In this document: positions 1 to 64,000 of the stretch, one piece after another | How the letters are laid out: each line of letters opens with the position of its first letter | Numbering within the stretch: position 1 is the first letter of the stretch | Assembly (NCBI GenBank): GCA_965206455.1 | Contig: CBDBJS010000002.1 | Coordinates: forward strand, 3,327,779-3,391,778 | Reading direction: 5' to 3' | DNA from: Longimicrobiales bacterium | Lineage (GTDB): Bacteria > Gemmatimonadota > Gemmatimonadetes > Longimicrobiales > Gaopeijiaceae | DNA length: 64,000 nt | Notes under the pieces: model-generated | The model's database searches: none | What the model was told of the DNA's origin: nothing | The model's input: only the letters and a program-made list of their open reading frames with translations | Made by a program: the position numbers and the translations under genes

Positions 1-308
1 ATGTCCTCGCGGAAGCCCGAGGACGTTTCGGCGATTCAGACCTCGTGTTCCGGTCGGCTCGCGGGCAGGCGGTAACCAACGCCGTGTTGCTGAACGTCCT
101 CCCGCGTTGCGGTGTCGACGGCACGGTCCACGGATTCCGAACGTCGTTCAGGAGCTGGGCTGCGGAAGAGGGTGTGGACCGACAGGACGCGGAAATGGCG
201 CTCGCGCATGCCGTGAGGGGTGTCGAGGGGGCCTACCAGCGCAGCGACCTGCTGGAGAGACGGAGGATCGTTATGCAGGCGTGGACCGACTACGTTCGGA
301 ACAAATGA
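1..308 (+). CDS. Tyrosine recombinase (P4/phage-type integrase), C-terminal fragment; 5' end lies upstream of the window
   Basis: Frame is open from the window edge to the stop at 306-308. HGFRTSFRSW (His-x-x-Arg) and AYQRSDLLERRR (catalytic Tyr region) are hallmark C-terminal integrase motifs. Confidence 0.85.
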   Translation, partial: VLAEARGRFGDSDLVFRSARGQAVTNAVLLNVLPRCGVDGTVHGFRTSFRSWAAEEGVDRQDAEMALAHAVRGVEGAYQRSDLLERRRIVMQAWTDYVRNK

Positions 309-503
309 TTCCCGCTGCCGTCCACCGCAGTAGGACCACCCATTGACCGGGACCGCGATATTGGTCCGTCATGTTGCCAAGGCAACCCGTAGCTCGAAAG
401 GAACCCAAGCCCGTGACCGACGCACTGTTGTTCGGACAACCACCGCAAAGCGGAAATCTCCCACGCCTTCCTCGCTGCACTTGCGGCGAGGGACGGGTAC
501 TCC

Positions 504-908
504 ATGCAGCGGGGTCCAGACCCCGACGTGGACAGCATCGACGCAACGATTCGGAGTGGAACTCCACACCGGGACGTGATCGACGTCCAGTTGAAGGCGA
601 CGGCGACCCTCGACGAGAGGGAGGACGGACTCCACTTTCCTCTGAAGCGGAAAAACTACAACGATCTGGTGAGCCTCCGCGCAGTACCCTTGCTACTGAT
701 CGTCCTTGAACTCCCGACCAAGGAATCGGAGTGGGTGGATTGCACACCCGAGCGGCTGATCATCAGGAAGTGCGGGTGGTGGGTCTCGCTCGCCGGGCAA
801 GACCCGATGGATGCGGGATCCAGGACCATCGTGATACCTTCTTCTCAGCGCATCGGTGGCTCGGGGCTCGCACCGCTGTTCGCGCAGGTCCGGGAGGTGT
901 CGGCATGA
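504..908 (+). CDS. DUF4365-like PD-(D/E)xK-fold (restriction-endonuclease-like) protein; true N-terminus unresolved
   Basis: Longest canonical ORF is 134 aa. PDVDSIDATI ... VIDVQLKAT fits the D-x-GID ... Q-x-K core I associate with DUF4365. The same frame stays open back to 417 and encodes a plausible first helix (SDNHRKAEISHAFLAALAARDGYS) with no ATG/GTG/TTG. The start may therefore be GTG 413 plus a 1-nt frame disruption near 431. Confidence 0.6.
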   Translation: MQRGPDPDVDSIDATIRSGTPHRDVIDVQLKATATLDEREDGLHFPLKRKNYNDLVSLRAVPLLLIVLELPTKESEWVDCTPERLIIRKCGWWVSLAGQDPMDAGSRTIVIPSSQRIGGSGLAPLFAQVREVSA

Positions 909-2038
909 ACAGATTGACGAACGAAGTCACGCTGGCCAAGACTGTCGGCCTTCGCGCCGTCCATGCCTATCTGCGCACCAACGGCTGGGTCCGAGCCGAC
1001 TCGGCATGCCGGGACACGGCCGACATCTACCTGTGGCCGGAGGACGACAGGGAGGCCGCGATCGTGCCCGCGTCGGAGGAGTATGCCGATTTCGGCACCC
1101 GGATCTACCAGATCGCGGAACAGATCGGCCGGATCGAAGGGCGGAGGAGGTTGGCCGTACTCGCCGATCTCTCCATCGCCGACTCGGATCTCGTGCGCGT
1201 GCGGCTCCCCAATGCCCACGCGGACAACACCGTCCGACTCACTGATGGCGCAGCAGTGCTTGAAGAGGCGAAGAAACTCCTGCTGGCTGCGGCGTGCTCG
1301 GCGGACCGGCCTCAGCGCATGTATCGGTCGGGACGCAACAAGGCGGCGGCGGAGTACCTAGACCGGGTACGCTTAGGCCACACAGAGCCGGGCAGCTACG
1401 TGATCAACCTGCTTTCGCCAGTGGCTCCTTCGCTCCAGGGCACGCTACTGCCCGAAGAGCCATTTGAGCGCAGGGTCACGCGAAAGCTCGCCTCCGGTTT
1501 GCAGGCATCGAGAGAGGCGATGGACCGAGTCAACCGGGGTGTCGCAGACATTGACGAGTTCGAGAGTCGGTTGGGCGAGGGCATCAGTGCAAATCTATGC
1601 CGGTCTGTCGCGAGGCTCACCGAGACGGGGAAAGGTCTTGCGGTGTCCGTCAGCTGGGCCATGACGAGACCGGACCTGCTGGAGGTCGGACAACGGGTGG
1701 CAGTCGCTTTTCGGCCGCCAGATGTGGCTGTCCTTGACGAAGCCGCCCGCGTTCTTTCCGATCGCCAAGAGCGTACCGACGAGGAGATTGAGGGGTATGT
1801 CTCGCGGCTGACTCGGGACAAAACGGACCCGACGGGGACGGCTACCATCAAGGCATTTGTCGACGGGAAGGTAGCTTCCGTCCAAGCCGTCTTCGATTCG
1901 GCGGACTATAGGGAGATCACGCGTGCGCACGAAGCGCGCCTGAGCGTGTCGCTTGAAGGTGACCTTCACCGGGAGGGGCAACGGTGGCACCTTCGAAATC
2001 CTCGCGAGGTCACCGTGCTTGAGGATGAGGATGAGTAG
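905..2038 (+). CDS. Hypothetical 377-aa protein, translationally coupled partner of the DUF4365-like gene
   Basis: The ATG at 905 overlaps the upstream stop (ATGA 905-908). Coding-like composition over 1.1 kb, acidic C-terminal tail (VLEDEDE). No domain recognised by eye. Confidence 0.6.
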   Translation: MNRLTNEVTLAKTVGLRAVHAYLRTNGWVRADSACRDTADIYLWPEDDREAAIVPASEEYADFGTRIYQIAEQIGRIEGRRRLAVLADLSIADSDLVRVRLPNAHADNTVRLTDGAAVLEEAKKLLLAAACSADRPQRMYRSGRNKAAAEYLDRVRLGHTEPGSYVINLLSPVAPSLQGTLLPEEPFERRVTRKLASGLQASREAMDRVNRGVADIDEFESRLGEGISANLCRSVARLTETGKGLAVSVSWAMTRPDLLEVGQRVAVAFRPPDVAVLDEAARVLSDRQERTDEEIEGYVSRLTRDKTDPTGTATIKAFVDGKVASVQAVFDSADYREITRAHEARLSVSLEGDLHREGQRWHLRNPREVTVLEDEDE

Positions 2039-2175
2039 GGGACAATCGCGGCCGGCTTCCTGGAAGGCTGCTTAGGCCGAAGCATGGACCGACCCTTTTC
2101 CGACGAGGGTCGTGGCCGGAAGCCGATCAGATCCGGTGATCCGTCGCGGCCCCAGCGGCGCTCGATGGCTGTCCA

Positions 2176-2217
2176 GCGACAATCAAGGTGAGCGGCTTGC
2201 GACAATCAAGATGAGCG
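2176..2217. repeat. Two copies of a 19-nt direct repeat GCGACAATCAAG(G/A)TGAGCG, period 23 nt
   Basis: Copies at 2176-2194 and 2199-2217 differ at one position. They lie in the 465-nt non-coding gap between 2038 and 2504. Confidence 0.8.
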
Positions 2218-2503
2218 AGTGAGGTCGCGACGCTTCGAGTGGGGAACGATGGTGAGTTCGCGGAAATGGGGCAAGAGAGGGGCCGGGCTGCAAGCGGCAC
2301 GATCGGGATCAAGGGTGGGGTTTGCCGGGTGGGTTCGCGGGTCATCCGCCGCCCCGGCGCGGCGAGCGTAGCGAGCCGGGGCGGGGCGGCGGATGAGGAC
2401 CGGATTTCCCGAGGGGTGGAGGCAGGGCGGAGTGTGCCCGGCGGCGTCTACCGAGGAAGAAATCATTGAGGCATCTCCAGACCCTGAGCGAGCCAGGAAG
2501 AAA

Positions 2504-3064
2504 ATGAACTCGCCACGCAAGGTCATAGCGTACACCTCGCTAGCGATTCTCATTGTGTGGCTCATCACAGGTTTTGGTCGGACTCCATGGTTGCCTGCCA
2601 CGATCTGCTGGATGTGGTTCATCATGTGGGTGATGAAGCACCCCCTCGTAACGGCTCGGCGCTCCCCTATGTTCTGGCTATTCGCGTTCCTCGGACCTCC
2701 GGTACTGATGTACTTCTTTTCGACAGGATCTGAAGACGCTAGGTCAGCAATGTCTCATGATTCTCCTGTGATAGCACACATCCAATCTTGCGAGGGCAGT
2801 GTTGAGACCTGCCCGGTAACCACGAAGGCTGGTGTCTTGCGGAGCTTCCAGGGATGGCTACTGGTTCGTGATTCGAGCGCAGTCTACTGGATCAGGTCGG
2901 ATCATGTTCAGAGGATAGACGTATCTGACGAGGGTGGGTCTTCTTTTTCGGGCCTGATGTGCATATTTTTCGCCAAGTGCCTCGCCTCAGAGAAAGATCG
3001 CCCGTTGGCCACACCAACCACTGAGGAACCTCACGATGAATCCGAAGAGGGATTGGACCGTTGA
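2504..3064 (+). CDS. Hypothetical small membrane protein
   Basis: ATG 2504 is preceded by AGGAAG. Predicted TM helices are IAYTSLAILIVWLITGF, ICWMWFIMWVM and MFWLFAFLGPPVLMYFF, followed by a ~110-aa soluble tail. Visibly lower GC than neighbours. No family recognised. Confidence 0.45.
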   Translation: MNSPRKVIAYTSLAILIVWLITGFGRTPWLPATICWMWFIMWVMKHPLVTARRSPMFWLFAFLGPPVLMYFFSTGSEDARSAMSHDSPVIAHIQSCEGSVETCPVTTKAGVLRSFQGWLLVRDSSAVYWIRSDHVQRIDVSDEGGSSFSGLMCIFFAKCLASEKDRPLATPTTEEPHDESEEGLDR

Positions 3065-3170
3065 ACCCTCCAGCGCGCCGCTGGAATGCGAGTTCATCCG
3101 GCGGCGATCCTTCCAGACGCAGGGCTAGGCTCGCGCCGGGAGGTCTTTCAGTTCGAGGGCTGGTCCGGAC

Positions 3171-5951
3171 CTATCGACGGCGTCGCTTCGGTTTCTTGAT
3201 CCCGATGCCCAGGGGTGCTCGCATCTTCTCGTAGAGCATGAACAGATGCTCGGCGCGTTCGCGTTCCGAGGTGAACCCCGTCCGACGATAGAGCCGGTCC
3301 ACGGCGCGGTCGATGGTTTGGTGGGCGCGGCGGAGGGTAGGCGGCATCAGGTCCGGGTCGTAGAGGTCCGCCAACGTAGCATCGGGATAGGCGGTGCGAC
3401 CGTCGAGGACAGCCTGCGCCAATGACTCGAGTTTGGACGTGTTGGCGTCAGCGGGTGGCGTTGGGAAGGTGTTGTAGACGAGGCCGATGGAGTACCGGTA
3501 GTCGCTCTTGAGGCGTCCGCCGATGTGGCGTAGCCAGGCCATGTGCATGGCCGAGGTCAACAGCGCAAAGTCTGTCAGCGTTGCGTCGTTCAGAACGCGA
3601 ACGAGGTTGCTCGGGATCACCGGGGGTTCCAGCCAGCCAATCGGGACATACTCCCGCCGTTCCGAGCTGACCTCGGGGATCACCAAGAAGGGTGTGGTGG
3701 GGATAACCTCGACATTGTATCGGGTCGGGTAGTGGGCAAGCTGAAGCGTCTGCTTCCGCTTGCTGCGGGACCGGAACTCGCGAACGCGGGCGATCCGTTC
3801 CCGAACGCGGGGCATGCCCGCCAACACATTCGGGGGGGCTTCATGCAGCGCGAGAATCCAGCGGTGACGATTCCTGAGGTAATCCAGCGCGCCAACATAG
3901 GGCCGAATGAAAGGCTCCGCCGCGGGTTCCGCCGACAAGAACTCGTCGCGGGCTTCCTCGGACGGGAAGATGTACTGACCGTTGTCGATTGGCTGGGACC
4001 CACTGATCAGCTTCGGCAGCCCATTCAGCGGGGCGCTTTCCTCACAAACTGTAAGATTCGGGTCGGCCAGCCCGCCGGCCTCGAACAGGTACGGCGAGAG
4101 CACGGAGTGCTGGGATTCCTCTGGATCGCCGTTGATGTCGGGATAGCTGAACAGGCGCTTCCTGCCGGGCACCGCATCGCGGCCATCGAGTCCGAGGATG
4201 ACCACATGCACGTGGGCCTTTCCACGCGCGTCCGATCCCCACGCGAAGGTCCGGTGGGCAAAGGCGATCTCAAGCCCGCAGCGGTTGAACAGGATAGGCC
4301 AGAGCTGCGCTACTTGCTCTCCCTGGGTGATCGAATTGGTGGCGACGAAGCCGATCCGGGTCCCGGTGCCGCGCGCGTACTCTCCCGCCTTCATGAACCA
4401 CGCGGTCACGTAGTCGAGCGTACCTCCCGACCCGCCAAGGTCCGCGATCCTCCGCACCTGGGCGCGGTGGGCTTTGCTCTGGAACTTCGCACCTCCGAAG
4501 GGCGGATTGCCGAACACGAAGGCGCAGTCTTCTGGCCTCAGCAGTTCCGACCAGTCTGTTTCCAGCGCGTCCGCGTGGAGGATGTGCGGCGAAGTCTCAA
4601 GTGGAATCCGCGCATACGTCTGGCCGAACTCGAGGCTCAGCCGGTTGTTCATGATGTGGTCCATCATCCACAGCGCGGTCTCCGCGATGCGGACGGGAAA
4701 CTCGCCGATTTCGATCCCGTAGAACTGGTCCACGTCCACAACGGACAAGGTCTCGGCCAGTGCGTCGAGCTGCTTCTCGGGATAGATCTCCTTCAGAACC
4801 TCGATCTCCAGCCCCCGCAACTCGCGGTAGGCGATGATGAGAAAGTTTCCACACCCGCACGCGGGATCGAAGAAGGTCATCCGGCCGAGTCTCTCTTGAA
4901 ACCGCCGCAGATCGGCGCGGCGGCGGCTGTCCTTGCGGACCTTCAGGCGCTCGAACTTGGCGCGAAGGTCGTCCAGAAACAGCGGCTCGATCACCTTCAG
5001 GATATTCTTCTCGGTCGTGTAGTGCGCGCCCTGTTTGCGGCGGTCCGCCGGGTTCATGACCGATTGGAATAGCGCACCGAAGATTGCGGGCGAGATGTTC
5101 GACCAGTCGAAACGGCAGGCGTCGAGAAGCTTGTTCCGCATGGACGCGTCGAACGCCGGGATGCGCAGCGGCTCTTGAAACAGGTCACCGTTGACGTACG
5201 GAAACCGGGCCAGGTCCTCGTCGAGGGTCGCCGTCCGGTCATGATCCGGAGTGTTGAGGACCTGGAAGAGTTGGGCAAGCATCGGTCCGAGGTCCATGCC
5301 GTCCGCGCGAGTGCGGGACTCCAAGAAGTCAAACAGGATGTCGCGCGGCTCGAAGATGCCCGTGTCGTCGGCGAACAGGCAGAACACGATCCGCACAAGA
5401 AGTCGTTCCAGGTCGTGGCCTTGGTAGCCCGCGTCGTCGAGCGCGTCGTGGAGCCGCCCGACCAGCTCGGCGGCCTCGATGTTCGCCGGGTCCTGATCGC
5501 GGAACTTCCGGCGCTGGACGCCGAGGATGAAACCGAACGCCTCGACATGCGCGGGCAGGTCCGCGAGGGGGAAGACGACGACCTCCCGCTCGTCCAGATC
5601 GTGAAGCTCGAAGGTCTGGAAGTCGCTCACCAGGATGTAGCGCGGGCGGTCGCGCTCGGACAGCGCGTCGAAATACTCTCCGGCCTGTCCATAGGCCTTG
5701 CCGAGATCGCGCCCGGCGCTCTTCTGCTCGACGATGAGGACGCCCGGCCAGAACAGGTCGATGAAGCCCGACCGGTTATCGAGCTTGGCGACATGCTCCT
5801 CGTAGCGTGCGACGGATCGGCGGCGGACATCGAACACCTCGAAGAAGTCATTGTAGAAGCTCTGCGTCTCGCCCTTCTCGTATGCCGCGTCCCGCCATTC
5901 TTCGGCGAAGGATGCGGCGCGCACGCGCACCTCGTTCCAGGACAGGCGCAT
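3171..5951 (-). CDS. MmeI-like Type IIL (IIG) restriction-modification enzyme: fused endonuclease, N6-adenine methyltransferase and specificity domains
   Basis: 926 aa, collinear with MmeI as I remember it. It has an MRLSWNEVR start, the nuclease motif FIDLFWPGVLIVEQK (D...EXK), the SAM motif FFDPACGCGNFL, catalytic GNPPFGG, SITQGEQV, and C-terminal YRYSIGLVYNTFP. Confidence 0.9.
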   Translation of the reverse strand: MRLSWNEVRVRAASFAEEWRDAAYEKGETQSFYNDFFEVFDVRRRSVARYEEHVAKLDNRSGFIDLFWPGVLIVEQKSAGRDLGKAYGQAGEYFDALSERDRPRYILVSDFQTFELHDLDEREVVVFPLADLPAHVEAFGFILGVQRRKFRDQDPANIEAAELVGRLHDALDDAGYQGHDLERLLVRIVFCLFADDTGIFEPRDILFDFLESRTRADGMDLGPMLAQLFQVLNTPDHDRTATLDEDLARFPYVNGDLFQEPLRIPAFDASMRNKLLDACRFDWSNISPAIFGALFQSVMNPADRRKQGAHYTTEKNILKVIEPLFLDDLRAKFERLKVRKDSRRRADLRRFQERLGRMTFFDPACGCGNFLIIAYRELRGLEIEVLKEIYPEKQLDALAETLSVVDVDQFYGIEIGEFPVRIAETALWMMDHIMNNRLSLEFGQTYARIPLETSPHILHADALETDWSELLRPEDCAFVFGNPPFGGAKFQSKAHRAQVRRIADLGGSGGTLDYVTAWFMKAGEYARGTGTRIGFVATNSITQGEQVAQLWPILFNRCGLEIAFAHRTFAWGSDARGKAHVHVVILGLDGRDAVPGRKRLFSYPDINGDPEESQHSVLSPYLFEAGGLADPNLTVCEESAPLNGLPKLISGSQPIDNGQYIFPSEEARDEFLSAEPAAEPFIRPYVGALDYLRNRHRWILALHEAPPNVLAGMPRVRERIARVREFRSRSKRKQTLQLAHYPTRYNVEVIPTTPFLVIPEVSSERREYVPIGWLEPPVIPSNLVRVLNDATLTDFALLTSAMHMAWLRHIGGRLKSDYRYSIGLVYNTFPTPPADANTSKLESLAQAVLDGRTAYPDATLADLYDPDLMPPTLRRAHQTIDRAVDRLYRRTGFTSERERAEHLFMLYEKMRAPLGIGIKKPKRRRR

Positions 5952-6043
5952 CCGGCTACTCCGCCCGTGTACCGATCACGGGACGCGACCGCCCGCAGGC
6001 CGAATCGCCAGCGACCGCCGGATCGTACCCTAACTTCAATGCG

Positions 6044-6331
6044 CTACTGCGGGACCGCATCGCGTGCCCTCATGTCTTCCCGCCATCCGCGTGCCCTTCG
6101 GGCCTGTGCAAGCTCATAGCTCGCCTGCATTCGCATCCAGTGATCGGCCGTACCCCAGCCGAGGGCCTCCAACGCGAGCGCCATGTTGGCCGAGACACCC
6201 GCCTTGCCGTTCAGCAGTCGCGACATGGTCCCCCGCTCGCACCCAAGGCGGGTCGCCGTCTCGGTCACGTTCCAGCCGACCTCGTCCATGCTCTCGCGGA
6301 TCATTTCGCCCAGGTGCGGGGGGTTCAACAT
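6044..6331 (-). CDS. higA: HigA-family XRE helix-turn-helix antitoxin (no HigB partner present)
   Basis: MLNPPHLGEMIRE...TETATRLGCERGTMSRLLNGKAGVSANMALALE matches the HigA signature. The tracker ORF starts at GTG 6361; ATG 6331 is more likely. Confidence 0.8.
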   Translation of the reverse strand: MLNPPHLGEMIRESMDEVGWNVTETATRLGCERGTMSRLLNGKAGVSANMALALEALGWGTADHWMRMQASYELAQARRARGWREDMRARDAVPQ

Positions 6332-6357
6332 AGGACCCAGCCGGAACCGCTCAAGCT

Positions 6358-6750
6358 TCACGGGCTGGCACCGACCGATCCACTACTCGTTCCCTTCAAC
6401 GAGATATTGAGCCTCACCTGGTCGTATGGCACCCGCGGCACCAGCCTGCCGCGCTCTCCCCGCTGCAATTCCACAAGTCCGTAATGCGACATCGTTTTCA
6501 GGGTTCGTGAAAGGTTCGACTTGCTTCGCCCGGCCAGCGTTGCGAGCTCCGTGAGCGAGCGCGGTCGCTCACGGGCGATCAGTTCCAAGAGATGCCTGTT
6601 GTGCTCGGACAGCAACTTGGCGAAGCTCTCGATCGAGGTGAACCAAACCTTCGGCTCAGCTTTCGCAGGCGAGTGCTCCCCACGGGCGTTCGCCATAGTG
6701 CGCGCCTTCATCTGGTCGTAGCCGGCGATGCCGATCTTCAATGTCTTCAT
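6358..6750 (-). CDS. Winged-helix (MarR/ArsR-like, COG4190-type) regulator, probable antitoxin/regulator of the upstream small ORF
   Basis: MKTLKIGIAGYDQMKARTMA...LLELIARERPRSLTELATLAGRSKSNLSRTLKTMSHYGLVELQRGERG. From memory, this family sits downstream of small TumE-like toxin genes. Its ATG overlaps the upstream stop (ATGA 6747-6750). Confidence 0.75.
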   Translation of the reverse strand: MKTLKIGIAGYDQMKARTMANARGEHSPAKAEPKVWFTSIESFAKLLSEHNRHLLELIARERPRSLTELATLAGRSKSNLSRTLKTMSHYGLVELQRGERGRLVPRVPYDQVRLNISLKGTSSGSVGASP

Positions 6751-6956
6751 GGAATCAATCCTCTTTCTCGAAGCACTTGGTCCACTTCCGGCGTGTGCAG
6801 CGTCAACGAATAGCTGAGGCCGTGCGGCCGCTCCGGGGTCGCCTCGGTCTGCACCACGACGAACTTCACCCAGTGCCCCGTGTCGTCCACGAACAGCGTC
6901 TCGCCGTGAAGGTCGAGCAGTGTGTCAAGCCCGGGATCCCGGTCGGGTGTCGTCAT
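6747..6956 (-). CDS. Short TumE-like (DUF6516-type) toxin fragment, C-terminal half apparently missing
   Basis: 69 aa from ATG 6956 (the tracker uses TTG 6959). ERPHGLSYSLTLH resembles the central PHG(L/I)KYSL motif of ~100-110-aa toxins as I recall them. The ORF ends ~15 aa later, directly at the regulator start. Confidence 0.45.
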   Translation of the reverse strand: MTTPDRDPGLDTLLDLHGETLFVDDTGHWVKFVVVQTEATPERPHGLSYSLTLHTPEVDQVLRERGLIP

Positions 6957-6965
6957 CAAGATTGG

Positions 6966-6982
6966 TTATCATATCATGATAA
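6966..6982. promoter_or_regulatory. Perfect palindrome TTATCAT-ATC-ATGATAA, putative operator of the TA-like operon
   Basis: 7-bp arms with a 3-nt spacer, 10 nt upstream of the first start codon of the minus-strand operon. TA operons are typically autoregulated at such sites. Confidence 0.55.
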
Positions 6983-7481
6983 CTTGGGCAAGGTGTTGGG
7001 GTGAGACTGGGTGGCTAGCCTCGTGAGATCCGGACCACTCTCGCTTCCGAGGCCGTGCCCCCCGCCGGGTGAGCTGCCGCCGATAAACGCTCTGCGACTG
7101 CACTGCGGTCAGGCCCTCGGGGAGCAGATCGAGCGTCCGTGCCGGGGGATGGTCTGGCTCGCGGACTCAGTCGGAACCCTTGGGACATCCCCCTTGCCCT
7201 TCGTGCTTGACACAGCGTGAAGCGGGCTCTTCAATGGGATCGGCACGGAGGTTTAGGGGACGCAGCGGACCCGGTCTCATGCGACGCCTCGAGTCTGCCC
7301 GCCCGCCATTCGATCCAGCTTCCTTCGTTTCTGCGTACCAAAAGTGATACATCCATCGTCGCGATTCCCATATATCCATATTTAGAAACGAGTTACAACA
7401 TCACGAGCAACTCAATGCCGAAGTCGATCTTCTGATCCGCCCTCGCTGGGCAAGCCATTGCCCTCGTGGGTCGGTGCGCTC

Positions 7482-9311
7482 CTACCTCATTCCGCAGGGC
7501 CGACCGGCCTCTCGTATCGCGTCGGCTGCACCTTCCAGCGAGTAGGTGTAGCGGACGGCGCCCACTTCCTCCCAGTCCAGTTCGATCACCAGGGAGTCGC
7601 TCGCCGTGGAAGGACTCTCCAGGAGGCGCCTGACGAATTCGGCATCCGAACTCTCGCCCGTGCCCCTGTCCTGGGCGTCCTCCCGGTCAAGGAAGATCCG
7701 GTAGCGGGGGGGGATCGCGTGGGCTTGCAATACGACCGCTTCTTCGCCCCAAATAGTCCGCAGTTGCAGGGGTCCCGTGACTATTGACCCTGGAACTGCC
7801 GGCGCGGTTGGGCGGGGCTGTTCCCAGAACCCAAGTAGGGCGGGGGCGACGTTACCCATTTCTCTCTCGTTGGCGTTGAGGCATAGATACCGGATCATAC
7901 TTCGGAAGTCGCCCTCGACGTCGGCCAGCGCCTCGGGCGGGCCTGCGGGGGGCGAATAGGCATTGCCCATGGTGTCGATCGGGTTGCCCTCGTCAGCGTC
8001 GATCTCCACCCACCATTTAGTCGGCTCCTGGTCCGCGGCGGCCCCATCCGTCTCCGCAACGGCACTTTCGGCGGATGTCGCCTCGGGTAGTTCCACCGCA
8101 TCCCTCTGCCCCGTCGTATCGCCTTCCAACTCATACACCGCCACGCTCTCCACGTCCATGTCGTCCGTGTGTACGCCGAGAACCAGCCCACCGGCCACGT
8201 CGAGAATGCGGAACCTCGGTGGGGCCTCCACCGTGCCCAGCCACTCCCCGTCGGCGGAGACGACCGTGTAGTCGGACGCGCCCTCGCGAGCTCCTCCCGG
8301 CCGGTACGAAGGCAACCACACCCGGCCCTCCGCGTCGCCGAAAGGAATGGTGAAGAGGGGCATCGGCCCGCCGATGACCGCCCGATAAACGGCCATGTCA
8401 TCATCGGTCATGCGATCGATGTCGGCATCCGGCGCGCCCGGGTTGGCCATCCGGTTGCCCGCCCGGAGTCCGGCCTCGATCCCGTCAAGCAACTCCTCGG
8501 TCAGCGGAGCCGGCTCGGCCTGCCAGCGCACGATCTGGGTTACGGTGCCATCGGGCAGACGCCAGGTGACCTCCGGCCTGTCGGAACGCCCGTAGACGAA
8601 CTGACCGGAGGCGACGGCAACCGTACCGACCGCTCCGATCGGGTTCCACCGCAGCGCCTGCGGAGGACGCGAGATGAAGTCGTAGGACGCGACCGTGTCG
8701 AGAGCGCCGGTCCCCATGTCGAACCTGGCCATGTGCCCGGGGAGCCACTCCCCTTCAAAGCCGGACCTGAACGAATTCGTGGCCATCAGCAGCTGTCCGG
8801 ATGAGCCGATTCCCTGGACACCCAGACCGGCCATGCGCCGGATGTCCACCGTGCGCTCGACCGAACCGCCGGCAAAGACGGTCACCCGGTACAGGTCGAG
8901 GTCGGCCGCCAGCACCCTGTCCTGCCCCAGCGCGAAAACGGCTCCAACGTAACTGACGTCACCCGGTCCCTCCCCCGGCCCGGCCAGCACCTCGTGCGTC
9001 GTGCCGTCCGGGCTCAACACGACCAGCTCTTCGTTGAACACGTCCGACACCACGGCGCTGCCGTCCGGCAGGAGGCTACCGGGGTGGATTCCCTGGAAGG
9101 CGTAGTCGCCCGGGTTGGCGCCGTGGCGGTACAGTGGCTCCGCAGGAAACTGGAAGGGAGCATTGATGACCGGGGTCCCCATGTACTCCACGATCCGCAC
9201 ACCGGCGCTGTCTTCGATTTGGAGGGGGATGCCGGCAGTCGAGCCCGTTTCGGTCTGGCACGCCGCGAGGGCCACCGCCACCACGATCATGAGCTGGCTT
9301 CGGCTTGGCAT
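7482..9311 (-). CDS. Lipoprotein with beta-propeller-like repeats plus extra C-terminal domain
   Basis: Lipobox VAVALAAC. The GPGEGPGD motif and repetitive beta-rich sequence resemble the '6-bladed beta-propeller' lipoprotein family. There are paralogues at 19095-20177 and 24470-25777. Confidence 0.7.
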   Translation of the reverse strand: MPSRSQLMIVVAVALAACQTETGSTAGIPLQIEDSAGVRIVEYMGTPVINAPFQFPAEPLYRHGANPGDYAFQGIHPGSLLPDGSAVVSDVFNEELVVLSPDGTTHEVLAGPGEGPGDVSYVGAVFALGQDRVLAADLDLYRVTVFAGGSVERTVDIRRMAGLGVQGIGSSGQLLMATNSFRSGFEGEWLPGHMARFDMGTGALDTVASYDFISRPPQALRWNPIGAVGTVAVASGQFVYGRSDRPEVTWRLPDGTVTQIVRWQAEPAPLTEELLDGIEAGLRAGNRMANPGAPDADIDRMTDDDMAVYRAVIGGPMPLFTIPFGDAEGRVWLPSYRPGGAREGASDYTVVSADGEWLGTVEAPPRFRILDVAGGLVLGVHTDDMDVESVAVYELEGDTTGQRDAVELPEATSAESAVAETDGAAADQEPTKWWVEIDADEGNPIDTMGNAYSPPAGPPEALADVEGDFRSMIRYLCLNANEREMGNVAPALLGFWEQPRPTAPAVPGSIVTGPLQLRTIWGEEAVVLQAHAIPPRYRIFLDREDAQDRGTGESSDAEFVRRLLESPSTASDSLVIELDWEEVGAVRYTYSLEGAADAIREAGRPCGMR

Positions 9312-9445
9312 TTCGACTCTCCCTACTTGTGGAGCAGCGCGACTCCCATCTACACGACACTAGGGTCCGGTCGGACCACTTGCAAACCGAGGAACCCGCA
9401 CCTCGGACAGGCCTATACGCCGGAGGCTCTTCCCGCGCTGTCGGT

Positions 9446-10171
9446 TCAACCAGTTTCAATCGGTCGTACTTGCCCGTCGAAGAGCTCGACGGGAAAAAAG
9501 AAGGCATTCGTCACGAGGAGATGGGTCCGTTCAGATGGCAGTGTGAATCTCGCTTCGAACTGTCGCGAGTTGACACAACGGTCCAGCGGGATGTCGGATG
9601 GCTCAACCTGCACGTGGAGTCCAATGCCCAAGCGAAACGCCACGACTCGAAGCTCCGTGCACTCGGTATGGGCGAAGCCCCTGATCTCCAACGTGTCAGC
9701 GTAGACTTGCACTTCCGCACTTGCAGGGGGCCCAGCATCGACTTCCGGTCCCTCGATGAAGGAAACGGGGTACTCGGGCACCGCTCGGGGGTCAGGGGCG
9801 ATGTGGACCTGCACAGTTCTACGCTCCACATGGCATCTGTCACCGCCGACGTCAACATGAACGATGTCCGTCAGGAACCCGGGCTTACGGACGAGGATTG
9901 TGTGGTTTCCAGGAAGCTCGCTGCTCCAATTGCCGGTAAGACGCAGGTCATCGGTCGCGGAGAGTTCGGTGAGAGTTCCGCTCTCATGCTCGGATCTGCC
10001 CGTCACACCGCGAGCGGCAGGCATCCCGGTCACGGGATCACGGACTTCCACGACCACACTCGGACGCAACTCATCTGTGCAAGTGACAATAAGAAGATCG
10101 CAGCTGGAAAGCGCTGCGGCAGTTCCCAACACGAGTAGTGTCCGTGAAGCCAGGCGGTGTTGTGTGGTCAT
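9446..10171 (-). CDS. Hypothetical lipoprotein
   Basis: MTTQHRLASRTLLVLGTAAALSSC signal plus lipobox. ATG 10171 is preferred over the tracker's TTG 10177. No family recognised. Confidence 0.6.
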   Translation of the reverse strand: MTTQHRLASRTLLVLGTAAALSSCDLLIVTCTDELRPSVVVEVRDPVTGMPAARGVTGRSEHESGTLTELSATDDLRLTGNWSSELPGNHTILVRKPGFLTDIVHVDVGGDRCHVERRTVQVHIAPDPRAVPEYPVSFIEGPEVDAGPPASAEVQVYADTLEIRGFAHTECTELRVVAFRLGIGLHVQVEPSDIPLDRCVNSRQFEARFTLPSERTHLLVTNAFFFPVELFDGQVRPIETG

Positions 10172-10178
10172 AGCCAAT

Positions 10179-10260
10179 GGTAACTCCGAGTTACCGGTCA
10201 GCAGGTCGCGGTGGTACAGACTGTAAACTTTACATTACATAATGTAATGCTGTCATTACA
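10179..10260. promoter_or_regulatory. GC hairpin over the putative SD plus three overlapping AT-rich palindromes upstream of the lipoprotein gene
   Basis: GGTAACT-CCG-AGTTACC at 10179-10195. TGTAAA-C-TTTACA at 10222-10234. CATTACAT-A-ATGTAATG at 10233-10249. TGTAATG-CTGT-CATTACA at 10243-10260. Confidence 0.6.
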
Positions 10261-10340
10261 TTCTGCCGACGAATGAGGGCGCTGACGCTTCGGTTCGCTC
10301 GGCGGGGTGGTCGGCCGGCTGGTGTCAGGTGGGGATGGCC

Positions 10341-13300
10341 TCAGGCCGGGATGGTGTCGGGCCGGATCGTATCCGGCTGGACCGTGTCGGGCTGAACGAC
10401 CTCCGTGGAGTCGCGGGCGGCGGTCGCGGTGTCGGCGGCAGCAGAGTCCAGAGCGGCGTCAGTATCGGCTCCCTCGTCCCCGGGGCCAGCCACAGTGTCG
10501 GTCTCCGCCACCACAGATTCTTCCTCAGTGCCCGGATCCTCCTCCGCGCCAGCCGGCTCCGAAGCCGTCTCCATCCGCACCGCACCGCTCCCCACGTCCA
10601 CGGAAAACACGGTGCGGATCATCGCCCGGTCGGAAAGCATGCGGATGTTGGGCGCAAGCTCGGGGGGACGGGCGAAGCGGTCATTCCCCACAAGCTCGCC
10701 GGGGCGAAGGTGGTGCTCCACCACGGCGAAGCGGATTTCTCCCGCGCCCTCCTCGTGCTCGAAGTCGAGGATAACGCCGTCGCCGTCCGCCGTCCCCCAG
10801 TGCTCGATCTGTGACCCGCGCCGGTCGCCGGGAACAGACTTGCCGTTCAGCGCGGCGAGTCGGGGACCGTCTTCGCCGAATCGAAAGAGCATCATCTCCG
10901 CGCCGATTTCGGAGGCCACGATCACGCGGAGCAGGCCCGAAGGAACGGTGCTGTCCGCCACGATGGACACGGTCGGCGGAGGCACGTCGATCGGATCTCC
11001 GGCGGCGAGGGCATAGCGAACGCTCCGGGGACTGAAGTCGGCGAGGGGTCCGGGGGCCTCGGGGGTGGCGCCAAAGGGCCCGGCTACCTCAACCGCCCAC
11101 TGGGCGCCCGGGTCCGAGTCGTCCCGGGTGGGGTCGGTGCCCCAGTATGCGGAACCGGTCTCCCGGTCCAGGGCGTAGACGAGCGTCGAGGGAGCGGGCC
11201 GGTCGGCCGAGGGAGAGGCGGTCGACATTCCCACCGCGAGAAACACCCCTGCGATAGCCAGCCCCGCGAGGGGTGCCCACCACCCGTTCGGCTCCCGCAG
11301 TGTGTCGAGCAGCGGCAGCAGCTGAAGGAAGACGAGCGCGGCCAGAACGGCCACCACAGGCGCCAGCGCAAGGCCCATCGCGAGCCACACACTCTCGATC
11401 AACGGCGTCAGCACCACCACGACGGGCACGGCCGCCACCACCGCCACCAACCAGCGCAGGAGCCCGATCCGCCCATCCCGTGGGAGCCCCGCGACCGCCA
11501 TCGCCCCGATGCAGCCTGCCAGCGCCGGCCACTGGAAGTTCATGGCGGCCATCGGGAACATCACGGTCGCCACGGCGGCGAGCGCCACGGGGACGAAAAG
11601 AGCGCCGACGGCCAGCTCGGCCAGCGAGAACCACCTTCTGAGCAGTGACAGGATCGCTGCCGCGAGGGCGAACGCGGTACTCACAATGGCTAGGACGTAC
11701 CAGCCTTCGCTGTGGAACGCTCCCGCCTGAAGGGCGCCGGCTTCCGGATGCGCGCCGCTGCGCCAGGCGTAGAGGTAGAACGCTGCCGCGCCCGCTGCTC
11801 CGGTCAGTACGACCGTGGCCCCGAAGCCCGCGACAATACACTTCGTCCGGAACCCGCTTCGCTTCCCCACCAGGAGCGCGAGGACCCATGCTACAACCGC
11901 GAGCACACCCAACACCCAAATCCACAGTGCGCCGTAGGTCACCAACCCCAGAAACGGGATCGAGATGTAGCTGACGTCGGGCCCGTCGACCATGCTCAGA
12001 TCGGCGTTGCCGAAGTGTTGCAGCATGGCCACCGCGTGCTCGCCGTGGTGCTGCAGCGTCCGCTCGTCGAAGTTGTCGGGCGAATCGTAGACCTGGTGGT
12101 AGACGTGCGCCCGGCCCAGCCCGGCAAAGTTCAACCCCTGCTTCCCGGCTTCCTTGAAGGGCGAGAAATCCGTGTCGTTGGGCATCCGCTTGTAGATCTC
12201 GTAGCTCACCGAATTCGCGGACGGATAGGGATCCGCCTGGCGCAGCGCCTCGATCACCCAGCCGTTTTCGGCACCCGTCTCGAACATCATGGACGGGCCG
12301 CCGCCGCCCCGCATTTCAATCGACACGACAAGCGCCACATCATCCATCCACGGGTGCTCGTCGACGAACGCGCGGGCACCCAGCAGTCCCGGCTCCTCCG
12401 CGTCGGTAATCAGGACGATCAGATCGTTGCGGAGCTGGCCGCGCTCGCCCAGGGCTCTCACCCCTTCCAGGATGGTGACCACACCCGAGCCGTCGTCGCC
12501 GGCGCCGCGCGCGATCTCGCGGCTGTCGTAGTGCGCGGTGACGAGTACGGCACGGCCGCCGGGATCGGAGCCGGGGATCCTTGCCACCACGTTCCGGACC
12601 GTCGCCGCGCGAGGGGCAAAGCTGCCTCCCGCGAACGAAGTGGTGGTCTGCACGGTGGGGTCGTGCCCGAGGCCGCGCAGCTGTTCCAGCAGGTATTCGC
12701 GTACCCGGCCGTGCGCGGGGGATCCGGGGGGATGGGGGTCCGAGGCGATCCGCACGAGGTGCGTCATCGCCCGCGCCGAAGAGAACACCGAATCCGGGGC
12801 GCTGGCCGGAACCGGCGCCGGGGCCACCCTGAAGGAGCTCGAGAACCAGGCCGCAACGACAAGGAGGACCAGGGAGACGGGCCCGCGCATGCCTCTCCAG
12901 GGCGGAGGCGCCAGCGCCGCCTCTTCGGGCGCGGCGGCGGCGGGCGCGGCTGCTTCGGTCGTGGGGCCGGCCTGCGTCCCGGGGCCAGCTTCGGTCGTTC
13001 GTCCAACGCGCGGATGACTCCCCGCCGTGGCCGGCGCTGCCGCCCGAGCAACCTTCTTGCGCTTCAGTCTCCCCAAGAACGAACGCTTGCCACGCCCAGG
13101 CTCCCCGGCAGGAGGCTTGCGGCCGGCGGCTGACGGATCACCCCCGCGCTTCGAGCGGTCCCCGGGCGATGCCCGCCCCGTGGTTGGCGCCCGACCCGTC
13201 GCCGGTGCCCGACCCGCCGGAGAAGCCCGCTCCCCAACCGTCGCCGGGTCCCCGGACGGCTCCCCCGCACCACCGTCCTCCGCTCCCTCCTTCGCAGCCG

Positions 13301-13397
13301 CTTCCTTCGCGATATCGCGCTCCAGCTCCTCGATCTCTTCTTCGCTGATCCCCAATTCCGCGAAGGATGGAATCCTCGGCAGCTTGTCGTCGCTCAT
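10341..13397 (-). CDS. M28-family metallopeptidase fused to a polytopic membrane domain, with low-complexity N-terminus
   Basis: RNVVARIPGSDPGGRAVLVTAHYDS...GAGDDGSGVVTILE...LITDAEEPGLLGARAF is the M28 aminopeptidase core. About 8 TM helices follow. The start is uncertain because the N-terminal 150 aa are Pro/Gly/Ala-rich. Confidence 0.8.
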   Translation of the reverse strand: MSDDKLPRIPSFAELGISEEEIEELERDIAKEAAAKEGAEDGGAGEPSGDPATVGERASPAGRAPATGRAPTTGRASPGDRSKRGGDPSAAGRKPPAGEPGRGKRSFLGRLKRKKVARAAAPATAGSHPRVGRTTEAGPGTQAGPTTEAAAPAAAAPEEAALAPPPWRGMRGPVSLVLLVVAAWFSSSFRVAPAPVPASAPDSVFSSARAMTHLVRIASDPHPPGSPAHGRVREYLLEQLRGLGHDPTVQTTTSFAGGSFAPRAATVRNVVARIPGSDPGGRAVLVTAHYDSREIARGAGDDGSGVVTILEGVRALGERGQLRNDLIVLITDAEEPGLLGARAFVDEHPWMDDVALVVSIEMRGGGGPSMMFETGAENGWVIEALRQADPYPSANSVSYEIYKRMPNDTDFSPFKEAGKQGLNFAGLGRAHVYHQVYDSPDNFDERTLQHHGEHAVAMLQHFGNADLSMVDGPDVSYISIPFLGLVTYGALWIWVLGVLAVVAWVLALLVGKRSGFRTKCIVAGFGATVVLTGAAGAAAFYLYAWRSGAHPEAGALQAGAFHSEGWYVLAIVSTAFALAAAILSLLRRWFSLAELAVGALFVPVALAAVATVMFPMAAMNFQWPALAGCIGAMAVAGLPRDGRIGLLRWLVAVVAAVPVVVVLTPLIESVWLAMGLALAPVVAVLAALVFLQLLPLLDTLREPNGWWAPLAGLAIAGVFLAVGMSTASPSADRPAPSTLVYALDRETGSAYWGTDPTRDDSDPGAQWAVEVAGPFGATPEAPGPLADFSPRSVRYALAAGDPIDVPPPTVSIVADSTVPSGLLRVIVASEIGAEMMLFRFGEDGPRLAALNGKSVPGDRRGSQIEHWGTADGDGVILDFEHEEGAGEIRFAVVEHHLRPGELVGNDRFARPPELAPNIRMLSDRAMIRTVFSVDVGSGAVRMETASEPAGAEEDPGTEEESVVAETDTVAGPGDEGADTDAALDSAAADTATAARDSTEVVQPDTVQPDTIRPDTIPA

Positions 13398-13409
13398 GGT
13401 TGGGTCCGC

Positions 13410-14891
13410 CTACAGCGGGCCGTCCTCCCAGGGTCCCCAGAGAGCGTAGGTCGCGCTCGCGGCCCCTTCGCCGGCCTTGCGGCCACCCTGCTGGTTGAAG
13501 AATAGCACCCGGCCATCGGGGCTGAAGCACGACCCCGCGAACTCGCCCGGCTGCCGTCCACCCTCCTCATGCGCCACCCTCACCAGGTTCACGATCCTCC
13601 CTTCGCGGTCCAGCCCGCGCACGAACTGGTCGCCGGCTCCGTCCTCGCACATCACCAGTCCCCCGCGCGAACTCAGCACGATGTTGTCCGGACTGTCCAG
13701 AACCTCCTTGGACGGCGACTCGAAGACCAGCGTCAGTTCTCCGGTGTCGGCGGATGTCGGCCTGTAGTGGAAGACCTGTCCGGCAGTCGCCTCCCCTCCG
13801 TTCGTCGAGACGACATAGATCCCGCCATCGCCGTGGAAAGCGCCCTCCAGACGTGCGAACCGAGCGGCGCCCTTCGCGACCCCCTGCTTGAAGACCGCCA
13901 GCCGATCTTCGCCCGCGGACACCGGGTCGGGATCGTTGATGTCCACCCAGTGCGCGGACAGAACCGTGCCGGGCGACTGGCCGCGCGCCGTCAGGTAGCC
14001 GGGCTCTCCGGTCACCGCCATCATCTGCAGCCTGCCGCCGGCGGCAAGCACCCCGGGCTCATCCGGGATGAAACGGTAGAGCCCCGCCCCGGGAAGCCGG
14101 TCCGGTACGTACCAGGCGTCTTCGGTCTCGTAGACGATGCCCGTCTCGGGATCCACCGCAATCGCCTCGTGGATGAAGCGGCCCATGGCGCGCAGGGGTA
14201 CCGGATCCACCGGACCGGTGGCGGACGCGGCAACTTCGAAGATGTAGCCGTGCGCCTCGTCGAAGCCCGACTCGGGACCGGCGGTGATTTCCTCGCACGA
14301 CAACCAGCTCCCCCACGGAGTGGGACCCCCGGCGCAGTTCACCCAGGTGCCTGCAAGCGACACGAACTCGTCCACGAGTTCGAAGCTCAGCTCGCCACCC
14401 TGCTCCGAGATTCGCACCTCCAGCGAGGTCGTGCCCCCGCTGGCTTTCGCGTCATAGTAGGGCTCGCCGATCGGCCGTGCCGAGTCCGGCTCATCCACCA
14501 TCTCGTGGTTGCGGATCAGACGGACGTTGCCGTTCGGAAGGGGAAACGCGGCCATCCCGTCGAAGGCGTTGGGCACGATCAGCCCGTCACGCACCGACGA
14601 CGGTACTCCGCCGGTGCTGATCCGCACGCACCGGAACGCCTCCGGGATCTCGATCTCGGGGCAGTCGGCGCTCGTCACCAAAGCACCGTAGGGTTCGATG
14701 AACGGGCTGCCGTCGCCCCGGAGGACGGCTTCCCCACGATCGGCCAGGCCCGCGACCTTCGAGGCGGAGTGACCGCGAGCGCGAACGCCGTTGAACGCGG
14801 CGAGTCCCGCCAGAGACGGCGTCAGCATGACACCCCCACTGGCGGTAGCGAGTTTCGTGAGGAATGCGCGGCGGGCAATGGTCATGTTCAT
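13410..14891 (-). CDS. TAT-exported DUF839/PhoX-like protein
   Basis: Twin-arginine signal MNMTIARRAFLTKLATASGG. The length and beta-propeller-like sequence fit the DUF839 (PhoX-type phosphatase) family. The function call is from memory only. Confidence 0.7.
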   Translation of the reverse strand: MNMTIARRAFLTKLATASGGVMLTPSLAGLAAFNGVRARGHSASKVAGLADRGEAVLRGDGSPFIEPYGALVTSADCPEIEIPEAFRCVRISTGGVPSSVRDGLIVPNAFDGMAAFPLPNGNVRLIRNHEMVDEPDSARPIGEPYYDAKASGGTTSLEVRISEQGGELSFELVDEFVSLAGTWVNCAGGPTPWGSWLSCEEITAGPESGFDEAHGYIFEVAASATGPVDPVPLRAMGRFIHEAIAVDPETGIVYETEDAWYVPDRLPGAGLYRFIPDEPGVLAAGGRLQMMAVTGEPGYLTARGQSPGTVLSAHWVDINDPDPVSAGEDRLAVFKQGVAKGAARFARLEGAFHGDGGIYVVSTNGGEATAGQVFHYRPTSADTGELTLVFESPSKEVLDSPDNIVLSSRGGLVMCEDGAGDQFVRGLDREGRIVNLVRVAHEEGGRQPGEFAGSCFSPDGRVLFFNQQGGRKAGEGAASATYALWGPWEDGPL

Positions 14892-15045
14892 GATCTCGAG
14901 CCGGGTGGGTGGGGCGCGGTGGTTCGCGGACTACCACAGTGGCGATCCGCGCGTCCGGGGCCAACCCCCAGTGACGTAACTGTTTCCGGGCAGGTTGCAA
15001 ATCCGTACGTTGCCACAGAACCCCAACCAACGGAGATGAGCACAA

Positions 15046-16230
15046 ATGTCGGGACAGACCAGGTTGATGTGGCAGAGCCGGCGGGACTTCCTGAAGACCT
15101 CCGCAGCCGCGGCCGGGGCACTGGGCCTCGGGGTCGCGTGCGGACCGTACGGGGACCAGGGAGACGACGCCCCGGCGCCCATGTCCATCCTCGTACTGGG
15201 CGGCACCGGATTCATCGGCCCCCACATGGTGCGGTACGCCGTTTCGCGCGGCCACACGGTCACCCTCTTCAACCGGGGACAGACCAACACGCACCTCTTC
15301 CCCGATCTGGAAAAGCTGGTGGGCGACCGCGATGGCAACCTGTCAGCCCTGGAGGGCCGACGCTTTGACGCGGTCATCGACAACTCGGGGTTTGTACCGC
15401 GCCATGTGCGTGACTCGGCGACGCTGCTGGCCGACTCCGGCCGCTACGTGTTCGTGTCCTCCATCTCCGCCTACAAGGACCTGACTCCTCCCGGAATCAC
15501 CGTGGACTACGAGGTGGGCCGGCTGGAGGACCCCACCGTGGAGGAAGTGACCGGCGCGACCTACGGTCCCCTCAAGGCGCTTTGCGAAGAGGCGGTCCAG
15601 GAAATCTTCGGCGAGCGCGCGAACATCGTACGTCCCGGCTACATCGTCGGCCCCGGGGACAACACTGACCGGTGGACGTACTGGCCGGTGCGGGTAGCGG
15701 CGGGCGGGGACATGGCGGTACCGGGCGTTCCGGAAGACCCGGTACAGTTCATTGACGCGCGCGACCTCGGGGGCTGGATGATCCACATGGTCGAGAACGG
15801 GGTCGGGGGCGTCTTCAACGGGGTGGGACCGGCCGAGCCGGTGAACATGCGCGAGATGTTGGAGGCGTGCCGCGAGGTGAGCGGTTCAGACGCCGTCTTC
15901 CACTGGATCGATGCGGGGTTCGTTGCCGAACAGGGCGCGCGGTTCCCGATCTGGGATTTGATGACCGGAGATTTCGGCGGGGCCCACCAGGTGGACCTTT
16001 CCCGCTCGATCGAAACCGGGTACACCAGCCGGCCGATTGCCGAGACGATCCGTGACACCCTGGAGTGGTGGAACACGCTGGGCGAGGAGGACCGGCCCGG
16101 CGGCGCGATGCGGAGCGGATTGCGGAAGCCGCCGGATCTGGGCGGCGGGCCCGCCACGATGGAGGCCACGATGGAGGCCATGATGGAGGCCGAAGCGGCG
16201 TTGCTGGAGGCGTGGGCGGCCCGCGGGTAG
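15046..16230 (+). CDS. TAT-signal NAD-dependent epimerase/dehydratase (SDR) family protein
   Basis: SRRDFLKTSAAAAG TAT motif and the Rossmann motif ILVLGGTGFIGPHMV. Paralogue at 21266-22411. Confidence 0.8.
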   Translation: MSGQTRLMWQSRRDFLKTSAAAAGALGLGVACGPYGDQGDDAPAPMSILVLGGTGFIGPHMVRYAVSRGHTVTLFNRGQTNTHLFPDLEKLVGDRDGNLSALEGRRFDAVIDNSGFVPRHVRDSATLLADSGRYVFVSSISAYKDLTPPGITVDYEVGRLEDPTVEEVTGATYGPLKALCEEAVQEIFGERANIVRPGYIVGPGDNTDRWTYWPVRVAAGGDMAVPGVPEDPVQFIDARDLGGWMIHMVENGVGGVFNGVGPAEPVNMREMLEACREVSGSDAVFHWIDAGFVAEQGARFPIWDLMTGDFGGAHQVDLSRSIETGYTSRPIAETIRDTLEWWNTLGEEDRPGGAMRSGLRKPPDLGGGPATMEATMEAMMEAEAALLEAWAARG

Positions 16231-16254
16231 GGGTGCGGAAAGGCAGATATCGTC

Positions 16255-16653
16255 ATGGAGATTCAGATCAACTGGTCGCGGAACAACGGGGTGCTCATCG
16301 CGAGGCCCGTGGGCCGCATCTTCAGTTCCAACTACCTGGAATGGCAAAGCGCGCTGGAGTCCGGCATCGAACCGCACAGCCGCGCGTTGGTCGTCGACTT
16401 CACGCAGGTTCCGTACCTGAGCAGCGCCGGCCTCCGGGTCCTGATGACGACTGCGAAGAGATTCGCAGGACCCGGTCACGCATTCGGGATCTGCCAGCTC
16501 CCCCGCAAGGTCCGGAAGGTCCTCGCCGCCAGCGGCTTCGACAGGGTTGTCCCGGTGTACGAGTCGGAAGCCGCGGCGGTCGCCGCAATCACCGGAGAAG
16601 ACGGCGATGGCTCCAGACCGGTAGCACCGGACAGCGACCCCCGGCAGGCCTAA
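16255..16653 (+). CDS. STAS-domain anti-sigma-factor antagonist
   Basis: LVVDFTQVPYLSSAGLRVLM...VLAASGFDRV is the typical SpoIIAA/STAS pattern with the phosphorylatable Ser. Confidence 0.8.
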   Translation: MEIQINWSRNNGVLIARPVGRIFSSNYLEWQSALESGIEPHSRALVVDFTQVPYLSSAGLRVLMTTAKRFAGPGHAFGICQLPRKVRKVLAASGFDRVVPVYESEAAAVAAITGEDGDGSRPVAPDSDPRQA

Positions 16654-17516
16654 CCGCCAGGCCGCAAGACCTCACCGCCATTGCCCGCCTTCCAGGCGTC
16701 GTAGCGCATCCTGAGCGTCTTCACCGGATTGGCGTTCTCGCCCGTCTGGATGTTTTCGTCGGTCACGTCGATGTAGAGCGAGTATTCGCCGTCGTTGAAC
16801 GACTCCCCCTCGGGGTCGTCTGCGTCTGCGACGAGGATGTAGGCAACGAACGACGTCTTCCCGTCGCAGGGCACATGGTCGAGCACGGGCTCCGACTCGC
16901 AGGTGCAGCGGCTGTCCCCGCCCGCGTCATCGGCGGCCTCCATGGCGGCCATGACCCGGTCGGCCATTGTGCCGCCCTCGGTCTTGAATGCCTCGACGGC
17001 CAGGTTCACGACATCGTCCGAAGTCAGGATGTTACCCTGGACCGAGAAGAAGATTCCGGCGTCCGGAATGCTGTCGGCCACCGCCAGCGAAGCCTCGCCG
17101 TTTCCGCTCCCGGAGTGGCCCGCGCAGCGTCCCTGCAGGTCCACGATCCCGAACTGCCGCCGCTCGAAAAGCGAATCGGCCGAAAGCATGTCGATGATCT
17201 CCTCCGGCGCGGTCCCCGCATTCAGCTCGCGGTAGATAAGGCGCTGGTTCTCTCGCGTGTCGTCCACCCCCGCCTGGGCCGCCGCGACCGCCACGCCCGG
17301 CACGACGATCGCCTGGATGTCCATGAGCCCTTTCGCCGGGAATCCCGCGAAGCGGCCCTGTGGCACGCATGTCGCGGACGCTATGATCACCTGGCCGGTG
17401 CGCGTGTCGATGGCGACCACGGACCAGGTGGCCGACACGAGGGCAGGAAGAAGCGCCAGCAACAGAAGCGAGGCCAGAAGGCGGCGGGCTTGCCGGGCAG
17501 GGGAGAAGCGGGTCAT
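16650..17516 (-). CDS. DUF1028 (Ntn-hydrolase-like) secreted protein
   Basis: Signal peptide, then the TWSVVAIDTRTGQVIIASATC N-terminal nucleophile pattern. Start taken at ATG 17516; the longer 563-aa tracker ORF is upstream noise. Confidence 0.75.
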   Translation of the reverse strand: MTRFSPARQARRLLASLLLLALLPALVSATWSVVAIDTRTGQVIIASATCVPQGRFAGFPAKGLMDIQAIVVPGVAVAAAQAGVDDTRENQRLIYRELNAGTAPEEIIDMLSADSLFERRQFGIVDLQGRCAGHSGSGNGEASLAVADSIPDAGIFFSVQGNILTSDDVVNLAVEAFKTEGGTMADRVMAAMEAADDAGGDSRCTCESEPVLDHVPCDGKTSFVAYILVADADDPEGESFNDGEYSLYIDVTDENIQTGENANPVKTLRMRYDAWKAGNGGEVLRPGG

Positions 17517-17550
17517 CGTAAGCTCCGTTGTGCAGAAGTGACGGTTTCGG

Positions 17551-19089
17551 GTGGTGAGCCACCAACGTGATCGTGCAACCATCAACGTGGAGAGGCCGAT
17601 CGTGTCCGACAAGCTGAGCCGCAGAGATTTCGTGGACCGCAGTTCGAAACTTGCCATGGGGGCGATGATCGTCCCGCGCCATGTCCTTGGCGGCGCCGGG
17701 TACCAGGCACCGTCCGACCGGCTGAACCTGGCGATCATCGGAGTGGGCGGGCAGGGCACTGAAGACGCCCAGGAATTCGGCACCGAGCACATTGCCGCGA
17801 TTTGCGACGTGGACTTCGGCGTGGTCCACCGGCGTGTGCAGGAGCGGCTGGTCGACGGCGACGGGGAGCCCCGTGAAAAGGGACACCGCTGGCGCGAGCA
17901 GTTCCTCCAGGCGCGGCAGTACACCGACTTTCGCGAGCTTCTCGACCGTGAAGACGACCTGGACGCCGTACTGATCGCGACCCCCGACCACCTGCACGCG
18001 TCGATCGCCAAGGCTGCCATGGAGGCGGGCAAGCACGTGTTTGTGGAGAAGCCGCTCACGTACACCGTCCACGAGGCACGCGCCCTGGCCGAGATCGCCG
18101 AGCGGACGGGGGTGGTGACCCAGATGGGCAACCAGGGACATTCGGGGGACAGCGCACGCCTGATCAACGAATGGGTGGAAGCAGGGGTCCTTGGCGACGT
18201 GACCGAGGTGCACATCTGGACGAACCGGCCGATCTGGCCGCAGGGGATCCAACGGCCCGAGCGCTGGGAGGAAGGGCTCAACGCCGGGTGGTACCAGCAG
18301 TGGCACCAGGGTGCGATCCTGTCGCTCGCGGCCGACGTCATGGATGCGGGTTACTCCCTGCCCAAGGGCATGGACTGGGACCTGTACCTGGGTCCGACGA
18401 CGAAGGACATCCCCTTCCACCCCGTCTACCACCCCTTCAACTGGCGAGGCTGGGTCGACTTCGGGGTCAGCGCGCTGGGCGACATGGGCGCGCACCTGGT
18501 GGACCATCCGTACTGGGCCCTCGGCCTGACCTACCCCACGAGCATCGAGGCCACATCCACACCCTGGGGCGGCCCGCAGGACGACCCGGCTTCCTACCCG
18601 CTCGCCATGCGTGCGCGCTACGAGTTCCCCGCACGGGGTTCCATGCCGGCGCTCGACCTCCACTGGTACGACGGCGGTCTGATGCCGCCGCGGCCGGCGG
18701 GACTCCCCGACGACGTAGACCTGAACCGCACAGGCGGCGTGATGTTCATCGGGGACCGCGGGATTCTCATGCACGGCACGTATGGGCGGAACCCGCGGCT
18801 CTTCCCCGAGTCGCTGACCGCCGAAGCGGAAGCGGTGACCCAGACCTACCCGCGCATCGAAGAAAACCACCAGATGAACTGGGTCAAGGCGTGCAAGGAG
18901 GGCGGCACGGCTTCCAGCCCCTTCGACTACGCGTCGCGGCTGACCGAGGTCATGCTGCTGGGGGTCGTGGCGCTGCGGACCGGCCAGGGGAAGAAGATCT
19001 ACTACGACGGGGACGCGATGCGCGTGACGAACGTGGAAGAGGCCAACCAATACCTGACCCGGGAGTACCGGGCGGGGTGGGAGGTGTGA
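17551..19089 (+). CDS. TAT-signal Gfo/Idh/MocA-family oxidoreductase
   Basis: [19 protein letters not shown] motif, [12 protein letters not shown] Rossmann motif, and EKPLT motif. The start may be an internal GTG (~17602). Confidence 0.85.
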
Positions 19090-19094
19090 TGCGC

Positions 19095-20177
19095 TTAGCC
19101 GCCGACCACCAACCTGTACTTCGCGATTCGCCACGGAGGCATGTCGGGATTCATAAGCACATAGAGATACCGGCCGCCGCCAAGGACCTTCGCTCCCTCG
19201 GGCAACGCCACGTCTTCGTATAGTTTGGCGCCAGAGTGGCGATCGTAGATTTCCAAGGCAGTGTGGATCACTCGGAAGGGCGAAAACGGCATCGCCTCAT
19301 CGAGCCGACCCAACGTGAAGGCCAGGTAATCGCTATCCACGACATCGATTCGAGGAACCAGGTCGAAAGTTGCAATCAGCTCCCGGACTCTCGCGCCGCC
19401 CTGTGTTCCGGCAAACGCTCCACGCTCGATCTCGGGAATCCTTCGAAAAGAAGGAGAGGGAGTACCGATCGTCCCCACCGAGTCTCCCGCCCCGTTCAGG
19501 ATCGTCGCCGGATAGAGCAGCGCGGTCATGATGAAGAGTGAATCGCCAGCAACAGCTACTCCGCCGGCCCCACCGGTCAAACCGCCCCAATATGGCTTGT
19601 CAGAGATCGGAGATGTCCACCTGCTCCAGGCAATACGGCCATCAACAAACCGGTGATAGAGCCCTCCTTCGTCACCCTCTCCGGTCGCCAGTCGTTCCCG
19701 GCCAGGCCCATACAACACGATATCTGGTCCAAGTGCGATCACGTCAAAGATCGCTTGATCTCGAATCGGCAACAGGGTGTCCGGCATCAATCCGCTGGAC
19801 AGGTAGGTCAACCACGGGTTGCGCCAGCTCGTGACCACGATTCGGCCTGACGCCATCTCTGTCACTCCGTCGATTCCCTGGAATTCCCAAGGCCCGCTAC
19901 CGAATCGGCCGAAAGCCGCCTCCAACTCACCTGTCTCCAAGTAGGTCCGTACACGCGGCAAGAGTCGGTCCGCGACAATGAAGCCGCCGTTGCGACGCTC
20001 CAGGAACACGCCGACTTCAGCGACTGAGTCGCTTGGATCTTCTCCGAGTTCAACGACCTCTGCCAGTTGGAAGACCTCGTCGAAAGGCAGTGACGCGACC
20101 GTTGTATTCGGTTCTTCGCAAGACGCAAGGAGCCCGGCGGCCACGACCAGTGTTGCCGCACTCGGTGTCGGCGCCAT
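19095..20177 (-). CDS. Beta-propeller-like lipoprotein (paralogue family)
   Basis: MAPTPSAATLVVAAGLLASC lipobox and the GSGPWEF motif shared with the 7482 and 24470 genes. Confidence 0.7.
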   Translation of the reverse strand: MAPTPSAATLVVAAGLLASCEEPNTTVASLPFDEVFQLAEVVELGEDPSDSVAEVGVFLERRNGGFIVADRLLPRVRTYLETGELEAAFGRFGSGPWEFQGIDGVTEMASGRIVVTSWRNPWLTYLSSGLMPDTLLPIRDQAIFDVIALGPDIVLYGPGRERLATGEGDEGGLYHRFVDGRIAWSRWTSPISDKPYWGGLTGGAGGVAVAGDSLFIMTALLYPATILNGAGDSVGTIGTPSPSFRRIPEIERGAFAGTQGGARVRELIATFDLVPRIDVVDSDYLAFTLGRLDEAMPFSPFRVIHTALEIYDRHSGAKLYEDVALPEGAKVLGGGRYLYVLMNPDMPPWRIAKYRLVVGG

Positions 20178-20330
20178 GCCGAGACTCCTTGCGTCTTGGG
20201 GACGAGGCCTAGTTCTTTCGCAGTTTCCTGCCATCTACTCTAAGAACAGCTATCAGGCTGAAAACGTGCAATTCGCTCAGGTGCTGCCAGCCCGGATCCA
20301 CCCAAGCCCGTGTCTGGACGCAGCAGGCGG

Positions 20331-20432
20331 CTCTTGCCCCGGGCCGACACTCGCCCCAACTCTTGAGAAACAGTTCCCAGCCCAGAAAAGTGCAATCAGG
20401 AAAAACGACATGACCCACACGCGCCGCCGCTT
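20331..20432. repeat. Left copy of a 102-bp direct repeat (about 91% identical to 21187-21288)
   Basis: Hand alignment gives 9 mismatches in 102 nt. It contains a copy of the epimerase upstream region plus its first 8 codons (MTHTRRRL...) and ends in a stop after 13 codons. Confidence 0.85.
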
Positions 20433-20447
20433 ACACTCCCACGCGAT

Positions 20448-20639
20448 CTAAAGTATGCCCTCAACCCACCGAACGACCCGGCTAGCCAGCTCGACGGCTT
20501 CGTGGTGGTCCTCGTCCGTGACCGGCCTCGTGTGCCCCGGATACCGGGTCACCGCCGCGTACCGGGTCAGGACTGCGGCGTCGAAATTTTCGGCCGGAAC
20601 TTCCACTTCCTGTGCGCGCTGTGCGCGCGGTTCAGCCAC
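20448..20639 (-). pseudogene. HEPN-domain toxin remnant (C-terminal half only)
   Basis: 63 aa. LTRYAAVTRYPGH...VTDEDHHEAVELASRVVRWV matches the C-terminal helix pair of PF05168-type HEPN proteins (~120-130 aa). The N-terminal half, where the R-x4-6-H motif usually sits, is absent, and only 27 nt separate it from the MNT gene. Confidence 0.6.
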
Positions 20640-20666
20640 TCCCGCGGATCGTCATGCGGAAATCGC

Positions 20667-21005
20667 TCAGGCGGCCTCATAGACCACCCGCCCCTCTCGC
20701 AAGGCCTCCCGAATCACCATGCCGTAGCTGTCACGGTAGCGCTCCAGATCGTCGGGAGATGCCACGATCGCGTCGACCGGGGTCCCGACGCCGCGCAGGT
20801 TGAGATAGATGTCGCCCATGAGATCCAAGGCGTCGACCCCGGCCCGGACGACCAGCAGATCAAGATCGCTGTGCGGCCCCATCCGCCCCCGCGCCGCCGA
20901 CCCGAACAGGATGATCTTCTCCGGCTGCGCCACCTCGACGACGCGCCGAATCACCTTGTCCAGCACGGCTTGATCCACCGTACCCGTCACTTCAGCCATC
21001 TCCAC
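20667..21005 (-). CDS. Minimal nucleotidyltransferase (MNT) antitoxin
   Basis: ILFGSAARGRMGPHSDLDLLVV is the GS-x(n)-DxD nucleotidyltransferase motif. The ~110-aa size is typical of MNT partners of HEPN toxins. Confidence 0.8.
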   Translation of the reverse strand: MEMAEVTGTVDQAVLDKVIRRVVEVAQPEKIILFGSAARGRMGPHSDLDLLVVRAGVDALDLMGDIYLNLRGVGTPVDAIVASPDDLERYRDSYGMVIREALREGRVVYEAA

Positions 21006-21186
21006 GCCTCCGGGTTCCTTCGCGAACCGACATCCGCTTCTTCAGAGCATCGACCGTAAGGTAGTAGTGCTGCAGCCAACGGCAATCTCTCCTGTCCTGG
21101 ACCACCCGCTGCTCATTCGGAGTCAGAAGTACGGTCCCGCCGCCGGATCGGGCAAGCCTTTGATCTCGATCAGCCTCGGCAGCCCC

Positions 21187-21288
21187 CTCTTGCCCCCGGC
21201 CGACACTGGCCCCGACTCTTGATAAACAGTTCCCGGCCCAGAAACGTGCAATCAGGAAAGAAAACATGACCCACACGCGCCGCCGCTT
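21187..21288. repeat. Right copy of the 102-bp direct repeat, overlapping the real epimerase start
   Basis: See 20331-20432. This copy continues in frame into the full-length gene at 21266. Confidence 0.85.
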
Positions 21289-22411
21289 CCTCGCCACATC
21301 CGCCGCCGCCGCCGGAGCCGCCGCCCTCACGCCCGGCAAGGCGCTTTCCGCCTCAGCCTCCCGGGCCGGCTCACCTTTCGGCACCCGCGCCCCCGCCCCC
21401 CACCCAGCTCCCTCCCCAACCCCCCGCCCCCTCAGGATCCTCTTCCTGGGAGGCACCGGGTTCATCGGCCCCCACATGGTACGCTACGCCATGTACAGGG
21501 GGCACGAGGTCACGCTCTTCAACCGCGGCCGCACAGCCCCCGAGCTCTTCCCCGGCGTGGAGACGCTGATCGGCGACCGCGACGACCAGCTGGACTCGCT
21601 GCGCGGCGGCACCTGGGACGCCGTGATCGACAACAGCGGCTACGTCCCCCGCCATGTGCGCGACTCGGCGGAACTTCTGCGCGACAACGTCGGCCGGTAC
21701 CTGTTCACGTCGACCGGATCGGTCTACAACTTCGACCAGGACGAGCTCACCGAGGACGCCGAGCTTCTCCCCCTCGAAGACCCCACCAGCGAAGACGTCG
21801 ACCGCTACTACGGGCCCCTCAAGGTGCTCTGCGAAAACGCGGTCACCGACACGTACCGGGAGCGCGGCACCGTGGTGCGGCTCCACGTCGTGGCCGGGCC
21901 CGGCGATCCCACCGACCGATTCACCTATTGGCCCGTCCGAATCGACCATGGCGGCGAGATCATCGCGCCGGGCAGCCAGTCCACCCCTGTACAGTTCATC
22001 GACGTGCGCGACCTGGCCGAATTCATGGTGCTGCTCCTCGAGCGGGACATCGGCGGCACCTACAACGCCGCGGGACCCGCGCTTGACCCGACTTCAATGG
22101 CGGAGTTCCTCTACGGCATTCGCGCCACCACCAGCACAAACCTGTCCTTCACCTGGATCGACGAGCAGTTCCTGGTGGAACAGGAAGCCCGCTTCCAGCT
22201 GTGGTATCCGCCCACGGAGGGCGCGATCCGGGGGCTGTCACGGGTCCGGTCACACAAGGGCGTCGCGGCGGGACTCAAGTTCCGGCCGCTGGCCGAGACG
22301 GCGTTCGATACGCTGGAGTGGTTCAAGTCACTCCCCGAGGAGCGCCGGAACGGCTTCGAGCTCAACCTGGAGCGGGACAGGCAAGTGCTGGAGGCGTGGA
22401 AGGCCCGGTAA
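21266..22411 (+). CDS. TAT-signal NAD-dependent epimerase/dehydratase (SDR) family protein, paralogue of 15046-16230
   Basis: MTHTRRRFLATSAAAAGAAAL TAT signal and ILFLGGTGFIGPHMV. Collinear with the 15046 product. Confidence 0.8.
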   Translation: MTHTRRRFLATSAAAAGAAALTPGKALSASASRAGSPFGTRAPAPHPAPSPTPRPLRILFLGGTGFIGPHMVRYAMYRGHEVTLFNRGRTAPELFPGVETLIGDRDDQLDSLRGGTWDAVIDNSGYVPRHVRDSAELLRDNVGRYLFTSTGSVYNFDQDELTEDAELLPLEDPTSEDVDRYYGPLKVLCENAVTDTYRERGTVVRLHVVAGPGDPTDRFTYWPVRIDHGGEIIAPGSQSTPVQFIDVRDLAEFMVLLLERDIGGTYNAAGPALDPTSMAEFLYGIRATTSTNLSFTWIDEQFLVEQEARFQLWYPPTEGAIRGLSRVRSHKGVAAGLKFRPLAETAFDTLEWFKSLPEERRNGFELNLERDRQVLEAWKAR

Positions 22412-22424
22412 AGCTGATACCAAA

Positions 22425-22463
22425 TGTAAACTGTACCTGACATTATGTTATGCGTCGTTTACA
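22425..22463. repeat. AT-rich inverted repeat TGTAAAC-N25-GTTTACA in a convergent intergenic region
   Basis: Arms at 22425-22431 and 22457-22463. It shares the TGTAAACT word and an ACAT(T/A)ATGT core with the palindrome cluster at 10222-10260. Confidence 0.6.
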
Positions 22464-22515
22464 TATCGGCCGGTCCCGAGGGCTCGGGGTGCCACGAGCC
22501 GCGTGCCCGAGGCCC

Positions 22516-24317
22516 TTACGACGGATCTCCATAGAACCGCCACGCCGCGCGGAAGTCCCTCGCCGGCACCTCGCCGAGCAGCCGCGCCCGCACCATCTCG
22601 ATCGGCATCCGGCCACCCTTCAGGATCGTGTCGTGGAAGTCCCGTTCGGACATCTCGCCGCCCACGACCAGCTGCTCGTGCAGCGCCCGGATCTGCAGGC
22701 CGCCCAGCATGTACGCGGCCTGGTAGAGCGGCGAATAGCTCCCGTTGAATGACCGGCGCACCTCGGCGGTGGCGTTGGCGGGCTCGTGCCCGACGCGGTC
22801 GACCAGGAAGGCGATCGCCTCGTCCGGCGTCATTTCGCCCAGATGGAAGCTCAGCGAAAAGATGATCCGGGCAGCCCGGTGCATCCGCCAGAAGAGCATC
22901 CCGACGCGGTCCTCGGCCGTCGTCGGGAAGCCCAGGTCCCAGAGCCGCATCTCCCAGTAGAGCGCCCAGCCCTCGCCCCAGAAGGGGGTGCGGAAGAGGC
23001 TGCGGTGCGAGTTGTAGCGGTCGGTCATGAAGCCCTGCAGGTGGTGTCCCGGGATGAGCTCGTGGTGCACGGTCGCGCGCGAGAAGTGGATGTTGTTCCC
23101 GCGCATGCTCATGCGCTTCTCTTCGTGAGTCATCTCGTCGGTCGGGAACGAGACCCGGATCACTTCGCCGCCCAGGAAGAACGGGTTCACCCGCTGGCGC
23201 TCCGGCGACATCATCTCCAGACCCCAGATCTCCTTCGCCAGCGGCGGCACGGTCACCAGATCCCGTGACTCGACGAAGTCAATGGCTTCCTGGGCCAGAT
23301 CCATAACCACCCGGGGCTGTCCGCCGGGGTCCGCGTGCAGCGTCTTCACGTACTCCAACGCCGCCCGCCAGTCGTCCCCGTACCCCAGCTCGCGCGAGGC
23401 CTCCAGCATCCGCTCGTCGCACCACGCGAACTCCCGCTCGGCGATCGCGACCAACTCGGCGGGCGTGTACGGGATCATGTCGCGGATCAGGTCCGCGGTC
23501 ATTCCGTCGGCTCCAATGGGATCGCCCACGATCGGCTCCTCCGCGCCCTCCGGCCAGCCCACGATCCGCCCCCGTAGCGTCATCAGATAGCGGCCGATGG
23601 CGTCGTCCGCCTGCTGAAAGGGCTGCTTCGCCCACCAGGTGAAGAGGGGATCGTAGCCCTCGTAGTGGCGGTACCACGCGCCCAGCGCCCGTTGGTAGGA
23701 CTGAAGGAGCCGCACGGCCCGCAACCCGGTGATGGGCGTCGCGGTTGGCTGCCCCGCAACGTCCGCCCCAGCCCCCCCGGCGGGCGCGCGGGACTTCAGC
23801 GCGCGGTCGGCGTCGTCCACAGCGCCGGCCAGCGCCGCCATATCCCCCGCGATCTCCTGACCGTCCACCGTTCGCGGAAGTGGCGGATGTCGAGCAGCGC
23901 GACGATCTCGTCCGCGAAGGGCAGCAGCGGCAACACCTCGGCGACGAGGCGCCCTTCCCGCGCCAGCAGCTCCCGGCGGTACCGCACCTCGTTGCCGAGG
24001 AGGACGTGATCGATGCCGCCTTCCAGGTCGTCCGGTGCGAGCGTGAGCGCGTCCAGGGCGTCGGACCAGCCCGTGAGGAATTCGCCCATCCGCGCCTGTC
24101 GCGCAGCCGAATAGGGGATGTCCTGCCAGCGTCGCTCCAGTGCGGACAGGTCGCCGCGGAAGCGCTCCACCACCGGCGCGAGGGATGATCCCTGGAAGGC
24201 GTGGATCTGGTCGAGGGCGGGGGCGCCGGGGGTGGCCTGGGGTGAGGCGGTCGCCGGAGCCAGCGCGGCGGCGACAAATGTTCCCATGGCCAGGGCTACT
24301 GAACGGTGACAAGACAT
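22516..24317 (-). pseudogene. DUF885-family protein, single frame disruption near 23865-23885
   Basis: The C-terminal ~450 aa (frame of ORF 22516..24312) carry the HELIPGHHLQ metalloprotease-like motif typical of DUF885. The signal peptide and first ~150 aa (MSCHRSVALAMGTF...LLDIRHFRE) are in the frame of ORF 23796..24389. The two frames join cleanly around LLDIRHFR/TVDGQEIAG. Confidence 0.7.
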
Positions 24318-24469
24318 CCGGCTACTCCTGAGGCGAACACGACGTTTTGGGGGCGCGAGTAAGCTAGTGCCCCGGATGGGATCCGGCACTTGAGGCGCGG
24401 TACCGCCAACGGCCGGGAAGACGCTGCGTCAGGACGGCGGCACCAGTCCGCGGCCGAAGGCGTGGGGCT

Positions 24470-25777
24470 TCAGCTCGGGCCGGGCGCGGCCGTGAGCTGG
24501 CTGACCACGGCTCGGGGAACATCGAATTCGTCCACCCGCCGCAGCAAGACGAGGTCGCCCCGCGCATCCAGCAATACGTCCTCGCCATCCATTCTCGCTG
24601 TGAAGAGCAGCTGCGCCTGGTCGGTGTCCCACACCCGCCAGGTTACACTGTCCTGGCCCGGTAGACGGTAGTCTCTGGCCCAAAGCCTCGCGTCGAAGTC
24701 AATAAGGAGGGTGTCGATTGCGGGGGCCACTTCGTTTATCGGCCAATCCTTGAAATCCGGGTCGGACGCGTCGAACGCATTCCCGGGCTCGTACGGTACC
24801 CGACCTGACTCTGCGGCCCTTTTCATGAACTCCTCGAACCGCTCCCATGTCGACACAAGCACCTGGCGCCCCATCTCCTGGGCCGCGGACAGCCGTACGC
24901 CCGCCGGCATCGGGATTTTCGCAACCTCTCTGCCGCTCCAGTCCAGCACCGCAATGGATCCGCGGTCGGTTTCGGCGATGATGAGACGGTCTTCCGATGC
25001 GGCCTCGAAGGTACGGTGCCCGAACACGACGCTGCCGCTTCGTCTCGCTCCGTAGTACGCTTCATCCCCCTTGGCCTGTGCGACGATCGGAAGCTCGTCA
25101 CCGTCCTGCACGGCTACATACGTTGCCGGATTCCAGGTCCGGCCATCGTAATCCCTGGTCCGCCTGTAGATTCCGTCACGGAAGATGATGCGGCCGTCTG
25201 GATGAACGGCCACCGGATACGCGCTCATGAAGTCCTGCAACGGCGCGTGAGCATAGCCCTCCGAGCGCAGAAACTCGCCGTCGTGAGCAATCAACGCTGC
25301 GCGACGGCGAGAAACGTCCCAGACCAGGATACCCTGCGGAGTGCGGGTTGCACGTCCGATGTGGCCGAACTCCCGTGGTCCCTCGCCCTTTCGGCCGACC
25401 ACGCGGGTCGCACCGGACGCAAGGTCGACCAGGTGGATCTCGCCGCGGTCCACCAGGGCGAGGCCGGTGTCCGGGAGGAAGAAGCCGGCAACGACATTCG
25501 GCAGCTCGGAGAGATCCGGATGCAGCGACGAATCGAAGATCGACGCGTTTGAGGGGCGCAACGGGGAAGAGTTCGCCGCTGCGGATACCCGAGAGGCCAC
25601 GTGACCGGGCCCGTCGCAACCAGCTGCGACATGAAAGAACAGGAAGGCTGCAGTCGCATGCCATTGGTACACCGTTCGGCGGTGCCCGGCGCGGCGCGTT
25701 TTTCGGTGGTGCCCGGCGTGTCGTGTTTCCATGAAGGAGGCCATGCTCCTCATTGAAGGAGCCATGTTCCTAAGCAT
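24470..25777 (-). CDS. Beta-propeller-like lipoprotein (paralogue family)
   Basis: Lipobox FFHVAAGC and the GEGPREF motif. The start codon is uncertain (several in-frame Met). Confidence 0.65.
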   Translation of the reverse strand: MLRNMAPSMRSMASFMETRHAGHHRKTRRAGHRRTVYQWHATAAFLFFHVAAGCDGPGHVASRVSAAANSSPLRPSNASIFDSSLHPDLSELPNVVAGFFLPDTGLALVDRGEIHLVDLASGATRVVGRKGEGPREFGHIGRATRTPQGILVWDVSRRRAALIAHDGEFLRSEGYAHAPLQDFMSAYPVAVHPDGRIIFRDGIYRRTRDYDGRTWNPATYVAVQDGDELPIVAQAKGDEAYYGARRSGSVVFGHRTFEAASEDRLIIAETDRGSIAVLDWSGREVAKIPMPAGVRLSAAQEMGRQVLVSTWERFEEFMKRAAESGRVPYEPGNAFDASDPDFKDWPINEVAPAIDTLLIDFDARLWARDYRLPGQDSVTWRVWDTDQAQLLFTARMDGEDVLLDARGDLVLLRRVDEFDVPRAVVSQLTAAPGPS

Positions 25778-25856
25778 TTAGTTGCTTGGGATACTAGACT
25801 TCCGGGTGGTCGCAGGCAAGGATCACTCAAGCGCCACCCAAGCCACCGCCGAACCC

Positions 25857-27065
25857 ATGCAGATATTCGGACAACACGAAAAGCAGACGCTGGAGCAACT
25901 GAGCCGGGTCGCGGCGCGGGCAGAACACGCCGCCCTGATGGCCGATGGCCACTTGGGGTACGTCATGCCGATCGGGGGAGTGGCCGCGTACCAAGACCAG
26001 GTGAGTGTAGCGGGCGTCGGGTTCGACATCGCTTGCGGGAACGCGGCGATCCGCACCGATCTGCACCTTCACGACCTCGCCGGCCGACCCGGCGGACTGC
26101 GGCGCCACATGGAGCAGCTGGGCGACGAGATCCGGCACGGTATCACGTTCGGCATCGGGGGTACCAATCCTTCTCGGGACGCACCTTCGGACCATCCCCT
26201 GTTCGCGGACCCGGACTGGGAGGCCGTCCCCACGCGCCATCGGTCGGCCCTGCTGGGCAAGGCACGCAAGCAACTCGGCACGGTGGGATCGGGCAACCAC
26301 TATGTGGATGTCTTCGCCGACGAGGGAGAACGAATCTGGGTGGGGGTCCATTTCGGCTCCCGGGGCTTCGGCCACACGGTCGCGTCCTCGTTCCTGGCGA
26401 TCGGGCAGGGGGCCGAATGGGGCCAGCGCGTGCCCGTAGCAGAGGTCATCCTCGACCTCGATGCGCCCGCCGGCCACGACTACTGGCGCCTGATGAACCT
26501 CGCGGGTCGCTACGCGTACGCGGGGCGGGAGTGGGCCGCGCGGAAGGCGGTGGAGATCATCGGCGGGCGGGAAGTGGAACTCGTGCACAACCACCACAAC
26601 TTCGCCTGGGAGGAGGAGCACTACGGGCGGAAATTAGTGGTGGTGCGGAAGGGCGCGACCCCGGCCTTCCCCGAGCAGAAGGGGTTCGTGGGCGGTTCGA
26701 TGGGAGACGACTCGGTGATTCTCGAGGGAACGGCTCATGCCGCGCCGGACTCACCCGCCGCCGTACTCCAGGCCCGCGCGCTCTACTCGACCGTGCACGG
26801 CGCGGGGCGCGTGATGAGCCGCACCGCGGCCAGGGGGAAGCGACACCGCCGAACCGGCAAGGTGATCAAGCGCGGCAAGGTGTCGCGCCGGATGATGACC
26901 GACTGGGTGGACCGCAAGGGCGTGGTGCTCCGCGGGGGCGGGACGGACGAGAGTCCCCACGTGTACCGGCGGCTGCCGGATGTGCTCGCGGCCCAGGGAG
27001 CAACGGTCAGGGTGCTCCACACGCTACGGCCGCTGGTGGTGGTGATGGCGGGGGCGGGGCGTTAG
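25857..27065 (+). CDS. rtcB: RtcB-family RNA 3'-phosphate ligase
   Basis: MADGHLGYVMPIGGV, GFDIACG, GSGNHYVDVF and LVHNHHNF are RtcB metal/GMP-binding motifs. Start at ATG 25857. Confidence 0.9.
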   Translation: MQIFGQHEKQTLEQLSRVAARAEHAALMADGHLGYVMPIGGVAAYQDQVSVAGVGFDIACGNAAIRTDLHLHDLAGRPGGLRRHMEQLGDEIRHGITFGIGGTNPSRDAPSDHPLFADPDWEAVPTRHRSALLGKARKQLGTVGSGNHYVDVFADEGERIWVGVHFGSRGFGHTVASSFLAIGQGAEWGQRVPVAEVILDLDAPAGHDYWRLMNLAGRYAYAGREWAARKAVEIIGGREVELVHNHHNFAWEEEHYGRKLVVVRKGATPAFPEQKGFVGGSMGDDSVILEGTAHAAPDSPAAVLQARALYSTVHGAGRVMSRTAARGKRHRRTGKVIKRGKVSRRMMTDWVDRKGVVLRGGGTDESPHVYRRLPDVLAAQGATVRVLHTLRPLVVVMAGAGR

Positions 27066-27075
27066 AGACCCGCGG

Positions 27076-27654
27076 TCACTCTCCACACTCCTTCCAGCGA
27101 AAGCACGTGACGACGTGATCGTTCACCATTCCCGCCGCTTGCATGAAGGCGTAGCAGATCGTCGGGCCGACAAAGCGGAACCCGCGCCGCTTGAGCTCCT
27201 TGCTCATCGCGTGGGAAGCCGGCGTGGATCCGGGCAGGTCTTCCAGGCGGCCCCAGACGTTGGTGATTGTCTTTCCCCCTGTGAAGGTCCACAGGAAGTC
27301 CCCGAAGCCGGTCCCCGACTCGCGCAGATCCAGAAACGCCCGGGCGTTGCCGACGGCGGCATGCACCTTGAGCCGGTTCCGGACGATCCCTGCGTTCGCG
27401 AGCAGGGCCGCGATCTTCTCGTCGCCGTAGCGAGCGACCCGCTCCGGATCGAATCCGTCGAACGCGCGCCGGTAGGCCTCGCGCTTCTTCAGGATCGTGT
27501 ACCAGCTCAAGCCGGCTTCCGCGCCTTCGAGCAGGAGCAGTTCGAAAAGTTCGCGATCGTCGCGGATCGGAACACCCCACTCCTCGTCGTGATAGGAGAT
27601 GTAGAGGGGATCGTCGTTCACCCAGGCGCAGCGGGTCAGGGTCATCTCAAACAC
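27076..27654 (-). CDS. tag: DNA-3-methyladenine glycosylase I
   Basis: CAWVNDDPLYISYHDEEWGVP...LLLEGAEAGLSW...TICYAFMQAAGMVNDH is the canonical Tag sequence pattern. Confidence 0.9.
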   Translation of the reverse strand: MFEMTLTRCAWVNDDPLYISYHDEEWGVPIRDDRELFELLLLEGAEAGLSWYTILKKREAYRRAFDGFDPERVARYGDEKIAALLANAGIVRNRLKVHAAVGNARAFLDLRESGTGFGDFLWTFTGGKTITNVWGRLEDLPGSTPASHAMSKELKRRGFRFVGPTICYAFMQAAGMVNDHVVTCFRWKECGE

Positions 27655-27672
27655 AGGAAGTATGGTGGGGGT

Positions 27673-28272
27673 ATGAAACGTGCCCTTCCCCCGAACGGAC
27701 GGAAAATGACGAAGAGAACGACTTGGCCCGGACTGCTAGCGGCAACCGTGTTGCTGGTAGCGGGCTGCGGCGTGCCCTCCGAGAGCCCGGCGGCGGAGTC
27801 TTCCGTTGCTGTCGTCGAGGTCGGGGCGGCGGCGGACAGACTCATGGCAGAAGCGAACGGGCAGGAATGGTTGAGCTCCGCGGCGGAGGCCGTCCTGGCC
27901 CGGTTCGCAGCGATCGGCGGGGAACGCTCGCGCATGGTGGCGTCCGTGCGGCTTGTGAGCGGCTTTCCCGAGGGTGCTGAGATTCTCAGCATCGGCAACA
28001 GAGGAACGCCGAACGCCTCGCTACGCGACCGTTTGGCGCGGGCGGTCCGCGGGCGGCTGGCCGAACCAAGGCAAGTCCACGGACATATTGAAATCAAGGC
28101 CATTGAGCCCATTGATGGCGGTTGGCGCATCCTGTTTGGCGTGTGGGATCACGGGGCGGGCTTCGTGACTAGCGGGTATTATCAAGTCAAGGTGGGGCGT
28201 GAAACCGGGGTGGTCGTGGTTGGAGAAATTCTCTTCAGCGATACGCACCCGTCCGGGGGTGCGGGAAGTTGA
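27673..28272 (+). CDS. Hypothetical lipoprotein
   Basis: LLAATVLLVAGC lipobox. No family recognised. Confidence 0.55.
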   Translation: MKRALPPNGRKMTKRTTWPGLLAATVLLVAGCGVPSESPAAESSVAVVEVGAAADRLMAEANGQEWLSSAAEAVLARFAAIGGERSRMVASVRLVSGFPEGAEILSIGNRGTPNASLRDRLARAVRGRLAEPRQVHGHIEIKAIEPIDGGWRILFGVWDHGAGFVTSGYYQVKVGRETGVVVVGEILFSDTHPSGGAGS

Positions 28273-28320
28273 ACAGGCCGAGTTGGGAGGCGACCCGCGA
28301 ACCCGTCCGCCAGCGCTCCC

Positions 28321-29580
28321 CTACCCGCGTATCTCCGCGTCGATTCCCTCCTCGCCTTCCCATTTCGCAACGACCGCAGCCGCGCACGAGTCGCTGTAGA
28401 CGTTGACGGCCGTCCGGGCCATGTCGAGGGGCCGGTCGATCGAAAGCATCGCGCCCACAATCAGAAGCGCCTCCGGGTTGTTCCCGATTCCGATCACGTT
28501 GAGGATGATGAAGATCACCACCAGACCGGCGGACGGCACCGCCGCGGCACCGATGGACGCGAGCAGGGCCGTGAACACGACGACGACCTGGGTCATGAAC
28601 CCGATCTCGGCTCCAAGGGCCTGCGCAATGAACAGCGCGCCCGCGCACTCCATGACCGCCGTGCCGTCCATGTTGATGGTGGCGCCCATGGGCAACGTGA
28701 ACGAAGACACGCGATTGGAAACCCCCACCTTCTCTCTCACGGTCTTGAGGGTGACCGGCAGGGTGGCGGCGGAGGAACTCGTGGAGAACGCCACCAACAG
28801 GGGCTCACGCATGTTCATCGCGTGCTTCCACGGAGACACGCGCCCCCAGAAGTACAGCAGAAGCGGCAGCGTGATGAAGAAGTGGATCATGAGGCCCGAA
28901 CCCAGGGTTGCGACGTACTGAAAGAGGTTGCCGAAGGACTGGAGGCCCGTCCCGGCGACCAGCGTGACCATCAGCCCGAAGACACCGATCGGGAGCAGCT
29001 TGATGATGCCCGACGTGAGGGACATCATCGCCTTGAAGAGGGCGTCGACCAGGCCCGTGATCTTGGTGCGGGGACCCTCCGGCAAGGTCGTCACGGCCAC
29101 GCCGAAGAGGATGCAGAAGAAGATGATGCCCAGCATGTCGCCCCCCGAAGCGGCCGAAAAGAAGTTCGTGGGGACGATGTTGAGGATCAGGTCGACGGCC
29201 GAATCGGGGGTCGCGAGCTCCGGGGTCACTACGTCTTGGGGAACCGGGTATCCCCGGCCCGGGTTGATGAGGTTGAAGAGGATCAGCCCGGTGAGCGCGG
29301 CCAGGAAGCTCGACACCATGTAGTAGGAAAGCGTCTTGCCGAACATCCGGCCCACCGTCCGCCCGCCTCCGGCGGACGCCACCCCCGAGATGATGGAGGT
29401 CAACACCAGCGGAACGATGATCATGCGCAGGAGACGCATGAACAGATCACCGAGCCATCCGAAGTATTCCGCGAAGAAGCTCCCGGCCGGAGAATACCCG
29501 ATGCTGATGCCGATGACCATCGCGCTGAGTACCTGCCAATGGAGACGTCTGTACCAGGGGAGGTCGGGGTTGTATTCCAT
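28321..29580 (-). CDS. Dicarboxylate/amino acid:cation symporter (DAACS/GltP family)
   Basis: 419 aa from ATG 29580. LLRMIIVPLVLTSIISGVAS, SSSAATLPV and NMDGTA motifs are typical of DAACS transporters. Confidence 0.9.
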   Translation of the reverse strand: MEYNPDLPWYRRLHWQVLSAMVIGISIGYSPAGSFFAEYFGWLGDLFMRLLRMIIVPLVLTSIISGVASAGGGRTVGRMFGKTLSYYMVSSFLAALTGLILFNLINPGRGYPVPQDVVTPELATPDSAVDLILNIVPTNFFSAASGGDMLGIIFFCILFGVAVTTLPEGPRTKITGLVDALFKAMMSLTSGIIKLLPIGVFGLMVTLVAGTGLQSFGNLFQYVATLGSGLMIHFFITLPLLLYFWGRVSPWKHAMNMREPLLVAFSTSSSAATLPVTLKTVREKVGVSNRVSSFTLPMGATINMDGTAVMECAGALFIAQALGAEIGFMTQVVVVFTALLASIGAAAVPSAGLVVIFIILNVIGIGNNPEALLIVGAMLSIDRPLDMARTAVNVYSDSCAAAVVAKWEGEEGIDAEIRG

Positions 29581-29936
29581 GGGGTCTCTCTTCGGAGGGA
29601 AGGGGTATGGACGGGGGTCCGGAACGGGTTCAAGGTGGTGGCCAGCTGCCGGAGCCGTCAAGTTTGAGTCTCTGTCAGCCAGCGACCGTTGCAATCGTGA
29701 GCCCGGAGGCCCGAGGGAGATGCGGAGGACACGGATGGACGATATAGCGAGGGCGCCAACCGGCAGGGGTGTTACCGGCCCGGTGCTCGTGGTGGCGGCT
29801 CTTCTCGCTGGGGCGGTTGGGGCCGCGATGGGTGCCGCGGGTGTCGCCGCCCCAAACACCGCCGCCGGCCCCCTCACCCCGTTTGTCCGCCATATTTGCC
29901 CGAAAGTGGCGGACAAACCTCATCCGATGTCATCAA

Positions 29937-30799
29937 TTGCCCTCCTCCCGGCCCGGAGAGCGGGCTTGAGGGCCCGGAAAGTAGGCTGCGGGACCCAGCT
30001 TCCCTCCGGCGTGCGGGAGTATGACGCCCCCCGGGTCGCTGCTCCGCCGGCAATCGATGGTGCCCTCGGCGATGCGGCGTGGCTGACCGCTCCCTGGACC
30101 GAGCCGTTCGTCGACATCCGCGGAGAGGACTGGCCCGATCCATCCCGGGCGACCCGTGCCAAGGTCGTCTGGGACGAGGATCACCTCTACATCGCGTCCG
30201 AGCTGGAGGAGCCTCACCTGTGGGCCACACTCGCCGAGAGGGACGCTATCCTTTACCGCGAGCACGACTTCGAGGTCTTCCTCGATCCCGACGGCGACGG
30301 GCTCGACTACTATGAGCTCGAGATCAACGCCCTGGGGACCGAGTTCGACCTCTTCCTTGATCGGCCGTACCGGCGCAAGGGCAAGGCCAACGTGGCGTGG
30401 GACATGGTCAGGCTGCGCACGGCGGTCGGGCTCGACGGGACGCTGAACGACCCGGCTGACGAAGACCGCGGCTGGACGGTGGAGATCGCGATTCCGTGGA
30501 CGGCGCTGCGGCCACCGGGATCCGCGGGGCCGGACACGCCAACGGTCGGTGCCGCGGGCCGGTCCAGCCCCCAGCTCCCCGGCGCTCCACCGAGCCCCGG
30601 TGACAGCTGGCGCGTGAACTTCTCCCGGGTGCAGTGGCCGGTCGAGGTGGTCGCCGGAGGGTATCGCAGGGCACAGGTGCCGACCCGGGAGAACCGTCAC
30701 CCCGAACACAACTGGGTTTGGTCCCCACAGGGCGAAATCGACATGCACATCCCCGAGATGTGGGGGATCGTGCGCTTCACGGAGGGAGCACGCCGCTGA
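29937..30799 (+). CDS. Carbohydrate-binding family 9 (CBM9/DOMON-like) protein
   Basis: IDGALGDAAW...VVWDEDHLYIA...DFEVFLDPDGDGLDYYELEINALGT is the pattern I associate with CBM9-like proteins. Start taken at ATG 29937. Confidence 0.6.
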
Positions 30800-30836
30800 T
30801 GCGTGGGCGGTTTGTCAGGCTGAAGGAGGCTCGCCG

Positions 30837-31922
30837 ATGAGGCGCCGGGACTTCCTCCTCGCCGCGGGGGGCGCCGCCGCACTGGGTGCGCTTCCCGGGT
30901 GCGTCGCCGACACCGGCCAGGCACCCCGGACAGACCCTCCCGCACCCTTCACTCTGTGGACATGGGTCCACGGCAACCGCGACTACGACGCAGCCGAGTG
31001 GGGCCGCCGCTTCGCGCGGCTGCGGGAAGCCGGTTTCGGCGCGGTGCTCGTCGGGGGCGGCGACATCGGCCTGGTGTCGGGCGCCGCCCATGCGGAAGGG
31101 CTCGAGTACCACCGCTGGTTCTGGACAATGAACCGCAACGGCGACGAATGGGTCCGGTCCAACCACCCCGAGTGGTTCACGGTCAGCCGCAACCTCGAAT
31201 CGTCGCTCGACCAGCCGCCCTACGTCGGCTACTACAAGTGGGTCTGTCCGTCGCGCGGGCCCGTGCGGGACTATCTCGGCCAACGCGTTGGCGAGCTGGC
31301 TGCCAACCCGGCCGTCAACGGCGTGCACCTCGACTACGTGCGCCACTGCGACGTGATCCTGCCGCGGGGGCTCTGGGACACCTACGGGCTCGTGCAGGAC
31401 ACCGAGCATCCCGAGTTCGACTTCTGCTACTGCGACGTGTGCCGCGAGGAGTTCGCCGCTCTCGACGGGCGAGACCCGCTGGAGATCCCCGATCCCCCGG
31501 CCGACGAGGCGTGGCGGCGTTTTCGATGGGACAACGTCACCGGCGCGGTGCGGGCCCTGGCCGGCGCGGTGCACGATCACGGCAAGCCGATTTCCGCCGC
31601 TGTCTTCCCGACGCCGACGATCGCGCGACGGCTGGTCCGTCAGGCGTGGGACGAGTGGCCCCTCGACCGCTTCTTTCCGATGCTCTACCACAGCTTCTAC
31701 CTGGAAGACATCGCGTGGATCGGGGAGGGGGTGCGCGAAGGGGTCGGTGCGGCGGGCGGGACGCCGCTGAACGCCGGGCTGTATCTGCCGTCGCTTGATC
31801 CGGCCGGACTGGCCGAGGCGGTTGCGACGGCCCGGGCGGCCGGGGCAGCGGGGGTTTCCACGTTCGAAATGCACGGACTCACCGACGAGCACCTTGTCGC
31901 GTTGCGGGATGTCGTGGGATAG
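30837..31922 (+). CDS. TAT-signal protein, glycoside-hydrolase-like TIM-barrel (family unresolved)
   Basis: MRRRDFLLAAGGAAALG TAT signal. VHLDYVRH and the conserved Cys cluster CYCDVC resemble glycosyl-hydrolase-like family 10 proteins. Weak call. Confidence 0.5.
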   Translation: MRRRDFLLAAGGAAALGALPGCVADTGQAPRTDPPAPFTLWTWVHGNRDYDAAEWGRRFARLREAGFGAVLVGGGDIGLVSGAAHAEGLEYHRWFWTMNRNGDEWVRSNHPEWFTVSRNLESSLDQPPYVGYYKWVCPSRGPVRDYLGQRVGELAANPAVNGVHLDYVRHCDVILPRGLWDTYGLVQDTEHPEFDFCYCDVCREEFAALDGRDPLEIPDPPADEAWRRFRWDNVTGAVRALAGAVHDHGKPISAAVFPTPTIARRLVRQAWDEWPLDRFFPMLYHSFYLEDIAWIGEGVREGVGAAGGTPLNAGLYLPSLDPAGLAEAVATARAAGAAGVSTFEMHGLTDEHLVALRDVVG

Positions 31923-31963
31923 TGTTACGGCCGTTCGCCGCTCCCCCACCCCGAGGTCATGGT

Positions 31964-33526
31964 ATGCCTGGAACCCCCGAAACCAATGCGCGGTGGTTGG
32001 CCGCCGCCCTTCTTGCCCTGACCGCCTGCACTCCCCCCGAGCCCCGGGACGACGGGGCCCTGCGTTTCGCGGTCGCCCGCTTCCAGCACGAGACCTGCAC
32101 CTTCTGCCCGGGCGGCGACACCGAAGTCGAGGACTGGCTGCAGTACAGCGAGCCGTTGTCGGGTGAAGACCTTCTGAGTTCCGGTAGCTACGTCGGCGGC
32201 TTCGTGAAGCGGGCGCTGGAATTCGGGGACGTGGACCTGGTGCCGCTCACCTCGCCGGTCGGGGTCTTCGGCGGATCGTCCAGGAGCTGGAACACCAGGG
32301 AGACGTTCGACCACTTCCTCGACGCGATGATTTCCGACCTGCGCGCGGAGATGCCCGTCGACGGGGTCTACCTGGCCCTGCACGGCGCAATGGCCGTACG
32401 GGACGTCCCCCGCCCCGAGGCCGAGATCGCGCGGCGCTTCCGGGAAGTGGTCGGGCCGGGGGTTCCCATCGCGGGCACCTTCGACCTTCACGGCAACGAG
32501 GACGGCGAATTCCTCGAACACGCCGACTTCGCGTTCGTGACCAAGCGCTACCCCCACTACGACGCCTACATCCAGGGCGAGCGCGCGGCCCGGGCGCTGC
32601 GGCTCGCCTCACTGGGCGAATACGAATCCACCACGGCGACCCGGAAGCCCGGGATCATCACGGCCACCGTCCTGCAGTGGACCGGGCAGTCCCCTTCGAT
32701 GGACATCATGGAGCGGGCCCGGCGGTGGGAGGCGCGGGAAGACGACGCGTACGTGAGCATCTTCTACGGCTATCCCTGGTCCGACGTCCCCGACGTGGGC
32801 TTGACCGTGCACGTCATGACCAACGGCGACCAGGCCCTCGCGGACATGATCGCCGACGACATGGACGACTTCATGTGGCGCGTGCGGGAGGACTTTGCCG
32901 TCGGCGGCCACCCCGGCCCCGAGGAGGCCGCGCGGATCGTTGCGGCGGCGGTCGCGAGCGGCGAGACCCCCGTCGCGGTCGGCGACCACAGCGACCGGCC
33001 CGGCGACGCGACCCACATCCTGGGCGCCTTCGAGGCGGCCGGGATCGGCAACGTGCTGTACGGGACGATCACCTCACCCGCCACCCTGGAGGCGCTCGCG
33101 GCAGCCGGCGCCCGGCCCGGCGACCCCTTCCACATGGAGATCGGCGGCTTCACGCCATCGGGGGGAATGCCCCGGCGCGTCACCGGCACCGTGGAATATT
33201 TCGGCGAAGGCTTCGGCTACGACGCGATCGCCGTGGTCTCGTTCGGCGACGGCAACGTGGTCTTCCTCACCCCGGCCTACGAGCAGGTGCTCTACCCGGA
33301 CGCGTTCCGGATCGGCCCGATCGACCCCGACGACTACGACGTCTTCGTGGTCAAGTCGAGGGTCCACTTCCGGCGCGGCTTCGACGAGACGGGGTATGCG
33401 CGGTCCATCGTGGTCGTGGAGGCACCGGAGCCGTTCGTGGGCACAACCTTCCTGGACGCGCTGCCGTACGAGCATGTGGATCTGGGTGAGCTGTACCCGT
33501 ATGGGGTGCCGGCGGGGAGGCGGTGA
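31964..33526 (+). CDS. M81-family metallopeptidase (MlrC-like), lipoprotein
   Basis: Lipobox LLALTAC. RFAVARFQHETCTF is the N-terminal DUF1485/MlrC signature, and the length fits. Confidence 0.8.
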   Translation: MPGTPETNARWLAAALLALTACTPPEPRDDGALRFAVARFQHETCTFCPGGDTEVEDWLQYSEPLSGEDLLSSGSYVGGFVKRALEFGDVDLVPLTSPVGVFGGSSRSWNTRETFDHFLDAMISDLRAEMPVDGVYLALHGAMAVRDVPRPEAEIARRFREVVGPGVPIAGTFDLHGNEDGEFLEHADFAFVTKRYPHYDAYIQGERAARALRLASLGEYESTTATRKPGIITATVLQWTGQSPSMDIMERARRWEAREDDAYVSIFYGYPWSDVPDVGLTVHVMTNGDQALADMIADDMDDFMWRVREDFAVGGHPGPEEAARIVAAAVASGETPVAVGDHSDRPGDATHILGAFEAAGIGNVLYGTITSPATLEALAAAGARPGDPFHMEIGGFTPSGGMPRRVTGTVEYFGEGFGYDAIAVVSFGDGNVVFLTPAYEQVLYPDAFRIGPIDPDDYDVFVVKSRVHFRRGFDETGYARSIVVVEAPEPFVGTTFLDALPYEHVDLGELYPYGVPAGRR

Positions 33527-33615
33527 GGTGGGGGGGACGGTTGCTGAGATGGTGGCGGCGCTTGCGGCGGCAGCCCCGTGCGGGTAGTGTTGGCGCCCCT
33601 AAACGGAAGAAACCG

Positions 33616-35049
33616 ATGACCCAAGCCCCCAGCGCCAAATCTCTTGTCGAGCGCTTCAAGCTGAAGGAGCGAGGTCGCGAGCGTGGCCGGAGCGACCTGC
33701 CTTCGGAGCATCAGCCCACACTCGATGATGTCGAAACCGATGTAGTGGACTACTGCAACGGTCTCTTCGCGGAAAAGCGGGACGAGTACAGCAAGCACCG
33801 GCCCATCTTCGAGGAAAGAATGAGGCCGCCATCGGAGAGTCGCGGTGCGGACGCGTTGTTGGAACAGGCTTGCAAGGAACTGAAGGATGCTGTAGCGGAG
33901 GAGCGGCCAGATTTGGAAGGCCTGGCACGAGATGCACAACAAGCCATCGGTGAACTCAATCGTTTCAAGCGCGAAGAAGGGAGAACGGCCGACGCGGACT
34001 TCCCTGAGAGCCATCGGCTGCACTATGGGATCCTGGCGGCCTTGTTGGTATTGGAAACGTTGATAAACGGCATCTTCTTTGGGGCGAACGTTGCCGGCGG
34101 GCTCTTCGGAGGCATGAGCTACGCGGTTCTGATCAGCGCCGTCAACGTGTTGGGGCTCGGTTTCCTGGCAGCGACCATGTTCAGGTATGTCCAGCACCGC
34201 GATTCCCGTCGCAAGATCGGCGGGTTGGCGATCCTGGGCGTTGTTGTGGTCGTTGCAGTCTTCTGGAATCTCTTCGTAGCTCACTACCGCGAGGCCCTGG
34301 CGGAGGACTACCCACCCGCGCCCGGGACCGTCACCGCGGAGTCGTCGGCGTCGGAGCAGGAGATAGCCGCCTGCTGGAGGGGGCCCGACGAATCCGAGGC
34401 TGATCAGGAAGCTCTGTGTCTGTTCCGGGCAAGTCCATTTGGATTGGGCGGATTCTACTCGTACATGCTTCTCCTGATCGGACTTGCGATGTGCGCTTTC
34501 GCAGCTTTGGACTGGTTCAAGACGGATGACCCCTACCCAGGCTACGGCAAGAGAGAACGAAACCGAAGGCGGACCGAGGGAGCGCTTTCCGACGACCGGC
34601 GCGAACTTCTGGGCCGGGTCAGGGATATGCATGATGACGCCCTGCGAAGACAGCGCGGCGATTTCGTCGATCCGGTCGACTCCCGGGGCCTCGCCCTGAG
34701 CGCCTTCGACAAGCTTCTAAGGCGACATGGCGACCTTTGCAGCTTTGCCGACGACCTCGAAAAGAGCTGTAGTGGCGCTCTGGATATCTACCGGACGGCC
34801 AACCGCGAGGCCCGGTCCACTCCCGAGCCGCGCCTGTGGCAAGAAACGTGGGTATCCGACTGGCCTCGGCCGGAGCCGCCGAGCAACTCGGATCTCATGA
34901 CCGAGGCGGAAGCCGCGCAGCGCAGCCTCGATGCCCACACAGCCTTGGAGGAACGCGAGAAGAAGCTGCGATCCTGTCACGACGAGTGCCAAACCCTTGT
35001 GAACGACTTCACAAAGCTCGACCCACATGACAAGGCCGTTCCGACATGA
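33616..35049 (+). CDS. Gene A of candidate system: 4-TM protein with N- and C-terminal coiled-coil-like cytoplasmic regions
   Basis: 477 aa from ATG 33616. TM helices are LHYGILAALLVLETLINGIFF, MSYAVLISAVNVLGLGFLAATMF, LAILGVVVVVAVFWNLFVAHY and FYSYMLLLIGLAMCAFAALDWF. A Cys-containing ~50-aa loop lies between TM3 and TM4, and DDPYPGYG follows TM4. No family recognised. Confidence 0.7.
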   Translation: MTQAPSAKSLVERFKLKERGRERGRSDLPSEHQPTLDDVETDVVDYCNGLFAEKRDEYSKHRPIFEERMRPPSESRGADALLEQACKELKDAVAEERPDLEGLARDAQQAIGELNRFKREEGRTADADFPESHRLHYGILAALLVLETLINGIFFGANVAGGLFGGMSYAVLISAVNVLGLGFLAATMFRYVQHRDSRRKIGGLAILGVVVVVAVFWNLFVAHYREALAEDYPPAPGTVTAESSASEQEIAACWRGPDESEADQEALCLFRASPFGLGGFYSYMLLLIGLAMCAFAALDWFKTDDPYPGYGKRERNRRRTEGALSDDRRELLGRVRDMHDDALRRQRGDFVDPVDSRGLALSAFDKLLRRHGDLCSFADDLEKSCSGALDIYRTANREARSTPEPRLWQETWVSDWPRPEPPSNSDLMTEAEAAQRSLDAHTALEEREKKLRSCHDECQTLVNDFTKLDPHDKAVPT

Positions 35050-35864
35050 GCAAGCAATCGCGCCAGCGGGCAAAACAGCGCAAAGACCGGCTCGGCGTCA
35101 TCGTGGGTGGGTTCGCCGTGGCGATACTGGTCGTCCTTTTTCTTTGGGGCCAACGTGGTGGCCGCCGCCTCGATTCCTCAAACTGCCCGGAAGACCGGCG
35201 GTACGCGGCACAGATTGCGATTCTGGTCGATCCATCCGACACCTTGACCAGCGTGCAGGAGGGTTCGGCCGCTCCACGAATCCTGGAAGCCATCGAGCGC
35301 GAGGCGACCGAAACGACCGAGATCCGTGTGTACACCGTGGGTAGAGCGGGCCGAGGCGACACCGCCACCGTGCTGCGCCTCTGCAAGCCATCCCATCCCG
35401 ATAGCGTCTCGTCGTTGACGGGCAATCCCCGGACGGCAGCCAGGCGGTACGACGAGAGTTTCCTAGCTCCTCTGGAAGGGACCTTGGCCGCACTTTTGGA
35501 TGTCGAGGGTGACACCATCTCGCCGATCATGGAGGGTATCCAGGCCGCTGCCGTGAACGCTTTCCGGCCACGCAACACGAACATCCCACGCCAACTCCTG
35601 ATCGTGTCCGACATGATTCAGAATTCCGCCGATCTCTCGTTCTACACGGATCCCATAGGCTTTGGGCCCCTTTCTCGAGACCCCAACTACGGAACGCTCA
35701 GGGTAGATCTCTCGGGTGTCGCCGTCACGGTGTTCCTCTTGGCGCGGCGGGGTGAGGCCGGCCGGATTCAGGCTGGACCCCTGCGCGGCTTCTGGGAGGA
35801 CTATTTCATCGACCAGGGAGCCGAGCAGGGCGCCAGGCCCAGATGGATCAACGTGGAAGGATGA
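35046..35864 (+). CDS. Gene B: N-terminally membrane-anchored vWA-like protein
   Basis: ATGA overlap with gene A (35046-35049). Basic N-terminus plus TM (VIVGGFAVAILVVLFLW). MIDAS-like spacing ILVDPSDTLTS ... GDTISPI ... LLIVSDMIQN. Confidence 0.6.
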   Translation: MSKQSRQRAKQRKDRLGVIVGGFAVAILVVLFLWGQRGGRRLDSSNCPEDRRYAAQIAILVDPSDTLTSVQEGSAAPRILEAIEREATETTEIRVYTVGRAGRGDTATVLRLCKPSHPDSVSSLTGNPRTAARRYDESFLAPLEGTLAALLDVEGDTISPIMEGIQAAAVNAFRPRNTNIPRQLLIVSDMIQNSADLSFYTDPIGFGPLSRDPNYGTLRVDLSGVAVTVFLLARRGEAGRIQAGPLRGFWEDYFIDQGAEQGARPRWINVEG

Positions 35865-37321
35865 ACAGCACGGCCGGACAATTCAGCGCCGCGGCATCCA
35901 GGGAAGCCCGGAAGCAGCACCGGGAGTCATGGCTCATCGTCCTGGGCATCGGCTTTGTGATCATCATCATCGGCAACCTTCTCGGCTTGGGACCCTGGTG
36001 GCTTGCCATCGCGGTCTCCGTTGCGATGGGCGGCTTTGCCTATTCCGTCCGGGATGTCGATGTATCCGGTGACGCCAAGGGCGATTCCATTTACTACCTT
36101 GGCCTGCTTTTTACATTCGTGGCACTCGTCGCGGCACTGATTGCTTTCGATTGGGAGACTTCCGATGCTGCCGGGAGCAGCACATCGGGAGCAATCCGCA
36201 ACTTCGGGATTGCCCTGCTGACCACAATCGTCGGCCTTGCAGGGCGCGTCTGGTTTTCAATGTCTCAGGAGTCGCCAGGCGACATAGCACACACGGCCAA
36301 GTCAGCACTCGAAGAAGCCGTGTCCGCAATGAAGGGGAGCCTCGACCGGGCACGTGACGACCTGGATACGTTGGCCGGCAAGTTCCGGGAGTCGACAAAG
36401 GATCTCGGGAAGACCACCGCCACGATTGCCGCCAGCGCCAAGAAGGCCGCCGAGACCTCCGAGTCTCTGGACAAATGCTCGGCGGAAGTCGCAGGAGCGG
36501 CCAAGGACTTTACTCGCGAAATGGGCGACTTCCGCACTGCCATGGGGGCAGGGGCAGACGCCGCAGCCAGCTTGAAACGATCTCTTGGGGGAATCGGGGA
36601 TCAAACCAAAGTGTTCGGAACACGCTTTGAGACCCTCAGCGAACAAATCGAGCAGATCCACTCCGCTTTTGCCCGAATCAACGGCGTGGCAGGGCCGTCC
36701 GCCGATGCAATCGCCGCCACTTCGCAGGGAGTGTCACACGCAGCTGCCGAGGCATCTTCCCTCGGCAGGACGTTGGCTGGTCTGCGGCACAGCGCCGGGA
36801 AGGCGCGCAAGGCGTTCGACGGAGTCGCCGACTCCGTCGATGCGACCCGTGTGGTGCCCGCCTTGGAAGAGGCTGCAGCTCAGGTTGCCGAAGGAGGCCG
36901 GCATTTTCGGAGCGTCGGTGTACAAGCGGCCGCCACGGACGACGAGTTGGCGGGCTTGGGGGAGTCCGCCAGGAACGCTAAGGACAGCATTGCCTCGGTC
37001 TCGGACACCGCTCGATCGATCCGCGAGCACATGGATGGAGCGCGCAACGACCTCTCGTCCAGCGTCAGTACGGTTCAGAAGCATACGCGAGGCTTGAACG
37101 CGGACCTGGATGCGATGGAGGATCAGTCCGTCAAACTATCCGGCGCTCTTGCGCGTGTTGAGCGGCAGGCACAGCGCTTGTCCGAAGACATTCGCCAAGC
37201 CCGCGCCAGCGGCGTTCCCGGATCGCTGGCGGTGAGCCCCTTCACCTGGATCGCACGTGCATTCCGGCGCGTGGCTCGGGGTCGGAGCCAAGCCGACCCA
37301 ACCTCCCGGCGTAGACGCTGA
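35861..37321 (+). CDS. Gene C: MotA/ExbB/TolQ-like channel protein with ~330-aa Ala-rich helical tail
   Basis: ATGA overlap with gene B (35861-35864). It has 4 TM helices. YLGLLFTFVAL and FGIALLTTIVGLAG lie 37 residues apart, versus GLFGTVWG and ALLATAIGL 35 residues apart in E. coli ExbB as I recall it. A long helical C-terminal region follows. Confidence 0.55.
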   Translation: MNSTAGQFSAAASREARKQHRESWLIVLGIGFVIIIIGNLLGLGPWWLAIAVSVAMGGFAYSVRDVDVSGDAKGDSIYYLGLLFTFVALVAALIAFDWETSDAAGSSTSGAIRNFGIALLTTIVGLAGRVWFSMSQESPGDIAHTAKSALEEAVSAMKGSLDRARDDLDTLAGKFRESTKDLGKTTATIAASAKKAAETSESLDKCSAEVAGAAKDFTREMGDFRTAMGAGADAAASLKRSLGGIGDQTKVFGTRFETLSEQIEQIHSAFARINGVAGPSADAIAATSQGVSHAAAEASSLGRTLAGLRHSAGKARKAFDGVADSVDATRVVPALEEAAAQVAEGGRHFRSVGVQAAATDDELAGLGESARNAKDSIASVSDTARSIREHMDGARNDLSSSVSTVQKHTRGLNADLDAMEDQSVKLSGALARVERQAQRLSEDIRQARASGVPGSLAVSPFTWIARAFRRVARGRSQADPTSRRRR

Positions 37322-37339
37322 CCGGACGGCATTGCGCCC

Positions 37340-38638
37340 ATGCTCCCCGCCGAGAAGACACATTACCGGAAGGGCTTGGCACTGGGACTAACCCTGGCCG
37401 AGACATTCAGTATCGTCGTCTTCATCCTGCTACTGGCGTGCGCGGTTCTGCTACGGCAGGAGCAGAGGCAACGGGACACGGCCCAAGCGCAACGGGACAC
37501 GGCCCAAGCGCAGCGGGACACGGCCCAAGCGCAGCGGGACACGGCCCAAGCGCAGCGAGACACGGCCCAAGCGCAGCGGGACACGGCGCGAATCGATCTC
37601 TCAATCACTCAGGAGATGCTGCGCGCAGACAGCATTTCCTGGGGGAATGCGGACGCGTGGTTCGACTACGCCAGACGGCTCCGCCAAGAGTTGGAAGCTG
37701 AGCAAGTCCGCGCCGAGACGACCGAAAGGGACCTTGTCCGCGAGAGGGCTCGCGCTTCGGAAGCAGAGGCACTGTTGGCCGCTAGGGCATCGAACGATGA
37801 TCTCGCGGAGCGCACCCTGGAGCAGGCCGCCGAGCTTGATGCGCTGAAGGACTCCGTTTCTGGGAGCGAGCGCCGTTTTAATGAAGTGACAAGCCGCCTG
37901 GATTCACTTGAGACGCGTCTCGCCGAGGCGGAGCAGATCGGCCGACTCGTGCGCGACGGCATCGCGGAGCGCAGAGACCTTAGTCCCGAACAAGCGTGGG
38001 AAGTTGTCGAGCAAGCTGCTCATGCGGAGCGCCTGGCAGATTCCTTGTCGGGCGCCCGACGAACGATCGGTGCCATGGACCGCGAACTGCGGGAGGTCCA
38101 GCAGTTGCTGCACGGTGACACTGCCGCTGCGGTCGATTCACTTCGGACCAGCCTAAGCGACAGCCGCTTCCGCGAAGACACGCTTCGTGGCCGAATCAGA
38201 GACGCCGAGCGGGAGCGCGATGACGCAATAGGCCGGGCCGAGTACCGCGAAACCCAACTTCAACAGTTGCGGCAAGGGTCCGGAATCGATCCTCCCCCGT
38301 GCTGGCTGGACGGAGAGGGCAGTCCCGAGTACATCTTCCGCATCGAGTTAATGGACAGAGGCATGAGACTGTTCAACATCGCGCCTGAGCGACGCGTCAA
38401 CAGCGATCCCGAGGCAATGAGGTATGCGGCATCGATCGAGGACGGACGCATCTACGCTCCTGCCGAGTTTCTACGCCTTGCCTTGCCGTTCTACTCTATG
38501 GGCACGGCCCGAACCGAGGCATTCGGTCCGATGGGCTGCCGATTCTGGATTCGACCCGTTGACCTCACGGGCGACCGCAAGGACATTTTCCAGGAGCGAC
38601 AGGAGCAGCTGTGGCGGCGTTTCTGGTTCCGATGGTAG
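37340..38638 (+). CDS. Gene D: MotB/ExbD/TolR-like single-TM protein with long coiled coil and unknown C-terminal domain
   Basis: The TM helix LTLAETFSIVVFILLLACAVLL has an embedded acidic residue. It is followed by (QRDTAQA)x5 and ~250 aa of coiled-coil-like sequence, then a ~120-aa domain with two Cys (PPPCWLDG, PMGCRFW). Confidence 0.5.
   Translation: MLPAEKTHYRKGLALGLTLAETFSIVVFILLLACAVLLRQEQRQRDTAQAQRDTAQAQRDTAQAQRDTAQAQRDTAQAQRDTARIDLSITQEMLRADSISWGNADAWFDYARRLRQELEAEQVRAETTERDLVRERARASEAEALLAARASNDDLAERTLEQAAELDALKDSVSGSERRFNEVTSRLDSLETRLAEAEQIGRLVRDGIAERRDLSPEQAWEVVEQAAHAERLADSLSGARRTIGAMDRELREVQQLLHGDTAAAVDSLRTSLSDSRFREDTLRGRIRDAERERDDAIGRAEYRETQLQQLRQGSGIDPPPCWLDGEGSPEYIFRIELMDRGMRLFNIAPERRVNSDPEAMRYAASIEDGRIYAPAEFLRLALPFYSMGTARTEAFGPMGCRFWIRPVDLTGDRKDIFQERQEQLWRRFWFRW
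37469..37590 (+). repeat. Tandem repeat: 5 full plus 1 partial copies of a 21-bp unit CA(A/G)CG(G/A)GACACGGCCCAAGCG
   Basis: Units at 37469, 37490, 37511, 37532 and 37553, with a partial unit at 37574. Full units differ only at positions 3 and 6. In frame they encode QRDTAQA heptads inside gene D. Confidence 0.95.
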
Positions 38639-38716
38639 GTGCACTCAAATGAAACCAGACTGCGAAAGCACTCGGCGGTGGAAGCCATCGCGACGTAGCG
38701 GCTGCCCCTGCATGTC

Positions 38717-40330
38717 ATGAGCGGCCACTGGGGATTCTACGGGCGCCACGAAGAACTCGGAGGTCTGGTACGCGCCCTCCGGGCCGATCGCTGGTTCTTC
38801 GGCGCGATCCGCGGGCGCCGACGTGTAGGCAAGACCGAACTCGCGCACCGAGCTCTCGACACGGTCCGGGCAGAAGACCCCGGCCGCCCCATCCTGTACC
38901 TGCAGCTCGTGGACGAATCCGAGTCGGGCATGGCAACCCGTTTCCGCCGGGCTATTGCTGCGGAGCCCTCCCTGGATCCCGCCACGATCGACCTCGACGA
39001 TCTCAGGGACCATCACGGCGTCGCGAACGCCGTCGGCCGGATCTGCGCGGCGCACGGGATCGTGGTTCTGGACGAGTTCCAGGTGTGTCATCGGGGGCCG
39101 CTACGTCCCCTGGCTTCCTCGCTTCAGTTCGAGGTGGACAACCTGCAGCGTCGCGACCGCCGGGGCGCGCTGATTCTCCTGGGGTCGGTGCAAACCGAGA
39201 TGGAAGAACTGTTGCACGGCCAGCGGTCGCCCCTGTTCGGGCGCGCCACCTATTCGCTCACCCTTCGGCCTTGGCGCATCGCCACGACACTGAATGTCGC
39301 CGGTCGCCATCGCGGTGCCGACCCGCACCGCTTCCTCACACTGTGGACGCTGTTCGATGGTGTTCCGAAGTATTGGCGGCACTTCGCGGGTCTTACTGGC
39401 AGCCTCCCGGGGCAAGGTAATGACAGGTGGACCATGGACTTGGCCAACCGGCTCTTCCTCGCGCCGGACGCCCTGCTGCGCGACGAAGGGGAAGTCCTCC
39501 TGGGACGCGAGCTCCAGGGCGACAGCCTGCGCATCCTGCGCGAGGTCGCGACGCGGCGTTTCTCGACCCTTCCCCGTCTGCGGCGGGTCTTCCCCGGCCT
39601 GGCGGATCTCGAAGAGCGCCTCGAAGCGCTGGTCTTGGACTTGCGCCTGGTGGGTCAACGCATGCCGATGTTTCGCGGCAACCGTCAGGCCGCCCGGTAC
39701 GTCGTTTCCGATCCGTTCCTACGAGCCTGGCTGAACGTTTTCGAGTCCGCCGCAGGCAGGGCGCAGGTGCGCCAAGCGCACGGTATCGACAAAGCACTGC
39801 TTCGAGACTTGCGCACTCTGGAGGCCTACGCCTTCGAAGAAATCGTGCGGGAGGCGAGCCATCAGGCCTCGCGACTGGGTGCGGACGACTTCCCGCTTAC
39901 GGAACTGGCAGGCGGTTACTGGAACAGGCCGGAAGCCGGAGGCGACATCGAGATCGACTACATCGCGTGGAACGCGGACGAGGTCAGGGTTCGCTTCGGG
40001 TCTTGCAAACGCAATGCGCACGCGCATGACGAAGCCTCGCTGAACCGCTTTCGTGGCCATGTGGACCGATATCTCAACACGGACCACGGTCGGCGCTTCC
40101 GTGACGCCCACACCGAATACGCGCTGTTCTCGCCCGTCTTCGAGCTCGACCAGCGGTCCGCGCTGGAAGGAGGCGGCTGGATCTGCCGGGACCTTTCGGA
40201 CTTCCGGCGGATGCTTTCCCTACCCCTCAAACCAACATCCCGTCCGCAACCACCTCCACCGTCGCAGGCCCGTTGTACGCCAACGCCTGCGCCAGCGCGT
40301 CGTCCAGCTCGCTCGCATCCCGCACCCTGA
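38717..40330 (+). CDS. Gene E: Arch_ATPase (PF01637-type) P-loop ATPase with DUF234 PD-(D/E)xK-like C-terminus
   Basis: FYGRHEELGGL...GRRRVGKTEL (Walker A), VVLDEFQ (Walker B), and the C-terminal GDIEIDYIAW...VRFGSCKR nuclease-like motif. The last ~40 aa are Pro-rich and overlap the convergent gene by 104 nt. Confidence 0.8.
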   Translation: MSGHWGFYGRHEELGGLVRALRADRWFFGAIRGRRRVGKTELAHRALDTVRAEDPGRPILYLQLVDESESGMATRFRRAIAAEPSLDPATIDLDDLRDHHGVANAVGRICAAHGIVVLDEFQVCHRGPLRPLASSLQFEVDNLQRRDRRGALILLGSVQTEMEELLHGQRSPLFGRATYSLTLRPWRIATTLNVAGRHRGADPHRFLTLWTLFDGVPKYWRHFAGLTGSLPGQGNDRWTMDLANRLFLAPDALLRDEGEVLLGRELQGDSLRILREVATRRFSTLPRLRRVFPGLADLEERLEALVLDLRLVGQRMPMFRGNRQAARYVVSDPFLRAWLNVFESAAGRAQVRQAHGIDKALLRDLRTLEAYAFEEIVREASHQASRLGADDFPLTELAGGYWNRPEAGGDIEIDYIAWNADEVRVRFGSCKRNAHAHDEASLNRFRGHVDRYLNTDHGRRFRDAHTEYALFSPVFELDQRSALEGGGWICRDLSDFRRMLSLPLKPTSRPQPPPPSQARCTPTPAPARRPARSHPAP

Positions 40331-42272
40331 CCCCGAACGCCCCGCACAGCTTCGCGTACTCGGAAAAATCCGGGTTGTGCAGCGACGTCTGCCACACGTC
40401 CAGGCTGCCCGCGCGCTGCTCCTTGGAGATCTTGCCCAGCTCGTCGTTGTTGAGGACCAGGTGGGTGATGTTCATGCCGTACTTGACGGCTGTGGTGATC
40501 TCGGCCAGGTACTGCCCGTAGCCCCCGTCGCCGGAGACTGCGACCACCTGACGTCCGGTGAAGGGGGTCCCCTCTTCCCGGGTCGCCGCCCAGGCGCCGA
40601 GCGCCGCGGGGTAGGCGAAGCCGATGGAGCCGAGATACCCCGACATGAGGACCGCCTGGCGCCGGCATTCGAAGTAGCGGCCGAACGAATAGGCGTTGTT
40701 GCCGACGTCGATGGTGAGGATCGCGTTGTCGTCGACCGCGCGGGTCAGCGCCGCGAAGATCGCCGCCGAGTTGACGCCCTCCCCCCGGTCGTCCGCTACG
40801 CGCCGCGCCTTCTCGGCCCGCCAGATACGCCACCGGTCCGCGATCTCGCCGCGGTGGTCCGCCGACGCCGCGCCATCTTCGGCCACGGCCCGCGCGAGCA
40901 GGTCCACCGTGATCCCGATCTCGCCCCAGACGGGCACGTCCACCGCGTGGAATTTCCCCAGCGCCATCGGATCGAAGTCGACCTGGATCGTGGGCTTCTT
41001 GTCCGTGATGCCCGTGTGATTGGAGAAGCTGGCACCGAGCACGAGCAGCAGATCGCTCTCGTTCATGAACCAGCTCGCGATCGGGGTGCCGCTCCTTCCC
41101 AGGACGCCGCAGCCGAGCGGATGCGTGTCCGAGATCAACCCTTTTGCCTTGAATGTGGTCACAACCGGGCAGTTGAGGCGTTCCGCCAGCGCCGTGATCC
41201 GGTCCATGTTGAAGCGGGCCCCGTGGCCAACGATGATCACCGGTCGCTCGGCGCCCTTGAGCAAGGTCGTCGCCTCTTCAAGGGCGTCCGCAGGCGGCGC
41301 AATGGTCCTTCGGGTCAGTCTGCCCGCAGGTCCTCCCGGCCCGCTCCCCTCGTCGGCCGGCAGCACCTGAACCTCGTCGGGGAAGATGAGGTGGGACACG
41401 CCCCGGTTCAGGATCGCGCTCTTGCACGCCAGGTTGATCAGCTCGGCGTGCTTGCTGGAGTGAAGAACCGGCTGGCTCCACTGGGCGACCTTGCCGAAGG
41501 CGGCCTGAAGGTCCACCTCCTGGAACGCCCCGGGCCCCAGCACCTGGGTGTCGACCTGCCCGGTCAGCGCGAGGACGGGGGAGCGGTCCACGTTGGCGTC
41601 CCAGAGGCCGGTCAGGAGATTCGTCGCCCCGGGCCCCGCAATGGACAGACAGGCCGCCGGCCTCCCGGTGAGCTTGCCGTACGCTGACGCGGCAAAGGAC
41701 GCAGCGCCCTCGTGACGGATCCCCACGAAGGTCATCTCTCCCGCCTCTTCCCGCCGTCGGATGGCGTCGGCCAGCCCCAGGTTGGAGTGCCCCACCATCC
41801 CCCACACCCACCGCACCCCCCAGTTCACCATGGACTTCGCCATCACATCGGACACCGTCTCGACATGCAGTTCGTCTTCGGGCAACCCGACGTAGATCCC
41901 ATCCTCCCGCACCTCCACCTTGTAGGTTGCGACCCCGTCGTCGTACCCTCCCGGCGGCTTTCCCGTCAGCGGATGGAAGTCCCAGCCGTGCCAGGGGCAG
42001 CGCAGCCAGCCGTTCTCGATCGAGCCTTCACCAAGGGGCCCGCCCTGGTGCGGGCACTTGTTGTCCAGCGCGGCATAGATGCCCTTGTGGCGTGTCATGC
42101 AGACGGTCTTGCGGCCGCAGCTGACGGCCTGCACGCGGCCCTCGGGCAACTCGTCGGGAGCGAGGACTCTGAGCCAGCGGACCCGGCCGCCACCCGGAGC
42201 GGCAGCGGAGGAGCCGTTGCCGGTTGCGGAAGGAGACTGGTCGACGTCGGAACGGCCGGAAGGATCTGACAT
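40227..42272 (-). CDS. Rieske [2Fe-2S] domain fused to a thiamine-pyrophosphate enzyme (acetolactate synthase/pyruvate oxidase-like)
   Basis: Start at ATG 42272. Rieske motifs CPHQGGPL and CPWHGWDF. TPP enzyme N-domain GHSNLGLADA...IAGPGATNL. TPP-binding GDGGYGQY...LNNDELG. Confidence 0.85.
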   Translation of the reverse strand: MSDPSGRSDVDQSPSATGNGSSAAAPGGGRVRWLRVLAPDELPEGRVQAVSCGRKTVCMTRHKGIYAALDNKCPHQGGPLGEGSIENGWLRCPWHGWDFHPLTGKPPGGYDDGVATYKVEVREDGIYVGLPEDELHVETVSDVMAKSMVNWGVRWVWGMVGHSNLGLADAIRRREEAGEMTFVGIRHEGAASFAASAYGKLTGRPAACLSIAGPGATNLLTGLWDANVDRSPVLALTGQVDTQVLGPGAFQEVDLQAAFGKVAQWSQPVLHSSKHAELINLACKSAILNRGVSHLIFPDEVQVLPADEGSGPGGPAGRLTRRTIAPPADALEEATTLLKGAERPVIIVGHGARFNMDRITALAERLNCPVVTTFKAKGLISDTHPLGCGVLGRSGTPIASWFMNESDLLLVLGASFSNHTGITDKKPTIQVDFDPMALGKFHAVDVPVWGEIGITVDLLARAVAEDGAASADHRGEIADRWRIWRAEKARRVADDRGEGVNSAAIFAALTRAVDDNAILTIDVGNNAYSFGRYFECRRQAVLMSGYLGSIGFAYPAALGAWAATREEGTPFTGRQVVAVSGDGGYGQYLAEITTAVKYGMNITHLVLNNDELGKISKEQRAGSLDVWQTSLHNPDFSEYAKLCGAFGVRVRDASELDDALAQALAYNGPATVEVVADGMLV

Positions 42273-42520
42273 GGGAGCGGTTCTCCATGGGTTCGCGGGG
42301 GCGGCAGCACAATACGATACCCACACGCACCAGGACAGGTTCACGACCGGTCATCGGGCCCCCGGCGACCCAGGCGAAGCCGCGCGGGCTTGATTCTTGC
42401 CCCCGAACCTCGGAACATGCATCATTCCAGCATGACTGGATCCGATCTCGTCCGAGACCGGAATCGCCCCTCCGAACCGAACAACGCCTCCCCACCCATG
42501 ACAGGGCGAAGACGAACACG

Positions 42521-43546
42521 ATGAAACTAGACCGCGAACAGGTGCAACACTGGAAGAAAGTCCTGTCGCCGTACTTCGGTCCCGACGACCGCCGAAGTGC
42601 CTGGCAGATGGGCTACACCACCGTCCTCTTCATGGGCGTGTGGGCTCTCATGTACTGGAGCCTCGGTGTGGGCTACTGGCTCACCCTTTTCCTGGCCTTC
42701 CCCACCGCCGGACTGCTCATGCGGCTCTTCATGTTCCAGCACGACTGCGGGCACGGGTCGTACTTCAAATCCCACCGCCTGGCGTGCGTGGCGGGCTCCG
42801 TGATCGGGGTGCTCACCCTTACTCCGTACCACTACTGGCGGAAGACCCACGCACTCCATCATGCGCATGCGGGCGACCTCGATCTGCGCTCCTTCGGGGA
42901 CATTACCACGGTCACGGTCAAGGAGTACGAGGCGATGTCCTCCAAGCAACGCTCCTGGTACCGGCTCTACCGCAACCCGGTGTTCCTCTTCGGCTTCGCC
43001 GCCGCGTTTCAGTTCATCGTCAAGCACCGATTCCCGTGGGATGTGCCCAAGGACTGGAAGCGTGAGTGGAAGTCCGTGTGGTGGACCAACGCGGCCCTCG
43101 TCACCATCATCGGCGGAGCCTGGTTCACAATCGGCATCGGCCCCCTGTTGATGATTCAGCTCCCGATCACCCTCATTTCGTGCGCGATCGGAGTGTGGCT
43201 CTTCTACGTGCAACACCAGTTCGAGGAAGCGTACTGGCACCGGCACGAGGACTGGAACTACTTCGACGCCGGTCTTCACGGCTCGTCCTTCCTGAAGCTC
43301 CCCAAGGTGCTGCAGTGGTTCACGGCCAACATCGGCCTCCACCATGTCCACCACCTGAGCGCCCGCATCCCCAACTACCGGCTCCAGCGTTGCCACGACG
43401 AAAACCCGGAGCTGTGGGAGGCCCCGCGCATGACCCTGTGGGACGGACTCAAGACCCTGCACCTGTCTCTCTGGGATGAGGGACGCCGCAGGCTGATCTC
43501 GTTCCGGGAATACCGGCGGCTGCAGACGGCGGAGGCGCACTCTTGA
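42521..43546 (+). CDS. Membrane fatty-acid desaturase
   Basis: Three His boxes (HDCGH, HALHHAH, HHVHHL) with four TM helices. Start at ATG 42521. Confidence 0.9.
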   Translation: MKLDREQVQHWKKVLSPYFGPDDRRSAWQMGYTTVLFMGVWALMYWSLGVGYWLTLFLAFPTAGLLMRLFMFQHDCGHGSYFKSHRLACVAGSVIGVLTLTPYHYWRKTHALHHAHAGDLDLRSFGDITTVTVKEYEAMSSKQRSWYRLYRNPVFLFGFAAAFQFIVKHRFPWDVPKDWKREWKSVWWTNAALVTIIGGAWFTIGIGPLLMIQLPITLISCAIGVWLFYVQHQFEEAYWHRHEDWNYFDAGLHGSSFLKLPKVLQWFTANIGLHHVHHLSARIPNYRLQRCHDENPELWEAPRMTLWDGLKTLHLSLWDEGRRRLISFREYRRLQTAEAHS

Positions 43547-44004
43547 TCCTCGGCGCGCGCTCTGTCCGGCGTGCAATCGTGGGGCTGGTCGTCTCGACGG
43601 CCGTTCTCGGAGGATGCGGGGACGGCATAACCGCTATCGAAGATACCGAGTTCGCGGCTTCGCTCGGGATCAATCTGGCGGCCATGACGCGGACATCGTC
43701 AGGACTCTACTACCAGGACATCGAGACAGGCGAAGGCGAGCCGGCGACCAGCGGGGACGCCGTGGAGGTCGCCTATACCGGCTGGCTGAGCGACGGCACC
43801 CAGTTCGACAGCGGTTCGCTCACCTTCACTCTCGGAGCGGGACGGGTCGTGGCCGGCTTCGACGAGGGTGTCCAGGGGATGCGCGTCGGTGGCGTGCGCC
43901 GAATCGTCATTCCACCCGCGCTCGGATACGGGAGCCAGGCACGCGGAGCGATCCCCCCCGACTCGATCCTGGTCTTCCGGATCGAGGTGCTGTCGATCGG
44001 CTGA
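43543..44004 (+). CDS. FKBP-type peptidyl-prolyl isomerase lipoprotein
   Basis: Lipobox VLGGCG. YTGWLSDGTQFDS...GFDEGVQGMRVGGVRRIVIPPALGYG is the FKBP core. TTG start overlaps the desaturase stop. Confidence 0.85.
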   Translation: MILGARSVRRAIVGLVVSTAVLGGCGDGITAIEDTEFAASLGINLAAMTRTSSGLYYQDIETGEGEPATSGDAVEVAYTGWLSDGTQFDSGSLTFTLGAGRVVAGFDEGVQGMRVGGVRRIVIPPALGYGSQARGAIPPDSILVFRIEVLSIG

Positions 44005-44042
44005 GGGGGGCCGGACGGGGCACCGCGCCCGCCGTCCCCACC

Positions 44043-44420
44043 CTACACCCCCACCAACTCCCCCAGCACGAACACGTCAGTCAGCAGCGCCCGAATGTGG
44101 ATCGACGCGTTCAGATTGTCGATCAGCTGGGAGGACACGGCGGATTGGGCCGCCACGAGCCGCACGAACGCGCGTGACGCCTCTGCGTCGCGCCGGAGCA
44201 CCGCCAGGGCGGACTCGGTGGCCTCTCCGGCCGGCAAGTGGGCACGAAACGCCGCGTCCAGGCCATCGAGCACCTTGTCGTAACGGCTCAGGTAGTCGCG
44301 CACCTGCGCACCGACCTTGCTTGCCGCGTCGCTGGTCAGCCCCTGAGCCGCGTAGGCGAGGAAGAACTCATAGCCTTCCTCGATGGTGTCGATACGGTCC
44401 TTCAGGTCGTCCCCGGGCAC
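44043..44420 (-). CDS. Hypothetical helical protein, last gene of the oxidoreductase operon
   Basis: 125-aa ORF, 4 nt downstream of the cytochrome b gene on the same strand. No family recognised. Confidence 0.5.
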   Translation of the reverse strand: MPGDDLKDRIDTIEEGYEFFLAYAAQGLTSDAASKVGAQVRDYLSRYDKVLDGLDAAFRAHLPAGEATESALAVLRRDAEASRAFVRLVAAQSAVSSQLIDNLNASIHIRALLTDVFVLGELVGV

Positions 44421-44424
44421 GCGG

Positions 44425-45318
44425 CTACGGGCCCTCCCCGCGGACCTTGTCGCTCACGGCCGCCTGGCCGGTGCCGCCCCCGGACCCGGACGCTTCCAAC
44501 TCCGCCACCGATCCCTGCTCCGTCACCACCCAACGCCCGGGATCGTGATTCTCCAGGTAGCGGTCGCGGTCGATCCAGCCGTTGATCATCGACCAGGTCA
44601 TCCATCGCTTCTCTGGCCGGATTGCGAAGTAGACGTGGGCCATCACGAGGAAAATGAGGCCGATCCCGGACACGCCGTGGATCACGTAGACCCAGCCCCA
44701 CACGGCGTCGCTGAACATGTACGTGTTCTGCGCCCACAGGAAGTTGTCGACCCTGAACATCATGAGGACGCCCGTGACGACCGCACCGAACGTCACCACC
44801 ATGGCGGCGTGGTGGAACATTTTCTGGTCGATCGGATACTTGCCGGATCGCGGCCGCTTGGTCCCCGGCCTCCCCAGCGCGGCCTCAAGCCCCTGCTTCC
44901 CTTCGGCGATGTCGCGGCGGTCGATCCACATCGCCCAGAAGTCCTGGTTCGCGAAGACGTGGTAGATGTGGTAGATGACCGTCAGGATCAGCGCGACGCC
45001 CGCGATCCAGTGGATGGTGACCCAGGCAAACCGGATCCCGACCAGGGGGAAGAAGGCCGTGATCAGGAGCACGAACATGGCGACCGACATCGACCAGTGG
45101 AAGACGCGCGCTCCGGGCGTGTGACGCTGGAGCTTTTCGGGCAGGCCCTTCGCCTCGTTCTCGTCGATCTCGCCGGCTGCGACCTTCTTGGGGACCATGA
45201 GCGCGTGGCCCACCACGAAGATCGCCCCGATGATCACCGCGGCCCAGATCAGGTCCCACGAGACACCGATGGGGACATCTTCGCCCCAGGGGTTCAGGGC
45301 ACGCCGAAGGAATTCCAT
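44425..45318 (-). CDS. Membrane cytochrome b (FdnI/PhsC-like di-haem b subunit)
   Basis: The RVFHWSMSVAMFVLLITAF and HWIAGVALILTVIYHIYH helices carry conserved His ligands. 4-5 TM helices. Confidence 0.7.
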   Translation of the reverse strand: MEFLRRALNPWGEDVPIGVSWDLIWAAVIIGAIFVVGHALMVPKKVAAGEIDENEAKGLPEKLQRHTPGARVFHWSMSVAMFVLLITAFFPLVGIRFAWVTIHWIAGVALILTVIYHIYHVFANQDFWAMWIDRRDIAEGKQGLEAALGRPGTKRPRSGKYPIDQKMFHHAAMVVTFGAVVTGVLMMFRVDNFLWAQNTYMFSDAVWGWVYVIHGVSGIGLIFLVMAHVYFAIRPEKRWMTWSMINGWIDRDRYLENHDPGRWVVTEQGSVAELEASGSGGGTGQAAVSDKVRGEGP

Positions 45319-45331
45319 GGGTTATCGTCTC

Positions 45332-46333
45332 CTAGGCCGCATCGCGGATCGCTCTTTTCACGAGGTTGCGGGTGAGCGCGATCTTGTAGTCGTTGTGACG
45401 AAGCGCGCGAGAGCCCTCGACGGCGATCTCGCCCGCCATCCGGCCGGTCTCGTCGCTCGGTTCCCGTCCCCGCACGGCCGCCTCGGCGGCACCCATGCGG
45501 ACCGGGTACGGGGCGATGCCGTTCACCACCAGCCGCACGTCCCGGATCACGCCGCCCTCGACGCTGAGCATCGAGGCGACGCTCGCGAGGGAGAAGTCCC
45601 AGGACTTGCGGTCGCAGATCTTCTCGAAGTAGTGCCGCGCTCCGCTCCACGGTGCGGGCAGCCGGATTTGCGTGAGGAGGTCGCCGGGCTCGAGCACGGT
45701 CATCCGCGTGATGTCGAGATCCGGTCCGATGAAGAAGTCCGTCGCCCCGTACGTCCGTTCGCCCGAGGTGCTGGCCACGACCATCTCGGCGTCGAGCGCG
45801 ATCAGGGCCGGAGCCGTGTCCGACGGATTGACCGCCACGCACCGGCTCGCGCCCATGATGCAGTGTTCCCGGTTCATTGAACGGGGCGTCCCCGCGTAGC
45901 AGATGTTCCCCCCGGCACGGTAGCAGGGCCATCCGCTGCGGTAGTACCAACAGCGGGTGTCCTGCGCGATGTTGCCGCCGAGGGTGCCCTGGTTGCGGAT
46001 CTGCGGCGTCGCCACCAGCTCGGCCGCCGTGGCCAGGAGGGGATACGCGCTCATGATGTCGGCGCTCTCGGCGACCGCGGTGAGGCTCGTCATCGCCCCG
46101 ATCGCGAATCCGCCGTCCGCTCCCGCCGAGATGCCCTGGAGCTCGTCCACGCCTCCGAGGTCGATCACCGCCGAGGGTCGCTTGATGCGGTCCTTAAGCC
46201 AGTCGAAGGTGTCGAGTCCTCCGGCCAGCACCCAGCCCTGGTCGCCGTGCTCCTCCATGAGGCGCACCGCGTCGTCGACACCCGCCGGCTGGAAAAGCTC
46301 GAACGGCGGGATCATGTCACGAATGACAGCCAC
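45332..46333 (-). CDS. Xanthine dehydrogenase family FAD-binding subunit
   Basis: WVLAGGLDTFDWLK and IRNQGTLGGNIAQD motifs; about 330 aa. Confidence 0.9.
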   Translation of the reverse strand: MAVIRDMIPPFELFQPAGVDDAVRLMEEHGDQGWVLAGGLDTFDWLKDRIKRPSAVIDLGGVDELQGISAGADGGFAIGAMTSLTAVAESADIMSAYPLLATAAELVATPQIRNQGTLGGNIAQDTRCWYYRSGWPCYRAGGNICYAGTPRSMNREHCIMGASRCVAVNPSDTAPALIALDAEMVVASTSGERTYGATDFFIGPDLDITRMTVLEPGDLLTQIRLPAPWSGARHYFEKICDRKSWDFSLASVASMLSVEGGVIRDVRLVVNGIAPYPVRMGAAEAAVRGREPSDETGRMAGEIAVEGSRALRHNDYKIALTRNLVKRAIRDAA

Positions 46334-46373
46334 TTTATTTCTCCTTACAGGTTTTTTCCATGGACTGCACGGG

Positions 46374-48773
46374 TCAGACGTGCGTGTCCAGCAAGCCGTA
46401 GGGCCGAGGCCGGCCTTCCAGCTCCGCCAGAATCATGTCGGAGGTGAGCGGTGTGCGACACAGGCAAAGTCCGCCCATGGCATCCGCGACTGCGCAAACG
46501 TACGCGGCTTCCCCGGCACCTACCGGCGGCTCGCCGATTCCCTTCGCGCCCACAGGCGTATGCGGATCGGGCTGGTTCACGGCCGCGAACCGGGGGCTCC
46601 TCGGAACGTCCAGGATGCCCGGCGGACGCGCCGTGTAGAAGCGCTTGGTGAAGGGGATGCCCCACTTGGGATCGAAGACCCAGCGCTGGCTCTTCGCCAT
46701 GCCGATCCCCTGGAAGACGCCGCCGTTGGTCTGGGCCGCCAGGCTGCGCGGGTGCATCACCGTGCCGCAGTCGGTGGTCGATGCGAGGTCCACGATCTCG
46801 ACCTCGCCCGTCTCGACGTCGAGTTCGACCTGTGCGAAGGAGGCCACCCAGGTGAAGACGGCGCCTGCCTGCGGGTAGTTGTCCCTTGCGGCGGCGATGA
46901 GGCCTTCGCCCGCCAGGCCGGCGACGGCCGCCTTGGTGGCGTCGTTGAGGTCTTCCGGGAACTCCTCGCCGCTGAACTTGCCGCCCAGCGCCATCGCGCG
47001 GTGCGCCGCCGTGGCGAAGTCCATGCCGGCCGCGCGGTTTCCGGACCGGAAGACCCGGCCGTCCGCCACGCGGTAGTCCGAAGGCGAGCCTCCCAGTTCA
47101 CCCGCCGCCAGCTCCTGAAGCAACCCGACCAGCGCGGTCGCTGCCGCATGGTTGGCACGAGTGTGGGCGTGCGTCGTCTGGCTGCCCGCCTGCACCGTGC
47201 TGAAGGGAAGGTGCTTGCTGGTGTCACCCCAGACGATCACGACCTGATCCCACGAGAGGTCGAGGACGTCGGCCGCGGGGCGGGCGGTGTCGGCGATCGA
47301 GTGGGTGCCGAGGTTCCCGATGCCCTGATGCACGTAAAGCTTGCCGTCGGGGCGGATGACCATCAGCCCATCCCGGCCGGTGCTGCCTGCGGTGAACGGG
47401 CTGAGGCCCATCCCCACCCCGGTGACCTTGGTGCCCTCGCGCCGTCCGGAAAGCTCCTTCTTCTCTTCCCAGTTGAAGAGCTCGCCACCCAGGTCCAACG
47501 CCTCGCGCACGTACGCGCTGGTGAACGGCGTCTTTCGCTCGCCGAGCCAGCCATCGTGTCCCGGAGCGTTGATCTTGCGGATCTCGAGGCGGTCGACGCC
47601 GAGTTCCCGCGCCGCCTTGTCGACCACGGGTTCGAGCATTGCGACAATCTGCGCCCCGCCCGGTGCTCGTTGCGCCGAGCGCGGGGGCGTGTTGGTGTAG
47701 ACCGGCACGCCGCGGAAGCGCATGTTCTCGGGCTGGTAGATTGCCGTCGCGACCGTGCCCGCGGTGCTGAAGTCGCTGGCGCGCCCGTAGGGGCCCCCAT
47801 CCTGCACCAGGTAGAGGTCGAGCGCGGTCATGCGTCCGTCGGCGCGGAAGCCGATCTTCGCCCATCCCTGGAACCCGGCCCGTGCCCGCCCGATGTAGTT
47901 CTCTTCGTAGCGGGTGATCCGGAGCATTACCGGACGGCCGATCTTGCGCGACATCACCGCGGGCACCGCCATGATCGGCGACCCCGAGATCTTGCTGCCG
48001 AAGCCGCCGCCGCAGTACTCGCCGATGAACACCACATCGTCCACCTCCACACCGGCCATGCGCGCGACGCTGCCCCGGGTCCGTTCCGTACTCTGCGTGG
48101 AGCCGTGCAGGAAGAGCTTCCCGTTCTGCCAGTACGCCATGCAGGAACGGGGTTCCATGGGATGGTGCGTGACCGACTGGTGGACGATCGTCTCCTCGAC
48201 GATCACTTCCGCCTCGGCGAAGGCCGCATCCACGTCTCCGATGGCCCACTCGGTCGCCGGCTCGCCCATGGGCAGCCTGTCCGGCCCGGCTTCGTCGAAG
48301 ACCGAATCGGGCCACTTGATCGTGAGCGCCTCGCCGCGGGCACCCACATTCCCGTCCAGCCGCGCATCGGGTCCCCCCTCGCGGAGGCTCTCGAGCGGGT
48401 CCAGCACGAAGGGGAGCGGCTCCAGGTCCACCCGGATCGCCTCCACCGCCGCGGCCGCGATCGTCTCGTTGACCGCCGCCACCGCCAGAATCGGCTCGCC
48501 CTCGTACAGGGGCTCGTCGGTGAGCGCGCCTTCGCCCAGTCCCTCCGACTGGACGGGCATCTCGGACGCCCGCAGGATCCCCAGCACCCCCTCCATCACC
48601 TCGGCGGCGCTCGTATCCACACTGCGGACCCGCGCGTGCGGCATCGGGCTCAGCAGGAGCTTCGCGAAGACCATCCCCTCGGCGCGGAAGTCCTCGGCGT
48701 AACGGGCCCGGCCCGTGATCTTCGCCCGAAGATCCGGTGGGGAGATATCGGTGCCGATTACGTTCTCAGCCAT
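46374..48773 (-). CDS. Xanthine dehydrogenase/aldehyde oxidase family molybdopterin-binding large subunit
   Basis: 799 aa. GGGFGSK, the domain order, and the C-terminal GAKGIGEPPV motif. Confidence 0.9.
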   Translation of the reverse strand: MAENVIGTDISPPDLRAKITGRARYAEDFRAEGMVFAKLLLSPMPHARVRSVDTSAAEVMEGVLGILRASEMPVQSEGLGEGALTDEPLYEGEPILAVAAVNETIAAAAVEAIRVDLEPLPFVLDPLESLREGGPDARLDGNVGARGEALTIKWPDSVFDEAGPDRLPMGEPATEWAIGDVDAAFAEAEVIVEETIVHQSVTHHPMEPRSCMAYWQNGKLFLHGSTQSTERTRGSVARMAGVEVDDVVFIGEYCGGGFGSKISGSPIMAVPAVMSRKIGRPVMLRITRYEENYIGRARAGFQGWAKIGFRADGRMTALDLYLVQDGGPYGRASDFSTAGTVATAIYQPENMRFRGVPVYTNTPPRSAQRAPGGAQIVAMLEPVVDKAARELGVDRLEIRKINAPGHDGWLGERKTPFTSAYVREALDLGGELFNWEEKKELSGRREGTKVTGVGMGLSPFTAGSTGRDGLMVIRPDGKLYVHQGIGNLGTHSIADTARPAADVLDLSWDQVVIVWGDTSKHLPFSTVQAGSQTTHAHTRANHAAATALVGLLQELAAGELGGSPSDYRVADGRVFRSGNRAAGMDFATAAHRAMALGGKFSGEEFPEDLNDATKAAVAGLAGEGLIAAARDNYPQAGAVFTWVASFAQVELDVETGEVEIVDLASTTDCGTVMHPRSLAAQTNGGVFQGIGMAKSQRWVFDPKWGIPFTKRFYTARPPGILDVPRSPRFAAVNQPDPHTPVGAKGIGEPPVGAGEAAYVCAVADAMGGLCLCRTPLTSDMILAELEGRPRPYGLLDTHV

Positions 48774-48820
48774 GTCGATTCACCTTTCTCCGGCAGTCCG
48801 TGGTGAAACCCCTGCCATGT

Positions 48821-49468
48821 TTACGCGCGGGAGCGGGACAGCTCGGCCGCCCGCATCGCCGTGTTCAGAATCTTGTCGTAGTCGCCGCACCGGCAGAGGT
48901 TGCCCGACAGGAGATGGGCCGCTTCCTCGCGGGTCGGTTCCGGGTTCTTGGTCAGCATCCCGACCATGCTCATGGTGAAGCCGGGAGCGCAGAAGGCGCA
49001 CTGGAAGCCGCCCTCGTCGATGACGGCCTGCTGGACGGGGTGAAGCTGTCCGTCCTGTTCCAGCCCTTCGATGGTGGTGACTGCGCGCCCCCGCACGGAG
49101 TGTGTCAGGATCGAGCAGCCGTAGTGCGTGACCCCGTCGAGCAGCACCGTGCACGCCCCGCACTCGGCCCGGTCGCACCCCAGCTTGGTGCCGGTCAGGC
49201 CCAGCTGGTAGCGGAGCGTCATGGCGAGCGTTTCCTGCTTGGGAACGTCCACCCGGCGCTGCTGTCCGTTGATGCTCAGGGTGACGAGCCGCTCGACCGC
49301 GCCCTGCGCGGACAGCATCGGCGCGAGTACCCCGGTGCCACGGAACAGGTATCCCGCGGCAGACGCGGTCGCGCCCGCGGCGATCACTCCCTTGATGAAC
49401 TTCCGGCGGGTGTAGCCGCCTCGTCTCGACTGAATGACCTCGGTCTCCAACATCGATCTGCACCTCAC
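48821..49468 (-). CDS. TAT-signal (2Fe-2S)-binding small subunit of the molybdoenzyme
   Basis: The TRRKFIKGVIAAGA twin-arginine signal precedes CDRAECGACTV, CAFCAPG and CRCGDY cluster motifs (PaoA-like arrangement). Confidence 0.9.
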   Translation of the reverse strand: MRCRSMLETEVIQSRRGGYTRRKFIKGVIAAGATASAAGYLFRGTGVLAPMLSAQGAVERLVTLSINGQQRRVDVPKQETLAMTLRYQLGLTGTKLGCDRAECGACTVLLDGVTHYGCSILTHSVRGRAVTTIEGLEQDGQLHPVQQAVIDEGGFQCAFCAPGFTMSMVGMLTKNPEPTREEAAHLLSGNLCRCGDYDKILNTAMRAAELSRSRA

Positions 49469-49568
49469 TGGGTTATGAAGGGCGGGCCGGTAATCTGCCG
49501 GACATTATATGATGCGCGAGGCAATCACGCGAATAGGGCACGCGTCATCCACAGCGGGCGCCAGGACT

Positions 49569-50006
49569 CTACCCGGACTCGATCAATTCCAGCCCGTCTC
49601 GACTGTGTGGATCTGCCAGGCCGGCCAGCCCGCGGTCGAATGTTACAAGGCGTCCGCCGTGTCGGATCGCCAGCGACAGCAGGTGGGCGTCTGTCACCTG
49701 CCGGTACCCGACCACTCGGGCAAACGGCGTCGAGCATGGATCTGCCGGCGAGGTGTCGTCCTCCCAGAACACATGGCCGGGAATCTCCCGGATGCGCCGC
49801 AACAGGGTGATCGCCTCGATCGGGGTGCAGGCGCTGGGGATGGCCCGCCGGTTGCTCGATACTCTCACGAATCCCGACTCGGTGAGCGGGCAGGTCGCCC
49901 AGCCGCCGTCCCGGTTCGCGCCGAACCAGGCGTGCGCGTCCGCATGATGGACGTGATTGGGCCAGGCCAGCGCGACGAGGACGTTGACGTCAAGGAGCCC
50001 GGTCAG
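49569..50006 (-). CDS. vapC: PIN-domain VapC toxin, apparent CTG start
   Basis: The frame is open from 50015 but has no ATG/GTG/TTG before GTG 49868. The upstream in-frame sequence LTGLLDVNVLVALAWPNH is the conserved PIN N-terminus with the first catalytic Asp. CTG 50004-50006 overlaps the vapB stop (CTGA). E (LTESG), D (VTDAHL) and D (TFDRG) are present. Confidence 0.7.
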   Translation of the reverse strand: MTGLLDVNVLVALAWPNHVHHADAHAWFGANRDGGWATCPLTESGFVRVSSNRRAIPSACTPIEAITLLRRIREIPGHVFWEDDTSPADPCSTPFARVVGYRQVTDAHLLSLAIRHGGRLVTFDRGLAGLADPHSRDGLELIESG

Positions 50007-50227
50007 ATGTCCTCCAGGGCGTCACGCACCATCTCGGGGGTGAGCGGCGACGCATCGTTGGCCACGTCGAAGACCGGAAAGCCGTCGGCGCGGGTCACAG
50101 GCTCGCGTGGCTGTAACCCGGCTCGGGCCAGAGCGGACACCACGGCGCCCATGCTCTCCCCGCGTTGCCCGGCGAGGCTCCGTGCAACGCGGTAGATGTC
50201 GGGATCCAGAGTCAGCGTAGTTCTCAT
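50003..50227 (-). CDS. vapB: VapB-family antitoxin
   Basis: The MRTTLTLDPDIYRVARSLAGQRG N-terminus is typical of this antitoxin family. 74 aa, directly upstream of vapC. Confidence 0.75.
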   Translation of the reverse strand: MRTTLTLDPDIYRVARSLAGQRGESMGAVVSALARAGLQPREPVTRADGFPVFDVANDASPLTPEMVRDALEDI

Positions 50228-50231
50228 GACG

Positions 50232-50257
50232 CATCATAACATCAGCGTATCATGATG
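50232..50257. promoter_or_regulatory. Inverted repeat CATCAT-N14-ATGATG upstream of vapB, putative operator
   Basis: Located 5-30 nt upstream of the vapB start. There are also two TCATGA hexamers at 50224 and 50250. Confidence 0.4.
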
Positions 50258-50282
50258 TCTATTCCTGCGTGGGACCGTGGCG

Positions 50283-50699
50283 CTATCCACCCACCCCCAA
50301 CTTGGCGTCCAGCGTCATCCGGTCCTCGTCCATCGTGCCCCAAAGCAGAAGCGCCGCCGCCGCGATGATCGCCGATGGGTAGAAGAGCACATTCGAGCCT
50401 TCCAGGAACCAGCCCCACGGATCGATGATGGACTTCCAGACCCCCAGAGCGGTCACCATGAGGATGACGAAGGCCACCGGGTAGGCCCGCTTCCGCCAAA
50501 GGCCGAGGACCACCAGCGCACCCAGGATAATTTGGAGGACGCCGAAGACGTTCTGAACGACCGCCTGCGAGCCGATTCCGAGATAGAATGCCTCCGCGAC
50601 GCGCTGCCCGTGCTCAACGTTTACCAGCTTGTCGAGGCCCCACATAACCAGCAGCCAGCCGGTGGTCACCCGCAGAAGAAACAGTCCCCAGCGTTTCAT
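50283..50699 (-). CDS. DoxX-family membrane protein
   Basis: MKRWGLFLLRVTTGWLLVMWGLDKL and four TM helices. Start at the internal ATG 50699. Confidence 0.75.
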   Translation of the reverse strand: MKRWGLFLLRVTTGWLLVMWGLDKLVNVEHGQRVAEAFYLGIGSQAVVQNVFGVLQIILGALVVLGLWRKRAYPVAFVILMVTALGVWKSIIDPWGWFLEGSNVLFYPSAIIAAAALLLWGTMDEDRMTLDAKLGVGG

Positions 50700-50807
50700 G
50701 ATTCGTCCTTTCGTTGGTGTGTCGGTCTCGTCCGTCTGCACTGCTGACTTATGGCCTGCCGACGGAGGCGTCCAGCGGTGCGCATTCGTGCCCTGCTCTC
50801 CCGGGAC

Positions 50808-53800
50808 TCATCGACCCCCCGGACGCCTCCAACGAACCGGGGGCGGCGGCTCGTCCTGGAAGATGACCGTTCCAGTCTCCAGCAGGCGCAGCGCCTCCCG
50901 TACTGCCGCCTCCAGCTGCGGGTCGCCCCCGCCGATCACCGGGGCGGGGTCGTTCCGCACCTCGATGTCGGGGGCCACCCCGTCGGCCTCCACCGCCCAC
51001 TCCCCGTTCACGTCGAAGAAGCCGCCGCGGGGGGCCACGAAGCCACCCCCGTCGATGAGGGGCGGGGTGTCCCAGGTCCCCACCAGTCCGCCCCACGTCC
51101 TGGTGCCCACCAGCGGGCCGACCCCCCGGAAACGGAACAGATAGGGGAGGAGGTCGCCCCCCGATCCCGCACGTTCGTTGATCACCATGACCTTGGGTCC
51201 GAAGAGACCGGCCATGGGCTGGGTCCACGGCTTGCGGTCGCCGGCGCGCGAGTTGAAGTAGCCGGTGAGCTCGCGGTCGAGGATGTCCACGATGTAGTCT
51301 GCCGCCGAGCCGCCGCCGTTGTTGCGCTCGTCGATGACCGCGCCCTGGCGGTCCTGCTGGGCGTAGAACATGCGGTTGAAGTACTGGTAGCCGCCCTGTC
51401 CGGTGTTGGGAAGCCAGACGTAGGCGAGCCGTCCTCCGCTCATCTCGTCGACCCGGGCCTGGTTGGCGTCGACCCAGGCCCAGCGTCGCAGCGCGCTCTC
51501 GTTGCCTGTGGGCTCGACCACGATGTCGCGGGCGTCCCCGGCGGAGGGGGAGGAGGCCACCGTCAGGGTGATGACGCGCCCGGCGGTCCCCTCCAGGAGG
51601 CGGTAGGGGTTGGTGGGGGCGCGCAGCTCGGCCCCGTCCACCGCCAGCAGATAGTCGCCCTCCTGCACGTCCATCCCCGGGTGGGAAAGCGGCCCCGCCA
51701 CCCCGGGTGTCCAGTCGCCCCCGTTGTAGATGCGGGTGATCCGGTAGAACCCGTCCTCCTCCTGCACGTCGGCGCCCAGAAGACCGGTGCGCGGACTTTC
51801 CAGCTCCGGGTAGTCGCCGCCGCGGACGTAGGAGTGCCCGACCGCGATCTCGCCCGAGAGCATGTCCAGCAGGTGGTTGAAGTCGGAGCGGTGACGCACG
51901 TCCGGCAGCCACGCCGAGTACCAGTCCCATACGTCGTCCCACGGCGCCCCGTGCTGGTTGTCCACATACAGGAAGTCGCGCATGAAGCGCCAGCCGTCGC
52001 GGAGCATCTGGGCGTACTCGGCCCTGGGTTCGACCCGCACGCGCAGGCCGCCCAGGTCCAGCGCGCCATCGCCGCCCGAGGGCGGACGGGCCGTGTCGAC
52101 GATGCGCCAGCCGCCGCTGTAGTAGAGCAGCCGGCTGCGGTCGTGGGAGACCGCGAGACGCCCGCCCCGTTCCAGGAAGTCCTCCCCCTCCTGCTCCTCG
52201 ATGGAGTACTTGAGCACCGCGCCGCCACCGAAACCGCCGCCCTCCAGGACGAACACGGTCCCGTCCGGTCCCGGCGCCAGCCCCGCATAGTCCTCCATGT
52301 CCAGCCCGGGGGCGTCCACGATGCGTCCGGCCAGTCCATCGAAGTCGATGATCACCTCGGGCGGGTCGTCTGCGGAGGCACCGCCGCCGGAGGCACCTTC
52401 GCTGGAGGCCCCGCGGCCGGAATGGCCTGACTCACCCGATTCGGCCTGCCCTCCATCCTCGTCGTCGCTCTCCCCGTCGTCGCTCTCTTCCTCGTCGCTT
52501 CGGGGCAGGAAGGGGGAGGGCTCGTCGGCGCTGAGCAGCGCGAGGTAGAGGGCGCGGGTCACCGGACGGTCGTAGGAGGTCATGTCCAGCCAGCCGGTGT
52601 TGAGCGCGTAGTCGGTGGAGGCCAGGAAGTAGAGGTACTTCCCCGACGCGTCCCACACCGGCGAGATCGCGTCGGACATGCCGTCGGTAAGCTGGCGCGT
52701 CTCCCCCGATTCGGTGTCGTGGACGAAGATCGCGCGCAACAGGTTGTCCAGTCGGCGGGCGTACGCGATCCAGCGCGAGTCCGGCGACCACACGGGGTTC
52801 ATCGAGCGCTCCGGATGCGCGAAGCGATCGGTGTCGACGTGCTCCACCTCACCCGACTCCGCCTCCAGTACCAATACCCGGTAGTGCGTGTCGGTGAAGG
52901 CCAGCCTGGATCCGTCGGGCGACCACTCGGGGCGGAAGTAGAAGGACGGCTCGGGGATCTCGATCCGGCGCGGGTTCGACCCGTCCTGATCGGCGATCAC
53001 CAGCCCGTACTCGTCGCCGTCGTCGTTGAACCAGGCGATGCGCGACCCGTCCGGCGACCACACGGCGTGCCGGTCGGCCACCCCGGGGCTGCGGGTCAGG
53101 TTGCGCCAGGATCCCTCCTCGGCGGGCACGCTGAACAGCTCGCCGCGCCATTCGAAGAGCGCCCGCTTGCCGCTGGGGGAGAGGCGGGCGTCCCGCAACT
53201 GTCCGGCCGGGACGGCCTCCCAGCGCGCGCGCGACCAGTTCATGTCGCCGGTCACGTTGATGACCAGCTGGCGCGTGGCACCGGTGCCCGGATCGACTTC
53301 GTGCAGGTAGCCGGCCTGCTCGTAGACCACCACCCCGTCGCCCGCGCCGAGGGATTTTGCGTCGAAATCGGCGTGACGCGTGATCTGGCGCTCCGTGCCG
53401 GTGCTCGGGTCGAACGACCACACGTTGCTGGCCCAGTCGCGCTCGGACATGTAGTAGACCACACCGTCCATCCACACCGGGTCCATCTGGCGCTCCCCCT
53501 CCCACGGGGGCGTGACCCGTTCCCAGGTCGAAGTGGAGACGATGCCCACAGGTTGGGCCTGGCCCCCGCGGTAGTTGCGCCACTCGGGGTCCCAGTAGCC
53601 GATCTCCTGGTAGGCGAGGTAGGCGCCGTCGGCGGACATCCCGCCCAGGTACGCCTGGGGCAGGGCAAGAGGAGTCGGCAGCCCGCCCTCCGGCCCTACC
53701 GTGTAGAACTTCCAGAGCTGGGTGGGCACTCCGTCGCGCCCTGACTGGAAGAGGATGTCGCCCTCGGGCGTCCAGCCTTGCACGACGTCCGCGGCCGGAT

Positions 53801-54158
53801 GCCAGGTGAGCCGCTCGGGTTCCCCACCCTCGGCCGGCATGAGGTAGACATCGGTGTTGCCGTCGTACTGGCCGGAGAAGGCGATCCAGCGCCCGTCGGG
53901 GCTGAAGGCAGCGTCGGTCTCGGCGCCCTCGGAGCTGGTCAGCCGCACCGCGTTGCCTCCGTCCCGCCCGACCTTCCACAGGTCGTTGGCGTGGGTGAAG
54001 ACGATGTGCGTGGCGCTGACGTCGGGTTGGCGCAGGAAGCGGGTGCCCTGGGCCTGGGTGGGGGTGGGGGTGGCGAGGGCGAGGATCAGCACCGTGAGGG
54101 CGATGGCGGGCGGGCGCCGCAGGGTGGTGAGGGCGGCTGGGTGGGTGGGGCGAGACAT
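50808..54158 (-). CDS. Tricorn-protease-like S41 peptidase (beta-propellers, PDZ and S41 domains)
   Basis: 1116 aa. The N-terminal FLRQPDVSATHIVFTHANDLWKV...FSPDGRWIAFSGQYDGNTDVY pattern is typical of tricorn homologues. C-terminal S41 motifs (NNGGGS, ERAGSGGD). There is an acidic/Gly-Ser-rich insert around 52380-52500. Confidence 0.9.
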   Translation of the reverse strand: MSRPTHPAALTTLRRPPAIALTVLILALATPTPTQAQGTRFLRQPDVSATHIVFTHANDLWKVGRDGGNAVRLTSSEGAETDAAFSPDGRWIAFSGQYDGNTDVYLMPAEGGEPERLTWHPAADVVQGWTPEGDILFQSGRDGVPTQLWKFYTVGPEGGLPTPLALPQAYLGGMSADGAYLAYQEIGYWDPEWRNYRGGQAQPVGIVSTSTWERVTPPWEGERQMDPVWMDGVVYYMSERDWASNVWSFDPSTGTERQITRHADFDAKSLGAGDGVVVYEQAGYLHEVDPGTGATRQLVINVTGDMNWSRARWEAVPAGQLRDARLSPSGKRALFEWRGELFSVPAEEGSWRNLTRSPGVADRHAVWSPDGSRIAWFNDDGDEYGLVIADQDGSNPRRIEIPEPSFYFRPEWSPDGSRLAFTDTHYRVLVLEAESGEVEHVDTDRFAHPERSMNPVWSPDSRWIAYARRLDNLLRAIFVHDTESGETRQLTDGMSDAISPVWDASGKYLYFLASTDYALNTGWLDMTSYDRPVTRALYLALLSADEPSPFLPRSDEEESDDGESDDEDGGQAESGESGHSGRGASSEGASGGGASADDPPEVIIDFDGLAGRIVDAPGLDMEDYAGLAPGPDGTVFVLEGGGFGGGAVLKYSIEEQEGEDFLERGGRLAVSHDRSRLLYYSGGWRIVDTARPPSGGDGALDLGGLRVRVEPRAEYAQMLRDGWRFMRDFLYVDNQHGAPWDDVWDWYSAWLPDVRHRSDFNHLLDMLSGEIAVGHSYVRGGDYPELESPRTGLLGADVQEEDGFYRITRIYNGGDWTPGVAGPLSHPGMDVQEGDYLLAVDGAELRAPTNPYRLLEGTAGRVITLTVASSPSAGDARDIVVEPTGNESALRRWAWVDANQARVDEMSGGRLAYVWLPNTGQGGYQYFNRMFYAQQDRQGAVIDERNNGGGSAADYIVDILDRELTGYFNSRAGDRKPWTQPMAGLFGPKVMVINERAGSGGDLLPYLFRFRGVGPLVGTRTWGGLVGTWDTPPLIDGGGFVAPRGGFFDVNGEWAVEADGVAPDIEVRNDPAPVIGGGDPQLEAAVREALRLLETGTVIFQDEPPPPVRWRRPGGR

Positions 54159-54497
54159 CGGCTTGGGCTCCGGGCTGGTGGAGGGGCGTGGGCGATGACT
54201 GGGGAAGCTGGCAGTTGCGGACGGGGGCGCAAGTACGCGCTACGCAGTACAGTCGATCAAGACAATCCAATCAAGGGGCCGACTTCGCGAGGGGTCAGTA
54301 ACCGCGCCAGGTCGGGGAGGATAGTCAAGGAGGCGCCGATCGCCAGTGACGAGGCGGCTTTCGGGCCAGCTCGCGAGAAGCGCCCAGAGGTGGCTCACAG
54401 GTGTATCAGAAATTGGGAGGGCGACGAACCGGACAGTCCCAACCGGCACTGGCTACCCACGGATCACGGGCAAGGTTTGGCGATTTCAGGTGACGCT

Positions 54498-55001
54498 GTG
54501 CGGTTGCAGGCCGACATCGGAACTTTGGCAGTGTACGTGGCAACAAAATGGAGGAAGCTGAGCAAGCTGGGGGCGGCGGCGGAAGAGGATCGTCGACGAC
54601 GTTTCCTTGACAGGCTCCACGCATGCTTCGAAGCCGAACCGCTTGAGGACGGGATGGATCACCCGGCCGAGCAGGTGATAGCGGTAGCATTGGATGCTGA
54701 AGCTCGGGAAGCCGTTTTGGGGCGGATTCGAGGGATCTGCCTGGACCCGCGGAGTCCCGCGTTTTCGGCAGCCGTGTTCCTTTGTTTGGCTCGCCAGCCG
54801 GGAGTTGGAAGTGCCACATGGCGGGTTGAATTGGTTCGCAACGGACTTGCAGCCGACGATGTGGAGCTGCGCGACGCGGCTGTGCAAGCTGCGGAGATCT
54901 GGGGTGATCCGGGTTTTCGTCAGGTTCTTGAAGCCCACTCCGAGCCAGTCCCGTGGCTTGACGAGTACGTGCGAGGGGTAATCGACGATCTTGCGGGCTG
55001 A
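54498..55001 (+). CDS. Hypothetical helical-repeat (HEAT-like) protein; start uncertain
   Basis: The C-terminal ~170 aa of the 407-aa tracker ORF look protein-like (…RIRGICLDPRSPAFSAAVFLCLARQPG…DVELRDAAVQAAEIWGDPG). The upstream part is antisense to the protease gene. GTG 54498 was chosen arbitrarily. Confidence 0.35.
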   Translation: MRLQADIGTLAVYVATKWRKLSKLGAAAEEDRRRRFLDRLHACFEAEPLEDGMDHPAEQVIAVALDAEAREAVLGRIRGICLDPRSPAFSAAVFLCLARQPGVGSATWRVELVRNGLAADDVELRDAAVQAAEIWGDPGFRQVLEAHSEPVPWLDEYVRGVIDDLAG

Positions 55002-55333
55002 GCGATGTTTCTGGCCCGAATGATTGTGACGCTCCTAGTGACGTCCGCAGCTGACGGTCGCCTGTCCGGTGAGGATCTCGCCGACAAGCTTCGGGCCGCT
55101 GTGCAGGCCAAGCTGAAGGCATGACCACCAAACCGGCTGGCCCCACCGATTGGGAAACCCGGCCACTGCATCTACGTGGTCCACTTTGCCCTGGAGGGTG
55201 AGGCAGGGCGGATGGCGCGCGCCGACGTGAATCGGGATCGGCGGCAGTACCAGCTGGCAGACGATGAGGAGGATGCCCGGACGATATCTTGGCTGATCCG
55301 ATATGCTCCTGCTGGGACGTGGGTGGTGACCGG

Positions 55334-57250
55334 TCATGCCGTCGCTCCCGCCGCCTTCAGAGCGGCTCCCGTTTCGGTGAGGACGTACTTCTGATTGGAC
55401 GCTCGCGGATTCTCGGGATTGGTCATGCGAATCAATCGACCCCCCAGCAGGGGGTTCAGATGCTTGTTGCGAAAGTGCGTGCGATGGGAAACACCGGCGC
55501 GCTCCATCAGTTCGGTCAGGCTGCGCGGAACATCGCACGCGCCCAGGATGGTCCGCTGGCGTTTGGTCAGGCGCAGAGGGACATGGTCACTGCTCAAGTC
55601 CGAGCCGACTTGGTCACCATGGTCACTCTCCTTGTCGGTGCCGGTCTCTCCGTCGGGCGCCTTCCCGGTGTCGGTCTCTGGCTCGCCCTCCGGTGTGGCA
55701 CTCCGGCCGTTCGAATTCTCCGAGGACGGACTCGTAGCCTTGTCGTCCGCCAAGGCACCGCCCATGTGTGAGAGGTGATCGGCGAGCCGGAATGTGTCGC
55801 CCGTTTCCGGAGGTCGAAAAAGACCTTGGACCACCATGGTGCTCAGGACCTTCCGCACGTCCGGTCCCGCGAGTCCGGTGACCGCCGTTGCATCGGTCAC
55901 CGCGAGCCAGCCCTCGCGGCAGGCGAAGGCGAGCAGCGCCGCCTGCGACTCGTCCAACCGAACTCCAAGCCGCGCCTGGAAAAGCCGCTGTTCCTCATTG
56001 AGCAGCTCATCCCGCACCAGCGCGAGTTCGAAGCTGTTGTGGGCCTTGTCGTTTCGGATGATGGGCGGAACGTTGCCGAGGCGGCGCCAGTTCCTGAAGA
56101 TGGCCCGCACGCCGGTGCCAGCCTGCTCGCTCAGTCCAATTCTGCGAAAGGCGGCAACGATCGAGGGATTCCGGACTTCCTTCGCCGTCGGATCCAGCAA
56201 CTCGTCCGTGGAGGCGTGGGCGTCCCCCGGATTCCAGAATACCGTTCGGTCCTGATAGAACCGTATGAACGCGGTGCGTCCGTGGTCCCCGTAGTCCTGG
56301 TGGATCAATTGGTTGATGATTGCTTCCCGAAAGGACACATAGTCGGGAGCGTGGTCGTTCCGCCGGAGCGTCTGCATGTCGAGGCTGGAGGGGCGGTCCG
56401 CATGGCGCAGGTATCGTTCCGACAGGATCAGCCAAGCCTGAAGCAGGTTCTCCTCCACGACGATCCGGTCGGCCCAGCGGTGGTCGGGCGACCATTCGGC
56501 AAGTCTGGCACCGATAAACTGGCAGTCGATGACCGGCCGGGGAAGAATCTGCCGCAGGTAGCGGGGGCGACCGAAGATCAGCACGGCCGCCCGGGTCGGC
56601 GCCAGCCGGTCGCCGCACTCCACCACGAAGCCCCACTCGTGCAGGAACTCGACATCGGTGAAGCTCTGGTGCCTTCCGGGGTTGCGATCGAAGAAGACCG
56701 ACCGGTACCAGCGCACGGAATTAGGGTCGAAGAACTCGTGGGCTTCCAACTCGCCCAGGACCCGGTTGTCGTACCGGTCTTCGGCCGCGTCCCGCAGGAA
56801 CCGTTCCAGTTCGGTTCGGCGGCATCGCTCGTTGCAACCGCCGCGCCGGATGAAGGTTCGGTTCGGATTCCCGTCCAGGTAGACAGGTTTCCGGCCGCGA
56901 GGAGACTCCCTAATGAAAAAGGCCAGAAGAGTCTTGCCGTCCACCTCGATGGCATCCGCGTCCACCTCAATCGAGCGGCTCAGCTTCTGCCCCGAGCGGA
57001 TCGTGCTCAGGAACTCGTTCTGAACCTTGTCGACCCGGTCCACGCCGACAACTTCGATTTCACCGTCGCGGTCGCGAACCCCGAAGACGATCGTACCGCC
57101 CCCCGTGTTGGCGAAGGCCGACGCAGCCTCGTACGCGGATTTCGGAACTGCTGCGCGTGCCTGCTTGAACTCGGCGTCCGACCACTCGGGCCGTTTCAGC
57201 CGGTCGACCAGGGCTTCACGGTTCATTGTTCTGATCTGCTCCCGCCTCAT
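55334..57250 (-). CDS. Schlafen/AlbA_2-domain protein with HATPase_c_4-like middle region and C-terminal winged-helix region
   Basis: EWSDAEFKQARAAVPKSAYEAASAFANTGGGTIVFGV (AlbA_2 N-terminus), FREAIINQLIHQDY and NPSIVAAFRRIGLSEQAGTGV (HATPase_c_4-type). An acidic linker precedes a C-terminal DNA-binding-like segment. Confidence 0.85.
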   Translation of the reverse strand: MRREQIRTMNREALVDRLKRPEWSDAEFKQARAAVPKSAYEAASAFANTGGGTIVFGVRDRDGEIEVVGVDRVDKVQNEFLSTIRSGQKLSRSIEVDADAIEVDGKTLLAFFIRESPRGRKPVYLDGNPNRTFIRRGGCNERCRRTELERFLRDAAEDRYDNRVLGELEAHEFFDPNSVRWYRSVFFDRNPGRHQSFTDVEFLHEWGFVVECGDRLAPTRAAVLIFGRPRYLRQILPRPVIDCQFIGARLAEWSPDHRWADRIVVEENLLQAWLILSERYLRHADRPSSLDMQTLRRNDHAPDYVSFREAIINQLIHQDYGDHGRTAFIRFYQDRTVFWNPGDAHASTDELLDPTAKEVRNPSIVAAFRRIGLSEQAGTGVRAIFRNWRRLGNVPPIIRNDKAHNSFELALVRDELLNEEQRLFQARLGVRLDESQAALLAFACREGWLAVTDATAVTGLAGPDVRKVLSTMVVQGLFRPPETGDTFRLADHLSHMGGALADDKATSPSSENSNGRSATPEGEPETDTGKAPDGETGTDKESDHGDQVGSDLSSDHVPLRLTKRQRTILGACDVPRSLTELMERAGVSHRTHFRNKHLNPLLGGRLIRMTNPENPRASNQKYVLTETGAALKAAGATA

Positions 57251-57266
57251 CTGGGTCCCACCGTTA

Positions 57267-57355
57267 CTTGGTCAGTGACCAAGTATTGTAATGGCCTTGT
57301 CAACTTGGTCACTGACCAAGCACCGAGTTGGTCACTGACCATGGCACTGACCAAG
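57267..57355. promoter_or_regulatory. Array of TTGGTCA-N-TGACCAA palindromes (two perfect, one near-perfect, one half-site) upstream of the AlbA_2 gene
   Basis: CTTGGTCAGTGACCAAG at 57267-57283. CTTGGTCACTGACCAAG at 57304-57320. GTTGGTCACTGACCATG at 57327-57343. CACTGACCAAG at 57345-57355. All lie 17-105 nt upstream of start codon 57250. Confidence 0.75.
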
Positions 57356-57458
57356 TGGACCACGTAGTCACCACTGTCCCAATCACTGTCGACCACGGAA
57401 GACCGGGCTTGTCAGGAGCCAGGGTCGGCCAGCCGGCCCAGTCGTAGAAGCCCGTCGG

Positions 57459-58411
57459 TCACCCCTGCGCACGCAGCCTGCGCCGACACTCCGGGTGCAG
57501 CGTGGTCACCAGGCGATTGAAGTGGTCGCGCATCCACTCGACCACTTCGTCGAAGTCGCGGATTTCCGTTCCGTCTCCGAACTCCGTGCTGCGATGGAAC
57601 CCCACCCGCGGTTGTCCTGTGGAGTTAGACCACCGCTTCCATCCGTCGAGCGCGCTTCCCAGTTCCCCGTTACCGCTCAGAGCATCAACGATCTCAGCAA
57701 AGATTCTCCCGTTCTCTGGGTAGCCCTTCCGCCAGGTCAGATAGGTTCCGATGCTGGAGCTCCTTCTATCCAGATAGGCACCGAACGAGACACCCCAGCC
57801 TCCGTGTCCCGATCCTTCGACCTTCACCCAAACGCTTGCGTATCTGGAAGGTTGAGGCACCAACGGTTCAGAGATGTCGAAGGCGAAGTTGTCCAGCACC
57901 GCCGTCCAGAATTGCTCGTTCTCGTCCTCCATCGGCGATGGCTCGTGCTCCTCAATTGGGTCGTCGTCGGTCTCCTCCAGAATCGTCCTGCGAACCAGGA
58001 TTGTCCGGCGTACGAGCGCGGTCCGCGCCAGGACCCGCGGCTGGATGATCAAGTCCCCGCTGTCCCCACGACGAAAGATGGCGGCTTCGACAAGCGCAAG
58101 ATCGAACCGGAGACCGCTGTGCTCCTGCACGTACGAAACGATGTCCTCGACGCCCTCGCGGATCCCGTCGCCGATGATCAGCAGCAGGAACTCGCCGCGC
58201 TTGAGGTTACGGGCCACGCGATCGCCGGAACCTCGTCGTTGTACGCGGGGTCGATCTCACCGAGCGGCAGGAGGTCCGCGTGCCGGAACAGGACTTCCTG
58301 CAGGCGGGCTTCGTCAATGGCACCCTCACCTCCGACGGACGCAAACGGGACGCGCCGCCAAGTGGTCCTGGCGGTCAAGTCACCGCTCAGCTGGATGAGG
58401 TTCCCGTACAT
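57459..58411 (-). pseudogene. Decayed nuclease-associated gene in two frames
   Basis: The N-terminal 70 aa ([10 protein letters not shown]...[19 protein letters not shown], frame of ORF 58178..58789) run into [26 protein letters not shown]... (ORF 57459..58217) with a frame change near 58215. In homologues as I recall them, a PD-(D/E)xK core sits between these two parts and seems missing here. Confidence 0.45.
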
Positions 58412-58541
58412 ATGCCGCCTCCGATGCATGGTTCCGATGTCGGGACCGAATCTAGCCACAAGGAAACCTCCTTGCGCCCCCGCCCACCCCTCACCATTCT
58501 GTCCTCCCCAACACAATTCCCCCACACCCCCCGGAGGTGCC

Positions 58542-59015
58542 ATGCCAACCGTCACAATGACCGTGAACGGGATGCAGCGGTCGGGAACGGTCGAGGGTCG
58601 AACACTCCTCGTCGAATTCCTGCGCGAACATCTCGGTCTCACCGGAACCCATGTCGGGTGCGACACGAGCCAATGCGGAGCCTGCGTGGTCCATGTGAAC
58701 GGCACGTCCGTCAAGAGCTGTACCTGCCTGGCGGTCCAGGCGGACGGCTCGGCCGTCACCACCATTGAAGGGCTCGCCAACGGCGGCACCCTTCACCCCA
58801 TGCAGGAGGCTTTCCGCGAGCACCACGGGCTCCAGTGCGGCTTCTGCACGCCGGGCATGGTGTTGAGCGCGGTGGACCTGGCCAACAGGAATTCAAATCC
58901 GAGCGAGCATGAGGTCCGGGAGTGGCTGGAGGGCAACCTCTGTCGCTGTACCGGCTACCACAACATCGTCAAGGCCGTCCAGGCGGGCGCCCAAGCCATG
59001 GGAGGTGGGTCATGA
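58542..59015 (+). CDS. (2Fe-2S)-binding small subunit, CoxS-like
   Basis: [18 protein letters not shown] and CRCTGY. 157 aa with no signal peptide. Confidence 0.9.
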
Positions 59016-61369
59016 GTGCGAACGGCACGGGAATCGGAGCCTCGGTCAAGCGCAAGGAAGACCAGCGCTTCCTCACGGGAAGAGGCCGCTACACCGACGA
59101 CATCAACCTGCACGGGCAGCTGTACGGGTACATCCTGAGGTCGCCTGTGGCGCACGCGACCATCGGCGGGATCGACACCAGCGCGGCCATGGCAGCGCCG
59201 GGCGTGCACGCCGTCTACTCCGGCAAGGACATGGAAGGCGTGGGCGGCATCCCGACGGGGTGGCTCATCCACAGCAAGGACGGCTCGCCGATGGTCGAGC
59301 CGCCACATCCGGCGCTCGCCCTGGGCAAGGTGCGTTACGTGGGTGACTGCGTCGCGATCGTCGTCGCCGACACGATGGAGCAGGCCAAAACCGCGGCCAA
59401 TCTCGTCGACGTGGACTATCAGGAACTCCCCGCGGTGGCCTCGATCGGGGCAGCGGAAGCCGACGGCGCACCCCTGGTCTTTGACCAAGCGCCCGGCAAC
59501 GTCTGCTACGACTGGGAGGTCGGCGACAAGGCAGCCACCGACGCGGCCTTTGAAGACGCGGACCACGTTGTCTCGATCGATGTGGTGAACAATCGCCTCA
59601 TCCCGAACGCAATCGAGCCTCGCGCCGCCATCGCCAACTTCGACCCGGCGACGGACGAATACACACTATACACAACGAGCCAGAACCCCCACCTGGTTCG
59701 CCTGCTCCTCGGCGCCTTCGTCCTCGGGCTTCCCGAGCACAAGCTGCGGATCGTGGCGCCCGACGTGGGCGGCGGTTTCGGGTCCAAGATCCCGCACTAC
59801 GCGGAAGAAGCGATCCTGACCTGGACCGCCGGTCAGCTCGGCCGGCCCGTCAAGTGGACCTGCGAGCGTCTCGACGCCTTCAAGTCGGACACGCACGGCC
59901 GCGACCACCTCAGCACGGCCTCGATGGCGCTGGACGCGGACGGCACCTTCCTCGGGCTGCGCGTCTCCACCAAGGCCAACCTGGGCGCGTACCTCTCCAC
60001 CTTCGCCCCCTGCGTCCCGACGTACCTGTACGGCATCCTCTTCGCGGGACCGTACACCACGCCGGCGGTCTACTGCGAGGTCAAGTCGTTCTTCACCAAC
60101 ACGGTGCCGGTCGACGCGCTGCGCGGCGCGGGGCGACCCGAGGCGACCTACCTCCTCGAGCGGCTGGTGGAAAAGGCCGCCCGCGAGCTCGGGATGGATC
60201 GCGTCGAGATCCGCCGCCAGAACTTCATCCGCGAGTTCCCGTATCAGACGCCGGTCGCGCTGCAGTACGACCAGGGCGACTACGACGCGACCCTGGACCT
60301 GGCGCTGGGTGCCGCGGACTGGGACGGCTTCGAGGCCCGGCGTGCGGAAGCGGCGGCCCGCGGAAAGTGCCGCGGGATCGGCATCTCCACCTTCATCGAG
60401 GCGTGCGGGATCGCGCCCTCGGCGGTGGTGGGGTCGCTGGGAGCCCGCGCCGGGTTGTACGAATCGGGCAGCGTACGGGTCCATCCCACGGGTTCGGTCT
60501 CGGTCTTCACCGGGACGCACAGCCACGGGCAGGGCCACGAGACCACCTTCGCACAGATCGTCTCCGACATGCTCGGGGTCGACTTCGACGCGGTCGACGT
60601 GGTGCACGGGGACTCGGCCAGGATCCCCTTCGGGATGGGGACGTACGGTTCGCGCTCGCTCGCGGTGGGCGGGACGGCGATCTACCTCGCCGTCGAGAAG
60701 GTCATCGAAAAGGGCAAGAAGATCGCCGCGCACCTGCTGGAGGCTTCGGTCGAGGACATCGAGTTCGAGAACGGGTCCTTCACGGTGGCCGGGACGGATC
60801 GGTCGAAGTCGATCGGCGACGTCGCGCTGACCGCATACGTGCCGCACAACTACCCCGAGGGGCTGGAACCCGGGCTGGAAGAAACCGCGTTCTACGACCC
60901 GCTCAACTTCACCTTCCCGGCGGGCACCCACATCGTCGAGGTCGAGGTCGACCCGGAGACGGGCGAGGTGGATCTGATCGCGGTGACCGGGTCGGACGAC
61001 GTCGGGCGGATCATCAACCCGATGATCGTGGCGGGCCAGCTGCACGGCGGCCTCGCCCACGGGATCGGGCAGGCGCTGCTGGAAGAGTGCCGCTACCAGG
61101 AGGACGGGCAGCTGGAGACGGGGTCGTACATGAACTACACGATGCCCCGCGCGGCCGACCTGCCCTTGTTCAGCATCAACCACAACACGACGCTCTGCAC
61201 CCACAACCCGCTCGGTGCCAAGGGCGTCGGCGAAGTGGGCTCGATCGGGGTGCCCCCGGCGGTGATCAACGCGGTAATTGACGCGCTGCGCCCCCTCGGC
61301 GTAGACGACATGACGATGCCCGCCACCTCGCAGAGGGTGTGGCAGGCAATCCAGGACGCAAACGGCTGA
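59012..61369 (+). CDS. Molybdopterin-binding large subunit, form II CoxL-like (not a bona fide CO dehydrogenase signature)
   Basis: ATGA overlap with the small subunit. [19 protein letters not shown]-terminus. The active-site loop reads [10 protein letters not shown], versus AYRGAGR in form II and VAYRCSFR in form I. Confidence 0.9.
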
Positions 61370-61383
61370 TCGGAGACGAGACC

Positions 61384-62180
61384 GTGCAAGACTTCAACTA
61401 TCACGCACCGACATCGATGAACGAGGCCCTTGACGCCCTGCGCGGCGCCGAGGGCGGAAAGGTGATCGCGGGCGGGCAGAGCCTGCTGCCGATCATGAAG
61501 CTGAACCTGGCCATGCCGAGTGACCTCGTGTCGCTGGCGGGCGTGCCTGGCCTGGCCGACATCACCGACAACGGCGACTCGGTCGAGGTGGGGGCCATGT
61601 GTACCCATGCGCAGGTGGCCGGGTCGGATGTGGTTCGGGGGCGCATACCCGCGCTAGCCCACATGGCCGACGGGATCGGGACGCGCAGGTCAGGAACGCG
61701 GGCACGATCGGGGGTTCGGTGGCCCACAACGACCCCGGGGCAGACTACCCGGCCGCGTGTGTCGCCCTCGGCGCGAGCATCGTGACCGACCGGCGCGAGA
61801 TCTCGTCGGACGACTACTTCCAGGGCATGTTCATGACCGCGCTGGAGGACGACGAGGTCATCACCGCCGTGCGATTCCCTGTGCCTGCCCGCGCGGCCTA
61901 CGCCAAGTTCGCAAACCCCGCCTCGAAGTACGCGGTGGCGGGGGTCATGGTGGCGGACGGGCCTGCCGGGGTGAGAGTGGCCGTGACGGGCGCGTCGGGT
62001 GACGGCGTCTTCCGGGTGGCCGAGATGGAAGCCGCGCTGGGGACATCGTTCAGCGCCGACGCGGTAGCCGGGATTGCGGTGTCGACCGACGACATGCTGT
62101 CGGACACGGCGGCCGGGCCCGAGTACAGGGCGCACCTGGTGACCGTGATGGCGAAGAGGGCCGTGGAGGCTTGCGGATAG
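61384..62180 (+). pseudogene. FAD-binding medium subunit, CoxM-like, with a 1-nt deletion in a G run at 61678-61680
   Basis: Frame 1 (GTG 61384): VQDFNYHAPTS...GGQSLLPIMKL...HMADGIG. Frame 2 continues with DAQVRNAGTIGGSVAHNDP. The sequence GGGAC would need to be GGGGAC for one continuous frame. Confidence 0.75.
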
Positions 62181-62222
62181 AGGCCCCGGCGATGCCGAAT
62201 CGGGCTGCGGGCGGGCGGTAAC

Positions 62223-63134
62223 GTGACTGCCCGCCCGCAGCCGCCCACAACGCGCCCAGGATCCGTCGAGGACGCGGTCGCAATGTTGCGGGGCCAGGGC
62301 TACGTGGCCGACGTGGGCCTGGGGACCGCGCTCTTCCTTGCGCTGGAGCTGGGGCGTCCCCTACTCCTCGAGGGTGAAGCCGGTGTCGGCAAGACCGAGG
62401 TGGCCAAGACCCTGGCCGCCGGGCTCCGCCGTCCGCTGATTCGCTTGCAGTGCTACGAGGGGCTGGATCTGGCGTCGGCCGCGTACGAGTGGAACTACGC
62501 GAAGCAGATGATCCATATCCGGGCGGCCGAGGGGGGGCAGGAGGGCGGCCCCGATCTCGCCCGCGACGTCTTCTCCGAGGACTTCCTCATCCGTCGCCCC
62601 CTGCTCTCCGCCCTCGATCCGCCCGATGGAGTCGCCCCGGTCCTCCTGATCGACGAACTCGACCGGACCGACGAGCCCTTCGAGGCCTACCTGCTGGAGG
62701 TCCTCTCCGACTTCCAGATCACGATCCCCGAGTTGGGAACGGTGAGCGCCGCCGAGCTGCCCCATGTCGTCATCACCTCGAACCGCACGCGCGAGATCCA
62801 CGACGCCCTGAAGCGCCGCTGCATCTACCACTGGATCGACTATCCCACCGCCGCGCGCGAGCTGGAGATCCTCGCTTCGCGGGTTCCGGATGCGCCGGAG
62901 CAGCTGAGCGTCCAGGTCGTCACCTTTGTGCAAAAGGTTCGCGAGCTGGAGCTGTTCAAGAAACCCGGCGTCGCGGAAACGCTGGACTGGACCCGGGCGC
63001 TGATGGCGCTCGATCGCCACACCCTGGACCGCGACACGGCCCACCGGACGCTGGGCGTGCTGCTCAAGTACCAGGACGACCTGGCGCAGATGGCCGAAGG
63101 CGGGGTGGACGAGGTGATGGAGGCGGTGGGTTGA
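62223..63134 (+). CDS. MoxR-family AAA ATPase, CoxD-like
   Basis: Walker A GEAGVGKT and Walker B LLIDELDR. Position directly after the Cox-like structural genes. Confidence 0.85.
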   Translation: MTARPQPPTTRPGSVEDAVAMLRGQGYVADVGLGTALFLALELGRPLLLEGEAGVGKTEVAKTLAAGLRRPLIRLQCYEGLDLASAAYEWNYAKQMIHIRAAEGGQEGGPDLARDVFSEDFLIRRPLLSALDPPDGVAPVLLIDELDRTDEPFEAYLLEVLSDFQITIPELGTVSAAELPHVVITSNRTREIHDALKRRCIYHWIDYPTAARELEILASRVPDAPEQLSVQVVTFVQKVRELELFKKPGVAETLDWTRALMALDRHTLDRDTAHRTLGVLLKYQDDLAQMAEGGVDEVMEAVG

Positions 63135-63159
63135 GGGGGCCGCCAGGCCTCGCCAACAG

Positions 63160-64000
63160 TCACCGCACCCGCCCAAACCTCACGTCGCGAGTACGGCCGT
63201 TGCTCACGTAGAAGCCGATCACCTGCCCGTTGCGGTCGCGCTCGAAGGCGAACGACAGGCCGTCGCCAGAGAAGTTGTCCTCTTCCCCGGGCGTCAGCGG
63301 CCTGCGGCCAAGCCGTCGCTGGTACATGCCCAGCTTCCCGTCCTCCGCCGTGAAGGTGAAGAAGGTCTCCAGCTCGTCGCTGAAGAAACGTCCCGCGAAG
63401 TCGGCGAGGTCTTCCGCCGTCGGCTGCCACTCCTCGGGGGCGTCGTCCCCCAGGCGCGTGGCATGCCGGTCCCCGTTCTGGTGCATCGTCAGTCCCTCGA
63501 CCTCTCCGTCCTCTCCGCGCAGGAAGGTGACCGAAGCCTCGACGGCGAGCAGGCGGAAGGTCGAGTCCGACGTGGGCACGATCTCGAGCCGCTGCTGGCC
63601 CGTCGCCTGCGTGTAAAGGGTGTCGTCCTCTCGCGTGAAGGTGAGGATGAAGTCGGGCGCCGCGTCCACCGAGTACCGCCCGGCGAATTCGTCGAAATCC
63701 TCCGCGTCATAGTCTTCCGCGTTGAAGTCACCCTCTGCGGCCTCGTCCTCCCCTTCTTCCTCTTCCATATCGTCCTTGAAGAACGCTGCGGCCAGCTCGA
63801 AGGCGACACTGCTGTTGAACTGCGCGTGGTTGCTCTGCGTCGTGAGACCGGCGTTGATCTCGGGGTAGTACACAAGCATCGAACGGTGCGCCACGTCCGC
63901 GCCGCCGTGGTGGACCCGCTTGAGCCCACCCTGCTCATCGACGGACAGACCGTACCCGTAGCCCGTTTCCTCCCCGTCCGTGAGCACGAAGGAGGTCATC
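63160..64000 (-). CDS. Serine hydrolase (beta-lactamase family), C-terminal part; 5' end beyond the window
   Basis: GYGYGLSV...HHGGADVAHRSMLVYYPE resembles the C-terminal end of class-C-like serine hydrolase domains. An acidic linker and two similar ~80-aa C-terminal modules follow. Confidence 0.5.
   Translation of the reverse strand, partial: MTSFVLTDGEETGYGYGLSVDEQGGLKRVHHGGADVAHRSMLVYYPEINAGLTTQSNHAQFNSSVAFELAAAFFKDDMEEEEGEDEAAEGDFNAEDYDAEDFDEFAGRYSVDAAPDFILTFTREDDTLYTQATGQQRLEIVPTSDSTFRLLAVEASVTFLRGEDGEVEGLTMHQNGDRHATRLGDDAPEEWQPTAEDLADFAGRFFSDELETFFTFTAEDGKLGMYQRRLGRRPLTPGEEDNFSGDGLSFAFERDRNGQVIGFYVSNGRTRDVRFGRVR

Follow-up and report, generated by a model that had tools for sequence, protein, structure and literature searches.

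The first-pass annotation read positions 33616-40330 of the window (the whole 64,000-nucleotide stretch of DNA analysed here) as a five-gene, Zorya-like membrane operon, which raises the question of whether these genes form one system and what such a system might do. The ORF list places five open reading frames, genes A-E, on the same strand:

Gene A, 33616-35049, + strand: 477 aa, inner-membrane protein with four TM helices; both terminal regions helical and cytoplasmic
Gene B, 35046-35864, + strand: 272 aa, N-terminal TM anchor and predicted periplasmic alpha/beta domain
Gene C, 35861-37321, + strand: 486 aa, four TM helices and a variable, all-helical cytoplasmic tail of ~350 aa
Gene D, 37340-38638, + strand: 432 aa, N-terminal TM helix, periplasmic coiled-coil stalk of ~270 aa and C-terminal alpha/beta domain of ~120 aa
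Gene E, 38717-40330, + strand: 537 aa, PDC-S27 single-gene candidate defence ATPase, outside the module

The ORF coordinates reproduced the described arrangement, namely ATGA overlaps between A and B (35046-35049) and between B and C (35861-35864), followed by gaps of 18 nt between C and D and 78 nt between D and E. Hydropathy likewise returned the claimed topologies, with four TM helices in A, one in B, four plus a helical tail in C and one in D. For gene A, homologue N-termini favour the ATG at 33616 over a GTG at 33523. Genes A-D have a GC content of 0.625 and GC3 of 0.71-0.73, against a median gene GC3 of 0.83 in the window and 0.80-0.90 in the genes flanking the A-E island; gene E lies at 0.76. 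The GC profile thus bears out the impression of a locus less GC-rich than its flanks, which are, as annotated, an M81/MlrC peptidase upstream and a TPP enzyme downstream. The five-gene unit itself did not hold up: gene E accompanies the cassette in 0 of 44 related reference loci and in no other cassette locus examined. A-B-C-D (33616-38638) is the conserved module, a single tightly coupled operon, and gene E is only its neighbour.

Distribution and genomic setting of the A-D cassette

The A-D cassette is widespread, horizontally mobile and so far unannotated. A-B-C-D are collinear in ~41 of the 44 reference-genome loci, mostly from Longimicrobiales, and both ATGA overlaps and a C-D spacer of 6-16 nt are conserved among these loci. 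L051 and L053, two distant loci, also encode the four proteins, as do 24 alphaproteobacterial plasmids; viral contigs searched for the cassette held no copy. Its distribution is patchy over phyla and plasmids, and one genome carries two divergent copies. Cassette similarity is also incongruent with synteny. Across MlrC-adjacent sites, MlrC retains 78-83% identity while D drops to 34-52%, and D of the window is closer (58-61%) to cassettes located elsewhere.

Among the 38 loci with enough sequence, we counted 20 distinct downstream contexts. Defence genes within ~5 kb include PDC-S27 (in the window), PDC-S37/Hhe (1818 bits), PDC-S01, BnzA (Bunzi), ShosA (Shosta) with a PRTase, and a REase/PDC-S02-like gene. 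Gabija GajA/GajB (1e-177 and 8e-204), DISARM DrmD (1.6e-258), toxin-antitoxins (PIN, PemK, HicB and HipA) and IS elements also occur near the cassette, and at loci L021 and L022 defence genes lie on both sides of it. In all, ~eight defence system types appear in independent contexts and phyla, a raw tally over the loci examined. These islands agree with the earlier proposal that a long-tailed, stator-like pair belongs to a defence locus. PADLOC, PHROG and the literature hold no record tying A-D to defence.

On balance, we lean towards reading A-D as an undescribed Zorya-like candidate defence module built around a probable MotAB/TolQR/ZorAB-type motor. We consider it rather unlikely that A-D instead form an accessory Tol/Ton/Mot-like envelope machine residing near integration hotspots rich in defence genes. 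Such a motor would energise a process in the periplasm or outer membrane, for example envelope upkeep or DNA scavenging by a periplasmic nuclease that it exports, positions or activates. Fixed positions in some clades fit such a machine: about nine Longimicrobiales loci place the cassette next to MlrC, among ordinary genes (MlrC, FA desaturase and FKBP) with no defence neighbour, and in the main clade the genes that precede it are the same, an ABC permease and two of ~560 aa, while the variability lies past D. So do several purely metabolic contexts, further surroundings outside defence (a multicopper oxidase, a Cache sensor and, on Paracoccus plasmids, sugar or efflux genes), a PBP1A gene adjoining the Rhizobium copy, and the long periplasmic stalk and anchor domain of D, which resemble TolA/TonB-type force transducers. 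Moreover, no cytoplasmic effector conserved with the cassette was found, and its sole recurrent partner, and only recurrent nuclease, is an exported SNase that bears a signal peptide; of eight alphaproteobacterial loci, five have it next to the cassette, in three different arrangements. An envelope machine is harder to reconcile with the patchy spread over phyla and plasmids, the two divergent copies in one genome, the atypically low GC3, the incongruence with synteny, the two loci enclosed by defence genes and the variety of defence neighbours.

Genes C and D as candidate motor subunits

Gene C comprises a TM1/TM2 hairpin, a TM3 with the invariant motif YYLGLLFTF and a TM4 with the invariant motif GIALLTTIVGLxGR, and its TM core defines a family of 2,541 cluster representatives (E <= 1e-3). 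The proposed MotA/ExbB likeness fared unevenly: no single test was significant, but the weak matches converge on TolQ, ExbB and ZorA. Pfam PF01618 (MotA_ExbB) did not match gene C, whereas the PADLOC ZorA2 model matched its TM region at E 1e-3. Against the PDB, the TM-core profile found ZorA (8vvn_C) as its best match at E 0.14, covering exactly the two motif helices; with a more diverse profile this match was gone. Foldseek with an AF2 model of mean pLDDT 59 gave TolQ/ExbB for all of the best 14 matches (all E >= 0.087) and ZorA chains at probability 0.97-0.99 (8vvi_C, TMt 0.64, rmsd 3.4 Å). By hhalign, C residues 74-128 pair with TolQ 134-184, its TM2-TM3 hairpin, at a score of 20.2 (probability 1.9%), which 2 of 150 locally shuffled controls reached (empirical p ~0.013); negative controls scored 15-17 and MotA 10.5. 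Gene C thus gave no significant match to MotA, ExbB or TolQ, the outcome that the first-pass annotation had named as speaking against its proposal. Because several weak lines converge, we retain gene C as a candidate MotA/TolQ/ExbB/ZorA-type A subunit.

Gene D is a candidate MotB/TolR/ZorB-type B subunit. Its TM signature (Y9, G12, G16, T18, E21, F28 and L30-32) is invariant; Glu21, which hydropathy places within the TM helix, is the membrane-embedded acidic residue claimed earlier, and D-equivalents have it in common. The C-terminal domain (GIDPPPCW...PEYIFR...GCRFW) carries the expected cysteines as an invariant pair, C321 and C400, with pLDDT above 90. Topology prediction puts the tail of C in the cytoplasm and the stalk of D in the periplasm, and conserved Cys pairs are confined to predicted periplasmic parts. 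The TM region and C-terminal domain of D showed no significant similarity to TolR, ExbD or MotB (P 0.13-0.3), and a fold search with the C-terminal domain was dominated by coiled coils. A 21-bp tandem repeat (5.7 copies, 37468-37587) lies within the gene. That D lacks an OmpA-like domain is true of the window's lineage, with its Cys domain, but not of the alphaproteobacterial orthologues: in Rhizobium and Paracoccus this end is swapped for an OmpA domain matching ZorB1 (in Rhizobium, OmpA at 28.7 bits over a cut-off of 27.2, and ZorB1 at 8e-6).

Could C and D be no motor subunits at all? They might form a coiled-coil scaffold or stress-response complex anchored in the membrane, akin to PspA, apolipoprotein or an MCP-like helical bundle, with the TolQ/ZorA resemblance reflecting convergent TM composition. 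The non-significance of every stator similarity score is compatible with this idea, as are the matches of the C tail, which are to generic helical families only (DUF1664, DUF948, apolipoprotein, PspA and Mce4_CUP1). Nevertheless, we judge it improbable: the weak matches fall on one superfamily, on the same two helices and in the same register; C is always followed by a gene for a bitopic protein whose TM helix holds an invariant acidic residue and which, in one lineage, bears an OmpA/ZorB-type domain; and the invariant Thr and Gly of TM3/TM4 suit a pore-lining role.

Genes A and B accompany this candidate motor pair. Gene A, with homologues at 42 loci and on 24 plasmids, has invariant polar residues inside the membrane (E147, N151, N177 and N218) and the conserved motifs HYRE, DDPYPGYG and YRxAN. 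Its periplasmic TM3-TM4 loop carries a conserved Cys pair (C253/C268) and is missing in the distant homologues L051 and L053. Gene B, whose overlap with A is kept across loci, has the invariant features C47/C113, D62-x-[ST]-D65, S159-P160 and S188-D-M-x-Q. Neither protein matched a family in Pfam, NCBIfam, PADLOC or PHROGs; PDB sequences gave coiled-coil noise only for A and no match for B. The MIDAS-like motif ascribed to B stands in part, since D62-x-[ST]64-D65 and S188-D-M are conserved but the fifth MIDAS position varies. No vWA model matched B. It may adopt a degenerate vWA/Rossmann-like fold.

A proposed machine compared with known systems

In the defence reading that we favour, A-D would assemble an inner-membrane complex on a probable ion-driven 5:2 motor. 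C would be the channel-forming A subunit, with Thr85 and Thr121/122 lining the pore and a cytoplasmic helical tail of variable length. D would be the B subunit, with Glu21 instead of the usual Asp, a long periplasmic coiled-coil stalk and an anchor, which in Alphaproteobacteria resembles OmpA and in the window's lineage is a domain containing a disulfide. A (four TM helices, buried Glu/Asn and cytoplasmic helices) and B (a TM anchor carrying a periplasmic alpha/beta domain) would act as dedicated partners, always alongside C and D and without match to known families. The most likely function would be Zorya-like anti-phage or anti-MGE immunity, in which periplasmic D and B may sense envelope perturbation, the motor would be activated and the helical regions that C and A hold in the cytoplasm would relay a signal to an output. 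Candidate outputs are an action of A on the membrane or, for the Alphaproteobacteria, the exported SNase nuclease.

Zorya offers the closest set of parallels to this scheme. In both, the A subunit combines a TM core resembling TolQ/ExbB with a helical cytoplasmic tail that is long and variable in length. The gene that follows codes for a bitopic B subunit whose TM helix contains an acidic residue and which ends, in some lineages, in a peptidoglycan-binding domain of OmpA type. Both also reside in defence islands and have a scattered distribution shaped by horizontal transfer. For C, ZorA ranks first among PDB sequence matches and belongs to the best fold matches, and ZorB1 matches the Rhizobium D-equivalent. 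However, ZorA/ZorB models do not significantly match C or D, and ZorC, D, E, F and G are all missing, ZorF being DUF3348 and ZorG DUF2894 (PMC11890865). Furthermore, the cassette opens with two novel membrane proteins, C has four TM helices including an extra N-terminal hairpin, and D has Glu in place of Asp, a ~270-aa periplasmic stalk and, in the window's lineage, a non-OmpA Cys domain. ZorC/D are cytoplasmic, whereas the recurrent nuclease here is exported and no cytoplasmic one is conserved. The earlier placement of the locus outside the known Zorya types stands: A and B match no partner of Zorya I-III (PMC11890865) and no PADLOC model.

Tol/Ton systems share the top Foldseek matches of C, an hhalign register of Y-x-G-L-x-x-T and T-x-x-G-L on TolQ TM2-TM3, and, in TolA/TonB, a long helical stalk in the periplasm that leads to a globular C-terminal domain, much as in D. 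They differ in that PF01618 and PF02472 do not match the cassette, a single protein, D, supplies both the acidic TM residue and the long stalk, TolQ/ExbB have no ~350-aa cytoplasmic tail, A and B have no counterpart, and the cassette lies in defence or mobile contexts rather than tol-pal or TonB-receptor operons. MotAB/PomAB resemble C in four-TM topology with both termini cytoplasmic, and D in the acidic TM residue and, in some orthologues, the OmpA-like anchor, but the cassette lacks the large TM2-TM3 cytoplasmic torque domain, a flagellar context and significant similarity.

Gene E as a separate defence candidate

Gene E had been proposed as the ATPase-nuclease effector of the system, an Arch_ATPase/DUF234 protein. 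Its Pfam matches to ATPase_2/AAA_14 and DUF234 fall under gathering scores, but the match to PADLOC PDC-S27 is decisive (E 2.5e-118, residues 4-500, full length). It is very improbable that E is an effector recruited by the stator-like pair in a five-gene system: although it lies on the same strand 78 nt past D with similarly low GC3, a search for a terminator-like site between D and E found none, and a related-class ATPase (AAA_14-DUF4143, PDC-S01) occurs near the cassette in other genomes, E is absent from every other cassette locus examined, the slot after D is elsewhere occupied by many unrelated systems, and E belongs over its full length to a family that is listed as an unvalidated single-gene defence candidate standing on its own (PMC12988326). 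Gene E is an independent defence candidate in the same island as A-D, an ordinary PDC-S27 member that shows no notable difference from its family.

The four-gene module and its distribution

The locus holds five neighbouring ORFs on the + strand, as the first-pass annotation had read it:

33616-35049, + strand, gene A (ORF)
35046-35864, + strand, gene B (ORF)
35861-37321, + strand, gene C (ORF)
37340-38638, + strand, gene D (ORF)
38717-40330, + strand, gene E (ORF)

The ATGA start/stop overlaps of A with B (35046-35049) and of B with C (35861-35864) were confirmed, as were the gaps of 18 nt between C and D and 78 nt between D and E. Hydropathy reproduced the topologies claimed for A, B, C and D: four TM segments in A, a single N-terminal one in B, four within residues 1-135 of C followed by a long tail, and a single N-terminal segment in D with Glu21 inside it. 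The conserved Cys pairs (C253/C268 in A, C47/C113 in B and C321/C400 in D) fall without exception in segments predicted to be periplasmic, in agreement with the positive-inside rule; on these two grounds the two termini of A and the tail of C are predicted to be cytoplasmic, and most of B and of D periplasmic. The A-E region is compositionally distinct from its flanks: the lower GC first seen by eye was borne out by a computed GC3 profile, at 0.71-0.73 for A-D and 0.76 for E, compared with 0.80-0.90 for flanking genes (MlrC, TPP enzyme, fatty-acid desaturase and FKBP) and a window gene median of 0.83. The flank census was made without the GC-frame gene caller, which mis-calls low-GC3 genes. 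A promoter and terminator scan was uninformative.

A reference scan for the A-B-C-D cassette, using one genome per species, returned 44 loci, nearly all from Longimicrobiales (Gemmatimonadota) MAGs and two labelled Rhodothermales. When the window proteins were mapped onto these loci, A-B-C-D was collinear in ~41 of the 44; the ATGA overlaps at A/B and B/C, together with a C-D spacer of 6-16 nt, recur across the family. One genome among the reference loci has two cassette copies. Loci L017 and L026 are divergent whole-cassette copies in a single Longimicrobiales genome (OY762557.1), with D 59% and 54% identical to window D.

The family is much wider than the Longimicrobiales lineage and spans several phyla. 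More than 100 homologues each of C and D, all lacking curated domains, are present in a large protein database. At E <= 1e-3, a profile of the C TM core retrieved 2,541 cluster representatives (clusters at 50% identity; 1,749 at E <= 1e-10); ten distant C-family members showed no Pfam domain over the TM core. Size and alignment indicate that the four-gene layout is kept in two distant homologous loci, L051 (481-269-585-384 aa) and L053, on a contig labelled Nordella (482-273-296-367 aa). Using tblastn with gene A, we found the cassette on 24 alphaproteobacterial plasmids of Rhizobium, Sinorhizobium, Microvirga, Paracoccus and Tistrella, 11 of them predicted to be conjugative. On plasmid pRL11 of Rhizobium johnstonii 3841, the cassette corresponds to RL_RS31080-31095 and neighbours a thermonuclease gene, RL_RS31100. 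An IMG/VR scan with gene A found no relatives.

Stator-like features of C and D and their membrane partners

Whether C is a stator protein was approached by sequence and structure. The Pfam check of its likeness to MotA and ExbB (PF01618, MotA_ExbB) gave no match, and PADLOC ZorA models matched weakly, at E 4e-4 to 5e-2 and mostly over the coiled-coil tail; neither type of model significantly recognises C. Against PDB sequences, the C TM-core profile matched chain 8vvn_C of ZorA best (E 0.14), the alignment coinciding with the two motif helices; a more diverse profile (A8), built to firm up this match, lost it. The AF2 model of C has a mean pLDDT of 59, with 75-83 in the TM core. In a Foldseek search with this model the best 14 matches were all TolQ or ExbB chains, and ZorA chains had probabilities of 0.97-0.99 (8vvi_C, TMt 0.64, rmsd 3.4 Å), every E-value being at least 0.087. 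Alignment of the C family profile to a TolQ+ExbB profile with hhalign placed C 74-128 on TolQ 134-184, the TM2-TM3 hairpin, with the motifs Y-x-G-L-x-x-T and T-x-x-G-L in the same register (score 20.2, P 0.025); local shuffles averaged 14.2 +/- 2.6, with 2 of 150 reaching 20.2, and unrelated controls scored 15-17. The reference profile is shallow because a protein search with E. coli TolQ gave only relatives of at least 82% identity, and canonical stator genes, sought in the cassette loci to diversify it, were absent from them.

As expected of the B subunit of a 5:2 motor, D directly follows C and has one N-terminal TM helix with a conserved acidic residue inside it. This residue, Glu21, never varies among D-equivalents of the different phyla and is part of an N-terminal signature (Y9, G12, G16, T18, E21, F28, L30-32) that every one of them has, whatever the lineage. 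Window D, with its TM glutamate and a C-terminal domain that is not OmpA, matched no ZorB model. With hhalign, neither its TM region nor its C-terminal domain aligned significantly to TolR, ExbD or MotB of E. coli; the alignment to ExbD, itself not significant, sets Glu21 opposite Asp25. On balance, we consider stator homology of C and D probable.

The C-terminal anchor of D evidently differs between lineages in a modular way, to judge from domain matches. The OmpA-like domain that the first-pass annotation found missing is indeed absent from window D, but it is present in orthologues from Rhizobium (28.7 bits against a cut-off of 27.2, with a ZorB1 match at 8e-6) and Paracoccus (25.8 bits, just under the same cut-off). 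In this lineage and in L051, the anchor is instead a GIDPPPCW...PEYIFR...GCRFW domain, modelled at pLDDT >90; its Cys-containing nature was recognised from the start and corresponds to the conserved C321/C400 pair. A PDB sequence-profile search with the C-terminal domain found no match, and Foldseek, run with a model of the whole D protein, returned mainly coiled-coil matches, with no fold match for this domain. One D homologue, P0191, has a precomputed match to Pfam PF27921, a very recent entry that may already cover part of D. Within D, a 21-bp tandem repeat (37468-37587, 5.7 copies, 96% matches) is translated into a series of AQAQRDT heptads directly past the TM helix. It accounts for the 28 aa by which window D exceeds its 404-aa homologues, and the periplasmic stalk may be polymorphic in length.

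A and B had no match in Pfam, NCBIfam, PADLOC, PHROG or PDB sequences, and scans of all four cassette proteins against Pfam, NCBIfam, PADLOC and PHROGs returned coiled-coil noise only. In A, the in-membrane polar residues E147, N151, N177 and N218 and the motifs HYRE, DDPYPGYG and YRxAN are kept at 23-27% identity. B conserves D62-x-[ST]-D65, S159-P160 and S188-D-M-x-Q. The MIDAS-like spacing proposed for B stands in part: D62-x-[ST]-D65 and S188-D189 are conserved, but the fifth MIDAS position varies, and the motif is not a canonical MIDAS. With no match to vWA models (Pfam, NCBIfam, PDB profile) and no full MIDAS (DxSxS...T...D), B does not qualify as a vWA protein by sequence; its motifs would fit the beta-strand ends of a vWA- or Rossmann-like fold.

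Genomic context and possible function

Among the 38 loci with enough sequence, we counted 20 distinct downstream contexts. Within ~5 kb of the cassette, genes matching defence models are often present.

Table. Genes near the cassette, by locus (L-numbers, related loci in other genomes).
Locus; gene; match
Window; PDC-S27; 2.5e-118
L065; PDC-S37/Hhe; 1818 bits, 10727-15661
L008, L017, L019, L028, L042, L048, L064 and distant L051; PDC-S37/Hhe; tblastn, identities 42-100%
L066 / L020; Gabija GajA/GajB; 1e-177 / 8e-204
L011; GajB; tblastn, 78% identity
L049; PDC-S01; 7e-23
L036; PDC-S01; 1.6e-81
L002; ShosA and a gene with a PRTase motif; 4e-67
L016; DISARM DrmD; 1.6e-258
L021; BnzA; 1e-72
L021; UvrD helicase and an HSDR_N-like gene
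L022; BnzA; 6e-73
L022; REase/PDC-S02-like gene; 6e-17

In L021 and L022 the cassette is flanked on both sides by defence genes. Further neighbours are toxin-antitoxin genes (PIN, PemK, HicB and HipA) and a number of transposases. In five of eight alphaproteobacterial loci it adjoins a thermonuclease (SNase) gene, in three different arrangements:

L053, 9011-9448, SNase
L054, 13404-14147, SNase
L055, 13856-14545, SNase
L058, 12605-13297, SNase
L059, 6299-6964, SNase

All five nucleases carry a signal peptide and are therefore predicted to be exported.

The PDC-S37/Hhe gene encodes a giant DUF4011/AAA_11/AAA_12/MTES_1575/DUF3320 helicase. Both in Longimicrobiales and in L051 it lies within a few kb of the cassette on the downstream side (also L048 16207-21156; L064 and L051 from 15441 and 13586, respectively, to the end of each locus; L042 just past D); its recurrence could reflect island co-residence or a preferred partnership. 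In L049, a 1,133-aa protein (11320-14721) with a weak P-loop/NACHT/STAND-like signature, encoded directly after D and beside the PDC-S01 ATPase, may be Avs-like. In the main Longimicrobiales clade only, the cassette is directly preceded by two adjacent, conserved ~560-aa genes (L064-L066, ~400-3900) that have no match in Pfam or PADLOC.

The motor of Zorya, ZorA5B2, has 5:2 stoichiometry and is driven by protons; its ZorB dimer binds peptidoglycan, and the ~70 nm cytoplasmic tail of ZorA recruits the ZorC/D nucleases (PMC11946911); ZorF and ZorG are DUF3348 and DUF2894 proteins (PMC11890865). The reported absence of ZorC, ZorD and ZorE held, and in Pfam and PADLOC A, B and E matched none of ZorC-ZorG. 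Unlike Zorya, the cassette has C and D that ZorA/ZorB models do not significantly recognise, two dedicated membrane partners (A and B), a candidate B subunit (D) with a long periplasmic stalk and swappable anchor, a TM Glu where ZorB has Asp, and no conserved cytoplasmic effector. By these comparisons the module appears to fall outside Zorya.

The best-supported reading is that the cassette is a candidate four-gene membrane module working like a Zorya-type sensor motor. Its output could be A acting on the membrane or, in Alphaproteobacteria, the exported nuclease. More tentatively, A-D may found a phylogenetically broad family of 5:2-motor immune systems, distinct from Zorya in partners and output, in which the periplasmic parts (the stalk and anchor of D, and the domain of B) would detect a phage attacking the envelope and the motor would drive membrane effector A or an exported nuclease, with no recruitment of cytoplasmic nucleases.

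Not every locus has a defence setting. In about nine Longimicrobiales loci MlrC lies on one side of the cassette and the desaturase or FKBP on the other, no defence gene being close by, and several other contexts are metabolic. Such loci would suit an accessory Tol/Ton-like envelope machine that sits by chance beside integration hotspots; set beside the variety of defence neighbours, we regard this as rather unlikely. A housekeeping core gene in conserved MlrC synteny was rejected on the 20 downstream contexts, the plasmid copies and incongruent identities. At MlrC-type loci, MlrC is 78-83% identical to the window copy and D only 34-52%, cassettes in other contexts having D 54-61% identical to window D. 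Where the cassette lies with respect to the desaturase also differs from locus to locus; together with the mismatch, this suggests that cassettes were exchanged, or inserted more than once, at the MlrC site. A non-motor coiled-coil scaffold, from which the invariant membrane Glu21 points away, is a further reading that we think improbable.

Searches of PADLOC v2 models, PHROG families and full-text literature found no description of the cassette, which we class as a stator-based candidate defence system. To our knowledge, no immune system other than Zorya has so far been found to rest on a rotary motor driven by ions. Another stator-like cassette, with other partners, would show whether the motor as sensor is a general design, and would give a handle on the sensing of envelope events; if the immune-motor reading of A-D is true, stators would have been turned into immune sensors a second time, independently of Zorya, and this one may act in the periplasm. 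The family, with more than 2,500 cluster representatives at 50% identity in several phyla and on rhizobial plasmids, combines two unmatched membrane partners, a swappable periplasmic anchor and a recurrent nuclease that is predicted to be exported rather than cytoplasmic, and the pRL11 copy offers a testable cassette in a culturable, genetically tractable host. Even if its function is not defence, the cassette encodes a large membrane machine whose four proteins all lack annotation.

Gene E as a neighbour of the cassette

Gene E was present in none of the 44 reference loci when the window proteins were mapped onto them. Its product matches the PADLOC family PDC-S27 over the full length (residues 4-500 on profile positions 3-483 of 484), which by sequence assigns it to that family as an ordinary member. 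PDC-S27 belongs to the single-gene defence candidates, most of which still await validation by experiment (PMC12988326). Because of this match and the absence from all 44 loci, E is a neighbour and no component of the cassette; the five-gene unit initially proposed thus shrinks to A-D, E loses its role as the system's ATPase-nuclease, and a five-gene system with E as effector is scarcely credible. In a corrected annotation of the locus, E is to be scored apart, as PDC-S27.

Beyond the PDC-S27 match (past residue 500 of 537), E has a Pro-rich tail, which may have arisen by read-through after an insertion. E and a minus-strand gene for a 705-aa protein (40227-42344) converge, their 3' ends overlapping by ~104 nt (40227-40330). 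As read from its translation only, this protein has an N-terminal Rieske-type [2Fe-2S] motif (CPHQGGPL...CPWHGW) apparently fused to a thiamine-pyrophosphate enzyme body, an unusual combination.

What the first reader, a model, noticed from the sequence alone, without database searches (positions are those of the whole stretch)
35861..38638. Stator-like pair with unusual features: Glu instead of Asp in the plug-less TM helix and extensions on both sides of the membrane
In gene C, YLGLLFTFVAL and FGIALLTTIVGLAG are 37 residues apart, close to the 35-residue spacing of GLFGTVWG and ALLATAIGL in ExbB. In gene D, the only TM helix (LTLAETFSIVVFILLL) places Glu where MotB/ExbD/TolR carry the proton-binding Asp. 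With positive-inside topology, C's ~330-aa tail is cytoplasmic (as in ZorA), and D's coiled coil and C-terminal domain are periplasmic. The two Cys in that domain are consistent with a disulfide.
Basis: partly seen in the sequence, partly recalled or inferred. Interest (0 to 1): 0.7.

Follow-up and report, generated by a model that had tools for sequence, protein, structure and literature searches.

The report
Stator-like membrane pair using glutamate
Genes C and D look like a very divergent relative of the ion-driven MotA/MotB-type membrane motors, in which the supposedly universal proton-carrying aspartate is always a glutamate; they belong to a widespread, undescribed four-gene cassette whose biological role is unknown.

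Summary
C (35861-37321) has four TM helices and a 351-residue helical cytoplasmic tail. D (37340-38638) has one TM helix with Glu21, a long helical stalk and a C-terminal domain with two invariant Cys.

No curated model recognises C. Its last TM hairpin nevertheless matches MotA/ExbB/ZorA in the expected register, repeatedly but below threshold. Profile-profile score against ZorA is 28-33, against 15.5±2.1 (max 23.6) for within-helix shuffles, and it beats the true pairs ZorA-TolQ and TolQ/ExbB-MotA run the same way. Invariant T91 and T128 align with the ion-path Thr/Ser of ZorA and TolQ.

Glu21 is invariant in 41 close homologues and 57/57 metagenomic relatives. It lies 17 hydrophobic residues before the end of the helix, as does Asp in MotB, TolR and ExbD. 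In Rhizobium, Sinorhizobium and Paracoccus plasmid cassettes, D carries the same Glu helix plus an OmpA domain (Pfam cut-off passed in Rhizobium; "OmpA family" annotation elsewhere), which is the MotB/ZorB architecture.

C and D always sit in a conserved A-B-C-D cassette; A and B match no family. The cassette is not Zorya, and the genomic context does not establish defence. No paper describing it was found. Stoichiometry, ion flow and function remain untested.

Verdict: new variant of a known kind.

The parts
33616..35049 (+). Gene A (477 aa from the likely true start; the ORF itself opens at 33523). Polytopic membrane protein with four predicted TM helices, cytoplasmic helical N- and C-terminal domains, and a periplasmic loop carrying a conserved Cys pair (CW..EA.C). 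TM1 carries invariant Glu and Asn (ETLINGxFFG). First gene of the conserved cassette.
   Evidence: ORF. Homologues start at MxQAPS..SLVERFKLKERG, and ATG at 33616 is confirmed. Syntenic in 41/45 genome loci. No Pfam, PADLOC, NCBIfam or PDB family. Invariant E147, N151, N177, H223, R225. Topology is inferred from hydrophobicity and the positive-inside rule.
35046..35864 (+). Gene B (272 aa). It has an N-terminal basic segment, one TM helix and a roughly 230-aa predicted periplasmic alpha/beta domain. Invariant residues include C47, C113, D62, D65 (DPSD), S159-P160 and S188-D189-M190. It is possibly a very divergent vWA-like fold. Its start overlaps the stop of A (ATGA).
   Evidence: No family hit; 1 of 14 members touches VWA_3 at E = 0.02. 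Syntenic with A, C and D.
35861..37321 (+). Gene C (486 aa from Met7). Proposed MotA/ExbB/TolQ/ZorA-like subunit with four TM helices (about 29-48, 51-69, 82-104 and 117-141 in ORF numbering), N-in and C-in, followed by a 351-aa helical tail.
   Evidence: Its ATG overlaps the stop of B.
36086..36265 (+). C residues 82-141: the TM3-loop-TM4 hairpin that aligns with ZorA TM2-TM3 and TolQ TM2-TM3. It contains invariant T91 (36113-36115), T128 (36224-36226) and R135 (36245-36247).
   Evidence: hhalign register. HMM alignments to ZorA 8vvn_C and to TolQ. Invariant columns. Codons checked. ZorA T147/S184 as ion filter: PMC11946911.
36266..37318 (+). C cytoplasmic tail (residues 142-492). It is all-helical, rich in Ala, Ser, Arg and Gly, poorly conserved and variable in length among homologues (whole proteins range from about 340 to 694 aa).
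   Evidence: AF2 predicts helices 145-248, 254-330 and 334-455 at pLDDT 45-70. Only coiled-coil-type hits such as DUF1664, SMC and the ZorA tail were found. Composition; length variation.
37340..38638 (+). Gene D (432 aa). Proposed MotB/ZorB-like subunit with a short basic N-terminus, one TM helix, a long helical periplasmic stalk and a C-terminal Cys-containing domain.
37376..37453 (+). D TM helix (residues 13-38, LALGLTLAETFSIVVFILLLACAVLL) with invariant Glu21 (GAG, 37400-37402). The motif A-E-T-F-S parallels MotB A-D-F-M-T and ZorB S-D-I-M-S. Glu is followed by 17 hydrophobic residues, as is Asp in MotB, TolR and ExbD.
37454..38272 (+). D periplasmic helical stalk (residues 39-311). AF2 predicts five long helices. 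It includes a 21-nt tandem repeat at 37468-37587 (5.7 copies) that encodes AQAQRDT heptads.
   Evidence: Homologues carry one or two copies of the heptad.
38273..38635 (+). D C-terminal alpha/beta domain (residues 312-432) with signature PPCW...PEYIF...GCRFW...FWFRW. C321 (38300-38302) and C400 (38537-38539) are invariant. The domain is new and occupies the position taken by an OmpA domain in other cassettes.
   Evidence: AF2 pLDDT is mostly 90-97 over this domain, with one dip to 73. No Pfam or PDB hit. Invariant columns. The same domain occurs in 28 metagenomic D proteins, against 14 with an OmpA-like domain.

Best explanation
C and D are the two subunits of a highly divergent member of the MotAB/ExbBD/TolQR/ZorAB superfamily of ion-driven membrane motors.

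Inferred mechanism:
- C oligomerises around a D dimer, presumably as a pentamer by analogy.
- The TM3-TM4 hairpin of C lines the ion path, with invariant T91 and T128 as the polar filter.
- Invariant Glu21 of D is the protonatable carrier, in place of the usual Asp.
- D is N-in. Its helical stalk crosses the periplasm, and its C-terminal domain anchors the dimer to the envelope. In proteobacterial orthologues this anchor is an OmpA-type peptidoglycan-binding domain. In this window it is a new domain that is probably stabilised by a disulfide.
- Proton flow would then turn C around the anchored D and move C's cytoplasmic helical tail, as in ZorA.

The pair never occurs alone. It is the distal half of a strictly conserved, translationally coupled four-gene cassette, A-B-C-D. 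A is a new 4-TM protein with large cytoplasmic domains. B is a membrane-anchored periplasmic protein. I take these two to be the regulator or load of the motor.

Most likely role: an envelope-anchored, PMF-powered sensor or transducer. Whether its output is anti-phage defence or envelope maintenance is not settled.

Shown here: gene order, conservation, motif register, Glu invariance and the OmpA fusion. Inferred: stoichiometry, rotation, proton use and function.
For: (a) Recurrent sub-threshold hits in the right register:
- PADLOC ZorA2 model to C residues 86-211, E = 1e-3.
- C-family profile to the solved ZorA chain 8vvn_C, residues 153-231, E = 0.6.
- PF01618 hit by 8/21 members of C's family and 16/24 of the sister subfamily.
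- ZorA2 models lead the PADLOC hits for the TM domain alone.

(b) hhalign against a ZorA family alignment gives score 28-33 and P = 4e-4 to 2e-3, always TM3-TM4 of C on TM2-TM3 of ZorA. Controls were 18.8 reversed, 13.1±2.8 for column shuffles (max 19.4, n = 60) and 15.5±2.1 for within-helix shuffles (max 23.6, n = 80). True pairs run the same way score lower: ZorA-TolQ 25.4 and TolQ/ExbB-MotA 24.8. TolQ finds MotA only at E = 0.058, and finds no ZorA at all, by phmmer against the PDB.

(c) Invariant T91 and T128 align with ZorA T147 and S184/186 and with TolQ T145 and T178 (PMC11946911).

(d) Glu21 is invariant in 41/41 close homologues, in 9/9 diverse cassettes and in 57/57 metagenomic loci. 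It sits at the same depth as Asp in MotB, TolR and ExbD, 17 residues before the end of the helix.

(e) Rhizobium johnstonii pRL11 D has the same Glu helix plus a coiled coil plus OmpA PF00691 above its gathering score. The corresponding genes are annotated 'OmpA family protein' in Paracoccus and Sinorhizobium cassettes, and 14 metagenomic D proteins are OmpA-like.

(f) In MotB, ExbD and TolR, Glu is reported as the only substitution for Asp that keeps some activity in MotB and ExbD, and it keeps reduced activity in TolR (PMC6663468; bioRxiv 10.1101/2022.09.26.509584).

(g) A-B-C-D order is kept in 41/45 genome loci and in the metagenomic and plasmid loci examined, though in L002 two genes lie between C and D. 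The A/B and B/C junctions are ATGA overlaps.

(h) Conserved Cys pairs occur only in the predicted periplasmic parts of A, B and D.
Against: - No curated model (Pfam PF01618, NCBIfam, PADLOC ZorA) reaches its threshold on C.
- HH-suite probability is only 13-34%.
- Only the last TM hairpin aligns. C lacks the large cytoplasmic domain of MotA and the membrane-proximal domain of ZorA.
- Foldseek searches of both AF2 models returned only generic helical proteins, and the tail of C was predicted at low confidence.
- D in this window has no OmpA or ExbD/TolR-type domain.
- Generic TM families such as TgpA_N also give sub-threshold hits (11/21).
- No effector is conserved with the cassette, and many contexts are housekeeping genes.
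- Stoichiometry and ion flow could not be tested.
Confidence: 0.65

Rival explanations
1. The resemblance is convergent or coincidental. On this reading C and D are simply membrane-anchored coiled-coil proteins, for example a scaffold, an envelope tether or an MCP/YoxC-like sensor. They would have no ion pathway, and Glu21 would be a structural polar residue involved in helix packing.
For: - No curated HMM passes its threshold.
- hhalign probability is below 35%.
- Small-residue, Thr-rich TM motifs such as G-x-x-x-G and TT-x-x-G are common.
- Public sources annotate relatives as 'methyl-accepting chemotaxis protein' or 'YoxC'.
- Fold searches gave only generic helical matches.
Against: - The match exceeds every composition-preserving shuffle and exceeds true family pairs run the same way.
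- The same family (PF01618/ZorA) recurs out of 24,736 Pfam and 5,027 PADLOC models.
- The partner protein independently has the MotB architecture, with an OmpA domain and an acidic TM residue at the canonical depth.
- A buried Glu that is invariant across at least 100 divergent sequences is hard to explain as mere packing.
Confidence: 0.17
2. C and D are a genuine stator-like complex, and the cassette as a whole is a Zorya-like anti-phage system. An envelope perturbation would release the motor, the tail of C would signal in the cytoplasm, and A (a membrane protein) or a neighbouring nuclease would act as the effector.
For: - C has a ZorA-like long tail.
- In this window the next gene is the PADLOC candidate PDC-S27 (E = 2.5e-118).
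- A soil locus is flanked by Mrr_cat, SMEK_N, DNase_II and HTH genes.
- The Rhizobium and Microvirga cassettes sit beside an SNase-family nuclease, close to HipA or recombinase/integrase genes.
- One genome carries two cassettes (L022 and L031).
- Flanks vary between loci.
Against: - A and B match no PADLOC model, and there are no ZorC, ZorD or ZorE relatives.
- No nuclease or other effector is conserved. The SNase gene is absent from the Paracoccus, Sinorhizobium and Gemmatimonadota loci.
- Several loci lie among housekeeping genes, for example MlrC upstream and a fatty-acid desaturase plus a PLP decarboxylase downstream, or sugar ABC transporters, or 2-oxoglutarate dehydrogenase.
- PDC-S27 looks like an insertion specific to this window.
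Confidence: 0.3
3. C and D are a genuine motor, but they work like Tol-Pal or Ton. On this reading D combines a TolR/ExbD-type helix with a TolA/TonB-like periplasm-spanning stalk and a C-terminal head. It would deliver PMF energy to the wall or outer membrane, with B as its periplasmic partner. The cassette would then be an envelope-maintenance or transport device.
For: - D has a roughly 270-residue helical stalk and a small alpha/beta head.
- A, B and D all have conserved periplasmic parts with Cys pairs.
- Neighbours are housekeeping or transport genes in many loci.
- The cassette occupies a stable chromosomal position (MlrC ... desaturase) in some Gemmatimonadota.
Against: - TolQ and ExbB have no long cytoplasmic tail, whereas C always has one.
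- An OmpA-type head implies a fixed anchor rather than a mobile force transducer.
- No TonB, TolA, TolB or Pal signatures were found.
Confidence: 0.3

Closest known systems
ZorA-ZorB core of the Zorya anti-phage system (5:2 proton-driven motor; PDB 8vvn and the E. coli ZorAB structure in PMC11946911)
   Same: - It is the best-scoring relative of C's TM hairpin in PDB, PADLOC and hhalign.
- The Thr-to-Thr/Ser spacing is 37 residues in both.
- In both, the pentamer-type subunit carries a long helical cytoplasmic tail directly after its last TM helix.
- In both, the partner is a bitopic protein with an acidic TM residue, no MotB-type plug, a short coiled coil and, in orthologous cassettes, an OmpA-type peptidoglycan-binding domain.
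   Different: - Glu replaces the 'universally conserved' Asp.
- C has four TM helices and only a roughly 12-residue cytoplasmic loop, and lacks ZorA's membrane-proximal domain.
- C's tail is about half as long (351 residues, against about 500).
- In this window D has a new Cys-containing head instead of OmpA.
- There are no ZorC, ZorD or ZorE. Two unrelated obligatory partners, A and B, are present instead.
- No ZorA model reaches significance on the full protein.
MotA-MotB / PomA-PomB flagellar stator units
   Same: - Both the pentamer-type subunit and C have four TM helices with N-in, C-in topology.
- The ion-path hairpin is formed by the last two helices.
- The partner motif [A/S]-[D/E]-x-[F/M]-[S/T] sits 17 residues before the end of the helix.
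- Some D orthologues carry an OmpA domain.
- The two genes are adjacent or overlapping.
   Different: - C has no large TM2-TM3 cytoplasmic domain with rotor-contacting charges.
- D has no plug helix.
- The carrier is Glu rather than Asp; MotB D32E works only weakly.
- No flagellar genes are nearby.
ExbB-ExbD and TolQ-TolR, with TonB or TolA
   Same: - The motifs GLFGTVWG and ALxATAIGL align with YLGLLFTF and ALLTTIVGL. TolQ T145 and T178 fall on C T91 and T128.
- The partner helix has its acidic residue at the same depth.
- D's long periplasmic helix plus small head recalls TolA and TonB.
   Different: - ExbB and TolQ have three TM helices and no tail.
- ExbD and TolR have their own periplasmic fold, which was not detected here.
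- Thr-to-Thr spacing is 33 in ExbB and TolQ against 37 in C.
- No TonB or TolA-type partner gene is present.
GldL-GldM / PorL-PorM (type IX secretion and gliding motor)
   Same: - It is a 5:2 motor whose pentamer subunit has a cytoplasmic tail and whose dimer subunit has a long periplasmic shaft (PMC9389320).
- From my own knowledge, its key acidic residue is a Glu.
   Different: - In GldLM the Glu lies on the pentamer subunit (from my own knowledge, not checked here), whereas here it is on the single-helix subunit.
- No sequence similarity was detected. The only hit was an NCBIfam GldL match in the tail at E = 0.08.
- There is no type IX secretion context.

Membership tests
MotA/TolQ/ExbB proton-channel family (Pfam PF01618) and ZorA | Recognised by the family HMM at or above the curated threshold | tested here: not met
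   C itself has no PF01618 hit. Members of its family reach at best E = 0.099, and the sister subfamily 1.1e-3, against a cut-off of 22.9 bits. PADLOC ZorA2 gives E = 1e-3. Precomputed Pfam columns show neither PF01618 nor PF28082.
MotA/TolQ/ExbB proton-channel family (Pfam PF01618) and ZorA | Profile-profile similarity of the last TM hairpin, in register and above background | tested here: inconclusive
   hhalign score 28-33, P = 4e-4 to 2e-3, but probability only 13-34%. The score is above all 141 controls and above the true pairs ZorA-TolQ and TolQ/ExbB-MotA.
MotA/TolQ/ExbB proton-channel family (Pfam PF01618) and ZorA | Conserved Thr/Ser on both hairpin helices lining the ion path | tested here: met
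   T91 and T128 are invariant. They align with ZorA T147 and S184/186 and with TolQ T145 and T178 (PMC11946911).
MotA/TolQ/ExbB proton-channel family (Pfam PF01618) and ZorA | Pentamer enclosing a dimer of the partner helix (5:2) | not testable with these tools
   Only single-chain prediction was available. The monomer models gave no informative fold match.
MotB/ZorB-type partner subunit | Single N-terminal TM helix, N-in, with an essential acidic residue (Asp) near the cytoplasmic side | tested here: met
   The position is met and the residue identity differs. Glu21 is invariant. It lies 8 residues into the helix, with 17 hydrophobic residues after it, as for MotB D32, TolR D23 and ExbD D25. 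Asp itself was never seen.
MotB/ZorB-type partner subunit | C-terminal OmpA-like peptidoglycan-binding domain | tested here: not met
   D in this window has no OmpA signal in Pfam or PDB. The feature is met in orthologous cassettes: Rhizobium PF00691 at 28.7 bits against 27.2, annotations in Paracoccus and Sinorhizobium, and 14 metagenomic loci by motif.
Zorya defence system (types I-III) | ZorAB together with ZorC/ZorD, ZorE or ZorF/ZorG effector genes | tested here: not met
   A and B have no PADLOC hits. The downstream gene is PDC-S27, not a Zor protein. No Zor effector appears in any related locus.
ExbD/TolR | Periplasmic ExbD/TolR-fold domain, and a TonB or TolA partner | tested here: not met
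   No ExbD/TolR Pfam or PDB hit for D. No TonB or TolA-like gene lies in the cassette.
GldLM/PorLM | Sequence membership and type IX secretion gene context | tested here: not met
   The only signal is an NCBIfam GldL hit at E = 0.083 in the tail. There are no type IX secretion neighbours.

The most novel reading that the evidence does not exclude
The A-B-C-D cassette could be a previously unrecognised class of ion-driven 5:2-type envelope machine. It is widespread: at least 2,361 clusters at 50% identity for the C domain. It occurs in Gemmatimonadota, a few Rhodothermales, Alphaproteobacteria and many soil, marine and freshwater metagenomes. Evolution has fixed Glu rather than Asp as the ion carrier, with a pore adapted to it. 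Two obligatory new partner proteins, and interchangeable periplasmic anchors (an OmpA domain or a new disulfide domain), would couple the motor to an as yet unknown envelope or immune function.
Probability: 0.5. Interest if true: 0.8.

Novelty: new variant of a known kind. Interest (0 to 1): 0.7.

Why it matters
All characterised MotAB, PomAB, ExbBD, TolQR, AglRQS and ZorAB motors use an Asp on the inner helix. The Zorya structure paper calls this residue "universally conserved and mechanistically essential". In MotB, ExbD and TolR, changing Asp to Glu leaves only residual activity.

A large natural family in which Glu is invariant would show that the ion-coupling chemistry of these motors is more plastic than thought. 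It would also provide a natural system for asking how side-chain length and pKa are accommodated.

The family is invisible to Pfam, NCBIfam and PADLOC, so current censuses of stator-like motors miss thousands of loci. The cassette also brings three new protein families: A, B and the Cys-containing head of D.

The cassette occurs in culturable, genetically tractable bacteria (Rhizobium johnstonii 3841 pRL11, Paracoccus yeei, Microvirga, Sinorhizobium), so the hypothesis can be tested directly.

Tried and rejected
- **Single-sequence searches against the PDB.** C and D returned only coiled-coil matches.
- **Foldseek of the full AF2 models against the PDB.** Both searches were dominated by the long helices and were uninformative.
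- **hhalign of the C family against single E. coli TolQ, ExbB or MotA sequences.** Power was too low (probability at most 1.6%). The true relatives ZorA-TolQ, ZorA-ExbB and ZorA-MotA scored just as poorly in this set-up.
- **Full-length sister-subfamily proteins against PADLOC.** Many ZorA hits down to 5e-10 appeared. I discounted them because the coiled-coil tails could cause them, and repeated the scan with the TM domain alone.
- **B as a vWA protein.** Only 1 of 14 members touches VWA_3, at E = 0.02, and there is no PDB hit. I kept this as a weak lead only.
- **A as a known channel or transporter.** No family or PDB match was found.
- **D's head as OmpA, ExbD/TolR, TonB or TolA.** No sequence signal was found.
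- **The SNase nuclease as a fifth cassette gene.** It is present next to the Rhizobium and Microvirga cassettes but absent elsewhere, so I rejected it as a core component.
- **PDC-S27 as part of the system.** It is absent from all 49 related loci tested, so I rejected it.
- **Promoter and terminator scan of the operon.** Nothing exceeded the shuffled expectation.
- **Literature searches.** Searches for the cassette, its protein accessions or Zorya-like new types found nothing.

Full report
**What is there.** The finding lies in a four-gene operon on the + strand.

- A is 33523/33616-35049. Homologues show the start is the ATG at 33616.
- B is 35046-35864.
- C is 35843/35861-37321. Met7 at 35861 is the conserved start.
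- D is 37340-38638.

The A/B and B/C junctions are ATGA overlaps, and 18 nt separate C from D. The next gene, 38717-40330, is a strong match to the PADLOC candidate defence gene PDC-S27 (E = 2.5e-118). The only corrections are numerical: motif starts are 36 apart in C and 33 in ExbB, and the tail is 351 aa.

**Anatomy of C.** Hydropathy and the AF2 model give four TM helices, at about 29-48, 51-69, 82-104 and 117-141. pLDDT is 82-86 there, and a low-confidence all-helical tail follows. With the basic N-terminus inside, the tail is cytoplasmic. Conservation is concentrated in the membrane part. Y84, Y85, G87, F90, T91, F92, F121, G122, A124, L125, T127, T128, I129, G131, L132 and R135 are invariant in 44 homologues, whereas the tail is poorly conserved and varies in length.

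**Is C a MotA/ExbB/TolQ/ZorA relative?** Curated models say no at their thresholds. C has no Pfam PF01618 hit and no NCBIfam hit, and PADLOC ZorA2 reaches only E = 1e-3 over residues 86-211. The same answer nevertheless keeps coming back below threshold.

- A profile of the C TM domain finds the solved ZorA chain 8vvn_C (residues 153-231) at E = 0.6.
- 8 of 21 family members touch PF01618.
- An exhaustive profile search shows the domain is large: 2,361 clusters at 50% identity at E<=1e-3 and 1,363 at E<=1e-10. It has a big sister subfamily with signature GDNLYYLGFLFTL...NFGIALxTTIVGLALRV.
- For that subfamily's TM domain alone, PF01618 is the most recurrent of 24,736 Pfam models (16/24 members, best E = 1.1e-3, profile positions 51-102 of 127 in the member shown). 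ZorA2 models lead the PADLOC hits.

I then built a ZorA family alignment from a Pseudomonas plasmid ZorA and its relatives and ran profile-profile comparisons. The TM3-TM4 hairpin of C always aligns with TM2-TM3 of ZorA. Scores were 28-33, P was 4e-4 to 2e-3, and HH probability was only 13-34%.

| Comparison | hhalign score |
|---|---|
| C superfamily vs ZorA | 28-33 |
| ZorA alignment reversed | 18.8 |
| Full column shuffles (n = 60) | 13.1±2.8, max 19.4 |
| Within-helix shuffles (n = 80) | 15.5±2.1, max 23.6 |
| ZorA vs TolQ (true pair) | 25.4 |
| TolQ/ExbB vs MotA (true pair) | 24.8 |

TolQ detects MotA in the PDB only at E = 0.058, and detects no ZorA at all. So the test has low power for this superfamily in general, and C does at least as well as accepted members.

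In the alignment, invariant T91 and T128 fall on ZorA T147 and S184/186 and on TolQ T145 and T178. The Zorya structure paper identifies these ZorA residues as contacting ZorB Asp26 and resembling an ion-selectivity filter (PMC11946911).

**Anatomy of D.** AF2 (mean pLDDT 82.5) predicts a single continuous helix from residue 4 to 95, covering the TM helix and the first part of the stalk. Four further long helices run to residue 311, followed by a confident alpha/beta domain at 312-432.

The N-terminal 38 residues are almost invariant (MLPAEKTHYRKGLALGLTLAETFSIVVFILLLACA). Glu21 is invariant in all 41 aligned homologues, as are C321 and C400.

Placed next to E. coli MotB, TolR and ExbD and Pseudomonas ZorB, the acidic residue is followed by 17 hydrophobic residues before the helix ends in D, MotB, TolR and ExbD. 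The local motif A-E-T-F-S parallels A-D-F-M-T in MotB and S-D-I-M-S in ZorB.

The head domain has no Pfam or PDB relative.

**The decisive context.** C and D are never alone.

- In 41 of 45 GTDB loci the order A-B-C-D is intact. These are Longimicrobiales and other Gemmatimonadota, plus a few Rhodothermales.
- The same holds in distant metagenomic relatives and in the sister subfamily.
- The sister subfamily occurs on plasmids of cultured Alphaproteobacteria.
- In Rhizobium johnstonii 3841 pRL11 the four genes are RL_RS31080-31095. The D-position protein has the same N-terminal helix (YNRGLILGLTMAESMLLLVFCLLL), a coiled coil and an OmpA domain above Pfam's gathering score (28.7 against 27.2 bits).
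- The corresponding genes in Paracoccus and Sinorhizobium are annotated 'OmpA family protein', and the Paracoccus proteins carry the classical GHxxxxG...NxxLSxxRA motif.

A bitopic protein with an acidic TM residue and an OmpA peptidoglycan-binding domain, encoded immediately after and overlapping a polytopic partner, is the MotB/ZorB architecture. This also fixes D's topology: N-terminus in, stalk and head in the periplasm.

A scan of metagenomes with the sister-subfamily profile found 476 relatives. In the 57 of the 80 retained loci where the downstream ORF could be read, the residue was Glu in 57/57 (GLT[MLV]AE). My detection model was seeded with Glu-containing helices, but one position in forty would not exclude Asp.

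The head was OmpA-like in 14 loci and the CW...PEYIF...CRF domain of this window in 28. So the anchor is modular, while the Glu helix is fixed.

**Plausibility of Glu.** Experimental work on the known motors shows that Glu is the only substitution retaining any function in MotB and ExbD, and that it retains reduced activity in TolR. MotB D32E, D33E and D24E give reduced motility. ExbD D25E keeps 5-10% activity. TolR D23E has lower but detectable activity (PMC6663468; bioRxiv 10.1101/2022.09.26.509584). A family that has fixed Glu is therefore chemically reasonable, but unprecedented among described members.

**A and B.**
- A has four predicted TM helices, an invariant Glu and Asn in TM1, cytoplasmic helical N- and C-terminal domains and, in the Gemmatimonadota type, a periplasmic loop with a Cys pair.
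- B has a basic N-terminus, one TM helix and a periplasmic domain with two invariant Cys and DPSD/SPI/VSDM motifs that faintly recall a vWA MIDAS site.
- Neither matches any Pfam, NCBIfam, PADLOC or PDB family.
- Conserved Cys pairs occur only in predicted periplasmic segments of A, B and D. This is consistent with disulfides and with the proposed topology. It is an inference.

**Function.** I commit to a PMF-driven, envelope-anchored stator-like unit whose output is the cytoplasmic tail of C, working with A and B. The biological role is open.

For defence:
- PDC-S27 is adjacent here.
- One soil locus has Mrr, SMEK and DNase II neighbours.
- The Rhizobium and Microvirga cassettes lie next to an SNase nuclease and near HipA, recombinase or integrase genes.
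- One genome has two cassettes, and flanks are variable.

Against defence:
- No effector is conserved.
- PDC-S27 is in none of the 49 related loci.
- Many loci are embedded in housekeeping genes. One example is MlrC-A-B-C-D-desaturase-decarboxylase in a Gemmatimonadota genome. That arrangement also shows PDC-S27 is an insertion in this window.

A Tol/Ton-like envelope role is equally possible.

**Novelty.** No paper describing the cassette was found. Public annotations are 'hypothetical', 'methyl-accepting chemotaxis protein' or 'YoxC'.

I file it as a new variant of a known kind. It works like a MotAB/ZorAB motor, but it fails family membership by curated HMM, uses Glu, and comes with two new partners and a new anchor domain.

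Noticed in passing
window 38717-40330 (+): This 537-aa ATPase (ATPase_2/AAA_14 with a DUF234-like C-terminus) matches the PADLOC candidate single-gene defence system PDC-S27 at E = 2.5e-118. It is absent from all 49 related loci tested. In a related genome (L060) the cassette is followed directly by a fatty-acid desaturase, which in this window lies at 42224-43546. The PDC-S27 gene therefore looks like a local insertion.
   Followed up: partly
window 37468-37587 (+), inside gene D: A 21-nt tandem repeat (5.7 copies, 96% matches) encodes AQAQRDT heptads just after the TM helix of D. Homologues have one or two copies. This allele therefore has a stalk about 28-35 residues longer, which may be a length polymorphism of the periplasmic coiled coil.
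   Followed up: partly
window 33523-33615: The ORF of gene A opens at a GTG at 33523, but all homologues begin at the equivalent of the ATG at 33616 (MTQAPSAKSLVERFKLKERG...). The first 31 codons are probably not translated.
   Followed up: yes
L054 11052-11795 (-) and L055 11478-12167 (+): A staphylococcal-nuclease (SNase, PF00565, E about 3e-13) gene lies directly after the cassette on Rhizobium johnstonii pRL11 and on a Microvirga ossetica plasmid. It is absent from the Paracoccus, Sinorhizobium and Gemmatimonadota loci. It could be an optional effector or a coincidence.
   Followed up: partly
L002 4710-6158: In one metagenomic relative, two genes are inserted between C (694 aa there) and D. 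One is DprA/SLOG-like (PF02481) and the other a HAD hydrolase.
   Followed up: no
L022 and L031 (both contig OY762557.1): One Longimicrobiales genome carries two complete, diverged A-B-C-D cassettes. Their D proteins are 59% and 54% identical to the window D.
   Followed up: no
window 31922-33526 (+): An MlrC/DUF1485-type gene lies directly upstream of the cassette. The same neighbour occurs in 7 of 45 genome loci and in L060, which indicates a partly conserved chromosomal site in Gemmatimonadota.
   Followed up: partly
gene A TM1, window about 34054-34068 (LETLINGIFFG); alignment A12: A carries an invariant Glu and Asn inside its first TM helix, plus invariant N177, N218, H223 and R225 near the membrane. 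This suggests a second polar or ion pathway in the cassette, independent of the C-D pair.
   Followed up: no
one search hit table: ZorA relatives carry a precomputed Pfam family, PF28082, that never appeared as a hit in any local Pfam scan run here. C-family proteins show neither PF28082 nor PF01618 in the precomputed columns.
   Followed up: no

Follow-up and report, generated by a model that had tools for sequence, protein, structure and literature searches.

The length of Lpp sets the width of the periplasm, and the coiled-coil ruler of WbdD is a case related to the one considered here. In H. pylori, the glycosyltransferases FutA and FutB and a beta-(1,3)GalT carry in-frame 21-bp heptad repeats that form length-variable stalks and make these proteins 'enzymatic rulers' (PMC2806470), the heptad repeats being cited there to Nilsson et al. 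(2006; PMC1413829). Copy number in these glycosyltransferases varies between strains and even during infection, seven units being found against four (PMC2806470). In Zorya, the motor is argued to stay off as long as the envelope is unperturbed because the outer domain of ZorB lies so close to the membrane unit (PMC11946911).

In the present study, a 21-bp tandem array was analysed that lies in gene D, the last gene of a conserved cassette A-B-C-D, within a 64,000-nucleotide stretch of DNA, hereafter the window (Table 1). A change of stalk length through in-frame heptad repeats is a known phenomenon, here found in an uncharacterised protein family. We read the array as a fixed, species-specific, in-frame expansion from two to six units of a membrane-proximal spacer in a probable B-type partner of gene C, and give this reading a probability of roughly 0.65.

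Table 1. Positions of the cassette genes and of the parts of gene D in the window
Feature	Position	Strand	Description
Gene A	33523-35049	+	First gene of the conserved A-B-C-D cassette
Gene B	35046-35864	+	Second gene of the conserved A-B-C-D cassette
Gene C	35843-37321	+	Four predicted TM helices, then a helical tail of ~340 aa; candidate remote MotA/ExbB/ZorA-like partner of D
Gene D	37340-38638	+	432 aa: N-terminal TM helix, repeat, four more long helices, C-terminal alpha/beta domain
Gene D, single TM helix	37376-37453	+	~Residues 13-38; Glu21 invariant in alignment A1
Gene D, five full 21-bp units	37469-37573	+	(QRDTAQA)x5; types a,a,b,b,c
Gene D, sixth, diverged unit	37574-37594	+	QRDTARI; counterpart of the second ancestral unit of the orthologues, QRDTARV
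Gene D, C-terminal domain	38297-38635	+	~Residues 320-432; two invariant Cys (PPCW ... CRFW/F)

The array and its constancy within the species

Positions 37468-37587 were reported by TRF as a single array with a period of 21, 5.7 copies, 96% matches, no indels and a score of 219. In the codons from 37469 onwards, units 1 and 2 read CAA CGG GAC ACG GCC CAA GCG (type a, CAA CGG), units 3 and 4 open with CAG CGG (type b) and unit 5 with CAG CGA (type c), and the sixth unit is CAG CGG GAC ACG GCG CGA ATC. The full units vary at positions 3 and 6 alone, both synonymous third positions, and all five encode the identical peptide; TRF and the in-frame reading thus agree with an earlier note on this DNA, which had described five full units and one partial unit differing only at these two positions. 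The frame of the array is that of gene D, MLPAEKTHYRKGLALGLTLAETFSIVVFILLLACAVLLRQEQR-(QRDTAQA)5-QRDTARIDL..., the peptide running into the array as ...LLRQEQR(QRDTAQA)x5 QRDTARIDL..., and the array starts at residue 44, five residues past the sole TM helix. Short ORFs that cross the array in other frames or on the other strand (37363-37608, 37422-37604 and 37438-37701) arise as by-products of it. The entire genome, 4.43 Mb in two contigs, contains just 22 arrays with a period of at least 9, at least four copies and at least 90% matches, among which the array in gene D ranked fourth by score and was the sole 21-bp member. Because comparable arrays are so few genome-wide and no other has a unit of 21 bp, the array is not a product of chance.

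The protein cluster at 90% identity contains two members, both of 432 aa and with one difference (M338L) between them. One is encoded on the 3.69-Mb contig of the window and the other on a 5.7-kb contig (L003) from another ENA sample, which is 99.91% identical to the window over 5,668 bp and carries the same array base for base. Furthermore, 13 public runs contain part of the region, and four of them (X1, X4, X5 and X6), one from each of four studies, were examined as Logan k=31 contigs, none of which spans the array, as their breaks fall inside it. The de Bruijn graph was simulated for each allele of one to nine full units that can be built from the four possible pairings of the bases at positions 3 and 6, of which the window itself shows three. 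The pieces from X1 and X5 (ending at 37522; 37507-37543; 37514-37557; starting at 37528) are exact unitigs of the window allele a-a-b-b-c, and those from X4 and X6 (one that ends at 37497, a 45-mer, a 36-mer and one that starts at 37504, the last two each with one mismatch) are unitigs of a-a-a-b-c, i.e. with CAA for CAG in unit 3. Identical neighbouring units are uncountable by the graph alone but can be counted from unitig multiplicity, the predicted depth ratio of two short unitigs being 2:1 (2.0) for five full units and 3:2 (1.5) for six. The observed ratios were 7.6/4, 8/4, 6.7/3 and 4/2 (1.9-2.2), which at depths of just 2-8x are soft evidence. Logan k=31 contigs combined with graph simulation give the allele pattern and multiplicity of short tandem arrays, as distinct from spanning evidence.

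Five full units and a partial one agree with both assemblies and with each of the four runs, and the lone polymorphism seen among them, by unitig patterns in the case of the runs, is one synonymous base. An assembly artefact, in which the array was wrongly expanded or collapsed, might be suspected from the breaking of short-k assemblers at the array. However, the array is just 126 bp long and can be spanned by single reads, the contig of the window is 3.69 Mb long, the same sequence recurs on an independent contig from a second sample, and the unitig sets of the four runs equal the simulated graph exactly. The array is accordingly real, and an artefact may be set aside as extremely improbable.

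The earlier note had also proposed ongoing slippage or recombination and a phase-variation-like mechanism. At such a contingency locus, frequent copy-number change within populations would tune stalk length over ecological times; the near-identical units would be a substrate for slippage, the difference between aabbc and aaabc could be a boundary shift by unequal exchange instead of a point mutation, and the in-frame heptad repeats of the H. pylori glycosyltransferases vary between strains (PMC2806470). This proposal, however, found no counterpart in the samples: five full units fit the two assemblies and all four runs from the four studies, the 90%-identity cluster consists of only two members of the same length, and no copy-number heterogeneity within the species was seen in the two assemblies and in the k=31 contigs of the four runs. 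Furthermore, because the 21-bp unit is a multiple of three inside the ORF, it cannot switch the frame and gives no on/off switching. Frequent copy-number change is thus highly unlikely, and the array looks like a fixed length change, not a switch.

Expansion and heptad-stepped length in the gene D family

A word-indexed search returned 150 homologues of gene D, of which those with a source name come from Gemmatimonadota MAGs, and an exhaustive phmmer search 465 proteins at E <= 0.001; a search of the genome found gene D without a paralogue. The closer homologues are nearly all of 404 aa, i.e. 28 residues shorter than gene D here, and the 28 extra residues align exactly to the array. At this place the orthologues read ...LLRFEQFQRDTAEAQRDTARVDL..., which are two diverged units. 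The DNA encoding them, CAG CGC GAC ACG GCC GAG GCG followed by CAG CGC GAY ACC GCC AGG GTC, is an imperfect 21-bp direct repeat that, as far as its sequence goes, can be a substrate for slippage. Within the same genus the gene is carried by 12 of 24 other species, and in each of the 12 carriers the match covers residues 1-55 and 70-432, its two parts overlapping by 14 residues, which corresponds to the 404-aa form. Because this form is common to all congeneric carriers, the six-unit state is, judged from these sequences, specific to this species. The recent expansion that the earlier note had read from the near-identity of the units is thus seen to be lineage-specific, with two diverged units in the orthologues, the 12 congeneric species included, and six here.

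The length of this segment was measured across the family by a position matrix, as the spacing between the TM motif LAETF and the conserved motif VDLxIxxEML. As anticipated in the earlier note, length changes in heptad steps: the distance was 33 residues in 134 of the 155 scored homologues and otherwise mostly 26 (n=3), 40 (n=6), 47 (n=3), 54 (n=1) or 61 (n=3, all from the window's species), the remaining values being 30 (n=1), 37 (n=1), 44 (n=2) and 29 (n=1, a doubtful distant match). The offsets of the family are hence -7, +7, +14, +21 and +28, with a few at -3, +4 and +11. The latter three share one offset, P0097 being equal to P0093 plus one heptad, and about 11 of 13 inferred length events are multiples of seven. 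Comparison of unit number between orthologues gave two in most, three in L026 (QRDTAEA twice, then QLDTARV; +1 heptad), four in L042/P0089 (QRNIAEA, ERDMAES, QRDVAEA and QRDTARA; +14; missed by the matrix and read by eye) and six here. In other lineages, different units have been expanded independently at the same site, namely QEALNET / QEALNEI / KEELDET in P0107 (+2 heptads), AQAERDE twice and then ARVERDE, of the ERDEAQA type, in P0120 (+3 heptads) and ELEDTQD / ELEDRQV in P0117 and L038. The repeat thus marks the one position in the gene D family at which length can vary, in whole heptads, and this site is a concrete structural constraint for future studies of the A-B-C-D cassette.

Multiples of seven are partly expected from 21-bp slippage alone and, at the level of sequence, are no proof of selection for register. 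Neutral slippage may indeed have added 28 residues of no functional effect to a permissive linker after the TM helix, with heptad steps that mirror the 21-bp unit. The orthologues already hold two 21-bp direct repeats able to slip, the unit is polar, Ala-rich and devoid of core residues, and retention of the short form by the 134 homologues at distance 33 suggests no general pressure to lengthen. In MotB, moreover, much of the linker behind the plug can be deleted without loss of function. However, whole-heptad changes also occur in lineages with unrelated units of the QEALNET, ERDEAQA and ELEDTQD types, which argues for a periodic structural constraint; the peptide is the same in all five full units, whose differences are synonymous only; and copy number is constant in all samples. 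A wholly neutral origin is thus rather unlikely, though it deserves to be weighed, and the recurrence of heptad steps with unrelated unit sequences points to a heptad-periodic helical element at this site.

Predicted structure of gene D

The AF2 model of gene D, built from alignment A1, contains one unbroken helix from residue 4 to residue 95, which takes in both the TM helix and the array; its block pLDDT values are 93-96 for residues 21-70 and drop to 54 by residues 91-100. Downstream it places helices at residues 104-149, 156-212, 216-257 and 262-311 and then the alpha/beta domain at residues 320-432, and the model as a whole has a mean pLDDT of 78 and a pTM of 0.35. The helix is a confident prediction in this model but says nothing on oligomerisation.

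The earlier note had regarded the array as a coiled coil. A canonical coiled coil is not supported because the unit contains no Leu, Ile, Val, Met or Phe as core residues and has its two Ala at i,i+2, not three or four apart. The best a/d register of the unit is occupied by Thr and Ala, and the register of L87, I90 and L94, run backwards, puts Arg at position a; by contrast, residues 155-200 and 225-250 show 75-88% hydrophobic a/d occupancy. On sequence grounds, the array is thus unlikely to form a coiled coil of the canonical kind. The Ala spacing at i,i+2 also led to rejection of an alanine-zipper reading of the unit, and a single-alpha-helix (SAH) reading is unlikely as a pattern of salt bridges at i,i+4 is missing from the unit. 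It is possible that the array forms a weakly associated helix, a single helix or a partly flexible or disordered linker. For a helix, the earlier estimate of about 1 nm per unit is right. If it is a plain alpha-helix, each heptad corresponds to 700 degrees, and with four extra units everything behind the array would be rotated by about -80 degrees, so that register would be kept only if the segment supercoils as a pair.

Between the TM helix and the C-terminal domain there are from ~245 helical residues (404-aa form) to 270, in four or five segments, and ~245 helical residues laid straight would measure ~36 nm. The distance from the inner membrane to peptidoglycan in E. coli is roughly 9 nm (PMC11946911). 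As ~36 nm far exceeds this distance, the helices probably fold back and do not form one straight rod across the periplasm, and in the model the array probably lengthens only the first, membrane-proximal helix, from ~29 to ~57 residues.

The invariant E21 sits in the TM motif RGLxLGLTxAE, which a strict pattern recovered from 67 of 104 distant relatives, with Glu in every case. The N-terminal flank (K6, R10 and K11) is a weak fit to an N-in topology. Conservation of the C-terminal domain reaches far outside the phylum and includes an invariant Cys-Trp (PPCW-type), the second Cys (CRFF/W), an Asp, a Lys and a Phe; the two invariant Cys, by their sequence conservation, suggest an oxidising, extracytoplasmic location. 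No meaningful match was found for gene D in Pfam, PADLOC and NCBIfam scans, nor for ten of its homologues in Pfam. PDB profile searches returned coiled-coil noise only with the whole gene D family and bleomycin-hydrolase noise only with the C-terminal domain, and Foldseek with the full gene D model returned helical proteins only, all with E > 0.5. The C-terminal domain is thus a distinct two-Cys domain with no relative in Pfam, NCBIfam or PDB sequences.

The cassette and its relation to known systems

The order A-B-C-D is kept in 37 of 41 related loci, always with D as the last gene, and the cassette is also present in distant homologues, once beside Tn7-like genes, a patatin and nucleases. 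Gene E, downstream of D, is a PDC-S27 candidate ATPase (PADLOC, E 2.5e-118); it was rejected as an operon member, being beside the cassette in this species only and missing at all other loci.

Gene C has the invariant motifs YYLGLLFTF and FGIALxTTIxGLxGRV. The profile of its membrane domain gave, against the PDB, a sole functionally meaningful match, to 8vvn_C (E 0.44), which falls on the two conserved TM motifs. This entry is deposited as a MotA/TolQ/ExbB proton channel domain-containing protein of 696 aa with five chains, and we take 8vvn_C to be a ZorA-type chain. The same motifs were paired by hhalign with ExbB/TolQ proteins encoded elsewhere in this genome (P 0.006-0.009, probability under 3%), and two distant gene C homologues match PF01618 in the right region with 16.3 and 16.7 bits, below the cut-off of 22.9; the Pfam scan of the window's own gene C gave no PF01618 match. 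PADLOC matched ZorA weakly (E >= 4e-4) to the tail of gene C, a coiled coil. The ESM Atlas offered leads for both proteins, with MotA_ExbB clusters in the case of C and clusters of ExbD, MotB_plug and OmpA in the case of D. Foldseek with the AF2 model of the gene C membrane domain (pLDDT 77, pTM 0.63) brought up generic four-helix bundles only, without a chain of MotA, ExbB or ZorA, and so lent no structural support to the stator idea. From this sub-threshold sequence support, gene C is probably a remote MotA/ExbB-like protein, although for the proteins of the window itself the MotA/B relationship reaches no significance threshold, and we lean towards C and D forming an A/B-type stator-like pair. 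A Zorya system was rejected, as the ZorC-G genes are missing; PADLOC gave no match for A, B and D and found no ZorC-G genes.

Considering these results, we propose that the array arose as follows. An ancestral pair of 21-bp direct repeats (QRDTAEA-QRDTARV) would have grown to six units, most likely by replication slippage or unequal recombination between the two ancestral units, and the six-unit array would then have been fixed in the species. The helix leaving the TM helix would thereby gain 28 residues, or ~4.2 nm if fully helical, and this longer first extracytoplasmic helix would stand directly above the membrane-embedded Glu. Gene D is probably the single-pass B-type partner, bearing an acidic residue, of a MotA/ExbB/ZorA-like gene C. 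On the extracytoplasmic side, the repeat would sit where the plug and linker lie in MotB and the alpha1 helix in ZorB, whose PG-binding domain is fused directly at that position. The repeat may thus be a membrane-proximal spacer that sets the remaining helices and the Cys-containing C-terminal domain at a greater distance from the membrane. The family would tolerate or select whole-heptad length changes at this one site, with length stable within the species.

If C and D are stator-like, length is a plausible tuning parameter, because the distance between the ZorB outer domain and the membrane matters in Zorya (PMC11946911). Furthermore, if they constitute a new Glu-based 5:2 motor, its activation could be controlled by how far the outer domain lies from the membrane unit. 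The cassette A-B-C-D may be of more interest than the repeat. A bolder and distinctly speculative idea, which we hold to be improbable, is that the array is an evolvable spacer that sets the envelope reach of the Cys-containing domain of a new Glu-based MotB/ZorB-like subunit, tuned by lineage in 1-nm steps, in a widespread undescribed four-gene stator-like system. Unit numbers of 2, 3, 4, 5 or 6 occur across Gemmatimonadota and Rhodothermales. An evolvable spacer, if real, would be a natural counterpart of the linker-length logic put forward for the activation of ZorB and of experiments on the length of Lpp.

Among described envelope helices, the NCBIfam Lpp/OprI alanine-zipper family aligned to gene D residues 25-82 with an E of 0.015 and 15.8 bits, far below the cut-off of 43. 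The two have in common heptads rich in Ala, Gln, Arg and Asp; however, Ala in gene D stands at i,i+2 and not at a/d, and the anchor is an inner-membrane TM helix, not a lipid. With FutA/FutB and the GalT of H. pylori, gene D shares a 21-bp unit equal to one heptad, in frame and giving length steps of seven residues, and an array between a membrane-associated part and a globular domain. Unlike in H. pylori, where copy number is strain-variable, the array of gene D is constant within the species, and whereas the H. pylori stalk positions an enzyme relative to its glycan, gene D is no enzyme of known type.

With MotB, PomB, ExbD, TolR and ZorB, the B-type subunits of 5:2 ion-driven motors, gene D has in common one N-terminal TM helix, the cytoplasmic half of which bears a conserved acidic residue. 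As in B-type subunits, gene D lies directly downstream of a multi-TM protein with MotA/ExbB-like TM motifs, which like ZorA has a long helical tail, and its predicted extracytoplasmic part starts directly after the TM helix. However, gene D and its distant relatives have Glu (E21 in gene D) where known B subunits have Asp. Gene D also differs from MotB, ZorB and ExbD in having neither an OmpA-like PG-binding or ExbD-type domain nor a recognisable plug, and from B-type subunits in general in the insertion of ~245-270 helical residues and in matching no family model at threshold. The outer domain of gene D has two conserved Cys, and the PG-binding domain of ZorB contains disulfides (PMC11946911).

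Spread and content of the four-gene cassette

The A-B-C-D gene order was kept in MAGs of Longimicrobiales, of other Gemmatimonadota, and of Rhodothermales, and several of the cassette-bearing MAGs were derived from sponge or coral metagenomes. Within the genus of the window, the cassette was patchy, being found in 12 of 24 other species. The encoded proteins were approximately 480 (A), 270 (B), 480 (C), and 400 (D) aa in size; a Pfam family was found for none of the four, and for B the Atlas points to a vWA-like fold. Shorter versions of the cassette were found elsewhere, in one case (locus L048) adjoining Tn7-like genes (TnsA and TniQ), a patatin, and nucleases. In one Longimicrobiales genome, the complete cassette was present twice in diverged form (loci L022 and L029, record OY762557.1 in both cases); the two D proteins measured 404 and 426 aa.

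The start of gene C was ambiguous, the longest open reading frame encoding 492 aa compared with 486 aa as called on L003, the second assembly of the same species. In gene C homologues, the alignment begins at M7 of the long form, which is nearly invariant.

Along its entire length, gene E matched PDC-S27, a candidate defence protein in PADLOC (E 2.5e-118), and its Pfam matches to ATPase_2, AAA_14, and DUF234 were all weak. It lay downstream of the cassette in the window's species only and was missing next to the cassette in all 40 other loci examined; gene E is thus a neighbour of the cassette, not a member of its operon.

Locations of the features discussed (G000, genome of the window; C1 and C2, its contigs)
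Feature	Location	Strand	Loci
Cassette A-B-C-D	window 33523-38638	+	L001, L002, L010-L045, L048, L050
Gene C start	window 35843-35863	+	
Polymorphic site, array unit 3	window 37513	+	
Gene E	window 38717-40330	+	
33-bp tandem repeat	G000:C1:459274-459555		
Long tandem repeats	G000:C2:2037000-2175600		
904-aa open frame	G000:C2:1896139-1896372		L008

Repeat polymorphism and other arrays

In unit 3 of the 21-bp array of gene D, sequencing runs X4 and X6 fitted CAA in place of CAG, giving the population alleles a-a-a-b-c (X4 and X6) and a-a-b-b-c (unit types a, CAA CGG; b, CAG CGG; c, CAG CGA). Either a point change or a unit-type boundary moved by unequal exchange could account for this difference.

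The top score among the short-period arrays of the genome belonged to a 33-bp tandem repeat located outside the window (8.5 copies, 91% matches), which, if coding and in frame, would be an 11-residue (hendecad) repeat. Long tandem repeats with periods of 72, 144, 216, and 282-324 bp and at most seven copies were clustered in a second region outside the window, where some of the consensus units resemble sequence coding for leucine-rich repeats.

A ZorA-type candidate in the same genome

Also outside the window, a 904-aa open frame matched PF01618 (MotA_ExbB) at 26.3 bits, above the cut-off, and a very long helical stretch came after the match; the product of this frame, in the genome that carries the window, looks like a ZorA-type protein.
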